Below, piece after piece: positions 1-64,000 of a stretch of 64,000 nucleotides of DNA. Numbering within the stretch: the stretch's first letter is position 1; each line of letters opens with the position of its first letter. The notes beneath the pieces are model-generated. The model made no database searches. It worked only from the letters and a program-made list of their open reading frames with translations, and had not been told where the DNA came from. Source of the DNA: Iphione sp. A-MEVVRFRX5 (lineage: Eukaryota). The position numbers and the translations under genes are program-made. The stretch covers positions 94,736,001 to 94,800,000 of the forward strand of contig OZ320313.1 of assembly GCA_976226885.1 (NCBI GenBank), in the 5' to 3' direction.

Positions 1-1699
1 CCCGGGACCAACACACATTGCTCCTGTTCTTCCTCGATTTCCGGCTTTGTTTATTGCATCACATGCCAAGCATACACGGCTCAATACATGAGCGGGTTAA
101 ATGCCGTGTAATGCCTTTATGGGATGATGGAAGGCCTGTTATCCTGACACTATGCAGTCATGTGCAACTAACATTCCTATCAATTAGATAAGAGCCAATT
201 TCACAACCCTAAATTCCAATAGCTGAATAATTAAATAACACACAATGAACAGTTCTGAAATCCTCCGACTGTCAGCTTTCATAAGAATTTTCTTGCATTC
301 AAATCGGACCATTATTGTCTGACTTCAGACTCAGAGTTTTAAACCAGATGATAACACAACCATATAACAAGACGGCCGGGAAACAATAAGTGGGTTTAGT
401 TTCTTCCTCACAAGAGAGTTCCACTATCCATTATCATAAAATCTTAAAGTAGGAAAATTTTCTTAAGTTTAGAACATGATTTTTACCTTATCCAACCAAT
501 TCAAAAGTATGACCTTCATCTTAAGAAGGAGGGACCTAATATTATGTGGTGCCTCTCTCTGCTCAGACTGTGGACAGACCAGATGGAACTGTCATTAGTT
601 GTGAAGTTGTGGCATATATAGCAGAATAGGCGGTTATACCTAAAATGTCGGCATTTTTGTCTGATACTTGCATTTATAGTTGTAAAATTAAAAATGTATG
701 ATGTATTATGACTGCTGCTCAGTAATATGTTAAAATTTACGCATGTTTTAATTGTTAACATGTCTGAAATTGAACGATCTTTAGTTGCCCCTAGTTCCTA
801 TTACATTAAATGAAATAAACATTACGTTGTATAATTAAGCAAGAATCTAATGATGCGAGGACTTTTGGCAGAATCATTAATATTGCAACATCAGGGTAGT
901 AGATAAGTTACATTTACACGAATGAAATAGGTGTCAAAAGCCCGGAATTCCCTTACTGAAGAACTCTGTAGCATAAATGTTTCTTGAAAATAACATTTCT
1001 TGCTGTTATGGGGACATTTTATGATTTAATGAGGATTTTGTGTCGTATTTAGACCTTTCTACTGACATTGCCATATGAATCTGTCACTTTGGTTTACAAT
1101 AAAATATATAACTATCAGGTCAGAAACAAACTACAAGTCTTCAACTTCACAGTTATTATATGCCATAGTTAGATATTATTGTACTTGATTCATGAAAGAA
1201 AAGAACATGTCGAATGAAACGTTTGGATGTATAAATCATAATTTTATCCTATAAATAAAGGAAAATTTGTTGATACCCACTCATACCTACAGGTTACACT
1301 GAGGTGTGAATACACCATTACACATCAACACAAACAAATATATGAAGATACTTTCATTAAAAACATAAGTAATAACACGTACTAAAATAAAAATACATAT
1401 CGATTCATGATACACACTCGTACATACAAACACACTCGAACACAAATGTACACTGATGTACAAATACATCATCTCACATAAATACACATTGATACAATGT
1501 ATGTGCATTTCTAGTAGAGAAAATTATGCATGATTTCTTGTCCCTGCATCCCCTGAAGAATGGTCATAGTTGAGAAAGCATTCCTAGGTGGTCTTTCCAT
1601 GTCCGCAGAACTAAATCTTTTCGAACAGTCATGTGCAGTTCCCTTTCCATGTTTGCGTCTGTGCACACTGGCTTGTATGTCACTATATTGTCGTAGTAG

Positions 1700-1960
1700 G
1701 AATTTTCTATGCTATGTAGCAATGTTATACGGATTACACTGCCTATATAAAACATTGGCCGACAGTAGTCCAGCCATGGGGAGGAGCTCTCATTGCTGTT
1801 AGAGAATTTTAATGTCACTATATTTTGTCTAATTTTGTTTGTTTTGATACTTTTTAAAATCATATACACAGGTACATCTTCCCTTTCATGAAATACTATA
1901 CAAAGAAAATATGCAAAGAATTATGTCTGGACTACCTTTTCAGTTAAGGAAATTCCTGTG
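1700..1960 (+). repeat. Dispersed repeat copy (unclassified), related to 16290-16935
   Basis: Shares the block CCTATATAAAA..TTG......TAGTCCAGCCATGGGGAGGAG.TCTCATTG and a downstream G(G/C)ACTAC(C/T)TTT block with two tandem copies near 16.3 and 16.7 kb; boundaries approximate. Confidence 0.6.
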
Positions 1961-4900
1961 CCGATATTGTAAACAAACAAAATGGCAACCAACATGCTAT
2001 ACTACAGCAAATATGTCAGCGATACCTTGGTGTTCACCGCCATTGAAATGTTCACTGATCACCAAACTGGATCTTGCACAGATGAACCCAGGTCCACGAT
2101 TCAGATTAAGAGACGTCAGGCTGGTATGTGACGTGTGTTTTATGTATGTGAGGCCATCGGTGGTTTTACAAATCTGCTTTACAGATTTTAATCAATAAAC
2201 ACTTCACTTACTCAACCTCTAACTCACTTCCCTTACTGCACACCTCACTGCTGCCTTTTATTCTGTAACAATCTTTCCTAACTGGTCCACTGATTGAGAC
2301 GTCGCAGGCTTGGGACTCTTGATCATAACTAGACAGATTTACTGTAGCCCTAAGCCAGAGCGGTGTATAACTTGTGAAAAGGCTGTGGGTGTATAGGATT
2401 CTGTCCCTTATGCACAAAAAGACTCCAGAAACCTATTTGAAATAAGTGTAGGGAGCAACCCCAGGTGTTCTGGTCTCTCAATTCTCAATAGTAGATGGTA
2501 CTATGCCACCCCAGGAGGATATGGAAAGGCTCTGTCTTGATGATAGCTGAAAATATTCCTGGTTAAAGATACAATGATATGAAAAGAAAATGAACCCTCT
2601 GCCAACTCCACACCTCGCCACTGCCTGCCAGACTGTTACACATTTCCTAGACTGTCTTCGTTCTCTACATCTTGCTATTGGCAGCCACTCTGTTATACAC
2701 TTCCCTAACCCTCTTCCCTCTACTCCACACCTCATCTGGTACCTGTCGGTCTGTAACACTTTTCTTTGATCCTCTGCAACTGCACTCTTCATTACTACCC
2801 TGTTCCCACTGAACACTTCACTCCTACAAGTTTCTAACATGCTTTATTCCCACTGATCCTTCCCCACCCTTCAAAGCAAACCAGCCGTCTATGAAATGTC
2901 CCCGACACTCTTCATATTCCAAACCTCTATGCTACACACAGTCTGCTTTTTCTGACTAGGCCCTGGTAACATCGATCTAAAGAAAGCAGTCCCTTCCTGT
3001 GTCAATATGATGGATCGCAGCAGCTAACACAGTGGACTAACATTCGGTTTGCTTTGGTCAAAAACATATCGTTAAAGCCTGTCCTTATAGTTTGTTTGAT
3101 AACATATATCGGCCAAGCACGGTTTTCTGTTTCATATTACACATCCCTAGATAGGGCTGGGGGACCACTGTTTAACTGTTGCCTCTCACCTGTTACTATA
3201 GTATTTATGCTAGTGGTGTTTCTGTCTGCTCCCGACATATTCAGCTAGAATCGTCAAATTTAATACACAGATCCTTCATGGCGAGTACTCCACGTGGACA
3301 TTCTCTCCTCTCGCTGTTAGTCTAAGAGATAGGGAGAGTACCAGTTGCTACATTCAGGATGTAGGATTAATAGGTAATGTAGTATGTCAGTTGTGGGTTA
3401 ACCTTTCAGGTGCGGTCAAATAAAGGGGACCCGAGGAGAGCCTAAGTTGGAGAATGGCAGGTGTCCTCGGATATTTACGGAGGGGTAAACTTTTTTGGTG
3501 AAGCGTTTTTGGGTATTTCAATTCTTCATGAAGTGTTATTTGTTCTCTGAATGGACCTTTCACCATTGGTTGAAGTAATGGGTAGTGCCAAGGTCATTTT
3601 TACGTAATTGTTACATTGTCCAGTTCTTGAGCGATTTGATTTGTTGATTCCCATTACGATGGCACACTTCATAAAAATGACGTCGGCACTACCTGTTACC
3701 TCAACCGCTGGCGAAAGGTCCATTGTACACGGAGCACCATAAAGCAATCACTAGTGAAGCGCCATCAAAGAATCATTTCTTGGTGAAGCTTTATCTGTCC
3801 CTTCATTCAGCCATATATGGATGCTTTAAATTCTTGGAGAAGTGTTATTGGGTATAGCGTGATCCCCCCTGTGTATTTTGAGCCTTAAAGCCAACAGTTG
3901 GCAGCATGGATGGTCACATGACATCATAGCCAACCATTCTTGGAGTGGGAATGACATCACAGTGGCTGATAAGCCATGTGTCCTTTACCCATATGTAGGT
4001 CAGGTACCTGGGTTGGAGGTGAAAGGGAGTGGGTTTCTCTCTTTGAGCTATTATAATGTTTGGGCACATAATAATCATTTGGCATTGACTTAAATGCTAA
4101 CCTTGACATTATGATGACCACACATGAAGAACTACCTTTAGATTAAATGCATATGTTCAAATTCTGATTGGTTTGTTTTCAGCAACCCATAGCGTTCACA
4201 AAAGAAAATGCAGCAGCTCCCTAATTATCACCCACTCTTCACCTCTGTAGTATTTTTGTTGAATAAAAACTTTTAGAAAGGGATGAAATTTGAGAAACTA
4301 ATTTGATTATTTAGATTAAAGATATACTTATGCATTTTTCACAATGGATTCATATGAAGCCACTGAAATATGTATTAATTTTGGCCTGACAACTCTTTGT
4401 TTACATCCTACTAGTAGCAAGTGCCCGGATTCCTCACTCCAAGGATAGCCAATCGATGCAAAGTTGATGGCCTGACCAGACGTCTCGTCTTTCTTAGGAC
4501 TATTTTTCGTGTTTTTTTTTCACAATGCCATTTTGGAGTTTTATATTCGATTGGCTTTCTTATTGGTTTGTATATCTGTTTATTGCATGGATACCATCTC
4601 GAACATTATCTAAAAGGCTGTTTACATGGTGGTGTGCTTGTTTTTCGACTTTTGTGAGTGTCGTGTATGCCACATGTTCAGTATACCCGCCGATAGCAGC
4701 TGGCATGCTTGTAAAGTCACCTGTTGAGCTGCTGTTTTGAACCATTGTCTACCGAAGAGTTTTTTGTTGTCGGCATTGGTTCCTGACATCGATGATAGAG
4801 AGAAAATGCACAGCTCTTCATGAAGAAGCAGCCAAATGTTGCTGAGCAGGGGGAGACCCCAGTCCCATCAATCAATGTTACAAAGCGACCACATGATCAT

Positions 4901-5199
4901 TCCATTTTTCGCGGAAATAGGGTCAAATTCAAGTCTGAAATGGTTTCTTGATTTTAAAAAAAGAAGGGGGGGTATTCCAAGGCAAAAATTCGTGACTTCA
5001 GAAAAATAGGGTTCTCTCTCCCTTTCATTCTCTCTCTCTCAGTGTAAATGGCAAGTTTTTTGTGCAGATCTTGTCTTCCAGACTCTGGAGACCCAGGGAG
5101 ACCAGTAGAATAAAGAGATGGACCTTTTCAGCTGGATAGACACTGTCTATCACATGATGGATGATATGAAATATTTTCTAATTTGCATATCATTTGGAT

Positions 5200-5403
5200 A
5201 AAAACCGCACAATTTCCACCAATGTGCTTCAACCTCCATGATAAACTGCACAGTTTCCACTGATATGCTTTGACGTCCATGAAAAACTGTGCAGTTTCCA
5301 CCAATATGCTTCAACCTCCATGAAAATCTGCACAATTTCCACAGATATGTCTCAGCCTCCATGAAAAACTGCACAATTTTCAATGATGACATGCCTCAAC
5401 CTC
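5200..5403. repeat. 41-bp minisatellite, about 5 copies
   Basis: GCACA(A/G)TTTCCAC recurs at 5207, 5248 and onward with a 41-bp period. Confidence 0.85.
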
Positions 5404-6440
5404 ATACTCACTCTCTCTCTCCCTCTCTCTCTCTTATTAATCCATAACACTAATATTAAAACAATTCTGTATGTGAAAATAGAATGGAAGAATTTATTCT
5501 TGAAATCTTGAAAAAGGGGGGTATCATAAGGGCCAAAAATTTATGTTTTGATGCAAATAGGGTCTTAAATTGCTCTCAAAATTCTTGAATAGGGGGTCTA
5601 AATTTTGGGGGGAACAATCAGGCGCGTCCACTTTTTTGTGGGAGTCAGGGGATTATGGGGGGGGGGGGACCATGCGGGGCAAGTCCTCGGTGGGTGGGAC
5701 AACTTGCAGTTAGGCCCAGTCTAGTACATCAACGCCGCACAGTTTGTCTGACCTCTGGGGTGGTGGTAATTTGACTTTATTGGCTTAGTACACCTCTGTT
5801 GGCTTGGGAGATTTGTTTCGTCCTGCTGGAGATGTTGGTTTGGACGATTTCTTCTTGATGATATTGTCCACCTCTCCCTCCCTGGTAGGTTAGATGTTTG
5901 CATTTGTTCTGGTTCATCAATTTGAATCTTACTGCTGCTATGCTCCTTTGAAATGACTGGCTTATGGATACAATGTCATATGATCATATCCCAGATGTAC
6001 ATCTGTTTGATGTTGTGTCCTAAAGTAAAGATCATACATATTTCACTGGTAAATTCAATGTAATCTAATTTTCAGTATTTTATACTGATCTTAGTATTCC
6101 ATTTCAGAAGACAGTCAATAAAACGTAATGTCAGTGTTAATATTCAGAAGCAAAGAGAGAGGCTCTTTAAATCTCCCCGTCTCACAATCTCCGACTCTCT
6201 TTCATTTGTCCTCTCTCATCCATTCTCTACCTGTCTATCTTTTCCCTCTCTCTCTTTGTTTCTCTCTTTGTCTCTCTGTCTTTCTCGTTCCCTCCCTCTC
6301 TCTCACTTATTGTCTCCTTTCCTATTTTCTTTCTTCTGTGTAACAGGCTGACCTACATGTATCTTTTTCATCCACGCTCCCTAATATCATCAATTACGAT
6401 TTGCTTAGCCTCCTCAATTATCTGTCTCCACCTTCATTTA

Positions 6441-6492
<52 letters not shown>
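6441..6492. repeat. C10 run followed by (TC)n microsatellite within a CT-rich tract
   Basis: Directly visible. Confidence 0.95.
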
Positions 6493-6494
<2 letters not shown>

Positions 6495-6589
6495 CCTCCC
6501 TCTCTCTCTTAGGTACACACACAGAGTTACACACAAAGAGGTGTTAAGTTCTAGCTTGGGGAAAAAAAATTAATGAGGAACTGGGGGGC

Positions 6590-8023
6590 GAGTGTTTTCG
6601 AGCGACTCAACATGACATCCTAAAGATAGTAAATGGCCGTAAGAATCATAAGGCTTCCAAGATAGGTAAAGTCCCTACGATCCTAGTGAAACGTATAATT
6701 GTCAGGAATATAGATGATTTCACAACACTGTTAAACAAAGGCTACAGAGTGGGTAAGGTACCTAGCGACTGAAAAAATGCATTGGTGATACTTCTTAATA
6801 AGGGAGGGAAAAGAGCCGCTATTTCCAATTATAGACCAATCAGCCTCTTCAGTATTATGTCAAAGGTGCAATTAAAGTTTGTTCATTCCGATATATATAT
6901 ATATATAGATATTTGGATGACAAGAGACTCCTTAGCTCAAGTCAATTTGGCTTCTACTCTGGTAAATCAACTGAGCAGGCAATATTTGCCTTGCTTGGCA
7001 AAGTTCATGAGAATGTAAATGCTGGTAAGTATGCCAGTAGGATATTCATAGATTTTCGAAAAGCTTTGTCGACTCTGTCGACCACGGCAAGCTGATAGAA
7101 CAAATTAACAAACTAGGCTTATCTAAGAGGAGAATGAGATGGATCAGGGGTTATCTAACTGGAAGGAGACAAACAGTCAAAGTCAGAATTTAAAACATGT
7201 GGTGTACCACAGGGCTCCATCTTAGGGCCTGTTCTTTTCAATTTTTATTAACAACCTGCCCAGTTCAGTTACTCACGCGGAAAGTATATTGTATGCCGAC
7301 GATGTTGTGTCATTAGCAGTGGGAGAAACACAAAATCAGTTGCAACATAAGTTAGGACTTTTCCTTGGGGAAGCAATGTCATGGTCCACAGAGTCAGGAA
7401 TTCAAATTAAGACAGAAAAGATATGCTGCATTGCAATTTTCGTATGACAGAAGGAGAAAATTTGACATTGGTAAAGCTATATGGGTTGAGAATGCTACAG
7501 TAAGGTGGTATCGAAGTCCACGTACTTGGGTGTAGTGGTGGACAGGCAACTGTCTATGGCACGAAATCGGTGGCCTATGGTACGGAGATTAACTGGTAAG
7601 TTGAAGTACTTCCGGAAAATTAGGTTGATGATGGCACAGAAAGAAGCACTTTTAATAGCAAGAAGTATGATCTTGCCCATCAGTGAATATGCCATCATCA
7701 CCAACACTAGCGAAAGAGGCCGGATCTCTACAAAATTATGTAGACTAAGGAAGAATATCTTGAATGTGGCTTTCGGGTTTCAAAAGGTAACTACAGATGA
7801 AGCAAGGGAAGAATATCTGAATATCAGGAACAAAAGGATATTATTAATTGGCTTCAGTATGGCCACTAAAGGAAAGTTAGGCAGAAATACTAGAGGGCGA
7901 TTAAGAAGGAGAATACCTGTCCAACGGCATAGAAGAGAGGGTTGTAGAATATCATTTGTCTATGTATATAGTATACTATGGACACTGCTGCCATCAAGTG
8001 TAGTTAATTTTGACTATACGTAA
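6590..8023 (+). mobile_element. Degenerate 5'-truncated CR1/L2-group LINE (RT region, element G)
   Basis: Fragmented frames give NYRPISL, QFGFYSG.STEQA, IDFRKA, GVPQGSILGP, YADD (about 7291) and a C-terminal YSILWTLLP; many frameshifts. Confidence 0.85.
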
Positions 8024-8909
8024 TTTAAAACCAAGCTACAGCAGGATCAAAAAGGTATAGAGCTTTGATAAGGGTACCTTAACTGCAAGTTTAACAAGGG
8101 ATATATAGTAAAGCCAAGGATAAGAAATGACATGATAGTATGGGTAAGGGGCACTGCCGCTACCTAATTTCGTTCTGACTACAGGCAATGAATTAGATGA
8201 AATTATGAACCTTTGGGAAATTCTGCGAGCATTACGGTATTTAGGTTATGAACTTTTTTGTTCGCTATAGGGATCAACATTTTAATTAGACGGACTCATG
8301 TAAGTGGAATGAATAATGGGACAACCTAGCACTTCACCACAGCAGTTATCATCATCATTAGACACCATTATTATCATCGTATTATTAATTCATTTGTTCA
8401 TCCGCCAATTCATATCAGACAAACTCATACACACACTCATCAATACCACCATTTCATTACTTATTCCATTGTAAAGACGTTGAGGAAAATTCTGGAACAA
8501 TATGCAATTTGTATCACCTATTCCAGTGGAAACTAAAGTTTTCAAAAATCTATCAAAGAGTTCATGTACCAGTAGATTATAAGTAAAGCATGGGGAGTAA
8601 ATGCCAGGCGACAAATCATGCATGTACATGTATTATCTGCTTTGCAGTCTCAACAGAGACCCTGCGATATGATGCTTTATACATGTTGTATACACTAGCT
8701 CTTTCGTGCTATTACTCTGTCGAAACCTTGCCCCGACAAATCACCGATACATTCAAATGTATCTGTTTAACATTACAGTTTTCATTACGCCGTCTATACA
8801 GCTGACGTATTCAGATATCTATAAATATCTCATTTCTGTGTATTTTTTTCTAAATATTTATTTCAGTATTTTGGATTTATTGTTCAGTAGCTATCTCATT
8901 TCAGTATTT

Positions 8910-9670
8910 TGTAACCTTTCCCCCAAAATCCTGCCATTCTTTTAGATATTCTTTACTTGAACACACCTGCCTCCACTTCATACGCCAAGCCCTCTTTACG
9001 TGTCCTAACCCTCCTCCGATGTAAAGCCCCACTCCTCTCACGGGGAGGAGGGGGAGCAGCCAGCCCCGCTTCGATAGGAATTACCCGAATAAGCCGGACA
9101 GGATCCATTACCATGGCAGTGTTTCGGCCGCCTGATCCCTCTCCCGGGATCTGTCTTGGAGAGTTCCACGTGTGGCCTCTACATTAGAAAGGGTTGTCCC
9201 AGATCAAGTCGGCTGACGTCGGGCTCTTATTTCATTATTTTGGATGTTTTGTTTTGCAGGTATTCATGTTTCATTATTTTGGATCTTTTGTTCTGTACAG
9301 ATCACATTTCATATCATATTCATATCATACAGATAATATTTTATACCTCTCCTGACTAGCTTTCATTTCGTTGACTGTGTGATTCTTGTTGGCTTTACAA
9401 ACCGAATACTGCAGCAGTTGTAGCTAGACCACTAGGTCACAAGGACGAACATATCTCTACTGTAAGTCCAGTCTACTGTAGTCCAGTCACCCCTAACACT
9501 ATTACTTGTGTCACCCGCACCACACCCTGTGCTCCAACCTCTTTATTGCCCCACCCCTGTGAACTGGAACTGTTTAAACATTAAAAATCCACTTCGACCG
9601 TTTTCCACGTGTTCCCAGCCTCCTTTCTTTCTTATTATTTCTCGTTCGATGGTGCAATTATCAGCTTACA
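8910..9670 (+). mobile_element. Possible solo LTR
   Basis: Starts TGTAACC and ends GCTTACA (imperfect terminal inverted repeat), with ATTAAA near 9581; flanks ATTT/TTTC do not form a clean TSD. Confidence 0.3.
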
Positions 9671-10287
9671 TTTCCTAGTTTAGTGACAAGAACTGTGACT
9701 TCCTCCCTCTGGAATCAAGCCAGAAATGTTGCGTAAAAGCGTTTTCTCCACGAAAGGAATGCGTGCTTCACATCAATTTTGTAGACCTGAGCATTTAGCT
9801 ATAGACGTCAACCGTCAGCTTTCTGTTCTATGTGGCCCTCTTTAAGTTGCCCACGCCAAAGGACAGTTTTCCCTTCTACAAGAGAAAGATAAATTTCCCC
9901 AGGGTTTAATCCTGATCCCATGCCTTGAAGTGCTCCGTGCTCCCAGGCCTCGTAACTTGCGTATATAAAGTGGGCTCTAGTTTCTTTTTTTAAGTGGTTT
10001 TAGTGTTGTATTGCGAAGGCTGGTGACTTATATTTCATTTTCATTTAGATGTAGTACCGAAGAACAAACAAAGGTCATAGTTTGTAAGTAGTGGAATCTT
10101 TATTTCTCTCCTCCTTCCCCGCTACATGTCCATGTGTCTGCCTATCCTTTTTCAGCCTCCCACTCCTGTCTCTATCCACCCGTCACTTTCTCTCCCATTC
10201 TCTCTGTGCCCGCTCCATGTCCGAGTGGCAGGAATCGAGTGAGAGAACGAGCGAGTGTACATGGGAAAGGCATTCCACTCAGACAGG

Positions 10288-10498
10288 TTACCTGCAGTGT
10301 GTCTCCTGTAATCCTTTGTATAGGTGTCTGTTACCTGTTGTGTGTCTCATGTAACCCTTTGTATAGGTGTTTGTTACCTGCTATTTATCTGCTGTAACCC
10401 TCTGTATAGGTGTCTGTTACGTGTAATGTGTCCCCTGTATAGATGTCACCTACCTGTTGTGTGTCTCCTGTAACCCTGTGTAAGAGTGCCTGTCACCC
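10288..10498. repeat. 43-bp minisatellite, about 5 copies
   Basis: TTACCTG at 10288, 10331, 10374 (43-bp period). Confidence 0.85.
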
Positions 10499-11739
10499 AA
10501 TCCTTTGTAGGAGTGTTTGTTGCCTGTGTGGGTGTGTCTGTGTGTCGGAGCGTGGATGGGAAGATGCCATTCTGTAAGTCAGATACATATCTGGTGAGTC
10601 ATGTACTTGACACATTCCCACAGTAACTCTTACTCGAGTACGCCTCATAATCCCGCCTGTGGGACTATACGCGGACAATGGGTTCCTCGGCATGTATCTT
10701 TAACATACAAAACTTACTATAGGATCAATAGACTGATGTATTCAGTAGATCTTCTGCAATACTTTTCTTCGCCGTCGCCGCTAATACCACCATTGTATGC
10801 ATATTTCAGCCTGGGCTTGCCAGACGTGTCGTGTTTACATCGTTATTTGCCGTGCCTCTGCCTGGCTCTCTGCTGTTGGCTGCGGCCCATGCTGGCTTGT
10901 CGGTCCAGGGAGGAGGATGGTGATGATTGGTCAGCCAAGCCCTGTGGTATAAGTGTAAATTCATGACGGGCTGGCAGGAGGCCTTTGTCACCCACACGCG
11001 CACGCCCAGCTATATAGTCAGGAAGAGAGAGACAGAGAAGGAGAGAGCGAGAGAGGGAAGATGGGGTGTGCGTGTGTGTCTGTCTGTGTTTGTGTCTGTG
11101 TCTATGTGTGAGGAATATGACCTGCATCAACAGGAGTTTGATATGTGCGATGTGGGAGGCCAAAACAATATGAGTGAAAATGTAGATTATAGAAAGAGGA
11201 CACCATAATGAGGGAAGAGGAAAGGGTAAACGAAAGGGTTTTGAAGATGAGAGGAAAGAGAGGAGAGGGACGAGAGAAGTAGGTGATTCATAGAAAGAGA
11301 GAGGAAGGATGGCAAGGGGAGAGAGAAGGCATGAGAGACAAGAGAAAAACGAAATAGGACTGCGTGGTCGAAGATAGAGAGATGCTGTAGCTTTGCTTAA
11401 TCTGTACCAGTCTCTACATTACACTAAGGTGGGATTTTCATAGACGTATTTCTGTCTCAGTAACCGCTCTATCATACAAAATCATGCAGCAGACTCCATG
11501 ATTCCTTTCAATGCACACATAAAAAAATACAAAAGACACAATGATACTTAGCAACCAGGCTGAGAACTTCTGATGGCTGCAGTCAACATATCGGGCATCC
11601 CAGGTACACAACCATATAGCGGAAAACGTATCGCCAGAAGATCAATGTTGTGATGGAAAACTCACCAAAGACCCAGTTATAATATGCCACCACCTGTCTG
11701 CACCATCCATCCCCAACCAAATGCAAACTGATAACTTTA

Positions 11740-14560
11740 TTGAATTGAATTGAATTGAATTGATTGCTTTATTGTCGTCTCTATAGATGAATTACAGAGA
11801 TGTCATTGACAATACTGGTGCAATATTTAAATACAACAAAAAGACAGTGCATTGGTGTGTAGATAATTAATCACAATATAAATAGAAAATGGAATAAATA
11901 GTTGAGAAATACATACAGTTGCAGCACAGCCGAAAATTGCATATGTGCGAATGACATGTTTCAATGTGGGAAAGAATAAACTCAAAGTGCAAATTTGAAA
12001 ATCAGGCAATACCTTAGTGATAGCACTTCTGTACTGCAGCAGGTGCAGTTTGCGTTGAGCATTAGACACGGTATCTCTGCCACTTGACTACTCAGATTTT
12101 TTTAATACACAATGGAGTGTTGTAGACATAAGCACACCTATGCTTTACCCTAGGCACAACTACGATTAACTTGGTAAAAGCACCAACCAAGATAGCTATC
12201 ACAGACATGATGTCTCAGCTTGGAGTTAGTAGTGAACAAAAATAGCGATAGGGGTCATAATGTCTCGCCTTTACATTGACACAGTTGATGCATTATTTGT
12301 ACAACGAATAGAACAAAAAGAAAAATAGTTTCACAAGATTCATCATACAATATACAATACGAAGATATATCTTTTGTTGACACATAAGATGCAAAGTAAG
12401 GAATACTGCTATCAACCGATAAGCATAATTGAATTGAAAAGACGACAGATTGGAGTAAATAGTGCAGTTTACATGCGGGATAATCATTTTAGACACAATT
12501 TGAAAGACTGAGATGATTTGGGACGATGTATGAAAAACGCGTTAGTATTAACCATGAGGCAGCTATCACAGAACACAATGTCGCGTCTTTACCATGACAT
12601 ATCGGTGCATAATCAATACAGTAATGGAAGAGTAATAAAATTCTTGCGGAAAATTGAGATACAATTTACACTACCGAGATACATCATTTCATGAACAATA
12701 AGGTGCTAAGTCCAGACTATTGCTATCGACTAGTGCACACAATCATTTCAATTTTAGTGTTAGTGGATAACACGATTATGCTGACATATAAGCATTGTCT
12801 TTAACTCACAATTTGCAGTTGTAACATGTTGGAAAACAGGAAATATTAACGTGCAATAGTTTATCAGGATCATCCCAAATCCCAGATCACTCCCCTTATG
12901 ATTTGCGGCTACCACCTTATCCGAGTCGAGACCCAGTTGAACCATAGTGTGCATCTCCATGTTTGTCCACGATCTAAGTTAGTGGCGAATAACACCTAGG
13001 ATCAGCTGCATTTTTGGTGTTGACCATTTAACCTTGCTGCTTTCTGGCAGCCGATTCCAATCACAAACCCCCTTATAACCCAACGACCTCGCATATTGCG
13101 CAGTTTTTGGTCTCTGTACTCTACCTCTTGTCAAAGCACCAAGTCGTGTCATCGTCGCCATGTCTCTTTCTAGCAGGTCGAGATGCATTAATCTGTGGAT
13201 TTGTTGAACACCATTGCAGTCAATTAGGCTATCTACTCTTGGGACACTGAATTTGCTTTGTAGTCGAGAAGCTGTTAGATGTGTGCAAGTTTGTATGCAG
13301 GCCCTAGCACACCTATTTACTACTATCTGTAGCTTCACCCTTTCAGATGGTCTAAGCATGTATAGGGCCGGCAGCTGATACTTTAAGTGCGACAGAACCA
13401 ACGACTCAAATAGCTGAGCCCTAATCCTTGCTGGCAAGTAGTGCTTAACCCTTGCTATTTTCCTAGCGGCAAACCACATCCTCTTTTTTAGCTCATTGAT
13501 AGTGGCTTTTGTTCCTAGTTTGGCCTCAATAACATGGCCTAGGAATTTCTGAGTACCGATCTGATTCATCTTATTGCCATGTAAGACCAGGTCTAAGTCT
13601 GTGCCACTTGCCTTACCCATTGCAGTATAAGAACACTTACTGGCACTCAGGACAAAGCCATTTTCAAGGCACCAATCACTAACTTTCACAACACTTCTCT
13701 CTGTTATGGCTCTTAGATTTAGTAGATCTTTCGCCGATGTGAGCAGTGTTAGATCATCTGCATAGATGACTGCATCAACCTCCTCTGGCAGACTCTTTAC
13801 AATGTCATCAAAGACCCAGATGAAGGCTGACGGACCGAATACCGATCCCTGGGGCACCCCTTGTTTTAGTGGTGCAACCTGGGACCGGTCTCCCCCACAC
13901 TCAACATATTGGCCTCGTTGTTCGAAGTAACTGCTAACCATGCCCACTGTTTTTCGTCCAACGCCTTTATTGCACAAGGCATCGATCACTTTAGTGTGGG
14001 GTACAAAGTCAAATGCCTTTTTCAGATCGAATGACACCAGGCAGGTGTATGCATCCTGGTTCATTCTGTCGCACAACATGGTCATCAGTTTGCAATAGGC
14101 AGTCGACGTTCCCCTCCCTTTGCGAAACCCATGCTGACTCGGGTTGAGGAGTCCACTTTGTTCAACATGCTCCACCAGCTGAGAGGTGAACCAGGTTTCG
14201 CAGATCTTCCCAGGCAGGGGAAGGATTGATACTGGCCTATAGTTGCAAAGTAAGTTTGTGTCCCCTTTTTTGTGGACGGGTGTCACTCTCGCCACTTTCC
14301 AGGATAGCGGGTATCGACCAGTTTTGAAGGTTTCACTGAAGAGCCATGCCAGGAAGTCTGGCACTCGCAAAAACAACGGTTTCAGTATCTTCGTTGGGAC
14401 CCCAGTGATACCTGATGACTTGGTAGTCTTAATCTTTTGCACAATTTTCACAATTTGCAAAGGAGTTGGGGGTGTTACCTCAAATGAGCCATACTCAGAT
14501 GTCCCTTCTTGTGTAACATAGTCCCTATTCTTAACTGCGCCACTGATTGTTGGAGACAGT
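11740..14560 (-). mobile_element. 5'-truncated CR1/L2-group LINE (element D), same family as A and C
   Basis: Uninterrupted RT ORF, about 1.2-kb 3'UTR, AATAAA (11768-11773 on minus) then an (ATTCA)n tail at 11741-11760; 5' boundary approximate. Confidence 0.9.
12979..14460 (-). CDS. Non-LTR reverse transcriptase (partial ORF2 of element D)
   Basis: NYRPVSILP, QHGFRKGRGT, FDLKKAFD, GVPQGSVFGP, YADD; collinear with the RT of element A; frame stays open upstream of the TTG used by the ORF track. Confidence 0.93.
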   Translation of the reverse strand: MQIVKIVQKIKTTKSSGITGVPTKILKPLFLRVPDFLAWLFSETFKTGRYPLSWKVARVTPVHKKGDTNLLCNYRPVSILPLPGKICETWFTSQLVEHVEQSGLLNPSQHGFRKGRGTSTAYCKLMTMLCDRMNQDAYTCLVSFDLKKAFDFVPHTKVIDALCNKGVGRKTVGMVSSYFEQRGQYVECGGDRSQVAPLKQGVPQGSVFGPSAFIWVFDDIVKSLPEEVDAVIYADDLTLLTSAKDLLNLRAITERSVVKVSDWCLENGFVLSASKCSYTAMGKASGTDLDLVLHGNKMNQIGTQKFLGHVIEAKLGTKATINELKKRMWFAARKIARVKHYLPARIRAQLFESLVLSHLKYQLPALYMLRPSERVKLQIVVNRCARACIQTCTHLTASRLQSKFSVPRVDSLIDCNGVQQIHRLMHLDLLERDMATMTRLGALTRGRVQRPKTAQYARSLGYKGVCDWNRLPESSKVKWSTPKMQLILGVIRH

Positions 14561-15328
14561 TTATTATTTATTGTCTGTTCATGGGTGACAACTCCCCTAC
14601 CAATGGCCAGGTGTCCAAGGAGATGATGAGTATCAGATATTCATATTTATTGCATCAGATGTTGCATAGTAAGAAGAATCTCATGCATTTTAGATCGGGC
14701 TACAAAGACATCCTGACAATGTGAATATTGATTCTATATTACTTACGTCTTATGTTTCTTCTCCTTGAACCTCCAGAGACGATTAGAGAGTTGCAGAATT
14801 AGAGGAGAGGCATAGAGGGTCTACTAGGAAGGAATGACATCGAAAAAGGTGTAGGGTAACAGGAAGGGGGAATTCTTTCTGTTGAGAGCAGTTGGACGAA
14901 AGGGAGAAATAATCCACGGAGTATGGTGACTCAGGAGCCAATGAACAGATGGCTACTTGCAGGCCTCCCGGGCCAGCAACTCAGGTGGTGATAGAACAGG
15001 TAGTATTTGCCTTTATGTGGAAAGAAACCTCTTATATGACTAATTAATATCACAGAGCCTTGGATATCATTATAAAACGACTCAAGGTGGTGTCTTAATA
15101 CGTTGTTCTATTTGTAGTAAACAGCCGATTATAGATCACCCTTAAAGAATATTATCTGGCTTGTTCAAGTCATTGTATTTTTACCAGTGCATTCTTGTGT
15201 ATATTGCATTCATCGGCTTATTTTCTTTAACATTCATTATTTGAAGATCATGCAAACTAAGAACTTTGGCAGTTGTCTCTTGCATCCCTAACTACAAACT
15301 TAATTGAGCTGTTATATTTGTGTTACAG

Positions 15329-15448
15329 GAGGAGGAGGAGAACTTTGTGCTCACTGCTCTCCTCTGTGCAACTGACGAGGGCAACCTGGAGGGTGTCAAG
15401 GAATTACTTGACTCCGCCAACAGCTTTGACATCAACCAAGCTAACAGA
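15329..15448 (+). CDS. DAPK1: Exon of a DAPK1-like death-associated protein kinase (start of ankyrin region): EEEENFVLTALLCATDEGNLEGVKELLDSANSFDINQANR
   Basis: 120 nt, tgttacag acceptor and gtgagt donor, phase 0/0; aligns without gaps to human DAPK1 DEEDSFVMKAIIHAINDDNVPGLQHLLGSLSNYDVNQPNK (recalled from memory). Confidence 0.85.
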
Positions 15449-16289
15449 GTGAGTTTATTTACAATCATTTATCTTTTAATCACCTTTACGATAACTAGAC
15501 CAATAGTTTATTGATGAATTATTTGTCAACCCAGTAATAACTGGAAAAGACAAGACTCCCCTTCCACAGTGACTAACAGTCACGATAAATGAATCAAGGT
15601 GACCGACAGTCCACACCTGATTGTCTGGGTTTGTCCAAAGAGTAAAAATGCTGTTAGTATGCGCTTCACCTACATTGCATTTTCTTCAGTTTCAGTGAAC
15701 CTGTTTAATACCCTACAATCAAATAACCATGGTCGGACAATGCATATAATATTTACAGAAATGAAGGGAAACCTGTTTTAGCACTAATCCCCATGTATGC
15801 GTGTTTCACAGGCATGTCACCGTGTTGTTACCATGATTTTTAGTGACAGTAGGTGACAACAAGGTTGCTTTCATGTGACCATCCATGGCCATGTTTTTTT
15901 ATTGGAAGATGTCCCAATTTTTAGGACTGTCATAATTCTGGGAGACTATTGGTAACAACAGGGCTGCTTGAATGTAGCTATGCTCCGTACTCCATGTTTC
16001 CCAATACAAATAGTGTGACATGGTAGTAAGACAGTTACATGCTCCACGGGGCTTCCCAGCATACAAACACAGCCACACTAACACACATACATGGAAATAA
16101 TACCTTAGAAATGAAACCAACCTAAGAAGGGTTTTAGCTTCGATAGATTGTAAAACATCATGTTATTAGAATGGAGTATTCATAAAAGGCACTGTAGCCT
16201 GGAAAACTACCTCTTGTCTTCATATTACTAGAATAGAGTATAATTATTGAGCTCTGTGGACTGAAAACACTACATCTTGTTGTCATGTT

Positions 16290-16935
16290 CTTTAGTAATA
16301 TGTTTATTATTACACTACCTATATAAAATGTTGCCCAAAAATAGTCCAGCCATGGGGAGGAGGTCTCATTGTTGTGAGATGTTTTCAAGGTCATATAATT
16401 TGCTTATTTTAATATATTGCTGGTCATACATTTTAAAATGATATAGAATGGTATATGTTTTCTCACACAAAAAATACCAAACAAAGAAAATAAACAAAAA
16501 AGTGTGCTACTTGGGACTACCTTTTCAGTTAGGTGTGTTCCTACACCCCTTTGTTCAGTCAAGCAGAACCGAGGGTTGTAAAGTTGAAAGAGAAAGAGTT
16601 GGGGGGCCAGAGATGGGAGGGGTAATAGTACAGAATTCTTAACAACCTGGAGAGTACAGGCGCCAAAGGCACTTGTTACACTACCTATATAAAACGTTGC
16701 CTGAAAGTAGTCCAGCCATGGGAGTAGATCTCATGTGTATGAGACTCTTTCAAAACCTCATGATTTGTTTTTTTTCACATGCTATATTCATCTTTTGTAG
16801 AATAATAGATATTACCATATGTTTTAAAGTATAAAGCAGAACATAATGAATCTAAAACTAAACTCTGGCACTACTTTTTCAGTTGCGTGTAATATCACTA
16901 CACATATCTTTCCAGTCAAGCAGAACCAAGCATTG
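16290..16935 (+). repeat. Two tandem copies of the dispersed repeat seen at 1700-1960
   Basis: TACACTACCTATATAAAA..TTGCC...AGTCCAGCCATGGG near 16311 and 16678; both are followed by CAGTCAAGCAGAACC. Confidence 0.7.
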
Positions 16936-17209
16936 TAAATGCAGGGCAGTCTTGACTTTAACCCTTCCCGTATCTCTGACCATCCCCCCCTCCTGACCAC
17001 TCACACTCCCAGTGCAGGTGCCAATTTCACTTTTTTACCTTAAAAAGGTCCCTTTGTATAGCATGAAACATTTTGCCAGCTTGAACATGGTGTTCATTAG
17101 ATAATCAGCATTTTCATTGGAAAAAACAGAATGAACACCACTTGAAATATTTAGAAAGACAAGAGAGTGGACCTGTGAGGTCTATTGTCCCCCACCATCA
17201 ACTGCCCAG

Positions 17210-17295
17210 AGAGAGGGGGGGGAGAGGGGAGACAGAGAGATAGAGAGAGAGAGAGATAGAGAGAGAGAGGAGAGAGGGTAAGGAGGAAAGAGAGT
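17210..17295. repeat. GA-rich microsatellite
   Basis: Directly visible. Confidence 0.9.
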
Positions 17296-19159
17296 GTGTG
17301 TGTGGTGTTTCTCTCTCTTTACAACCACCTTGATTAGCACTTTGTTTTAGGGTGTTTGGCTAAAAAAAAAAAACCAAGCACCAAGCACAACACTCTCGGT
17401 TCTGCCTCATTGAGCACCAGACTGTTACAAACCCTTAGTTCTGCATGACTGAGCACTGCACCCTCGGTTCTGCCTCACTGAGCACCAGACTGCTACAGGC
17501 TGATATTGGTAGAAGGGAGATATTGGTGAGTGTGTATGTGTACATGTGTGTGCATTGTCAGACCTAGGAACCCCTGAACCAGGTATGTTTGTAGGTGTGT
17601 TAGGATAAGAGTAAAATTGACATAATTTCACCTTCAAAATACTTGAATTACTACCAAGATCACCCAGTGCCATGGAGACATATATACCAATACATGTATC
17701 ATATATTAAAATCAGTTTTTTTGAGTGAAAGTTTTGAGACTTATAGACCCACAAGAGTGTGACAGATGGTTGGGACACCAGCCAGCAGCATTCCTGATGT
17801 CCCCCCCTCTATGAGGTGGGGGACAAAAATGAGATGGGATGCAGTGAGCGTGGCCAGGATATGGATGTAAATAAGAATCAAATTGAATGCAGGATGAAAC
17901 CATTCCTGTTATTCAAATTAAACAGCCACGATTCACCTGTGTTCCGCTCCTCCCCCCTCGCCATCTCTACAAGACCTTAATTAAGGTGAAGAGGAAGAAG
18001 AAACTTCCACAAAGGTTATTACGTTAATGGGATGATTGTTTATAACCACAGTAGTGATAACACATATGATTAGCTCCAATAGCACTGTGTTATATGATGC
18101 GCATGTACCTTATTCATGAACTCAATAGTGAATAACAGTGGGAGCGGTAACGCACATGGTTATGTCTGGTAGCTCTGTACTACATGATATAGAGCAGGGC
18201 CAAGGCATAGAATCAAGAATCAAGAATCAAGAATGTTTATTGTCCTCTCCATATATGGTAGTACAGAGTAATTATCAGACAACTCAGCAGAAGTGCAGTG
18301 GAAAAGGAAATAACATAGTGCCAAAACTGGTGCCAAGGCAATAGCTCCAAGAAACCCAATACTTGAGTACATATACGTTGATAGATACTAGTAGTATAGT
18401 CATGAATTATGAACTAATTACAGAGAATTGATGAACATGATCCTTCTTATATGTATGAGTATAATACAAATAATAGGCTTGCGGTCAATTACATAAATGA
18501 GCGTCACAGTTTGACTCTACCTTTTGATGCTAGGATAAACAACAGACAACTCCAAAAATTATATCACTATCACAGCATTATTCAAGGAATACCTTCAGTC
18601 ACATTACTAGAAACTGTATTTGGAGCAGTGAAGCACTGTATATCACAGGTAACTTAGCAATTATGGGGGTTTAAACAACACCTTTTTTTGATAAAGCAGT
18701 TAAAACACAGGTTGATGTAGATCGCTCTTACAGGTGAAGATGTGATATGTACATATACTTGATGTTTATTATCCGAATGAGCTCCACAACTAGAGAATCT
18801 GCCTCTGTCATTTACGTTGAGAGGTCACACAAGGTCACAATAAGAGTACACAATGAAAACAAATCGCTCAGTATCCTCCAGAGTCTATCCTATAGGACAT
18901 CGTACTTATACCACCTAATCGAGATGGATGAACTCTCAGAACAAATGCTGTGTTTTAATGAGTGGTATGCCATTACAGGAAGATAATGTTACCATCATGG
19001 TTGTTTAGAGTAGGTAGGATCACCATTACACACCTCCGGATACCATGTTCCCTAACTTGTACATGGATCACCCTAGCATATCTTGTGGTGTTTACACATC
19101 TAGGATACTTGTCCCCATACCATAGCCTGTCATGGTTATCAACCCATTAGCGGCTATTA

Positions 19160-21328
19160 TTAGGAAGATACTGGGACTCTCCTTCTTCCTTTTTCCTCCA
19201 TAGTCAGGCCATTCCATCTTACCGCTGCGTGATACCTCAGGGATTTGGCGAATTGAGTTGTTCTGGGCCTGGACACACTAATTCTTGTTGTTGTACCATG
19301 CCTAGTCTTTGATCCACTGTCTAGACTAAGTAGACCAAGATGAACTTGTCTGTGAATTGCTTGTAGCCCCCTTTCTCCTATTAGCCCCTCTACCCTAGGG
19401 ATGCCGAAAGTGGATTGTAGTTTCCGCGCAGAGAGGAAGCGACCACATTGGATTGACACCCTAGCACATCTGTTAACGTATACCTGCAATCTGACCTTCC
19501 CTGCATTTCCCAGAGTATACAGTGCAGGCAGTTGATACAGGAGGTGTGCCATTACCAGGGATTTGAATAGGTCAACTCGCACTGAGACAGGCAAGTACCG
19601 CTTAACTCGAGACAACTTCCTAGCAGCTAGCCACATCCTCTGAAACACAAGTTTCAGCGTAGCGTTGCATCCAAGTTTGTGCTCAATGTGGTAGCCAAGA
19701 AGTATGACAGTGTTTTTGAGAGCAAGGTTGTGGCCATTTAGCTTCAAATCTAGTGGAATTCCAGCCGCCTTACCTAAAGTCACATACATGCATTTTCCTT
19801 CACTCAACAACAAACCAGTCTCACAGCACCATTTAGAGATAGAGTCAATCACACACATGGCTTCACTTCTCAGTCGTAACAGGTCCCCTGCTGAGACCAA
19901 CACAGATATATCATCCGCATATACAACCGGAATTGCACTAGCAGGGAGTTTATCGGTGATACCATTCATGACGCAGACAAAGGCGCTGGGACCAAAAACA
20001 GATCCCTGTGGTACACCCCTGCTGAGTTCCAGTACACCAGAACACTTGTCACCACAACGCACAAATTGTCCTCTACCCGTCAAGTAGCTCTCTACCAAGT
20101 CACATGTCCGGGGACCAAGTCCGAAGTCTACCAGGCTGTTGATGATACTAGTGCGACCTACTAAGTCGAACGCCTTTTGAAGATCAAAGGCAATTAGGCA
20201 CGAGTATAGCCCCTCATTTACCTGATCATGTGCCTCACACATATGCTTCCCGAAGGCAGTTTCCGTGCCCCGTCCTTTTCGGAACCCATGTTGAGTGTCG
20301 CTAAGTTTCCCTTCGTGTTCAAGATATGACATGATGTCTGCTGTGAACCACCTCTCACAGATCTTACTTGGGAGCGGTAATATGGAAACGGGACGATAGT
20401 TCGCAATATTGTCACGACTCCCTCTTTTGTGCACTGGTGTCACACGGGCTGTTTTCCAGTCCGCAGGGAATCTGCCTGTGCTAAGTATGTCAGAGAATAT
20501 TTCACTTAGGAAGTCGGCTTTCTTCAGCAGAAGTTGTTTGAGGATGAATGTTGGAACACCATCAATTCCTGAGCTTTTAGATTCCTTTATCTTAGCAACA
20601 ATCTCAGCCACTTGTGAAGGGCTTGGCGCAATTAGCTCATGGACCCTACCCACTCTCCTGGCTGTTCTAGCTTGAGCCCCACTACTGCTTCTAGCCAATT
20701 CCTCCACCTTCCGCACAAAGAAGTCATTGAAAGCACATGGCAGAGTTTTTCCAGTCTGAGACCTTATTGTCTCTTCATTTGGTAGTGATGTACCTGCACC
20801 CTCCCTTCCCAGTAGATTGTTTACAATGCTCCACTTTTTGGATTGATCAGTTCCTGCCCTTTTGATCTTGCTAGTCCAAAATAACCTACGCTCTTCAAAT
20901 ATAGCCTTTTCAAATTTGCGATTGAGAAACCTGAAAATACGCTTGTGATCCTCGTTACCCTCCCCTTTCCACCTCCTAAAGAAGTAGTTCCTGTCTTTGG
21001 ATAGTTCAGCTAACCCGGGCGAGAGAGTGAACCCCCCAGCAGTAGACTTACTATTTACAATTCTCACTGGACATACCTCATCCAACTGATCCCGAACTAC
21101 CTGAATAAAGCGCGACCATTTGTTTTCATGATCACCAGACAGCTCATGCTGTAGACTGGTATCTACCCTACTGGCTACTTCTTCTACATTAACCTCTCTC
21201 CAGGCACAATACGATTTCGGTTTGCTCATTAGTTTTGGAGCACCCTTCTTAATGACTACTGAAACGGAGAGGTGATCACTAATGAAGTATGTACTGTCCC
21301 CTCCAATGACCCATTTAGATGTACCCAA
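19160..21328 (-). CDS. ORF2 RT portion of element A
   Basis: SDH end of the APE domain, NYRPVSILP, QHGFRKGRGT, FDLQKAFD, GVPQGSVFGP, YADD, C-terminal YHAAVRWN; no RNase H. Confidence 0.95.
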   Translation of the reverse strand: MGTSKWVIGGDSTYFISDHLSVSVVIKKGAPKLMSKPKSYCAWREVNVEEVASRVDTSLQHELSGDHENKWSRFIQVVRDQLDEVCPVRIVNSKSTAGGFTLSPGLAELSKDRNYFFRRWKGEGNEDHKRIFRFLNRKFEKAIFEERRLFWTSKIKRAGTDQSKKWSIVNNLLGREGAGTSLPNEETIRSQTGKTLPCAFNDFFVRKVEELARSSSGAQARTARRVGRVHELIAPSPSQVAEIVAKIKESKSSGIDGVPTFILKQLLLKKADFLSEIFSDILSTGRFPADWKTARVTPVHKRGSRDNIANYRPVSILPLPSKICERWFTADIMSYLEHEGKLSDTQHGFRKGRGTETAFGKHMCEAHDQVNEGLYSCLIAFDLQKAFDLVGRTSIINSLVDFGLGPRTCDLVESYLTGRGQFVRCGDKCSGVLELSRGVPQGSVFGPSAFVCVMNGITDKLPASAIPVVYADDISVLVSAGDLLRLRSEAMCVIDSISKWCCETGLLLSEGKCMYVTLGKAAGIPLDLKLNGHNLALKNTVILLGYHIEHKLGCNATLKLVFQRMWLAARKLSRVKRYLPVSVRVDLFKSLVMAHLLYQLPALYTLGNAGKVRLQVYVNRCARVSIQCGRFLSARKLQSTFGIPRVEGLIGERGLQAIHRQVHLGLLSLDSGSKTRHGTTTRISVSRPRTTQFAKSLRYHAAVRWNGLTMEEKGRRRVPVSS

Positions 21329-21906
21329 ATCTGGTCTAACACATGCTCATTGTCAACCATGGTTGACTGCCCTACCATTTGTGTCATACCCTTCCCAGCC
21401 AGCAAGTTTGTGATACCAGCACCCAATTTTTTCGAATCGTTGTAGTCGTAATTTAAATCCCCCAGTACAATTCTGTCTTGTCTGCCTTTTTGGAAAAATT
21501 TCTTACTGGCTCGGTCAATGGCACTAATGCTACAGCTGATTTTGTCCTCGGGTGGGCGATAGATGCATAGAATATCTAGTAGCCTACGAGCTCCACACTT
21601 CAAGCTAACACCTAGGAATTCACACGTACTGTCATCATATCTTATCTCCTCACGTGATTGTTCCAAGTAGCTGTCATTGTAATAAAGAAGTAGCCCCCCT
21701 CCTCTCTTTTTCCCTCCCTTCCCCCTATCCGCTCGTGCAAACGCATAGCCTGTAATATCTAACTCACTGTCCGAGTAGGTGTCATTGAGCCATGTTTCAG
21801 TCAGCCCTAGTATACTAAAACCCTCTGTCGTCATCATGTCCTTTACCCTACCCACCTTGCGTCCGAGACTCCTGATATTCCATGTCCCAACCCTAATACC
21901 CGGCAT
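21256..21906 (-). CDS. ORF2 APE endonuclease portion of element A (frameshift to RT near 21300)
   Basis: TWNIRSL, LGLTETWL, RGGGLLLY, IYRPP, VLGDLN, VLDQIW. Confidence 0.93.
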   Translation of the reverse strand: MPGIRVGTWNIRSLGRKVGRVKDMMTTEGFSILGLTETWLNDTYSDSELDITGYAFARADRGKGGKKRGGGLLLYYNDSYLEQSREEIRYDDSTCEFLGVSLKCGARRLLDILCIYRPPEDKISCSISAIDRASKKFFQKGRQDRIVLGDLNYDYNDSKKLGAGITNLLAGKGMTQMVGQSTMVDNEHVLDQIWVHLNGSLEGTVHTSLVITSPFQ

Positions 21907-23366
21907 AGTTGCAGCTTTCGTTCAAATGCACAGTGTGACAGAACCTCACGCCCTACACACCTCACAAATAACCTATCTGGTTATTCCTAAGTACTAAGCA
22001 TAGAATTTGGATAATGATCCAGCCTTATCATACACACCAGATCGAGTAAAGCTGTTGCAGACAAATGATAACGCTACCGTAAGGTGGTGAGACCATTTCT
22101 ACAAAACTTGAAGAGAGAAGGAAATGACTGTGAGAGTAAATAATAAATACATACAAATTGGCAGCAACCCCCCTTAGCTCACTAGCAACCATATGTAACA
22201 GTCATTACAGAACAGTAAGTGTCAAGGTCAATGCAGTAACATCTGTGAATACACTCTGGGATTAACACGCTTGTGTGGAGTATTTCTTTCGTACACTCCT
22301 TCAGTGATACAAAACTAGCGGCTGCTGAATCACAGGCAAAAAACAGTACTGGGTCACTCCGATGACTAGGATAATGTTGAATTAGATTAAAGATCATCTA
22401 AATGAGATAATCTTGCCATGTATAGGCTAGTGGAGTAGGAATACAATAATGATTTTGATTTTAAGTCACAATCCTAGATCACAGATAGGAATGTAGTGAA
22501 AAAAATAAGAGAAGATCAGTTAGAAGTGATCGTCTTGCTATATAGAGAGCAGCGCAGCACGAATATGTCAGTAAATCTAAGTGTCACTAAATCTAAATCA
22601 GACAAATAATGTTAATATGTTCAACGGGAATAACATAAATCTGTCATATCACATTTGAATTATTATGAAAGGGGAGGAAACGGGCCTGCTTAACCAGACA
22701 AACGGTAATATATGAGTTGGTAAACAGGAGATGAGGGTAAAAATATGATATACTGGAATAGAGATACTCAGACAACAGTTCACTTGATTGGCGATATCAT
22801 TGATGCCTGGATATAGTCATGGCCGCCTGTCATAACTACTCAGAGCTCTCCGGAGAACAATAGAACCTGTGCCCCAGCCTAGCACTTTTGGGAACAAGTG
22901 CACAATGAAGAATTGAGTAGGGGACTGGACGTGAGCATGATACAGCAGTATCTGTCAGGGCAACCCACTACAGTTGCTCTCATCTGCCCTGCAGGGAAGT
23001 AAGTCAAATATGTGTAAAAAATCAATACATGACATGGACGGATTAAATTTGTAATGTCAGTCACATCTCAAGATACCTGTATTATAAACCCAGGCGTCAT
23101 AGATGTCCAGGGTTTTGATCAGTGAGTGTCTATGATCACAATGTCAAGGATACAAACCGGAGGAGGCATTAGCCGATGATCACATATAACTTCGGTTGTG
23201 GTTATATTTGAAGGTCCTGATCAGGAAGGCTAGTTGGAATAATGAATATGGGGAACACAGAATTAACTATCTCAAGTAAGAAACAGAGATAAACTGACAA
23301 TCATGTATTACAGTTGAACCAAGTGAATGAGATCTGCAATGTAACTACCAGATTGTCCAGATAGAC

Positions 23367-23382
23367 CCTAGCTCTCCCGGTC
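23367..23382 (+). promoter_or_regulatory. Downstream arm of the conserved inverted repeat, element A (CCTAGCTCTCCCGGTC)
   Basis: 15/16 reverse-complement match to 26007-26022; 23364-23381 is identical to 36437-36454. Confidence 0.6.
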
Positions 23383-23441
23383 TAGTGTCTAGATGTAGTA
23401 ACTCATCAATCCATGTTTAGTTGTTGTCCTCCATGGAGCCA

Positions 23442-24158
23442 CTAATAATTCACATGTACCACTGGGCCGTTTGAACCAATATGGTAGTAGCCATAAAGGA
23501 CAATATATTCGTGAAGGAATTGCCTAATTGTATAGGCCCATTCCCTCACCGTGTTGTCCTTCGGCCTGAAACCGTCCTGTCCAAGGTGATCAAAGTTGTT
23601 GATAACCATACCCCCACTTGGATGAGTACCTGGTGGAGCAAGGGTACACGGGAAGACCCCAATCGAAGACGAGGTCGACTCACATCTCATGTTATAAAGT
23701 GCAACCGCCTGGTCCACTTTATACTGATCAAGATCATCAGTGGAGTCTGGAATTAGCCCCGAGACGTCGAGGCTGGCTGCTGGGCAAAGGACCACATGAG
23801 GCCCACCATCCGGAGCACTCTTGCATATGTGCATAATTTTCGCAATATAGAAATCCAGGCGTGCTGCATATTGAGCGGGTGACCCCGTTCGGACAGTCCA
23901 CGAGCCTTCTTCTTTGATCACCCAGTCATACATACCTCCAGCTAGCAAAATCAAATGGAAGCGTGAGGGATCAGCATACGTTAACCATTTTGCCATCATC
24001 CTCAGAGAACCACGCTTCAGGGTTACCTGGTGAATCAGAGTAGGCGGGAGCAGGTGAAGCACTGGCTCAAGCTCTTTGAATGCTGGAGCTGAGCGAGTAT
24101 CCGATACTACCAGTATTTTCGTTCGATGAGTCACGGTAGCTTGATCTGGATGCCTCAT
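23442..24158 (-). CDS. Stand-alone SGNH/GDSL-hydrolase-like ORF of element A, probably catalytically dead
   Basis: Intact frame (track 23442-24224, likely Met at 24158); KILVVSDTR (block I-like), LILLAGGMYD (block III-like), QDGFRP (block V DGxHP-like); homologous ORFs at the same position in B and C. Confidence 0.7.
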   Translation of the reverse strand: MRHPDQATVTHRTKILVVSDTRSAPAFKELEPVLHLLPPTLIHQVTLKRGSLRMMAKWLTYADPSRFHLILLAGGMYDWVIKEEGSWTVRTGSPAQYAARLDFYIAKIMHICKSAPDGGPHVVLCPAASLDVSGLIPDSTDDLDQYKVDQAVALYNMRCESTSSSIGVFPCTLAPPGTHPSGGMVINNFDHLGQDGFRPKDNTVREWAYTIRQFLHEYIVLYGYYHIGSNGPVVHVNY

Positions 24159-24251
24159 GACTTTGGCTAAACAAAAAGAAATAATGTTACAATGGCGCAT
24201 ACAAATATTACCCACACAGTTCAACTTTCTTGTGATAGAATTATGCTGAAA

Positions 24252-25942
24252 TTAACAGGCATTCACGTATTTTGCTCGTAGGTCCATAAGGACCTTGCCA
24301 ACTAGGTTCATCCCATTTTCCCCTTGTGTACTCAGCGGATCCGCAGCTTTGCTTAGCACTGTCCCACTACCAAACGTGCGATCTCGATCAGCATAGACAA
24401 GTTTACGCGATCCAGTGTCGATCAGGGATGTTTTGGCAGACAAGTTACAGCAGAAGTAGTCATTGTACATTCTTGCTAGGTTTACCTTCAAATTCGATTC
24501 CCATTCTTGCACAATCTTGGATTTAGATAGTGTCCGTTTGACTTCTGAATTCGAGCGGCAATTGTTAACAACTTGACCTAGTTTCAAGTCACGTCCTGAT
24601 TCGCTGTAGAGCGAGAGTAGGGCCATTTCCGGCGACGCATATTGTTTACCTTCAAGCTGCACCGAACCCATCAAATCTGGTGAAAATAGAGTGTTGTCGG
24701 CATCAAAAATGTAAGTACTGTCAGTAGAGGTCGAGTGGAGGTTGTTGTCCTTAAGAAATTCGGGTAGGCATGAGTTGTCATTCGGTGTGTATTTCTCTCC
24801 GTCAATGAGAAGATCTACCCCTCTCGCAGATGCCATGTGTCCCTGTTCCCGTGCCTTACATGCCAGCCGCTGGTTCCTTGTGTTTATGTCCACCGCAGAC
24901 GATGGGAGGTCCTCCTTGATGTAGATACCACTAACGCGATATTTATTGAGTTTGTGCTTACTGCGTAGAATGATGTTGCGTACTTCCAATGACGCCAATA
25001 GGATTCCAATCCTCAGCCCTTGTGGCGTTTCGTTGTAGACAGTGAAGTCAATCAGCTCTTCTGGCTTAATATCACAGATATTTGCAAGGAGATTAGTGAG
25101 GAAATGTCTAAGATAACGTTGTTTTTCTTTTGGAATCCCCTCTACTACCAGGCGTCTATTCCTGTCATTGATCTCGAGACGAGTTAGATCCAGTCTCACT
25201 CCTTGACAGCTGACAGTCAGCGCACTTAGTTTCCGTTCAATGTCAGCTATTACCTTGTCTAATGCTTCACTGCTCTTGTCCCTATTTTGGCTGAGTTCAT
25301 GTTTGTTTAATGACGATCTGAGTTCATTAACTTCTTTCCTGATGTCTGTGATCTCATCATTTAACTTTTTCTCCATGTTATGTTGCCAGCTTCGAATTTC
25401 CTGGATAAAGTCACTGCTTACCTCTGACAAGCTAGCGCTGTCACATGGGGTAGACGTCAATAGATGATTCAGACTCATCGGGCTTTTGAACGTGGAACTC
25501 GTGGAGCCATCCCCTTGTCCTGCAGCTTCATCGTTACTACCCATAGGAGAGGTAGGCACACTGTATGTAAGTTCTGAGTCAGGACTCCCAGCAGGAGAGA
25601 CTGTCTTGGTCATGTTATTGACAGATGACACCTCAATGTTGCTGTCATTGTTTACATTTCGATTTGTCTGAGACTGGTGTGTTACCGAATCAGATAATAC
25701 TAAAGAACTTGGTGAGCTCCTTGTATTTCCATTAATGCCTAGTTGAAGACTTACTGTGGTCTTGTTATATGTTGAGTTCGCAAGATCAGCCAGTGTCAAG
25801 ATAGGACAACCGTTGGGTTTAAATTGGCCTCCTTTTGGCTTTTGTCGTTGGAGCTGTTGATCGGGCGACTCGTTAGGCTTGTTTTGCTGTCCTTTGTACG
25901 ATCGGATTTATCCGACTGCGTCCCTGAGCGTGTACTAGGCAT
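24252..25942 (-). CDS. ORF1 of element A: low-complexity N-terminus, coiled coil, RRM/CTD, C-terminal NADAR-like domain
   Basis: Starts MPSTRS at 25942, 1-nt frameshift near 25800; RNRRLVVEGIP and IYIKEDLP (LINE ORF1 RRM/CTD); GKQYASPE, SLIDTG, DRDRTFGSG, GMNLVGKVLMDLR (NADAR-like). Confidence 0.85.
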
Positions 25943-26006
25943 TGTTCTTTGATATTAATAACTTCTTACGGCGGCACAGTTGTAGTAGCAGCTATTTTCT
26001 GACTTT

Positions 26007-26053
26007 GACCGGGAGAGCCAGGTAGGTCGCGCCTCTACTCGTCCGCCATCTTT
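26007..26053 (-). promoter_or_regulatory. 5' leader of element A: YY1-like AAGATGGCGG plus the upstream inverted-repeat arm
   Basis: First 21 nt match element C at 20 positions; AAGATGGCG resembles the YY1 consensus used in the L1 internal promoter. Confidence 0.55.
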
Positions 26054-26243
26054 CAAGATCCAAGAGAACCAGATACTGGGTCTATGTGAGTCGATCATAA
26101 AGATACAACGGGAGGATATTGAAGCGTGCTACTGAGTGGGTAAGGAATTACCAGGGAAACACCGACATGTATTCCTCAGATTGCGCACTATGTACCATGT
26201 AACATCGATCCTCCAGGCAAAACAGGTACTAAAAGGCAAAGAC

Positions 26244-26619
26244 CAGTGGCGTAGGAAGCGGGGGGGCCAGGGGGGCCATGGCCCTCCCACTTAAGAAAGT
26301 GGAGGGGCCATCATGTGGTTTGGGCCCCCCCCCCCACTTTTTGTGTGTGCGTGTATGTATAATATTTTTATAATATAATATTATAAAAAATATTATACAG
26401 ATTATAGCAAGCACAAAAAAAATTATAAAAGAAAAGAAAAAAGATCAAATATTTACAATTTAAAACTCTTCAGATTGCAGTTTTAGTAATCAAACATCCA
26501 AAATTTTCTGGGGACCTTGAGATGCCCCCAGACCCCCTGCCACATAAGCTGTACCTTGGCCCTTTGGGCCTCAACTCAAACTTGGCCACCCCACTTTAAT
26601 TTTACTTCCTACACCTCTG
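26244..26619. mobile_element. hAT-like MITE with 5-bp TSD
   Basis: TIRs CAGTGGCGTAGGAAG / CAGAGGTGTAGGAAG (13/15); AAGAC directly repeated at 26239-26243 and 26620-26624. Confidence 0.8.
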
Positions 26620-27483
26620 AAGACGTGTGGATAAATAGGGAAATGACGAACTGGAAAGACAGGGATATGACGAACTGGAAAGACAACAGGCAACCCAACG
26701 TGTAAGGGAGAGGAAAAGTCGACAGAGATCACAAGAGGATTCATAAGCCAGACGAACATGAGACGTGACAGGAAACTGACAAACCAGTGATTGCGACATA
26801 GATCAGACGTATCATAAGGAGGAATCGGACTCGGAAATGGACCAAGGTGCGGATGCTGACCCAAAGCCATAGCCTACGGGTGCGAATGAGAAGAAAAAAA
26901 CACAGTAACTATGTTCAGAGTCAAGCCACCCTGGAGTGCAGGTGAACAGGGTAAATCAAGTTGATGAACAGGCTACAGGGACAGGGACCTCCGTGAGGAT
27001 AACATCGCTACCATCTAGCCCTACTACTGTTTCATGGAGAACATGAATGAGGAAGGAGTCGACGAAATGATGATGTTGGAAAACAGCTCAGGAATGGCCT
27101 TTAATTGTGCGACATCGTGCGACATTGTGTTTATTTTAAGTGAGCACATTGCTGGTTACATATAGAGTTTTCTTGCTGAGTTACTTCGTTTTTACACTTC
27201 CAACTTATATACAGGTTTTTGTTGAATACGGAGCTTAGACACTTTATCAGGGTTGACACTTGGAGGCTCTTTGGCCGTGTACTACCAGATATGGAGAAAT
27301 TTTATGCCTATTTGCAGTGTCCTAATTTCATCGCTCTAATTACACCCTTATTGACACCTTCTTATATATATGTCTGAACGTTGTTGAGCCAAGCCTGGTC
27401 TTGGCTCCATTAATTCTTTTTGATCGATGGTCTCCTAACATAATGCTGAGGCTTCTGCAGTCCATTTCCTATACTGTCAGATC

Positions 27484-30400
27484 TCATTTACATCTGCAGC
27501 TCTGGATGTTACTAGCATGCATTAGCCTTTTGAACTCCTTTACTGACAATGACCCTTTGTTTAGGAATTTTACCGAGTTCCAGCTTTTTACCCCTTGGTA
27601 CCAGAAGGATTTTACGAGTAGACTCTGCCTGGGTCTCGATTGACCTAGTTGACCTATGCTGCTTCTCCTCGTTGCCTTCCTTTCCCCTTGGACCCAGTCT
27701 TTGTGTCCATACAATAGCCTATGAATATGCACAGTGTTAGTTGCTCGTGGCCTCGCTCCTCTACTGTCTGGAGGCCTGCCTTTCTCCTCAGGTTTGTATT
27801 TGAGGTATGACATTTCCTAGAGCCTGTTAGGACCAGTCTCAACGCCCTATTCAACTCTACTTGGATTGTATCTACAGCCCACCCACTGGCATGTACATAT
27901 AGCCACAACCCATAGTCTACAATTGGTTGAACGAAGGATTTGAAGACTTTTACCCTGTCTGCAAAAGGCAACATTCTGCTTACTCTTGATAGTACATATA
28001 CCATATAGCACGTTTTTACTTCATTTTAGATCAAGCCATTAGCTTTCGTCCAGTTTACAACATCTCGTATACCTCTTTGCAGCTTCAGTCTGAGAGCCAT
28101 TACATTCGATGGTTCACAGTGTATAGTAATGTCATCAGCATACAAAACCGTTTTTGTCATGTAACTACATGAAACCGCGTGTCACATTATATACCGTATG
28201 CTGGTGTGTAGGGTTACACACCCATGCAACTCACCGTCTGCCTGGCTGTTACCTATTCTGCACTGTTGGTTCTGATATGTGTCAATGATCATGTAAGTCA
28301 TCATTAGGATGACCCCTGAAACAAAAAACCATCCAGTCTATTTTATTTTATGTTGATGTGCATGAGTACACACCCATACCCATCATCTGATAGGATGTTA
28401 CTAGTACTACACCATTGTTTTGTAAATAATGTATGTACATCACTTGTACAGTCCTGGTTCCTATCCAGCTGGTTTTGTCCCGAGATACTCTGTGATAGCC
28501 CATCAAATATATTCTTTCTCACTATATGTGCCTTGTACCCCTGTACCTGTGATATCTTGTCTTGTATGTAGAGAGCTTACTCTCATAACTCTCGCTCAAG
28601 CCCCTGAACTGGCTCACGCTGAATATATCTGTGATGTCCATACTTAAAATCAGAGTCTGTGATAATGCATGTTCTCATCCTGTGCCCACGAAATGCACTT
28701 TGATTGAATTGTATTATAACCAGAAGCTGTGCCAATCAATCATGAACAATCACAATGGCACTGTGGATCCTCTTAGTTTATTCCTGTAGCTTCGATGTTC
28801 CTTAGTCCTTTACTAGCCGATTTGTTCTAATGAGTCATATCTTCACTTCGTCTATTGAATTTACTTACTCTCCCAATTATGTAGCACTGTTCTTTGTAAA
28901 CTGCACGTACCTTCATTTACTTATGTAGCACTGTTATTTTGTAAATGCGCACATGTTTCCGAGGGTAGCTCCATACAGCATTGTTGGAGAAGGAAATAAA
29001 GAATCTTACAATCTTACAATCTTATTACCTGTGCTGAGGCAATGGGATTGATAAGCATGGAAAACATTAAAGGCCCCATTAGGCTTCCTTGGGGCACTCC
29101 CTGTCGTAGTTGGAGCTGCATAGAGCTTACCCCATTACAATTTACATACTGCTTTCTACCCTTGAGGTATTCTTTTATCCATCGCAAACACTTATTTCCT
29201 GCACCAGATTTCTCAAAACTACTTATGATGACAGAGTGATTCACAATATCGAACGCCTTGGATAGATCGAAAAAGACTGATGCTGTGTATCTGCCTTTGT
29301 CATTTGCTTCATAGATAGATAGTGTTGATACGGCAGTACCTGTGCCTCTCCCTGACCTGAAGCTATGTTGTGAATCTGTAAAAAAAAGTCGGTCCTCTCT
29401 AAGTGCCACACTATTTGACTATGCACTACCTTCCCAACGACTTTGCTTATTATTGGTAGTATGGCGATTGGGCGATAGTTTCCCTTATATGTTTTGGGGC
29501 CCTTTTTGTGGATAGGGGCTACCCTGGCTAGTTTCCATTTGTCTGGGAACTGTCCATACACAATCATATTTTTTACAATATCTGTCAGCAGCGCAAGCGA
29601 GATTAGTAGCGTATCTTTAACAACACGTGTTGGGATGTCTTTCAGGCCACTAGGCTTTCTGACTTCAAGAGCTTGGACTATTTCTCGTACTCTACTGGGT
29701 GATACCTCTTCAATATCCCAGGCGGCAGCACATTGTGTGACCTCTACATCCACCTTCCCCGATAGTCGTTCTGCCTGCTCAAAAGTGTAGATTTAAGACT
29801 TCTGCAGTTTGTTCCCCTTCAATTTCTCTTGTGCCATCAATTAGTTTTATATTAGCATTTCGCGGAGAGCCCCTGCCGAGAAATTTGTTTAGTGTCTGCC
29901 AGTATTCTTTCTGGGTCCTGCATCCGGCTAGTTGCCCCCTTATAAACTCCCTCTTTGTCTTTGCTACCAGTCTGGTTACAAGGGATTTATAGAATTTTGA
30001 TATTCTTAGGTCATCCTCGTTTCCATGTTCCCTAAACTTTTTCAAAAAATAGTCCCGATTTTTTTTGGCCTCCCTTATTTCCCCAGTTACCCATTCCCCA
30101 CCTTGTTTTTTCTTTTTTTTGACCTTTTGGCATAGTTGATCTGCAGCTCGTTGCATCCCTGATTCAAGGATATCCCACTTTTCTTCAGCTGTATCATTCT
30201 TCCTCCTGTTCAATTCCCCTAATGTGTCTTGTAATTTTTCTTCAAGAGCCCATCTATTGTACTTGCCCCATGCCCTGGCTGTATATTCCTCTTTATATTT
30301 GCCTTCCCTGATTTTTTTGTTAACTATATACACAGGGCAGTGATCACTCACATGCAGATTTAAAGCCCCTACCTCATGCAGATCCCTCATATTGGAGAAG

Positions 30401-30956
30401 ATAAGGCCTATGGTTGAGCTACTAGTATTATGTATGATCGTCGGCATGGTTACATGTTGACTTAGCCTGAAGCGATCCATGCATAACAAGTGTTTTCCTA
30501 CCACTACATTTTGCCCAGTCTGTGTTAAGATCACCTCCCAAGATTCCGTCTGGACCCTTGTCCCGTTCTACCCTTCTCAGAGTTTTCTCGAGATACGCAG
30601 TACAGTCTGACATCTTACTACCCAGTGGTACATACAGAGATCCTACATATAGTGGTCTGCGTTTGTGACCTGTGATTTTTACCCACTGACTTTCAACACT
30701 TGCAGTTATTGTGTTCAGGCTATTCACCTCCTCATCATGTGTATTGTTTGATACATACATTAACAGTCCTTCCCCTCTTTTCTTGTCAACTCCAGTCCTA
30801 TCCTGTCTTACTATATGATACCCGTCAATATGTAACATGCTATCAGGTATTGAGGGCTTGAGCCAAAGGTTTTTCCTTATCGAGCAACATGCGTACCTCT
30901 GTTAGTTTTGGGAGGAGACTTCTTATGTTCCAGAAAATCAACACTCGTCCCTTCAT
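27484..30956 (-). pseudogene. ORF2 (APE-RT) of element B, frameshifted and interrupted
   Basis: MKGRVLIFWNIRSLL at 30956, RGEGLLMY, GGDLN, SDH, NYRPIAILP, FDLSKAFD, GVPQGSLMGP, YADD near 28140, C-terminal YQGVKSWN. Confidence 0.88.
28171..29031 (+). mobile_element. 3'UTR-only copy of an A/C/D-family LINE inserted into the RT of element B
   Basis: 3' end TATGTAGCACTGTTATTTT..TTTCCGAGGGTAGCTCCATACA..TGTTGGAGAAGGAAATAAA closely matches 50132-50210; tail of AATCTTAC repeats; B's RT reading resumes on both sides. Confidence 0.8.
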
Positions 30957-31124
30957 GATTGACACCAAGATCACACTTTAATTTTTATGTTTATTGAAAC
31001 AATGACGAGTAGTTCTTAATTTCCCTAGTTCAATAAGCGTCTGGACATATCTTTACATCGAGCAAAAATACAGTATCCTATTTGCATACCAGATACAGTC
31101 CTCAAGGTGTTTATTACTAATCGA

Positions 31125-31807
31125 TTACGCTAGAAATGAACTTTCAAGAAATTCGATTATTTCACTTTCCCAGTTGGCAGTAATATGGTCCACCACATTT
31201 ACGTTATCAACCAGTAAGTCACTCCTAAAGATGTTGTGACCCAAGACATCTTCCTCTTGGATTGGCCATACTGTGTTCAGTGTGGCGAAACCATTTAGTG
31301 CGTTAATATCACAATACATCATGTTCAGCATATTTACTTGAGAGCACAGTTCATTCTGACAGGTAAGACGCATTGGTACCAATTGGACGGCATAGATGGG
31401 TAGGAAGATTACAAACATATCGTCAGGTCGATGTAACACACGATTTATTTCCATCAGTTGGTCGACATGTTCGTAGCCATCTCTGTCCTATCATGATATC
31501 TTAGTGTTGCATGATCACCTCCCGATTGCAGTAAGGAGTGAAGACCTGCGTGGATTAATGTCACATCGTACTCATTATCATCAAAGTCATCCACTCTTTC
31601 TACAATTTTCTCGAGCCCAGCATTTGTCATTATCACTGATTGCCATTCACATGTCGAATATAGCCGTGTGTAGACACCATGACCAAGCTGGAGGCCCTTC
31701 TCATCAGCAACATACCGTATGCTTCTAGACGAGTCACCTATTTGCCAGAGAAATATTGAAAATGAGCTAACAAGTGATTGGATTATCAGTTCACCATTAG
31801 TTGACAT
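31125..31807 (-). pseudogene. SGNH-like ORF of element B (one frameshift near 31460)
   Basis: QIGDSSRS (GDS motif), VTLIHAGLHS, VIFLPIY, LLVDNVN in place of DGxH; same position as in A. Confidence 0.6.
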
Positions 31808-31915
31808 TCGAGTGGTATTATATTACACGATTTGAAGTACAGTCGTTGCTCGTTTGCACATTTATAGCTTACCTGGCGGATTTTAGGCTCAGAAGTTTTG
31901 AGGAAATTTAGAAAT

Positions 31916-33388
31916 TTAATGATTGCTGTTACTTGCTTGATTTACCTCATCAAGGTAAATTTTCCTAATCTCAATAAGCGCTTTGCTATTCTGATTTTGA
32001 CCCGCATAGTTACCGTTCATTGTTGCAACGTCGTACAGTCAGCTACTGCTCCCCAGATATCGATCACCAGAGCAGTCTACCACTGTCTCTTCACCTGTTT
32101 TTGCTAGCGCCTCCCTCAGGTCTGAGTGACCATCGAATTTAGCTTTGTGAATATCATACAGCGTTTGTAATTCCTTTCTAGCCCATTCATTGGTCGGTTC
32201 AACCTTGCTACCCAGTTGCCTGGCCCTATAGGGACAATTCTTGTTCTCAATTTGACCTGCTAACTCGTCATTGTTACAACATTGTGCCTTTTCACTCTGA
32301 AATGCATGTTCTGCCGATTTGTACACTTTACCATTGTATTTCACCCCAGTTGGGTAGAGACTAGACAATGGGCAATGAATACCTCTTACTGCTATTACAT
32401 TGGCATTTTCATTTGTATTCGCTCCTTCTAGAGTAAGTTCGTAAGGTAGCTTGTCGAGATCACCTGAGCCATAACTAATCCCCTCTATTACGAGCGTTAG
32501 TCCACGCACTTCCGCCCTTAGTCCACGCCTTCTTGCCTCACTGGCTATTGAGTGTAAATCTTGGTAAAGAGCCCTGCCTTCTTCTGGGATATCTTCCGGA
32601 ATAAATATGTAGGAATATTCATCAAAGTTTTTCAAATTGAACCTTTTTAGGTACACACTGTTTCGTGAGCTTACAAAGTTAAATGTCACTCGCAATGTTC
32701 TTTCGTAGCCCTCTCTGAATTTCCCTAGGCGCTCCACACCATAAATGTCTTTCTCGTTTACACCACAGTCTAAGGCATAAATAACATCAGCGACTAGTGC
32801 CCATTCATCAACTTCTTCTCTGTCTAGAATACCTTGAAATAACAGGTTCCACCTCCTGTTGTAGACCTCTTCAAGGAGCGTGTCCTGTTTATCCTCCGCC
32901 TCGTTTTCTGTTTCCTCCACGTTCGTGTGCTTGCCTTCCAGTTTGGTCACCCTCTCTTCCAACCTTGCTAGCCGCTCATTTGTCTCACGGAGGAGCCGAA
33001 TAAGATGTATATTGTCTCTTACTAGTTTCAATCATACTCCCCTGCTCTGCCGAACTCTCCTCATTCTTTTTTCTGATAAGTTGTAGTTCCTTTAGTATTT
33101 GCTCCTCGTTCTGCAGTATGGACCCAAGCTCTCCTGAGCTACCGCTCCCCTCGTCCAGTGGGCCATTGTTCTCATTGGGCCCTCCTGCGGGCCGGGCACC
33201 TCGGGCTGCGACGAAAATAGAGTACCTTGCTCGTCGTTAGCGTTGGTCAGTTCAAACACATCGTTTTCGGATGATGGGCCGCCCAGAACCGCGTAGTTTT
33301 TGCTTCCACGAGTTGATCTGAGGTTAACTAGTTTTGGCGGGACACTTCCTGTACTTCCTTTTGTCTTTTTTGACTTTGTTCGCACCAT
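31916..33388 (-). pseudogene. ORF1 of element B with a canonical-looking NADAR domain
   Basis: MVRTKS start; LARLEERVTKLEG coiled coil; RRWNLLFQGI..ERLGK..IFIPEDIP; SAEHAFQSEKA, ARQLG, KAKF, LAKTG, DRYLG; reading through the TGA at 32039-32041 gives GQNQNSKALIEIR; disruptions near 33030-33200. Confidence 0.85.
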
Positions 33389-36300
33389 TTTTTGAATAAT
33401 GCTCAGGAGCGCCCGTTAGACACGTCCGTACACGTCATAGGTATATAGGTCATGTTTTTGATATAAAAAATCCGTATATAAGAACAGGATTCAGTATAAA
33501 CAGTATGCATGCATACATGACAATCGTAGTTAAATTGACGTCGCCACCGCGAGGACCCGACAGCAGTTGTCCACACCAGTGGCATGGTCACCCGTCTGGG
33601 GATTTGATAGAACAGGGATGAATACATCGCATAGTTTTTCCTATGCCACAAATGTGACCTGGAATCAGGCCGTTGTTGATACTGCTTATTTAGGAGTCAT
33701 GCAAGTTGTGGTAGATAAGAACAGTGAACAAAATGTACCAACTCCCTGGAAGCTCAATGTGGTACATAAAAGAACCACGATGTGTGGCGGTCAAGATATG
33801 ACAAGTTCATAGATAGGTGTAATCTTCATGGAAAGTATTGTAATATGTACAATGGAAAACTCTAGAAGTTCATACAAAAGCTGGTGATCTCCTGCTGGCC
33901 AAAAGAGGTATAATCTGTGAGAGACTTATTTTTTTTTATTTCAGGAAATATCTAACAAATGTGGGCCTCAGCCTAAGCTGGTGTTCAACCCAACATAAGC
34001 ATATTTTACCATTTTCAAATATTATAAATGATGTGCATTACCATGGGAAATACCATACTGAATGTTTATAAACATATATAAAACCAATTGAACTTCTTTA
34101 TAACATATTTCGGTACTAATTACAATTGATTGTACATTCCCATACAATATAATATATACATACTTGAGGATTGCTCATGTAATCCTTGTAACATTATATA
34201 TTTATATAGGTAAGATAAATAATAATCGTGTTAAATAGTAAAAAATTGGGTCAACATGGATTGTTAATAAATAGCTATCATTTGTATTTATACATAATAA
34301 TGTTGTATAATTACAATCTTCAGGCCCTATTGAATTGAATTCAACCATTGTCAGGTGGTCTCATATCAATCCATTCACGCTTTACAGTATTTTTGAAATG
34401 TAACAATGAATCATAGTCTCTAGAATATAATTTACAACTACATGTATTCCAAATTTTAATTGCTCAAGCATAGCTCGTTTTTAATAATGGACCTTTTACT
34501 ACTTGTGGTACCTCATATGTCTCATACATATTTGCTCTTAGATCATATCAATGTTTCTTCAAATGAAAAAATGTTTGTTAAAAAATTGGTAATATATTCA
34601 ATGAAGCTCTACATGAAAAAATAAGCTGGTGATACATTATTCTATCTTTTATAGACATTAGACTATTATCTCTCGAAATTTGTTCAGTATTTGTACGCAT
34701 ATCCAGTTCTATCGATGTGAACATGATAACTCTCTGCTGTATTCATGTGAACTATTATCATCTCGTTTATAATGTTCATCTTGTTCATTCAATTTTTCAT
34801 TTGTTGCACTATATCCCCATCTGGTCAGATGCGTTGCTCTGTATATGCCAAACTGTGTGAAGGTGTTGTCAAGATGGAAACAGAAGATAGTATAATGAGT
34901 TGTCTCGAGATGTAACTGTCAGAATAGAGCTATTGTAATAAACTATGGATTCATAATCTGATGTTTTGATATGTGGCAACATCTTCCCTCTGTGATGCGA
35001 CCATGAACACTAAGGTTTTGAGCATAAAACCTTCCATTGAAAATGGGTTGTTATAGTGACATGCTCTTATGATGACACTCTCTGACATCATAGTGGTGGG
35101 TTGCTAAGAGATGATCAACAATCATCATAAATAGCATTAGTGGGCCAATTTGAATATTATTTTATCCCAAATTACACAGTTTCGAATATATCTCTTCAGG
35201 CATCACTTCTGTAATTTTTTCACGGTGTCAATAGAATCTATATTGACTTTTAATGCTGTTGGTCTGTGATTACTCCACATAGGCCTAAAGCAGACACACA
35301 TCTCATGATGGATCTAATTTGGTTTAATTGCAATACAATCAAACCAATTGAAATGTTGCATGTCATTACCCCAATTCATATGGCAACATATCATTTTATA
35401 TGCTGAGATAATAAAAAAAATTGACAATCTGATGTTTGACTGTCTGTAGATGAATGCACAGAGTATGTGTCTGAAACTTCCTGAGATAAGTGATATTATC
35501 AATAGAGAAAAACCAAGCTTAATAATCATCACAGAGACGTGGTTGAGTGAATCCGTCCCTACTTCTCTACTGTCTATCTAGTTGGGGTAACAGGGGGCGG
35601 AATAATGATATATTTCAAAGAAAATATGAGAGTGGAAGAAATAACAATAGAAACGGACCAAGAGGCATTAAGGGATATTGATATGTTACATTTGAAGATA
35701 ATATTGGAGAATAATCGATCAATTCATCTGATAGCATTGTATCTCCCGCCTGCCGTAGATCACAAACAGTTAATGAGGAAACTAGAACTAGCAATAGAGA
35801 CAATAAGAAAACATGACACTGTACTGATCTTAGGTGACTTTAACATTTACATGGCAGATGAGAACTATTGTGTGCAGGACCTGCTAAACTTTCAAGGAAG
35901 GTATGGTCTCATAGAAACGGTGAAGGATATAACAAGAGAATCATCAAGTTCGATAATTTACTTTGTGTTAACAACTCGACCAGAAAAAGTTGATACCTCG
36001 ATCATTAAAAACAACGTTTAGTGATCACTACACAGTAAAAGTAAATGTAAATCTAAGACTTGATCTCAAGGGGGGCAGACCAAAAACCATGGTTAGGATG
36101 AAGGCGTTCCAATACACAAGTATTGAATCGAAATGGGAGCACCGGTATTTTAAAGAAGTTGTGAAAAAAGTGATAGACAAAATATGCCCATTTGTTATAG
36201 CGAGGACTCAGATGCAGATTCACCCTTGGTTTAATATTGAATGTAAGGAGGGTATTAAAGACAGAAACAGATTGTATGCAAAAGCCCATACTACAAAAAC

Positions 36301-36518
36301 TGAGGCAGATATGAAAAATGCGACTAATTTTGCAAAACACTTGAAATTTAGAATAAGAGAAAAGAAAAAGACCTAGATAATGAAAAGAATTGATATTTAT
36401 AAAAAGCAAAAAAGATGGCAGACGAGTAGAGGTATGGACCCTAGCTCTCCCGGTTTAAGGTCACAACAATAATCCCTGGGAGCCCAATTCCCCCAGATTT
36501 AACCTGATATGACTCAAC

Positions 36519-38815
36519 ATGCTTAGCACTCGCTCTGAGAAGCACCAAAAGAGGACTGCGCCACGGACATGTACCAATACTCAGGCGAGAAGGTGACAAT
36601 GACAATGACAATGACAATGATTTTATTTCTCTAAAGTCCCCTTTTCAGGGTATGAGAGAACAGTTACATATAAGGTCTATATGCATGCTAAGAACTACCA
36701 ACAGCATAACACATAACACAATATAATTTTGTTACTAGCACCATGACTTGATTAGCACCAAGTGTCGGTTACAGTTAGCACACATCATTTGGATTAGCAC
36801 CATCTTCTAGCTTATGTCTAATTTGTTGATTAAGTAGTTTTTTGGAAGTGAGATATGATTATTTTAATGAATGCGGCTATTTTGGTTAACATTTTTACAT
36901 CGTTTGAGTTAAATAGTTGAGACATTTTTATGATGTTCGGTCTAGTTCTGAAATATTTTTTGATATATTTTTCTCTATATTTCTCCATGGCTGGGCAGAC
37001 AAGTATATAATGAAATTCATCTGCCTGGTCATTGGTCATACATAAGTGGCAAGGTGTAAAACTATGGTAATTGCTAAGTCTGTTTCTACTTATTGGCAGG
37101 TTATGGTCACCACATCAAAATTTGCTTAACAGAATTCTGTTTCTTACATCTAGGCTGGTTATGTATTGTTCTAGACCTGGCTCATGTTTAAATATTTCGT
37201 AGTTTGTGCATAACTTGTTTTTGTGAATTTCAGCTCTCCAGTTTTGGGCATCCATATCTCTAAGCCTAAGCTCAATTGACTGTTTTAGCCAATCGGGGTT
37301 AAGGATCTCACTGTGGGTCCACACATTAGAGAAGCCACATTTATCTAGAGTGCTTTGGACCTTTGTTAACCATTTCGATTTCAGGTAGTTCTTCTCATGG
37401 AGCTGGCGTAGAAGAAGATAGATATTATGTGATATCTTTGATTCCTTACCTGAATGTATCTTAGCCCAGAAATTAACCATTCTCTTTTCGATGGTGCTAT
37501 TTAAGGGAAAGCGGCCAAGTTCACCATATACTGTGCAATTGGCAGGTGTGTGGCGTCGAAGGAGGTTTGTACCCAACAGTCATACTGACATGCCTGACGC
37601 TGGCCAAATTAGCAACATCTATCATAGGATGGAAGGTAATCGGTCACCCGCCCCGGGCAACAACTTAAATGACACAGTGAGCTCAATTGTCATATCAAAT
37701 GTGGAATCCATGGATAATTGTAGCTCCCTTGTTGACACCAGCGACAAGAAAATGGTGTCAACTAATAACAATACTACGTTCGTCTCTGTCTCTGCCACTG
37801 CTGATAATGATGTAACCTACAGTGTACTCACCACACAGTGTGGGCCTGAAGCTGAGATGACAGAACATTGTGATGATACAATGAACTCTACCTTTAGAAG
37901 CCCAAGGAGTTTGGAACATCTGTTGACATCAACACCTTGTGACAACGTGGGTACAGCAGGTGTCAATAGAGGCTTCACACATGAAATCCAGAGATAACTG
38001 CAGAAAATTGAGGAAAATTTAGTGAAGACATAGCCGGTATTAGAAAGGATGTTAACGAGCTTAAGGTAATGGTCCATACCAGGGAATTGCAGCGGAAAAA
38101 TACTGAGCAGCATTTGACAGTAGGATAGTTGACATCAAAAACAAGCTAAAAGCTCTATCTGAGGCGGGGGTACTATCGGATTCACTAGAAGTGCATAATT
38201 TGATTTTACATAATAGGCACAGGCTCAACACATACAGAATCAAAGGTATTTACATCAAGGAGGATCTTCCTAGCTCTGCTCTAGATGTAAACAGAAAGAA
38301 TCAGCAACTGGCCAGCAAGGCATGTGCGCAAGGAAGCATGGCGACAGCGAGAGGTGTCAATCTTATTATTGATGGAGAAGGTACTCCCTACTTAACACTT
38401 CCTACTTACCAGATTTTCTCCATGATAATTCCCTCCAGTCAAAGATTACTGACAAGGAATACAACTTTGATGCTGATAATTCTCTGTTTTCGCCAGATCT
38501 TATGGGCCCTGTAATGCTGGAAGGTAAACAATATGCATCACCAGAAATTGCTTTTCTCTTGTGGTATTGTGAATTGGAACGAGATCTGAAACTAGGTCAA
38601 ACAGTCAACAACTGCCGTTCAGAGGGCAAACGAGCATTCTCCTGAATGAAAATTACCTTATCATGGGAATCAAGTTTGAAGGTAAACCTGATGAAAATGT
38701 ACATTGACTATATCTCTAAAAATGCAGCTGCAAAAGATGCATTAATCGGCACTGGATCGCACGATCCTAACTATTTTGATCGTGACCGCATTCTTGGTAC
38801 TGGGAGCCTACACTG
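36519..38815 (+). pseudogene. ORF1-NADAR of element C
   Basis: MLSTRS at 36519; STFRSPRSLEHLLTSTPCD (A: STFKSPMSLNHLLTSTPCD); GIYIKEDLPSS; FDADNSLFSPDLMG..EGKQYASPE; stops and deletions. Confidence 0.85.
36594..37557 (-). mobile_element. 5'-truncated non-LTR retrotransposon 3' end with a C-terminal CCHC finger (RTEX/RTE-like; clade uncertain)
   Basis: TPANCTVYGELGRFPL, CHLC..DEFHYILVC; AATAAA plus (TTGTCA)n tail; candidate TSD GAAGG (36589-36593, 37558-37562); removing it restores C's ORF1 frame. Confidence 0.8.
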
Positions 38816-41256
38816 ATCCACTTGATCACCTTGAAGAGGGCCTCCTACAGGATGATCGCTTGCTGGCTGTCCTACACTGATGCGTCATGCTTCCACCTTG
38901 TACTTATCGCAGGTGGCATCCCAGTCAGGAATGTGACCTCACAGCAAGCTAGCAGTGACCTCATACTATGAGCTCATGCTGAACTCAATTTGTAACCTCA
39001 CAGTTACCTCACAGTGAGCTCACACTGTGAAGTCACAGTGTGAGCTCACTGTGAGCTCAGACTGACCTCACACTATGAGCTCAGGAGCTCACACTGAACT
39101 AAATTTGTAACCTCACAGATACCTCACTATGACCTCACAACGTGAGCTTGCTCTCCTATCAAATTGAGCTGCTTGTGTGCATTATAAAATCTCAATCTTT
39201 GTGGATGATTGGCAGTGGATGGCAGATAAACAGTACACTGTTGATTTGGGTTGACTTGGATTGCACTGGATACTGATGATTTTATGCCGATGGTATGACT
39301 TGTCACTGCGATGCTTGCCAACCTCTTTCACTGAAGTGCAGTAACAACCCACTGCTTCACTGTATAAACCCATTGATTTGCAGTATAAAGCCAACAAAAA
39401 TGAAAAATTGTAACAGAAAATGTAGGATTTGTAAGCATTTTTGTACAAGGTTTCAAAGGTAACAAAGAACAAAGACTTGTTTTCAGGTGATGGCACCTTG
39501 GCTGAATTCTTTTATTAATCATAATTACACCTACAAGTGGAAACACCTATATGGGTGATCAAAATGAAATTAGATAAGTCACATATAATGAATGTCTGAA
39601 CTCAGCATAGAAATTAAGTCAAATATATTATGGATATCTGCAATGAAAATAAAAAGGGTTCCTGAAAGAGAAAATTCATATATTAAATGACTAAATAAAC
39701 TACAGTCAACTTTAAAAAATCATTTTTGAAAATCTTATCAAAATAATACTCAAATTTTTACAGGAAAACTCTCATAAACTCTATTCTCATTAACTTTGAC
39801 AACTTGAATGTGGGTGCACAGAAAAATTTCCAGCACCACTCCTATTCATTGTATCAACATGCAAAAACCACCAAAAGAAAGCTTACAACCTCAGCTTTGC
39901 AGCTGTATAGACATTTAGTCCCTACGAGAATTATTTCTTATAGAAATAGTTAAATTGGCGAATCACGATTCGTCAAACTAGAATGTATAGAAATAACCCC
40001 AATTATCACTCATAGGGAGGGTAAACATAACAAATCTAAACTGCTCTAAAACGTTCTTAATTAATCCCATCATAAATTAATGTTGCTATCTGACCAAGTA
40101 TATAAGAAACAGTCATATATCTTACCAAATTTGAAGTGTGCATAGCAAACATAGGTGAAAACAGATAAAGGTTTACAGGAGGCTGGCGTTGGTAGCTGTT
40201 CCTATCTGGTTTACCCACGCTATTTTCGCGCCAAATCGGCGGGAGTAGCCAACGGTCTTGCTGTGAACGGGGCTGGCTGCAGTAATTACGTTTTCGACTG
40301 TGGAGGAACGGAAACTATGGCTATAGACACATGCTATAGCTCATTGGAAAGCTCTTGTTGAGAGCTTTCTAACCAGCTATAACATGTCTCTATAGCTGTA
40401 GTTGCCGCTCCTTCACAGAAAATATAAAAAATTGAAGACAATTTGTATGATCTATCTATATCCTCCATGTACAGAATATTATTAATCAAAATGACAACAA
40501 CACATGTTATGATGTTCCTGTGAGCGAAATGTGAGCTTTTGCTAGTTACCTAAAACATATGATGTATTTGTGAGGTAACTGTGATATAATACATGTGAGC
40601 TCACACCTGTGAGGTATCTGTGAGCTAACTGTGATATAATACATGTGAGCTCACACCTGTGAGGTATCTGTGAGCTAACTGTGATATCATACATGTGAGC
40701 TCACATCTGTGAGCTTCTTGTGATCTAACTGTGACATCTACGTGAGCTCATGTCTTGACTGGGATGTATGATTGGGTTGTCAAGGCTGATGGCATGTGGA
40801 CAGTGCACACCAGATCACCAGCTGAATATGCAGGATGCCTTGAAATTTTACCTCGCCAAGATCAATAACTTCTGCAAGCGTGATCCCGACAGGGGTCCAC
40901 ACGTGGTATTTTGTCCAGCAGTAAGTATAGACATCTCAGGCCTGAACCCTGACACGCCGGACAAGCTGGAGCAGTACAAGATTGACTCTGCAGTAGCAAT
41001 ACACAATCTGAGATGTGAGCACACGTCATCTGCAGTTGGTGTATTTCCATGCTCACTCGCCTCACCAGTGTCCCATCCAAGTGGGGGAGAAGTCATCAAT
41101 AATTTTGATCATCTGTGTCCTGATGACTTCAGGTCCAAAGATGCGACTGTTGGGGAGTGGACCTACCCAAATAGGCTTTTTCTTCATGAATACATAGCCA
41201 AGTATGGCTACTACCATATAGAAAACAACGGACCAGTGGTCCAGGTAAATTTTTAG
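38816..41256 (+). pseudogene. SGNH-like ORF of element C, interrupted by a DNA transposon
   Basis: WLSYTDASCFHLVLIAGG|MYDWVVK and GPHVVFCPAVSIDISG..FDHLCPDDFRSKD match A (WLTYADPSRFHLILLAGGMYDWVIK; GPHVVLCPAASLDVSG..FDHLGQDGFRPKD). Confidence 0.8.
38920..40763. mobile_element. Non-autonomous CACTA/EnSpm-like (CMC) DNA transposon
   Basis: TIRs CCCAGTCAGGAATGTGACCTCAC / CCCAGTCAAGACATGAGCTCAC, 2-bp TSD AT, arrays of TGTGAGCTCAC subterminal repeats at both ends; excision restores AGGMYDW. Confidence 0.8.
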
Positions 41257-41355
41257 ACCCTAAGGTTGGCTGTCCATATGACCAATGGACGCATGAGTAC
41301 TGCTTCTATCCTCATGGTAGGTGCCAAAGTGAGGGACTATCTGTACTGACATTAT

Positions 41356-41371
41356 AGCCGGGAGAGCTAGG
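41356..41371 (-). promoter_or_regulatory. Downstream arm of the inverted repeat, element C
   Basis: CCGGGAGAGCTAGG (41358-41371) is the exact reverse complement of 36440-36453. Confidence 0.6.
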
Positions 41372-41454
41372 TTGGCGCTGAACTTCTAGAGTAAATTGGT
41401 CGCATATAATGGGAAATTTAACTGTTACTATTTACGTATTTGACACTGCTGTCA

Positions 41455-42130
41455 TTTTTTTCCCTGATCAAAGTGGATTGTGGTTGGTTGCATAATCCCA
41501 GCACTGGACTCAGTTGTCATATTCTCTGACTAGGTTGTATTGTCACCCACTGTATTTCTCTTACGATGTATTTCAAATTGTGTGATGTGCCTGTATGTTG
41601 TTTCTCTTGCCTTGTTAGTGCCTATGCCCGGCCCAGTATACCAGCAAGACATCCTTGTGATAGACATGGATCTGAGGATTGCACAATAATCCCAATATTG
41701 TCACTTTACTTGATTATGTTGCATTGCCAGTCACAGTATCTCCCTTATGATGGTACTCCAAACATGTAATATGCGGGTATGTTCTTCCCCTAAGGCACAC
41801 CACAACCAATAACTGGCCGGGTATACTTTCATGACATCCCTGTGATCAAAGTGGTTTACAGGACTGTTGCATAATCCCTGTATCGGACTCAGTTGTCAAT
41901 TGTTAATTACTGCAATTCCTCTTGATGGTACTTCAAACATGTGGTATGTATGTATGTTTTCTTCCCAAGCTCCATCACAGTCAATAATTTATGAAGGGTA
42001 TACTATTATGATATCCCTGTGATCAAAGTGGTTTTTGAGGATTGTTGTATATTCCTAGCTTTGTACTCAGTCATTGTTTTCTTGAATTTGCTGTATAGCC
42101 ACCCAACGTACTTCCCTTATGACGATATTC
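41455..42130 (+). repeat. Degenerate 180-190-bp tandem repeats in the inter-ORF spacer of element C (continue at 46620-46710)
   Basis: ATCCCTGTGATCAAAGTGG-like unit starts near 41461, 41651, 41836, 42013 and 46695. Confidence 0.7.
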
Positions 42131-42496
42131 AGTGGAGGTCATATCTGCGTTAAGTGTTCAGTGCATAGCAGATATGCATGACCTCCACTATATGGAGCCA
42201 CGGACACCAGAAAAAGGGGGAGGAGCCTATCCTTTGATGTTAGGGCCAAATTGGAGGCTGGGCCTCCAGTACACTTTATCTGAAGCTCTATGGGATTCCC
42301 TATGTCGGTAGTAGATCTTTTTTTCTCGTTATCGTTTTTCTCTGAAGTTGAGTCCAGGAGGGAGGAGGCCAGAGCTGGAGGGAAGTAGATAAGATTGAGT
42401 GACAGCTTCTCAGAGAGGGGGAGGGAACAGGGTGGGAGTGTCACGCTCTCAGCCGCTCTCAGCCACCCATACCTATTACATAACACACAGGTGCTC

Positions 42497-42700
42497 TCTG
42501 GACTGCCTCGGTCGCGTTAGGCCGCCCCCAGTGCTACTAACACTCCTCCACAGCCCAGAGGGACAGCCTGGACCGCCTCGGTCGCATTAGGCCGCCCCCA
42601 GCGCTAATAGCACCCTCCCACAGCCCAGAGGAACACCCTGGACCACCTCGGTCGCGTTAGGCCGCCCCCAGCGCTAATAGCAACCCCCACAGCCCAGAGG
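42497..42700. repeat. 70-bp GC-rich tandem repeat, 3 copies
   Basis: CTCGGTCGC at 42507, 42577, 42647. Confidence 0.9.
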
Positions 42701-42714
42701 CCTCCCTAGAAGTA

Positions 42715-45700
42715 TTTTGGTTCAAGTCTCATCCTTCTATGTACAATAGTTTCCAAATTATGACAGTTTTTCTCTATACCCACCTTTTGACTAGGTCACA
42801 TGTTGCCACCCCTATCACCTGCATCATTTGTTCAGTGGCATTTTGGTTCAAGTCCTATCCTTCTATGTGCAATAGTTTCCTAGTTATGACAGTTTTTTTC
42901 TTTACCCACCTTTAGACTAGGTGACCTGTTGCCGCCTCTGTCACCTGCATCATTTGGTCGGTGGCATTTTGGTTCAAGTCCTGTCCTTCTATGTGGAATA
43001 GTTTCCCAGTTATGGCAGTTTTTCTCTTTACCCACCTTTTGACTCGGTGCCCAGTTCCCGCCTCTATCACTTGCGTCATTTGGTCGGTGGCATTTTGGTT
43101 CAGGTCCTGTCCTTCTACATGGAATAGTTTCCCAGTTATGGCAGTTTTTCTCTTTACCCTCCTTTTGAGCAGGTGACATGTTGCCACCTCTATGACCTGT
43201 GTCATTTGGTCGGTGGCATTTTGGTTCAAGTCCTGTCCTTTTATGTGTAATAGTTTCCCAGTTATGACAGTTCTTCCCTTCACCCACCTTTTGACTGGGT
43301 GACGTGATGCCGCCTGTATCACCTATGTCATTAGGTAAGTGGCATTGTGGTTCAAGTCCTGTCCTTCTATGTGCAATAGTTTCCCAATTATGACAGTTTT
43401 TCTCTTTACCCACCTTCTGACTAGGTGACCTGTTGCCGCCTCTATCACTTGTGTCATTTGGTGGGTGGCATTTTGGTTCAAGTCCTGTCTTTCTATGTGC
43501 AATAGTTTCCCAGTTATGACAGATTTTCTCTTTACCCACCTTTTGACTAGGTGAACTGATGCTGCCTCTATCACCTGCATCATTTAGTTGGTGGCATTTT
43601 GGTTCAAGTCCTGTCCTTCTATGTGCAATAGTTTCCCAGTTATGAAGGATTTTCTCTTGACCCACTATTTGACTAGGTCACCTGTTGCCGCCTTTGTCAC
43701 CTGCATCATTTGGTTGGTGGCATTTTGGTTCAAGTCCTGTCCTTGTATGTGCAATAGTTTCCCAGTTATGACAGTTTTTCTCTTTATCCACTATTTGACT
43801 ATGTCACCTGTTGCCGCCTTTGTCACCTGCATCACTTGGTCGGGGGCATTTTGGTTCAAGTCCTGTCCTTGTATGTGCAATAGTTTCCCAGTTATGACAG
43901 ATTTTCTCTTTACCCACCTGTTGACTAGGTGACCTGTTGCTGCCTCTATCACCCGCATCACTTGGTCGATGGCATTTTGGTTCAAGTCCTGTCCTTGTAT
44001 GTGCAATAGTTTCCCAGTTATGACAGATTTTCTCTTTACCCACCTGTTGACTAGGTGACCTGATGCTGCCTCTATCACCTGCATCATTTAGTTGGTGGCA
44101 TTTTGGTTCAAGTCCTGTCCTTCTATGTGCAATAGTTTCCCAGTTATGAAGGATTTTCTCTTGACCCACTATTTGACTAGGTCACCTGTTGCCGCCTTTG
44201 TCACCTGCATCATTTGGTTGGTGGCATTTTGGTTCAAGTCCTGTCCTTTTATGTGTAATAGTTTCCCAGTTGTGACAGTTTTTCCCTTCACCCACCTTTT
44301 GACTGGGTGACGTGATGCCACCTGTATCACCTATGTCATTAGGTCAGTGGCATTGTGGTTCAAGTCCTGTCCTTGTATGTGCAATAGTTTCCCAGTTATG
44401 ACAGTTTTTCTCTTTACCCACCTTCTGACTAGGTGACCTGTTGCCGCCTCTATCACTTGCGTCATTTGGTTTGCAATAGTTTCCCAGTTATGACAGTTTT
44501 TCTCTTTACCCACCTTCTGACTAGGTGACCTGTTGCCGCCTCTATCACTTGCGTCATTTGGTCGATGGCATTTTGGTTCAAGTCCTGCCCTTGTATGTGC
44601 AATAGTTTCCCAGTTATGACAGATTTTCTCTTTATCCACTATTTGACTAGGTGACCTGTTGCCGCCTCTATCAATTGCATCATTTGGTTGGTGGCATTTT
44701 GGTTCAAGTCCTGTCCTTGTATGTGCAATAGTTTCCCAGTTATGACAGTTTTTCTCCTTATCCACTATTTGACTATATCACCTGTTGCCGCCTTTGTCAC
44801 CTGCATCACTTGGTCGGGGGCATTTTGGTTCAAGTCCTGTCTTTGTATGTGCAATAGTTTCCCAGTTATGAAGGATTTTCTCTTTACCCACCTGTTGACT
44901 AGGTGACCTGTTGCTGCCTCTATCACCTGCATCATTTGGTCGGTGGCATTTTGGTTCAAGTCCTGTCTTTCTATGTGCAATAGTTTCCCAGTTATGACAG
45001 ATTTTCTCTTTACCCACTTTCTGACTAGGTGAACTGTTGCTGCCTCTATCACCTGCATCTATAAGTTGGCGGCATTTTGGTTCAAGTCCTGTCCTTCTAT
45101 GTGCAATAGTTTCCCAGTTATGAAGGATTTTCTCTTGACCCACTATTTGACTAGGTCACCTGTTGCTGCCTTTGTCACCTGCGTCATTTGGTCGGTGGCA
45201 TTTTGGTTCAAGTCCTGTCCTTTTATGTGTAATAGTTTCCCAGTTATGACAGTTTTTCCCTTCACCCGCCTTTTGACTGGGTGATGTGATGCCACCTGTG
45301 TCACCTATGTCATTAGGTCAGTGGCATTGTGGTTCAAGTCCTGTCCTTCTATGTGCAATAGTTTCCCAGTTATGACAGTTTTTCTCTTTACCCACCTATT
45401 GACTAGGTGACCTGTTGCCGCCTCCATCACTTGTGTCATTTGGTCGATGGCATTTTGGTTCAAGTCCTGTCCTTGTATGTGCAATAGTTTCCCAGTTATG
45501 ACAGATTTTCTCTTTATCCACTATTTGACTAGGTGACCTGTTGCCGCCTCCATCAATTGCATCATTTGGTTGGTGGCATTTTGGTTCAAGTCCTGTCCTT
45601 GTATGTGCAATAGTTTCCCAGTTATGACAGTTTTTCTCTTTATCCACTATTTGACTATGTCACCTGTTGCCGCCTTTGTCACCTGCATCACTTGGTCGGG

Positions 45701-45904
45701 GGCATTTTGGTTCAAGTCGTGTCCTTGTATGTGCAATAGTTTGCCAGTCATGACAGATTTTCTCTTTATCCACCTGTTGACTAGGTGACCTGTTGCTGCC
45801 TCTATCACCTGCATCATTTGGTCGGTGGCATTTTGGTTCAAGTCCTGTCCTTCTATGTGCAATAGTTTCCCAGTTATGAAGGATTTTCTCTTTATCCACT
45901 ATTG
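42715..45904. repeat. 126-bp satellite array, about 25 monomers, with an 8-monomer higher-order repeat
   Basis: TTTTGGTTCA at 42715, 42841, 42967, 43093, 43219 (period 126); diagnostic variant ACCTATGTCATTAGG at 43321, 44329, 45303. Confidence 0.95.
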
Positions 45905-46616
45905 AAGGTACAGGTGCAGCCAGGGCTGCAAATGGAGGTCATATTCCTGTTCTCTTCATGTTCTCCCTTTTATTCTTAATGATGTTCTCACTCACATTAA
46001 TACTCTCACACACATACTCTGTTATGTTTTTGCTCATATTCATGTTCTCATTAATACCTGTGCTCTCTTCATGTATTCACTGACATTCATGTTCACACTC
46101 ATGTAAGAGTAAGAACACAACTAAGAATAAGAGTGAGAACATGAATGTCAGTGAGCACATGAGTGAGAGTATCAATGAGACCATAAGTCCCATTCTTCTA
46201 TGTACAGTAGTTTCCAAGTTATTGTAGTTTTTCTCGTTACCCACCTTTTTACTAGGTCACCTAATGTCACCTCTATCACCTATGTCACCGTGCTCTCTTC
46301 ATGTTCTCACTGACAGTTATGGTTTCATTCATACTCTCACTCATGTGCTCACTGACATTCATGTTCTCATTCTTATTCTTAGTTATGTTCTTACTCTTAC
46401 ATGAGTGAGAACATGAATGTCAGTGAATACATGAAGAGAGCACAGGTATTAATGAGAACATGAATATGAGCAAGAACATAATAGAGTATGTGTGTGAGAG
46501 TATTAATGTGAGTGAGAACATACTTAAGAATAAAAGTGAGAACATGAGTGTTAGTAAGAACATGAAGAGAACAGGAATATGACCTTCATTTGCAGCCCTG
46601 GCTGCACCTGTACCTT
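45905..46616. mobile_element. Foldback/MITE-like palindromic element
   Basis: Termini AAGGTACAGGTGCAGCCAGGGCTGCAAATG(G/A)AGGTCATATTCCTGTTCTCTTCATG are inverted; arms about 280-300 bp; no TSD seen. Confidence 0.8.
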
Positions 46617-46842
46617 GTTTAATTGGGTGACTTGTGTGTATGCTTTTTCCTATGCTTTACCACAGAATATAACTGGTCTGGTTTTGGTTAATGATATCCC
46701 TGTGTGTTGATCTAATTGATATTCCTGTATACTTCCTTTGCGTGTTCGGGGCCGGTCCCCAGAAAACCTGTGATTGTGTAATACTCAAAAAGAGGTGGCA
46801 CCACTTTAGAAGAATCCATATCTCTACTTAAACTGTTACATC

Positions 46843-49545
46843 ATGTCACCGGGTCTTAAGATTATGTGCTGTAACATTCGCAGTATCATAAAAAAGTTGC
46901 AGATGTGGGTGTGTCCTTCAGCAGGAGAAGGTTGATATCTGTTTAATTATGGAGACTTGGCTAAATAGTACAGTTGATGAGAGTGTATTAGAGATTGGTG
47001 GGTATAATCTCATTAGGGTAGACAGAGAAAGGACAGCTAAGAGTCGCGGAGGGGGGTTGCTAATGTATGTTAACAACAAGTTCCTGATTAAGAGAACTAC
47101 CCTGTACAGGGATTGCAACTCCAGAACGGAGTTCTTGGGGGCTCAGGTGAAGGCAGGGGCGAGGAGGCCCATTGAAGTTCTGGGTGTCTATAGGCCTCCT
47201 GAGGACAGGGATGGGAACTCAGTCAAGGCCCTTACAAGAGCGTGCTCTGACTTCTTCTCTGACAGGGGCTCGGACCATGTGGTGATGGGGGACTTCAATT
47301 ACCACTACCCACAGCAGTCGAGGACTGGGTTCTCAATTATTAGCTAATTAGCAGCATTGGCTTCCATCAGGTGATTCAAAAGGCTACTATGGTCAATAGC
47401 AAAAACTGCCTGGATCACATCTGGGTTGATTTCTCTTCCCACTAAGCTGGTAGCACCCTTGACGAGTTCCATAGTGATCACCTGCCAGTGGTGGTTGTGA
47501 TCAAGAAGGGGTCTGGCAAGCTTGCTCCGGAAACAAGACAAATCCGTCATCGGTCAAACGTGGATGTGAATGACATAGCAGACAGGCTGACCAGGGAGGG
47601 CCACTTAGACATGATAGGGAATTTTGAAGAGAAATGGGATGGTTTTGAGTCAGCTGTTAGGAGTTATCTGGAAGAAACCTGCCCTCCAAGGGAGAAGGTC
47701 ATCAAAAGGGACAAAGACGGCATTGCTCCTGGCCCTGGTTTAATGAACCTGATTACTGATAGGAAGTACTTCTTCCTTAAATGGAAGCTGGAGGGAGATG
47801 AAGACAGTAGAAGGATATTCAAATACTTAAAAGAAGAAGGTATGGACTGCAATCAAGGCTGAGTGGATGGAGTACTGGGGCAACAAATTAGCTAGTGCTT
47901 GGGGTGATACTAAAGCTACCTGGGGGATCCTAAATAGCATTATGGGTAGAAAACCGATGGCTAATAAATTACCGACTGACCCCAACCCAGGTTCTACCAC
48001 TCTCCCAACAATGTTCAAAGAGCATTTTCTGGGGAGGCTCTCCGAGCTAACTAAGAATCAGTGCCCTCCACTTGCACTCCCAGCTGAACCAGCCGAGGTG
48101 ATGTTTGAGTCCCCCCCCCGGCCCTCGGAAATTCTACCAATTATAAGTAAGCAGAAGTTGTCCAAGTTTTCTGGAGTCCATGGCATTTCTACCATCATCC
48201 TGAAACCTCTACTATTGAACTGTCATGTGTTTTATCATGGATCTTCCTCCAGTTGATCATCTCTGGTATACTCCCAAGCTCATGGAAAACAGGAGCTGTC
48301 ACTCCTGTTTACAAAAAGGGGGACCCCGAATCACTCAACAACTATAAAGCGGTTTCCATTCTCCCACTGCAAGCAAAAATATTTGAGTCATGGTTTACAG
48401 CTAAGCTAGTTCACTGGCTCAAGTCCATTAATGGCTTCTCAGACTGTCAACATGGGTTTAAGAAGGGGAGGTCAACTGAAACTGCCTTTTCTGCCATCAT
48501 GTGTGATGTGTTTGAGAAATGTAATGATGGTATGTATGCTTGTATTCTTTTTTATCTTAAAATGGCCTTTGACGTGGTCTGTCATGGTAAATTCATGCAG
48601 GACCCTGCCTGGAGAGGTATTGGTAACCATACATTAAATTTCATTAAGAGCTACCTAAGTAATGATTATCAGCGTGTCTCATGTAATGGTATTAGGTCAG
48701 GAGTCTTACCATTAACCCATGGAGTCCCTCAGGGATCTATCATGGGGCCCAGTTCATTCTGTGTGGCCATTGATGATGTAACAACTGAAATTCCCAGTTC
48801 CTGCTTTCCTGTCCTCTACGCCAATGACCTAACCATAGCAGTCTATGGTAGCAACTTGCTCAAACTTAGAACACTAGCATCGACAGTCCTCAATAAGGTT
48901 TCCAGGTGGTGCTCTAATTCCGGATTAGTTTAGAGTAAGATTAATACTTGTATGTCACCGTGGGGAGATCATGAGGGTATGACCTGGATCTAAAACTTGA
49001 TGGAGAGAGTTTGAAAAGAGAAGCCACCACAAAATCCTAGGTTATGTCCTTGGCTCATCCCTAAAGCCCAAAGCAGTCCTGGTACACCTAAAACATAAAA
49101 TGTGGTCAGCTGCTCTCGGTATTGGCAGAACAAAATATCTACTTCCAGTTTTAGCTAGAAAGATGCTTTTCTCAGCCCTAGTCTTAACCCACCTGAATTA
49201 TCATACAGTTTCCCTTTACACCTTAACCTCCTCCTAACGGGTTTGATTGCAGACTTTCATTAACAATGTGCTCGAGTATTCTTTCAAACAGTACACTTCC
49301 TCCCTGCCAGGGTTCTCAATGAGTGCTTTGATGTACCTAGGGTTGATGCCCTATTGGGAAAAAAAGGTATAGACTGTATTGGCAAACTAGTGAAGTTAGG
49401 TCTGATTGCACTTGCAAAACAGACTAAGACTAGATGTGGTTCTCACATGCGGGGTACACTTACCAAACCATGTTCTGCCCTATTTGAAAGATCACTACAG
49501 TATTGAGGTGTACTACGGTGGAATGCTCTGTCAGTGAGAACATAA
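46843..49545 (+). pseudogene. ORF2 (APE-RT) of element C
   Basis: MSPGLKIMCCNIRSI, METWL, RGGGLLMY, VYRPPED, MGDFN, SDH, VSILP, QHGFKKGRST, GVPQGSIMGP, YAND (YADD mutated), RWNAL. Confidence 0.9.
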
Positions 49546-51013
49546 TCTTATGTTCTGTGACCTTGTCATATGAAGTTGAGTCTGCAACATGAGCTATGAA
49601 CAAAAGAATTCGTACTGAGTGTCCTACTGTAGAGGTTTACCTGCACTAAATTTGTTAAATCTTATGCGCTATATGAAAATGTGATAGTATCTGTGATACT
49701 ATGAGCCATCTTGAAGATATCCCTAGTCTTTATGTAATATCCCTAGTCTTTATGTAATATATTCACTCTTTGTGGTGCTGTGGTTGTTTTGTACTGTGAA
49801 CCTTTTCCTGACTTGTTCGGTGATTGTCCCCTGCAGTAAAACTGCATCAATGTATCATTCAACAATCTCTGCAGAAAAGACACTACGTTGATGTATCATT
49901 TAACTATCTCACCACTATGTGATTTGGCATGTCGGATGATAGCCCTTAGCAACACGAAACCATGCTGATGTATGGCTCTACTATCCCAGCACTCTGTGAT
50001 CTGTATATATCATCTTTTGATTGCTGACTCGAGCTGACTTACTTGCCTGTGGTCTTATTTTATTCACAACATATCTGTTGTATCATCCTATAACCTCTTA
50101 TTATTAAGCCATACTGTAATATCATAATTTATGTAGCACTGTTATTTTTTAATTTGCACCTGCTATTTCCAAGGGAAGCTCCAAACATGTATGTTGGAGA
50201 AGGAAATAAAAATTCTTGAATCTTGAATCAAAAAGATACAAAGGGTTTCTGGAGAAATATAAGAACAAACTTAATTGGGACACAAAGTGCCTCAATAATT
50301 CAACAAAAAAGTGAATGTGGACAATCCGTGGATGAGAAAGATACAGCAGAATATATAAATGATTTTTTCATTAATGTGGGACCAAATATAATTCGGGACG
50401 TTGGAAAGCCAAATTGTGAAAACTTAAACTCAAAGAGTGTAAAGAACGTGATGTATTTTGACTTAATATCAAGAAAGGAATATTTTGAGATGGTAAAATC
50501 ATTGAAAACTGGAAAACCAACATCCTTTCTGAATCTAAGGATGGATGTATGCAAAGATTTGCTAGGTGTGCTTAACAAGGAAGTCCGGTACCTATTGAAC
50601 TACTCACTGATATTCAAGGGCATACCATTGGAATGGAAAGCTGCTGTTGTAACGCCTATCTTTAAAGGAGGGGATAGTAGCAAAGCAAGTAATTATAGAC
50701 CTATAAGTGTAATATCAATATTCACTAAGCTACTCGAAAAAGCAGTATTTAGAAGAATGATGGCATATCTGGAAAAACATAAACTACTAACAAATTACCA
50801 AAATAGATTCAGGCCAAGTAGACGTACAGGGACAGCTTTGGGTGTTTTAACTAATAAGATATATGAAGAGTTTAATGAGCAAAAATCGATAGGATGTATA
50901 CATGTATTTATAGATTGTAAAAAGGCATTTGGTTCTGTAAATCACGAAATAATACTCTATAAACTGGAAACACGGGGGATGGGCCTGGAATTAGACTTGT
51001 TTATTAATTATTT

Positions 51014-51115
51014 TATGTTGAACGCACAAACAACACACTGAAGTACATTTTTAGGCGGCTTTATTAACAATCCCAACGTTTCGGCGAACATGGAGTGCCT
51101 TCTTCAGGGGTCAGG
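51014..51115 (-). mobile_element. 102-bp Penelope-like insertion with a 17-bp TSD inside the RT of element E
   Basis: TTGTTTATTAATTATTT at 50997-51013 and 51116-51132; host reading LDLFINYLTNRKQRVK is restored on removal. Confidence 0.8.
51072..51110 (-). ncRNA. Minimal type I hammerhead-ribozyme-like motif (Penelope type)
   Basis: Minus strand reads CCC-CUGAAGA-A-GGC(loop)GCC-GAAA-CGUU-GGG: both core boxes, stem II, palindromic ACGU stem III and a 3-bp stem I. Confidence 0.65.
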
Positions 51116-52496
51116 TTGTTTATTAATTATTTGACAAATAGAAAACAAAGGGTAAAGGCAATTGGTGTTCTCTCAACTGAGAGGACAATACAATGTGGGG
51201 TCCCGCAAGGATCAACCCTGAGTCCCCTCCTCTTTGCCATCTTCATTAATGACTTACCGCAATGCTGTAAAGAATCAAATATATTGTTTTATGCTGATGA
51301 TACGGTACTGTACATGGCTGAGAAAGAAAAAGATATCTTGCAAAAGAAACTGTAAATTGAGCTGGAAGAAGTAGAAGAGTGGTATAAGAATAACAGAATT
51401 CAAGTGAATGTGAAGAAAACGGAGGTAGTATTATATGAAAGTTGGCGTGGTACAAATAATCTAAATCTCAAAATGGGGGGCAATGTACTAATTTCATCAG
51501 GGGGGTAGAAGTACTTGGGGGTATATCTTGATAAAACAGTGAGCCTAAAACCGTTTCATAGGCAAATTCTCGGTTAGCAAAACAGTAAAACAAATATAGT
51601 ATACAGACTAAAGGGTCTGATCAACAGAGAGGTGATGATTCGTTTATTAAAGACATTTATACAACCTGTTGCGGAATATGGGGCATTTCTGCTGCCAAAA
51701 CAAAGGCTCGCAATGGTAGATACACAGCTGAGGACAATTTGGAGAACGGCATTAGGATAAAGAAGACAAGAAATATCAAATCATGACTTATGCCCCCCCC
51801 CTTTCAACAGGAATGGACCTGCAGACTGTAAAGCATCTGGCAACAATTGAAGGGAACTGGGAGAGGAATGGCAGATATAATGTCAGAGGAAAAAGGAGAA
51901 GTATAGGACGTCAGGAAATGATAAAAAGAGAGATTTACAGGGATTCTCTTAGATACAGAGGGAGGAAGCTTTGGATAGGACTGCCAGCTGAGATAACAAA
52001 TATAGAAGATGACCGTATATTTAAAAACAATTTCAAGACATATACTATGAATAAAGTGCAGAAAGAATATTAGCGTGTCTGATGATGTGAATGATTGTAT
52101 AATAAAAGGTGGATGTGAATGATAACTGAGTGTCAGTAATATCTCATTGGAATAATAGAAACAAAGAAATAAATGTGAATGATTGGAAGTATAGGTTGAA
52201 AGATGTATTAGATAATAAGGGATACAAACTCATATATATATACCGCATATATATATACTTAATGTTAAATCATTGGGTGGTCTGAGGATGTTTGTATTGA
52301 ATGAAGCTGTGCTGTTCTGATAAATAAATGGCATGTTTGGATGTCTAAGCAGGGTTATTAAAAGAGATACACTGGCTTGTATTATCATCCCATTATCATT
52401 ATCATCACCTTTGAGAATGTATAATTACAGTGAACCTGGACCTACATACAATATGTATTTCTCATCCCAGAAAATAAAATTGATAAAAAAAAATAC

Positions 52497-53045
52497 TTGT
52501 GTTCTCTTCATGTTCTCCCTGATACTCATGGTCTCACTCATACTCTCACTCATGTTCTTTCTGATAGTCATGTTCTCACTCATGTTTTCACTTATACTCT
52601 TACTCATGTTCCCTTCATGTTCTCACTGACACTCATAGTCTCACTTTATACTCTCACTCATTTTCTTACTGACAGTCATGCTCTCTCTTATGTTCTCAGT
52701 GACACTCATGTTCTCACTCACATTCTTAGTCATGTTCTCACTCATGCTCTCATTTACACTTGAGCTCTATTCATGTTCTTACTGACACTCATGGTTTCAC
52801 TCATACTCTCACTCATGTTCTCACTGATAGTCATGCTCTCACTCATGTTCTTCTCTCATACTCATACTCATGCTTTCTTCATGTTCTTACTGACACTCAT
52901 AGTCTCACTTAAACTCCCATTCATGTTATTACTGATAGTCATGCTCTCACTCCTGTTCTCACTGACACTCATGTTCTCACTCATATTCTTAGTCATGTTT
53001 TCACTCACACTCACTATTTGAGAGAACATGACCTCCATATGCAGC
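52497..53045. repeat. CTCATGTTCTCACT-type minisatellite related to the arms of the 45905-46616 foldback
   Basis: Same repeated words; ends in ATGACCTCCATATGCAGC, which matches the foldback terminal motif GCTGCA(A/T)ATGGAGGTCAT. Confidence 0.75.
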
Positions 53046-53960
53046 ATTTGCTGCAGTGTTGTTTTTCTAAATAGACTGATGAATTCATCCAATTTATTCA
53101 TTGTACTGTAATATACTAAACAATGTTAACTTCATTCAAATGCAATGTTAATTCATAACACCACGATTGTCTTTTCTATTCAGCCATGTTATTGATGTGC
53201 CGTATATAACAGACCTGCATATTATTCATATAGTTCAATATAGACATATTTTGTAGGCTGGCAAAAAAAAGTTTCATAGCTGATGTCGTGAACTGACAAA
53301 TTCAATATAAAAAACCCAGGTGAAACTGCCATGGCACGCAGAAAACACAGGGAATATGAAAATGAAGTTTCAGTGGATACCCTGCTGTTATGTCCTTGTG
53401 CGAAGGTGTTTTAACGTAATGTTGACTACTTAATAAAGGCTGCTGGCTCAGTATTATTAGTACCTTACATTTTGCTAACCTAAATCACATGTGTATCAGA
53501 TATGTGTGTACTGACCAAAGCCGGCTGCATTCACCATCTGCACTTTTCGACATGTCAGAATGTACCTTTATATATTTAGTACCATCTATTCTTATGAAAA
53601 GAGACTCCCCCATAGGATCGATGTAATTAGAGCTACTATTGACTGATGGATTTAAAGCCCAGAGCGTTATCGTTGCCACAGCTATTTCTACAGATACGGC
53701 CGGGATAGTATACAAAAACATGATCACCTGATGAAGGGATGTTCCCACCTTCCAAAAGCTCCTGAATCCATGTCATGTATGAGCTAAAAAAAGCCAGACC
53801 TGTTTCTAACCAAGGTCTTTAGCTGTCTTAATACAGTTATACATATGCTAGGTAAATAAACACGAGAGTAACAGCAGGTGATATAAAGTCATGTGCTCCT
53901 GGTATATAGCATTGACTACCCAATGACGACCTACAGTGTGATGCTTCTGTCTCTTTACAG

Positions 53961-54059
53961 CATGGAGAGACAGCCCTACATATGGCGGCGAGTGGGGGCC
54001 ATCTTGAAATTGTAAAATACCTGAAGGAAAAGGAGAGCGACATTCATGCTACAGATAAG
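53961..54059 (+). CDS. DAPK1: Ankyrin-repeat exon of the DAPK1-like gene: HGETALHMAASGGHLEIVKYLKEKESDIHATDK
   Basis: 99 nt (one 33-aa ankyrin repeat), ctctttacag acceptor, gtatgt donor, phase 0/0; TALHxAA..GH..IV motif; corresponds to human HGTPPLLIAAGCGNIQILQLLIKRGSRIDVQDK (recalled). Confidence 0.8.
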
Positions 54060-54214
54060 GTATGTAAAAACAATACGTATATATTAATAGGCTGAAAGTT
54101 GTGTTCTGGGTGTTCATCAGTGCTATAGTTACCTCTGTAACCCCTTTACTCCGTAAGTCACTCTGTGTACATTTTAGTGTTCTCCCCTATTACCTACCTA
54201 TTAGCACTATTAAG

Positions 54215-56117
54215 AGACATAAGACTGAAAAAATTATTACTTGAGAAAAGCAAGATCATGTAAAGATGTTGACACTAATAGAATTGCCAAATATTTGAAA
54301 TCACAAGTCAGAAAGAGTATTAAACTACACAAAGAGTTTTATTACAAACGAAAACTATATGAGACAAGAAAGAACTTTGCTGATTATTTGCTTATAATGA
54401 AGGAATTACTGGGTAACCAAAAAAATGCATGCAAAAATCTCTCTATTGTTCATGATGACGTGGACGTACCGATAAGGTATCAGACTTATTCAATTAACAC
54501 TTCACTAACATTGCTCACAACCTCGTTGCAAACTTGCCTTTGTCTTCTCAGGTGAACTCGCAAGAGAGTGCACATGGCGAGTCTGGTCACAGTAAATCTT
54601 ATATTAAAAATGTATCACAATCTGAAGTCATGAAAATCATTCAGAAAATGAACAAAAAGGAAAACTGTAATTTATCTAAAATCCCTACTGCTCTGTACTG
54701 GTACATTGCTACAACATGTGTTCACCAGCTAACACATCTATTTAATCTTTCGATTAAATCAAACTCTTCTCCTGATGAGAGGAAAATTGTGAAGGTTATC
54801 CCACTTTTCAAAAAGGCCAACTCAGCTGTAATGGACAACTATAGACCAATCTCGTTACTGCCTGCACCAGCTAAAATCTTAGAAAAAAATTGTCTTTGAA
54901 CAATTATACACTCATCTCGAGACAGAGCATAAGCTGACAGATGAACAATTCAGTTTCAGACATGAAAGAGGTACCAAAGAAGCAATTTTCAATGTGACCA
55001 ACATGATCTATGGTAATCTGAACAGTGGTCTGCGCAGCAATGTCATCTGTATTGACCTAAAAAAAGGCCTTTGATACAGTGGACCACAACATACTACTAA
55101 AGAAACTTGCTATGTACTTCAATTTCGATGAAATTAAATGGTTTCACACTTATTTACATGGAAGAAAGCAATACTGTAGGGTAAATGGCATCTGCTCTGA
55201 ACTGGGAGATATAAGCATTGGTGTTCCTCAAGGATCCACCCTTGGACTGCTATTGTTTTCGCTATTCATAAATGACCAACCCAGTTCCATCAGGGCTGAT
55301 GTAAAACTCTTTGCAGACAATACATTGATTTTAGTGAAAAATAAATGTACAGCAAAACTTTATGGTGAAACCCAGTCAGTCATGGTAAGATTAGATAATT
55401 GGTTTAAATATAATAGACTCTCAATCAACACTGAGACAAATCAAAAATTCTTCCAGTTTATAGTGGTCGTCTGAAACAGAATATGTGCATTAAGCTGGGA
55501 AATGATTATATTGAATATGTGGATAACTATGACTACTTAGGTGTGGCCATTGACTCTGATATGAGGTTTGACAAAGAAGCAGACAAAGTAATAAAAAAAG
55601 TCCTTCAAAAAGTAAGTCTACTATATAAACTAAAACCCTACTTAAATATCAGGGACATGGTCATCCTGTACAAAAGCTGTATGTATATTGCCACATGATT
55701 ATTCAACGGCGATGCTGCATAGCTGTACTCAAAGTTGTCTAAACAAAATGCAAAAGCTACAGAACAGAGCTCTAGCAATAAGCTATACAAAAATACTGTA
55801 CTTATCAGAGAACAAAAACAATGCTATCCAGTCAGGACCTCCATATTAAATTTGCCATCATGATACTAAAGCAGAGAAGAAAGTGGTTTACAGTTAACAT
55901 TGTGCACAGACTGTGCCTGTTAGGATTACTGCCAACTCAAAACCCAGCTAGGACAAGGCAGTATGATGCCACTCTTCTACAAGTATTTAAACCAAGAACT
56001 GAGCTAATAAGGAAATCTATACATTATCAAGGACTGAATGACTGGAATAATCTAGACCCATTTATACGTAGTATCCCTGATATTGAAACCTTCAGGATAG
56101 TGTCTCGCTTTGCATGA
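54215..56117 (+). mobile_element. Degenerate 5'-truncated CR1/L2-group LINE (element F)
   Basis: NYRPISLLP, DLKK(A)FDTVDH, GVPQGSTLG, FADN (mutated YADD), YDYLGVAID, YQGLNDWNNL; many frameshifts. Confidence 0.85.
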
Positions 56118-56791
56118 ATGATGCATAGTATAAGGAGCTGATCAAATGTCAGTGTTCTACTGACTACACTATCACTATTTTTTTTGTTATTAAAATTGTC
56201 ACCACATTGATCCATACTGTAATCATCTACCTTTCAAAACCGTCTCTGTGAGATGACATTGTGGATGAAATAAATTTTTTCTTATCTTATCTTACCTTTC
56301 GTAAACTGATTGACTCTCATTATTATTAAGGAATTGAGTATACATCTGGATCTCGCAAACAGCAGGAGTAAAGGGGGTAAAGGTGGTATCAGGTCCAGTT
56401 TATGTTTTTGCATTGGGTTTGTATTTGCACTGCAGTGAGCTAATCCAGTTTCCCACATGGGAACCTCTGAGGGAGGAAGGTGTCCTTTCGGTTGCATGAT
56501 GAATGTTGCATTGCTGCATTTTTACTGTTCCAACCGTGTTTATACTGCATTCCATGCCATTTTTGTACTGCAAATATCTTAATTTTGTTGTAGATGTGCG
56601 TTTTTTCTAAAAATGTCATGAAATTTCGGCATTTTTCCTCACATTAATTTGAAATTTCTGGCAGATGTACATTTTTCCCAACATATCTCTTGAATTTATG
56701 CAACTGTGGTTTATGCAAATGATATGCAAATTAGGGAGATGAAGGTTTTTGAAGAGGTGACTGTAGTTTGATCTATCATGTTAAGTTGCAG

Positions 56792-57416
56792 TGTAACACA
56801 GCAGTGTATGAACCAAATACAAATCTAGTAGCCACTGTGCAATAAAGTAATGTAATGTGGTAGTGTTATGTTAGCGTGAGATAATGTTATGTCACAATAT
56901 TCAGATAATGCTTCGGAGTAAGCGGTACTGAGATAATATTATATTATGTGGTTTATTGGTTCATGTATAGTGTATTGATAGAAATACTTGAAATAAAGAT
57001 GTAATGCAAAGTACTGTAAGCTGTGCAAACAAATTTTTGTCAGTAGTACTCTTGTTCTTTGTATCAGCACTGAATGGAAATAGTCTTCTAAAACAGTGTA
57101 AAGCCATTGTATTTTGTGTCAAGTCACTTTGTGAACAGCAAAGATGTTATCAGTGAGCTCTTACAAGACCTTGGATGCTGGGTGCTTGTGACATCATGAT
57201 ACCTAAGATGACATTTAATTAATGACCATGTCCAGTCTACAAGGTGTGACTACATAGTCACTTTGGTAGAGTTGAGTATATAAGAAAGTTGAACCGACGC
57301 TCTCATCGGACTTGCCTTCCTGATGCTGCTGAGAGGCTGACTCGCTGTAAAATTTGCTGAAGAAGAATAAAAGGCTAATATTGAACCTGCTGGTGTGGTG
57401 TTGGCTTTGTGCTACA
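56792..57416 (+). mobile_element. Solo LTR (Gypsy-like, 4-bp TSD)
   Basis: TGTAACAC...GTGCTACA termini, GCAG on both sides (56788-56791, 57417-57420), internal TATATAA and AATAAA. Confidence 0.75.
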
Positions 57417-58729
57417 GCAGGGTTTAATACAAAAGATACCCCATAATGTCATATATCGTTTGAAAGCCCTTGAATTTGCATGTTAATTTGGAAACATTAC
57501 CATTTTATATTTTGGAGTGCCATGGTAACAAGATAGGATTTAAAGTATGGTATGAATTACAAAAGGTACATTTATCCTAATTACTATTGGTGGTAGGCAA
57601 GCATTGAAAAATATTAATCCTAGAAAAAAATATCCATTGACACAGTATTCAGCAGGTGATTTCCAGTGTTCTGATACCTGATTTGTCTCTGTAAGTGATC
57701 TGCAACACATTTTATCATAACCTAAATATACATGTCTCATGCAAAAATAGTGCATCACCATGTGCATTAGTATCACTAATGCAGAATTGATGCAGTGTGG
57801 GATAGTACTAAAATGGATATAATTATAATTTATGGGAAAATATCAACCAGAAATAACTTCTCATTAAAGAAGCTGTGATTTTCTTAAGAATTGTTATGGA
57901 GGAAAGTAACAGAGACCAGTATCTATCATATTCTAATTAAATTAAATTATTATGTAATAATACATATTGTTTATATTTGAAAATGTACCCTAATGTTTTA
58001 ATCATGACTCTCATTTTCCTTATTTTCCTCAGTGAAGAATCATAAAGTACTTTAGATTCACTCCCAACATAAAGTCTCGAACACATTATTATGAATTGTA
58101 ATCATATTTCTCTAATTCAACATTTTAGATCATTTGTAAGGCATATATCTATGGACATGTATGGAAATATATACAACTAAGGTACATTTATACTATTTTG
58201 ACTGGTCATGTGAATATTTCTCCATGGAAACCCAGTATATTTTCAAAAAATTTAAAGTGACATTGGATGGCTTACAATATGATCATCTTTGTGCCCAAAT
58301 GACAGAAATGCATCAAATATCCATGATATGACCTCTGAAGGCAAAATTATCATTCTTTAGTGATTGATTCGTCCATTGGCGGTCCGGATAGGGTTAAACC
58401 TGGTCTGAATGTGATTTCCCATGCCCTACTCATGTATTTGTATTGCATGAAATTAGGACCACTGTCCGAAAATGAGCAATACAAAAGCGCTGCAAATGCA
58501 AGTTCATTCAAACAATGCACGTATGGAAATCACTGTTTGTTGGGATTGGTTTATTTAATAAGCAATGCAAACACAATACTATTGACCCAGTATTAAATTC
58601 CGTATTCAGTTCCACAAAATGAATGCCCTATTCAAAGCATCCTCTCCTGCTTCTAGAGTTGAGGTCCAAAGGAGTAAAGTGACTAGAATCCATAATAATT
58701 TATGTATAAACCGTAAATTATTAAATAGA

Positions 58730-59197
58730 GTTTCTGGGTATAAATACCTGGATTTGATTATTGATGAGAAATTAATCTGGCTCATGGTTCATTAGTACTA
58801 AAAACGCTTCTGGACAAAGTTTGACTTGGGAGTTGACATGTCCATGAGTACAAATATAGAATATCAAATGGCTGAAATGTTCAAATTGAAAGAATGTATT
58901 GCATTGCATCAATTGATAATTGCATATAGGGCAATGAGATCTATGATTACAAAATTCATTTCAGAGAAATATGTGAAAAGTGATCAAATATACACTCTAA
59001 GGGGAAATATGTATGATAAATTAATTTTACCAAGGGGTCTTAAGGGACCAGTAACACCGACTAATTACTATAGATTGGCAAAGCAATGCAATAAGTTTAA
59101 ATCATATTCTCATGATTATGACAATATGAGTGAATATAAAAAGGATGCGTGTAGTAAATGGCAAAATTTGAAACCTATAAAAATACAAGTTAACTAA
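58730..59197 (+). mobile_element. C-terminal fragment of a CR1/L2-group ORF2
   Basis: YKYLDLIIDEKL followed by a YTLRG..LILP..YYRLAKQCNK-type C-terminus. Confidence 0.6.
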
Positions 59198-59462
59198 ATA
59201 TTCACCCAAGCAGCTCCATAAATATAATTATGGCACTATAATTATTTATACAAGTTTTCAGAGTTACTTTACAAGGCGCTTTGGTCTACCGAGTGTAAAA
59301 AAAGTAGTGAAAAGTAGTAAATTCTGATACTTGGAAATTTAATAGGCAACAATAGTACTAGATGGTGATTTACTTGTAAATATTGGCAGCTTAAGGCTGG
59401 AAACCAGCAATTATGCTGATGCCTTTTGTTGTACAAATTTTGAAATAAAAAAAAAGATGGGC

Positions 59463-59786
59463 TGTAATAACAAAGTGTATACCACACCAGTAGGTTCGAT
59501 AGCAGCCTTTATTCTTCACAGCATACAGCATACAGCACAGCAGCAGAGTTCAGCAATGGTGAGTCTGATGAGAGCGTTGCAGCAACTCTTTTATATACTC
59601 ACCTAATGACAAACACTGCATACAAACAGTGCGGGATCTGCAAACAGTCATTAGTTCAAACAATAATTCAAGCGTTTTACAAAGTGTGACATCACAGCAG
59701 CAAGAATCCAGGGTACCTCATAAGATAGAGATGATAAGAGTTAATTTATTCACACATTACTTGACACTGCGAAACATGTTGTTACA
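59463..59786 (-). mobile_element. Second solo LTR, related to 56792-57416, in opposite orientation
   Basis: Minus strand GAGTATATAA..ACGCTCTCATC(A/G)GACT and GAAGAATAAA(A)GGCT..GAACCT(A/G)CTGGTGTGGT shared with the first LTR; TGTAA termini; no clean TSD. Confidence 0.6.
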
Positions 59787-60199
59787 TTGTTTTACCTTGG
59801 GGCAGTTTCTGCCTAGAGCTGATTCTAAGAACACAAGTACTCGACGAAAAATTTTGTTGCATTCTTAAAGTACTTTGCACAAGACTTCACTTCGTCATGT
59901 ATAACTGCACTTTTTCTTTGTTCTTCATCATCAAAGATGACCATGTTCTCTGTTTCCTTTTTCTCATCCTTTGTGAGTTCTCATGTGACTTGTGAGGCCA
60001 ATTCATGCTTGAAATGACCTGTTACAGTGAGAACATTTCATGGAGGGCAGGGTGTCTCTTTGGCTTTGGCAGAATTTCCTAGCAGCTCTCACAGATTGCG
60101 TAGTGGAAATCCTTTTCTTCTCAAAGTCCTCTGCTCTCTTGTGAATAGAGCTCCTCCACTTCATATGATCTGTAGAGCTGGATTCCCAGTTTGATATAT

Positions 60200-60444
60200 T
60201 GTGGCGTGTGTGCGGGGCTGTGCGTGCAGGGTATGAGTGCGGTGGATGTGCGGGTATATGTGTCGTGCGGGGTGTGGCAGGGAATGTGGTTGTGTGCGTG
60301 TGTGTCCCCGCACCTTATGTTATATAAGGAGGTGCTGTGCGGGGAGTCAGTTCAGTTGCTTGCCCATGTTGGTTGAATAAACATCTTTGACTGTTATCCG
60401 GCCTTCCCGCATCATGAGTTTGAGAAGTGGCAGAAGCCGTAACA
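60200..60444 (+). repeat. 5' LTR of the Gypsy element
   Basis: TGTGGCG...CGTAACA, TATATAA near 60321, AATAAA near 60376, followed immediately by the PBS. Confidence 0.8.
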
Positions 60445-60445
60445 T

Positions 60446-60463
60446 TGGTGGCAGCAGTGGGAT
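60446..60463 (+). promoter_or_regulatory. Primer-binding site, tRNA-Leu type
   Basis: TGGTGGCAGCAGTGGGAT is complementary to the 3' end of a eukaryotic tRNA-Leu (..AUCCCACCGCUGCCACCA, recalled) with one mismatch. Confidence 0.7.
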
Positions 60464-60554
60464 CCCTCCAAGTGGTAGCCGGGAGTACGTTGGCACCACG
60501 GAGGAAGAAGAACTGGCGACTTCTCGCGCGGGAGTGAGGGAGGCGGCTAGTAAC

Positions 60555-61793
60555 ATGGATAACCTAGAAGGGGAACGGTCTCCATTGGCTTCGGTTCCCC
60601 GAAGCAGGGCAGCCTCGCACCCCGCACCCAGGAGCGGGGTAGCCCCGCACACACCGGCACCCCAGGGCGGGGCCCCGCACCCTGCACTGGCAAGCGGGGC
60701 CCCGAGCCGGGCGGATCTGGAGCGGAAGGTCCTACGCCGGCCTAGTATTTTCCGACTGGAAGAACAAGGGGAGCCGACCTCAGATAATGAAGACCAAGAG
60801 GAAGAATCCGACCAGGCGAGCAACTCAGGCGATAGCAAAGGGGAGGAGGAGGAGGACCCCCCCCTTCGCGACAACGGCATCGGACGGGCCGATAACAGGG
60901 GGCCGGTCGCCAATGATCTGTTCCAGGGGCTGGCCCAGGCCTTGATGGCTAGTGTCCAGGAAGCAGCGGCGCAACAAGGAGCCTCAAAACGGTATCACAC
61001 CAAGCCAGAACAGTTTGATGGGACCATGCCTTTGATGGATTACATACAGCATTTTGAATGGGTGGCCATGGCAAACCGTTGGAGTGAACGGGAGAAAGCT
61101 CTCCAAATGCGTATCAATCTTCGGAAGTCTGCTAGAGGGATCCTGCAAACAGAGGCATGGGACGAGAATGATCCTCAGGCATACCAGAAGCTGTTGAAGT
61201 TGTTGAAGCGAAGATTCATGTCCAAGGACCAAGCGGGGCTGTTCGAGCAGCAATTGAAGAGTCAGAGGCAGGGCAAAGATGAGGACCTGAACCAGTTTGC
61301 GGAGGAGATGGAGAGATTGGTCCGTCAGGCTTATCCGGAAGTGGAGGGCCCCTGGCTCGATCGTATGTGCCAGGAGTACTTTACCGGTGCCCTCCGGGAC
61401 AAAAGGGTTCGCAAACAAGTCACCTTGAGTAAAGCCACCACGTTCCAAGGGGCTTTATCCCAGGCTTTGCTGGCAGATTCTTTTTACCGCGCCGAAGAGG
61501 AGCGAGGGAGCACTCATCGCGTCTGCGCCGCCACGGAGGTGGAGGAGGAAGTGGACACGGCTGCGGCGGTTACAGCCTCCCGGACCAGTGATGGGGCCAC
61601 ATTGGAGCGGATTGAACAGCTCCTGCAGCAACTACTGAAGCCGGAGCCAGCTGGAGAAGCAAAGAAGTCACGGCCGCGGGGAAGAAAAGGGAAGTGTCAT
61701 TTCTGTGATGAAGTCGGGCACTTTAAAAGGGATTGCGAGAAGTTCAAGACGTACCAGGCAGAAAACGGCGTCCCGCCCGCCCCAGAGAAGTAG
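60555..61793 (+). CDS. Gypsy Gag
   Basis: Open frame; PEQFDG..YIQHFEWVAMANRW capsid-like segment; CHFCDEVGHFKRDC zinc knuckle; ATG at 60555 lies downstream of the PBS. Confidence 0.9.
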   Translation: MDNLEGERSPLASVPRSRAASHPAPRSGVAPHTPAPQGGAPHPALASGAPSRADLERKVLRRPSIFRLEEQGEPTSDNEDQEEESDQASNSGDSKGEEEEDPPLRDNGIGRADNRGPVANDLFQGLAQALMASVQEAAAQQGASKRYHTKPEQFDGTMPLMDYIQHFEWVAMANRWSEREKALQMRINLRKSARGILQTEAWDENDPQAYQKLLKLLKRRFMSKDQAGLFEQQLKSQRQGKDEDLNQFAEEMERLVRQAYPEVEGPWLDRMCQEYFTGALRDKRVRKQVTLSKATTFQGALSQALLADSFYRAEEERGSTHRVCAATEVEEEVDTAAAVTASRTSDGATLERIEQLLQQLLKPEPAGEAKKSRPRGRKGKCHFCDEVGHFKRDCEKFKTYQAENGVPPAPEK

Positions 61794-64000
61794 GGTGGGC
61801 GGGATTGACTGGAGACCGGGAAGAGTGGCCGGAACACCTCGCAGCGTTAGCCTACGACATGGGGCCCCTCTACAAACTACAGGCAAACCGGGACAGTGTC
61901 ACCAAAGGTTGGAGTCTGCCGGCTCGCGTTCAGGGGATTTCCATGAATTGGCTTGTAGATACTGGAGCGTCAGTGACAGTCCTGGCGGAGAGGGTGTACC
62001 GGCAGCTGCAGGAAATTCCCTTGCTTCCTCGCCAGGGGCGTGTGTTGTGCGCAGATGGGAAACCCTTAGAAGTTCAAGGAGAAGTGAAATTAAGCATGGA
62101 ATTCGGCCAAGTCCAACTGCCAGTGAATGCACGGGTGGCCCTCATTGAAGCGGAAGGGCTGTCGGGGCTGGACACCCTGACGAAGTGGGAGGCTACGGTG
62201 TGCACAGGGTCAGGGGAGATTACGGTGCGATTACCTGGTCAGGAAAACCGAGCCGTCTTGAAGAAGTCAGTAGTCGTCGAGGGGCATTGTCGACAAGTCA
62301 TTCCCATTCAACTGAGCGGCCAGGGGCCAGTGGGACAATTCGTGGTCGAGGGGCTTCCAGGCTTCGAAGAAAGGTCGGGGCTACGAGTGGTGTCGACGCT
62401 GTTTGAAGACCAGGAGGAAGAGCTCGGCATACTTGCATGCAACCCCGGGGAGGCAGCCGTGCGCCTGTACCAAGGGACCTGCGTGGGACTGCTGTCCACC
62501 CTGACCAGACCTGAAAAAGGAAAAGAGTTGGGGAGAGTAGAAGCGGAGTTACTTGCAGAAGAACAGGAATCAGCCATCCAATTTCTTCTAGACACTCTGC
62601 CAGATGAAGTCCAAGAAGCGGAACGTGAGCTGCTACGCCAACTATTGTGGAAATATCGGGAGGTAATGCAAACGCCATCAGGACCTCCTGGACGTACCGC
62701 TATGGTTAGCCATCAGATAGAGACGCAAGGCCATGTTCCCATCCGTCAACGGACGTGCCGCCTACCCAGGGATAAGCGACCGCTGGTATAAGCAGAGCTT
62801 AAGAAAATGATTGACAAGGGTGTCCTGGAACCCTCCGTTAGTCCGTGGGCATCCCCAGTAGTGTTAGTATGAAAGAAAGACGGGGGAGTTCGGTTCTGCG
62901 TGGATTATCGTCAGCTAAACAACTGCACCAAGAAGGACGCGTACCCGTTACCCCGAATCGACGATACGCTGGACGCGCTCCAAGGAGCCAGGTATTTCTC
63001 TACCCTGGACCTAGCGAGTGGGTATTGGCAAGTCGAAGTGCACCCGTCGGATCGGGAGAAAACAGCTGTGTGTACAACCGAAGGACTCTACCAATTCAAG
63101 GTCATGCTATTTGGCCTTTGCAATGCGCCTTCAACTTTTGAGAGGTTGATGGAGGCTATTTTGCGAGGCCTGATTGGAGATCGATGCCTGGTCTACCTGG
63201 ACGATGTGATCATCTTGGGATGATCTATAGAAGACAGTTGCGCCAACTTAGCGGAGGTTCTGGAGTGGTTCCAGGAGGCGGGCCTGCGTATCAAACCATC
63301 AAAGTGCCAGCTATGCCAACGACGTGTGCGGTACCTGGGGCATGAAGTGTCCGAAGAGGGGGTGTCGCCGGACCCGGAGAAGACACGGGCTATTTCAGCC
63401 TGGCCAGAGCCGAAATGTGTTGATGAAGTGAGAAGTTTCCTTGCCCTGGCTTCGTACTACAGGAGTTTCGTCAAGAACTTCGCGGATGACGCGTCGCCAC
63501 TGATTCAGTTAACAGAGAAAGGAACTGAGTTCAACTGGGGCCCCCAGTGCGAGGCCGCCTTCCGTTCACTGAAACAGCGCCTCTGTGATGCGCCCATCCT
63601 TGCCTATCCCCGGCCGGAAGGAGCTCTTCGCCTGGACACCGATGCCTCCCTGGTGGGGATAGGAGCGGTCCTTAGCCAAGAGCAGGAGGGGCAAGAGAAG
63701 GTAATCGCCTATGCTAGCCGACAGTTGACCAAGCCAGAGAGAAACTACTGCGTGACAAGGTGTGAACTATTAGCAATAGTGTGGGCACTGAGGAAATTCA
63801 AACACTACCTTGGGGGACAAGAGGTGCTGATTAGGACCGACCATGATTCCTTGAGATAGCTGTGCCGATTTCATGAGCCGGAAGGGCAACTTGCACGCTG
63901 GTTGGAGGAAATATTTTGTTACAACTTCTCCATTGTGCATCGGCCTGGGAAGAAACACAGAAACGCGGATGCCCTGTCTCGAGTAACCTGCAGACAGTGT
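61733..64000 (+). pseudogene. Gypsy Pol (PR-RT-RNase H), -1 frame to gag, with premature stops
   Basis: LVDTGAS protease; [20 protein letters not shown]; DASLVGIGAVL, TDHDSL; stops such as TGA near 62870 and 63220. Confidence 0.92.

Follow-up and report, generated by a model that had tools for sequence, protein, structure and literature searches.

The 64,000-nucleotide stretch of DNA analyzed here (the window) belongs to an animal genome of 1.18 Gb, and all the data reported below come from this one genome. Its minus strand carries a LINE with three open reading frames, element A, which extends from about position 26053 down to a short tandem-repeat tail at 18234-18209 that is likely to be its 3' end. 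The first reading frame (ORF1, 25942-24252) encodes a protein with a C-terminal NADAR-like domain, detected with Pfam at an E-value of 4.7e-8, slightly below the curated cut-off; by our own reading it also comprises coiled-coil and RRM-like parts. The AUG frame of ORF1 closes after 48 codons, and its main frame occupies 25907-24252. The middle ORF (24158-23442) codes for an SGNH/GDSL-like esterase, which yielded no match in Pfam and none in the PDB, and whose ESM Atlas features score 0.94-0.95 to GDSL clusters. Further downstream, a U-rich spacer of 1.46 kb (23366-21907), the predicted landing and scanning zone of the model developed below, leads to ORF2 (21906-19160), in which Pfam recognized the APE endonuclease (Exo_endo_phos) and the reverse transcriptase (RVT_1), and with which a PDB search recovered one distant reverse transcriptase only. 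The presence of APE and RT domains in ORF2, the lack of terminal repeats and the simple-repeat tail mark element A as an APE-type non-LTR retrotransposon, whose clade we take to be of the CR1/L2 group; the homologues found in the search bearing on the RT clade were 23-31% identical. With ORF1 interrupted close to its beginning and ORF2 between the two domains (at about 21346-21256), element A is a dead copy.

A more decayed relative, element C, lies on the plus strand, with its leader, uORF and 5' arm at 36412-36455 (the arm itself at 36440-36455) and its 3' arm at 41356-41371, after an SGNH-like remnant at 40759-41256; no ORF2 was found downstream of this 3' arm. The window also contains an array of about 26 tandem 126-bp copies (42590-46030), which adjoins a long near-perfect inverted repeat (45905-46616), and GC-rich ORFs resembling LTR-retrotransposon gag and protease on the plus strand (60414-64000).

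Conservation of the inverted repeat

The first-pass annotation of this DNA had described a 16-bp inverted repeat bracketing ORF1 and the SGNH-like ORF of element A, and had made its readings depend on conservation of the downstream arm in other copies. The repeat is real and conserved. Its leader (5') arm lies at 26022-26007 and its 3' arm at 23382-23367, both as annotated, and the two can indeed form a 16-bp helix with a single G-U pair in sense RNA, enclosing 2,624 nt; the 3' arm stands just past the stop codon of the SGNH-like ORF (23442), with 59 nt between stop and arm. Within the arms lies an invariant core of 10 nt (26018-26009 and 23380-23371). At up to 3 mismatches, the window holds four matches to the arm as against 0.20 expected, a count reached in none of 100 shuffles, and a genome-wide search with the 14-mer gave 87 exact matches, many of them in convergent pairs 2.4-2.8 kb apart, and the reversed control gave 10.

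To these two elements we added 140 fetched copies, giving 142 loci. Forty of the copies came from DNA and pattern matches and were partly selected for the motif; the other 100 were chosen purely by SGNH protein similarity, from 150 matches, a set that omits matches already included and about 10 at the end of the list. The antisense 10-nt core, at up to 2 mismatches and within 330 nt of the SGNH end, was present in 139/142 loci (control words: 1, 7 and 9 of 142), so that at least 97 of the 100 protein-picked copies carry it, and it is retained down to about 50% SGNH identity. In 94 loci, making up 41 subfamilies at 80% identity, both arms could be called. Of 35 elements tested, 33 have no ungapped helix stronger than the one between the arms, and in 34 of 36 no other window pairs better with the leader. 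A further claim, that GTC follows 5-7 nt after the core, holds for all four arms of A and C; among the subfamily representatives both arms show it in just 11/41, so it is no general signal.

Scans of metagenomes with the SGNH alignment and with the leader pattern gave no match in other hosts. Rfam returned weak miRNA-hairpin matches only, on repeats inserted in element C, and none on the arms or the spacer.

The leader and its four-codon uORF

Conservation begins at about 26053 in element A, where a TISU/YY1-like start (26053-26035, minus strand) opens a uORF that reads Met-Ala-Asp-Glu-stop (26049-26035). Compared with the TISU consensus (PMC3177215), 49 of 95 leaders have 0-1 mismatches and all 95 have at most 3, and the leader AUG lies about 4 nt from the end of the element. 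TISU has been reported as a driver both of YY1-dependent transcription and of initiation from very short leaders (PMC3177215). In copies anchored by the 5' core alone, the fifth uORF codon is TAG in 105/109, and the other four comprise three copies nearly identical to one another and one in which the AUG is lost (33 loci have no 5' core); the third codon varies freely. The uORF stop precedes the core by 13-16 nt and the outermost predicted base pair by 0-15 nt (median 7). The AUG of ORF1 sits within the loop.

Covariation of the arms and the predicted duplex

Covariation across genomic copies, which had been proposed as one check on these arms, is seen over the 41 subfamilies: in the lineage of element A the core is fixed and the flanks of both arms change together. 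At positions -4 to -1, Watson-Crick pairs occupy 103/164 cells; swapping the partners gives 48.6 +/- 6.6, and none of 5000 permutations reached the observed count. At positions +11 to +15 such pairs occupy 123/205 cells as against 95; beyond these positions no Watson-Crick excess was found. On a tree of 40 representatives, with element C left out, there were at least 4, 4, 6 and 4 switches between Watson-Crick pairs at -3, -2, -1 and +12, respectively; a stricter parsimony measure counting shared branches on this tree stayed within the control maxima.

The mismatches favor pairing in the sense strand, with 18 G-U and 5 A-C oppositions in sense RNA at -4 to -1, as against 24 and 14 in permuted pairs, and with observed counts of 28 and 13 by cluster majority (p 0.028); decay mismatches within the core are symmetric (15 versus 17). 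Duplex energies in this lineage do not differ between sense and antisense (-42.5 versus -41.5 kcal/mol, p 0.14). The invariance of the core, in a stem whose sequence differs between families and in its flanks, suggests an added constraint, from a promoter or a binding protein.

Each arm tends toward the loop of a local hairpin, a placement that may be the source of the GTC noted above. When cognate flanks are compared with swapped ones in these local hairpins, the 5' arm gives p 0.004, in the sense strand only, and the 3' arm 5e-5, on both strands; the hairpins of A or C taken alone are not significant (z 0.08 to 1.9 and -0.38), and family-level support for kissing hairpins is weak. Sequence past the arm also seemed, by eye, to pair with the beginning of the leader, but this did not survive the swap control (z 0.15). 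Individual copies carry further complements, namely a second leader-arm complement deeper in the spacer of L210 and three decayed core copies in the spacer of L092.

The long-range duplex is predicted to be better than two local hairpins by a mean of 23 kcal/mol, with the core paired in 35/36. This margin, like the tendency of the arms to occupy hairpin loops, would also suit a duplex that is an off-switch only, hiding the leader, stopping ORF1 translation and handing the RNA to particle assembly, perhaps after annealing by the ORF1 protein. Such a role offers no reason for AUG avoidance downstream of the arm, nor for a leader partner 20-30 nt before ORF2 in distant families (both described below), and as the whole explanation we hold it to be unlikely; an off-switch and a shunt can coexist.

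Predicted splicing and exchange of modules

ORF1 contains a predicted phase-1 splice donor (24652-24644, minus strand; the intron would start at 24649) and a second, phase-0 donor-like site at 24485, for which no partner is evident. Among 50 intact ORF1s the donor-like sequences occur in 44 (phase-1) and 50 (phase-0), with fixed synonymous codons. A pyrimidine tract with an AG acceptor (24190-24158, minus strand) ends its AG at 24167, 8 nt ahead of the SGNH AUG, and is found in 36/36 of those representatives, out of 41, that have a recognizable AUG. The acceptor and the phase-matching donor together predict a spliced ORF1-SGNH fusion with the joint at about ORF1 residue 420. Stop-codon readthrough from ORF1 into the SGNH-like ORF was ruled out by the relative frames, which number 10/14/15 over 39 copies. 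Intron-less or loop-deleted copies were not found among the fetched loci. As a separate observation, ORF1 codons 15-16, 352, 377 and 426-427 (numbering of element A) are fixed synonymous codons and point to more signals at the RNA or DNA level.

That conserved splice signals exist for the middle ORF, and that a GT is always present in the uORF end, lends some plausibility to a stem that joins splice sites, such that ORF1 and the SGNH-like ORF would be skipped in a spliced ORF2 mRNA. We regard this as quite improbable, given that a conserved acceptor before ORF2 and a conserved strong donor in the leader are both absent, and that among 5 leaders without ORF1 not one continued into sequence from past the arm.

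Element A is a chimera, its 5' module being 83-92% like those of L061-L063 and its ORF2, of a different subfamily, 90-93% like that of L096 (protein level), with the switch at about 22610-22515, or 770-865 nt past the arm. Such swaps between 5' module and ORF2 are frequent (L096, L092, L077, L116, L118 and others), with the switches in the spacer; in one case the switch falls close past the arm, and both arms remain on the 5' module. Two other arrangements were encountered. Tandem leaders at C19:4.76 Mb were considered as rolling-circle copies and rejected, being a segmental duplication with host flank, and at G000:C15:97.30-97.31 Mb (L219, L062, L220) a member of the family is inserted in the ORF1 of another.

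The chimeras, and a core common to all subfamilies, might be taken to mean that the arms pair between two RNA molecules as a kissing dimer, promoting template switching and module swaps. The sequences fit intramolecular and intermolecular pairing alike; the dimer leaves the uORF and the AUG profile unexplained, however, and with the local hairpins of A and C individually insignificant we think it very unlikely. Two readings in the first-pass annotation fare no better. One made the downstream arm an antisense promoter reusing the 5' motif, and the other a recombination or processing signal that turns ORF1 and the SGNH-like ORF into a swappable cassette. The core does belong to the 5' end motif, and swaps do occur, with element A itself an example; but the antisense strand has a TISU/YY1-like motif upstream of the 3' arm in 2/139 loci as against 1 in a control window, the G-U bias points to sense RNA, and the switch points fall in the spacer and not at the arms. 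Either version is scarcely probable. A DNA transposon or invertible cassette with terminal inverted repeats was rejected because conservation runs beyond both arms and the swaps occur in the spacer; no inverted ORF1-SGNH block was seen in 40 feature maps.

The spacer between the 3' arm and ORF2

AUG triplets were counted in 42 representatives with non-alignable spacers, chosen among 121 copies whose ORF2 AUG had been located. Their observed/expected ratio is 0.95 from the SGNH stop to the arm, falls to 0.38 in the first 50 nt past the arm, and is 0.74 in mid-spacer and 0.53 in the final 100 nt before ORF2, with control values of 1.09 in the 3' UTR, 1.13 in the gap between ORF1 and the SGNH-like ORF and 0.94 in host flank. 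Downstream of the arm AUGs also tend not to have a purine at -3 (0.36 versus 0.46 in the control, p 3e-5), an avoidance not seen upstream, whereas the ORF2 AUG has one in 42/42. Because AUG avoidance starts at the 3' arm, the profile argues that ribosomes bound for ORF2 enter past the arm and not from the SGNH stop.

The predicted landing site after the stem is 67% A+U, AUG-poor and without marked folding (z about 0). Between stem and ORF2, over an arm-to-AUG distance of 0.45-1.8 kb, the lineage of A has 4-33 AUGs, mostly weak and none of them strong in 27/42; the spacer of element A itself has 24, of which 1 is in strong context. With this many AUGs past the stem, and no second stem found to close the spacer, this lineage is the harder case for a shunt. 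Premature polyadenylation in the spacer was ruled out, AATAAA occurring at 0.03/kb as against 0.94/kb for its reverse complement.

Taken alone, the AUG profile is also compatible with a transcript starting at the arm. ORF2 might be translated from a subgenomic RNA that begins at or just past the 3' arm, through an internal sense promoter or cleavage, with the spacer as its 5' UTR and the pairing having some other job; the onset of AUG avoidance would fit equally well, and a protein might bind the invariant core. Left unexplained would be the covariation of the flank with the leader, the fixed uORF with its interchangeable stop codons, and the leader duplexes that stand right before ORF2 in families lacking the core, and we consider this origin of ORF2 improbable, to about the same degree as the off-switch.

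The spacers of A's lineage are further marked by seed matches to the miR-2 family, here called K-box-like sites. The counts for the sense versus the antisense orientation are 31 versus 3 of 42 in the spacer and 13 versus 0 in the 3' UTR, and their density in the spacers of L061-L200 is 1.67 versus 0.09 per kb, likewise sense-biased. Those in the window lie at 22484 and 22335 in the spacer of element A and at 18648 and 18575 (minus strand), and at 41840 and 42017 (plus strand). The genome encodes mir-2 genes with a matching seed, including a mir-2 cluster at G000:C17:10.37 Mb, and the K-box has been linked to miR-2 (PMC1043860). Spacers of the distant families have such sites without sense bias (3 versus 4). 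The orientation bias suggests a transposon that keeps host microRNA sites. Other sense-biased 7-mers in the spacers of L061-L200 are GACTGTT, ATCCAAG and variants.

Distant families with the same layout

A search with the leader led to three-ORF LINEs that have the uORF in common with A's lineage but not the core pair, their SGNH identity being about 25%. With 20 further copies fetched there were 23 distant elements, 2 of them without an ORF2 match; 21 could be scored, L260 and L272 being the two that could not. The uORF stop is present in 23/23, as TAG in 16, TAA in 6 and TGA in 1. When 430-520 windows per element were ranked as partners for the leader, the best lay 66-115 nt ahead of the ORF2 AUG in 16/21 (-42 to -63 kcal/mol), a count that represents two families and 9 ORF2 clusters and not 16 independent cases. 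Three of the remaining elements pair about 200 nt ahead of the ORF2 AUG, in L205 the partner ranks second, and L208 has none. For 9 representatives the leader-partner duplex has z of -3.1 to -9.9.

The predicted duplex of about 30-40 bp starts 0-9 nt past the uORF stop and ends 19-29 nt ahead of the ORF2 AUG in 15/20, and it is stronger in the sense than in the antisense strand in 15 of the 17 elements whose partner falls inside the last 100 nt. Here the spacer lies inside the loop and is not AUG-poor (0.92; purine at -3 0.47 versus 0.47), as a shunt predicts. Of the AUGs past the stem, 0/9 carry a purine at -3, in a pool that includes stem sequence for four mis-parsed elements, and one weak AUG between stem and ORF2 is kept in 7/15. 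The middle ORF of these families seems to open at an acceptor and to have no AUG of its own. Within the window, a decayed LINE on the minus strand (element B, 27484-33415) matches NADAR more strongly (Pfam 1.6e-16) and combines an esterase-like remnant with a short spacer; neither a leader nor a duplex of this kind was found in it.

A model for the expression of ORF2

The arms with their covariation, the uORF, the AUG profile and the layout shared in two distant families are features of the sequences themselves, and the model built on them is as follows. We think it probable that the conserved, co-varying arms close a long-range RNA stem and that this acts as a short-ORF/stem ribosome shunt delivering ribosomes to ORF2. 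Ribosomes would start at the cap-proximal AUG and, having translated four codons, terminate about 7 nt (0-15) short of the stem. Where the stem has formed they would cross its base, land just past the 3' arm and from there scan as far as the AUG of ORF2; where it is open they would reinitiate at ORF1. Open RNA would then yield ORF1 and, through the predicted splice, the ORF1-SGNH fusion, and paired RNA would yield ORF2. Of the three readings in the first-pass annotation, that of long-range pairing in the service of ORF2 translation is the one favored by the covariation, by the AUG avoidance from the 3' arm onward and by the predicted pairing of the leader before ORF2 in distant families.

With the landing site 0.45-1.8 kb from ORF2 in A's lineage, only a small fraction of ribosomes would get there, leaking past weak AUGs as they scan. 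From L1 biology, low efficiency may suffice for ORF2. A wider proposal, for and against which we find the balance even, is that a broad group of three-ORF animal LINEs would express the reverse transcriptase through a shunt that loops out kilobases of coding RNA, one RNA switching between ORF1 and ORF2, with kissing-hairpin nucleation, a fixed core read by a protein and selected miR-2 sites in the spacer as additions in A's lineage.

Comparison with known systems

A search of open-access literature, with subscription papers and repeat-database entries outside its scope, returned no title or abstract opening describing such a LINE pairing. NADAR-bearing ORF1 proteins are reported from Tx1 LINEs of Crassostrea gigas (PMC12477816), which thus also have this domain in a LINE ORF1; the description consulted there mentions neither a third ORF nor RNA pairing. 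The leader resembles TISU by sequence and, unlike TISU as reported, opens a four-codon uORF and not the main ORF.

The answers described for translating LINE ORF2 from a multi-ORF RNA need a nearby upstream stop. In SART1 stop and start overlap, and mammalian L1 has a 63-nt spacer, both being cases of termination-reinitiation (PMC5972666, PMC5902531). The elements described here resemble these in that ORF2 would be made from an RNA that also encodes ORF1; but SART1 and L1, in the accounts cited, require their stop to lie near the start of ORF2, whereas in our elements 0.5-2 kb separate ORF2 from the preceding stop, which is not where AUG avoidance begins. If the model is true, LINEs would have a new route to ORF2, by shunting over two entire genes. 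Shunting has been reported for the avihepadnavirus polymerase, there without the short-ORF/stem layout (PMC3542737, citing Cao and Tavis 2011); in both cases, non-linear scanning on a genome-length RNA would give access to a reverse transcriptase ORF.

The closest layout is that of the short-ORF/stem shunt reported for plant pararetroviruses (CaMV, RTBV), for RTSV and for foamy virus gag (PMC5902531, PMC3542737). As described there, a 5'-proximal short ORF in an AUG-GC context has its stop a few nt ahead of a long stem's base, followed by an A/U-rich landing zone and a downstream start codon, on the genome-length RNA of a reverse-transcribing element; in RTBV and RTSV the short ORF ends 7-8 nt before the stem, likewise in GAG UAG. 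A start codon shortly past the landing site is found in our distant elements (19-29 nt in 15/20), whereas in A's lineage it is 0.45-1.8 kb away, behind 4-33 AUGs. The systems differ in host and element, an animal and a LINE in our case, and in what is bypassed, which in the LINEs would be 2.6-4 kb with two genes that need translation and in the viruses is part of a 600-nt leader. A's lineage differs further in its long AUG-containing stretch past the stem and in its invariant 10-nt core, the pararetroviral stem sequences being reported as not conserved (PMC5902531). Should the model hold, the short-ORF/stem shunt would stretch from the leaders of plant viruses to kilobase coding loops in animals.
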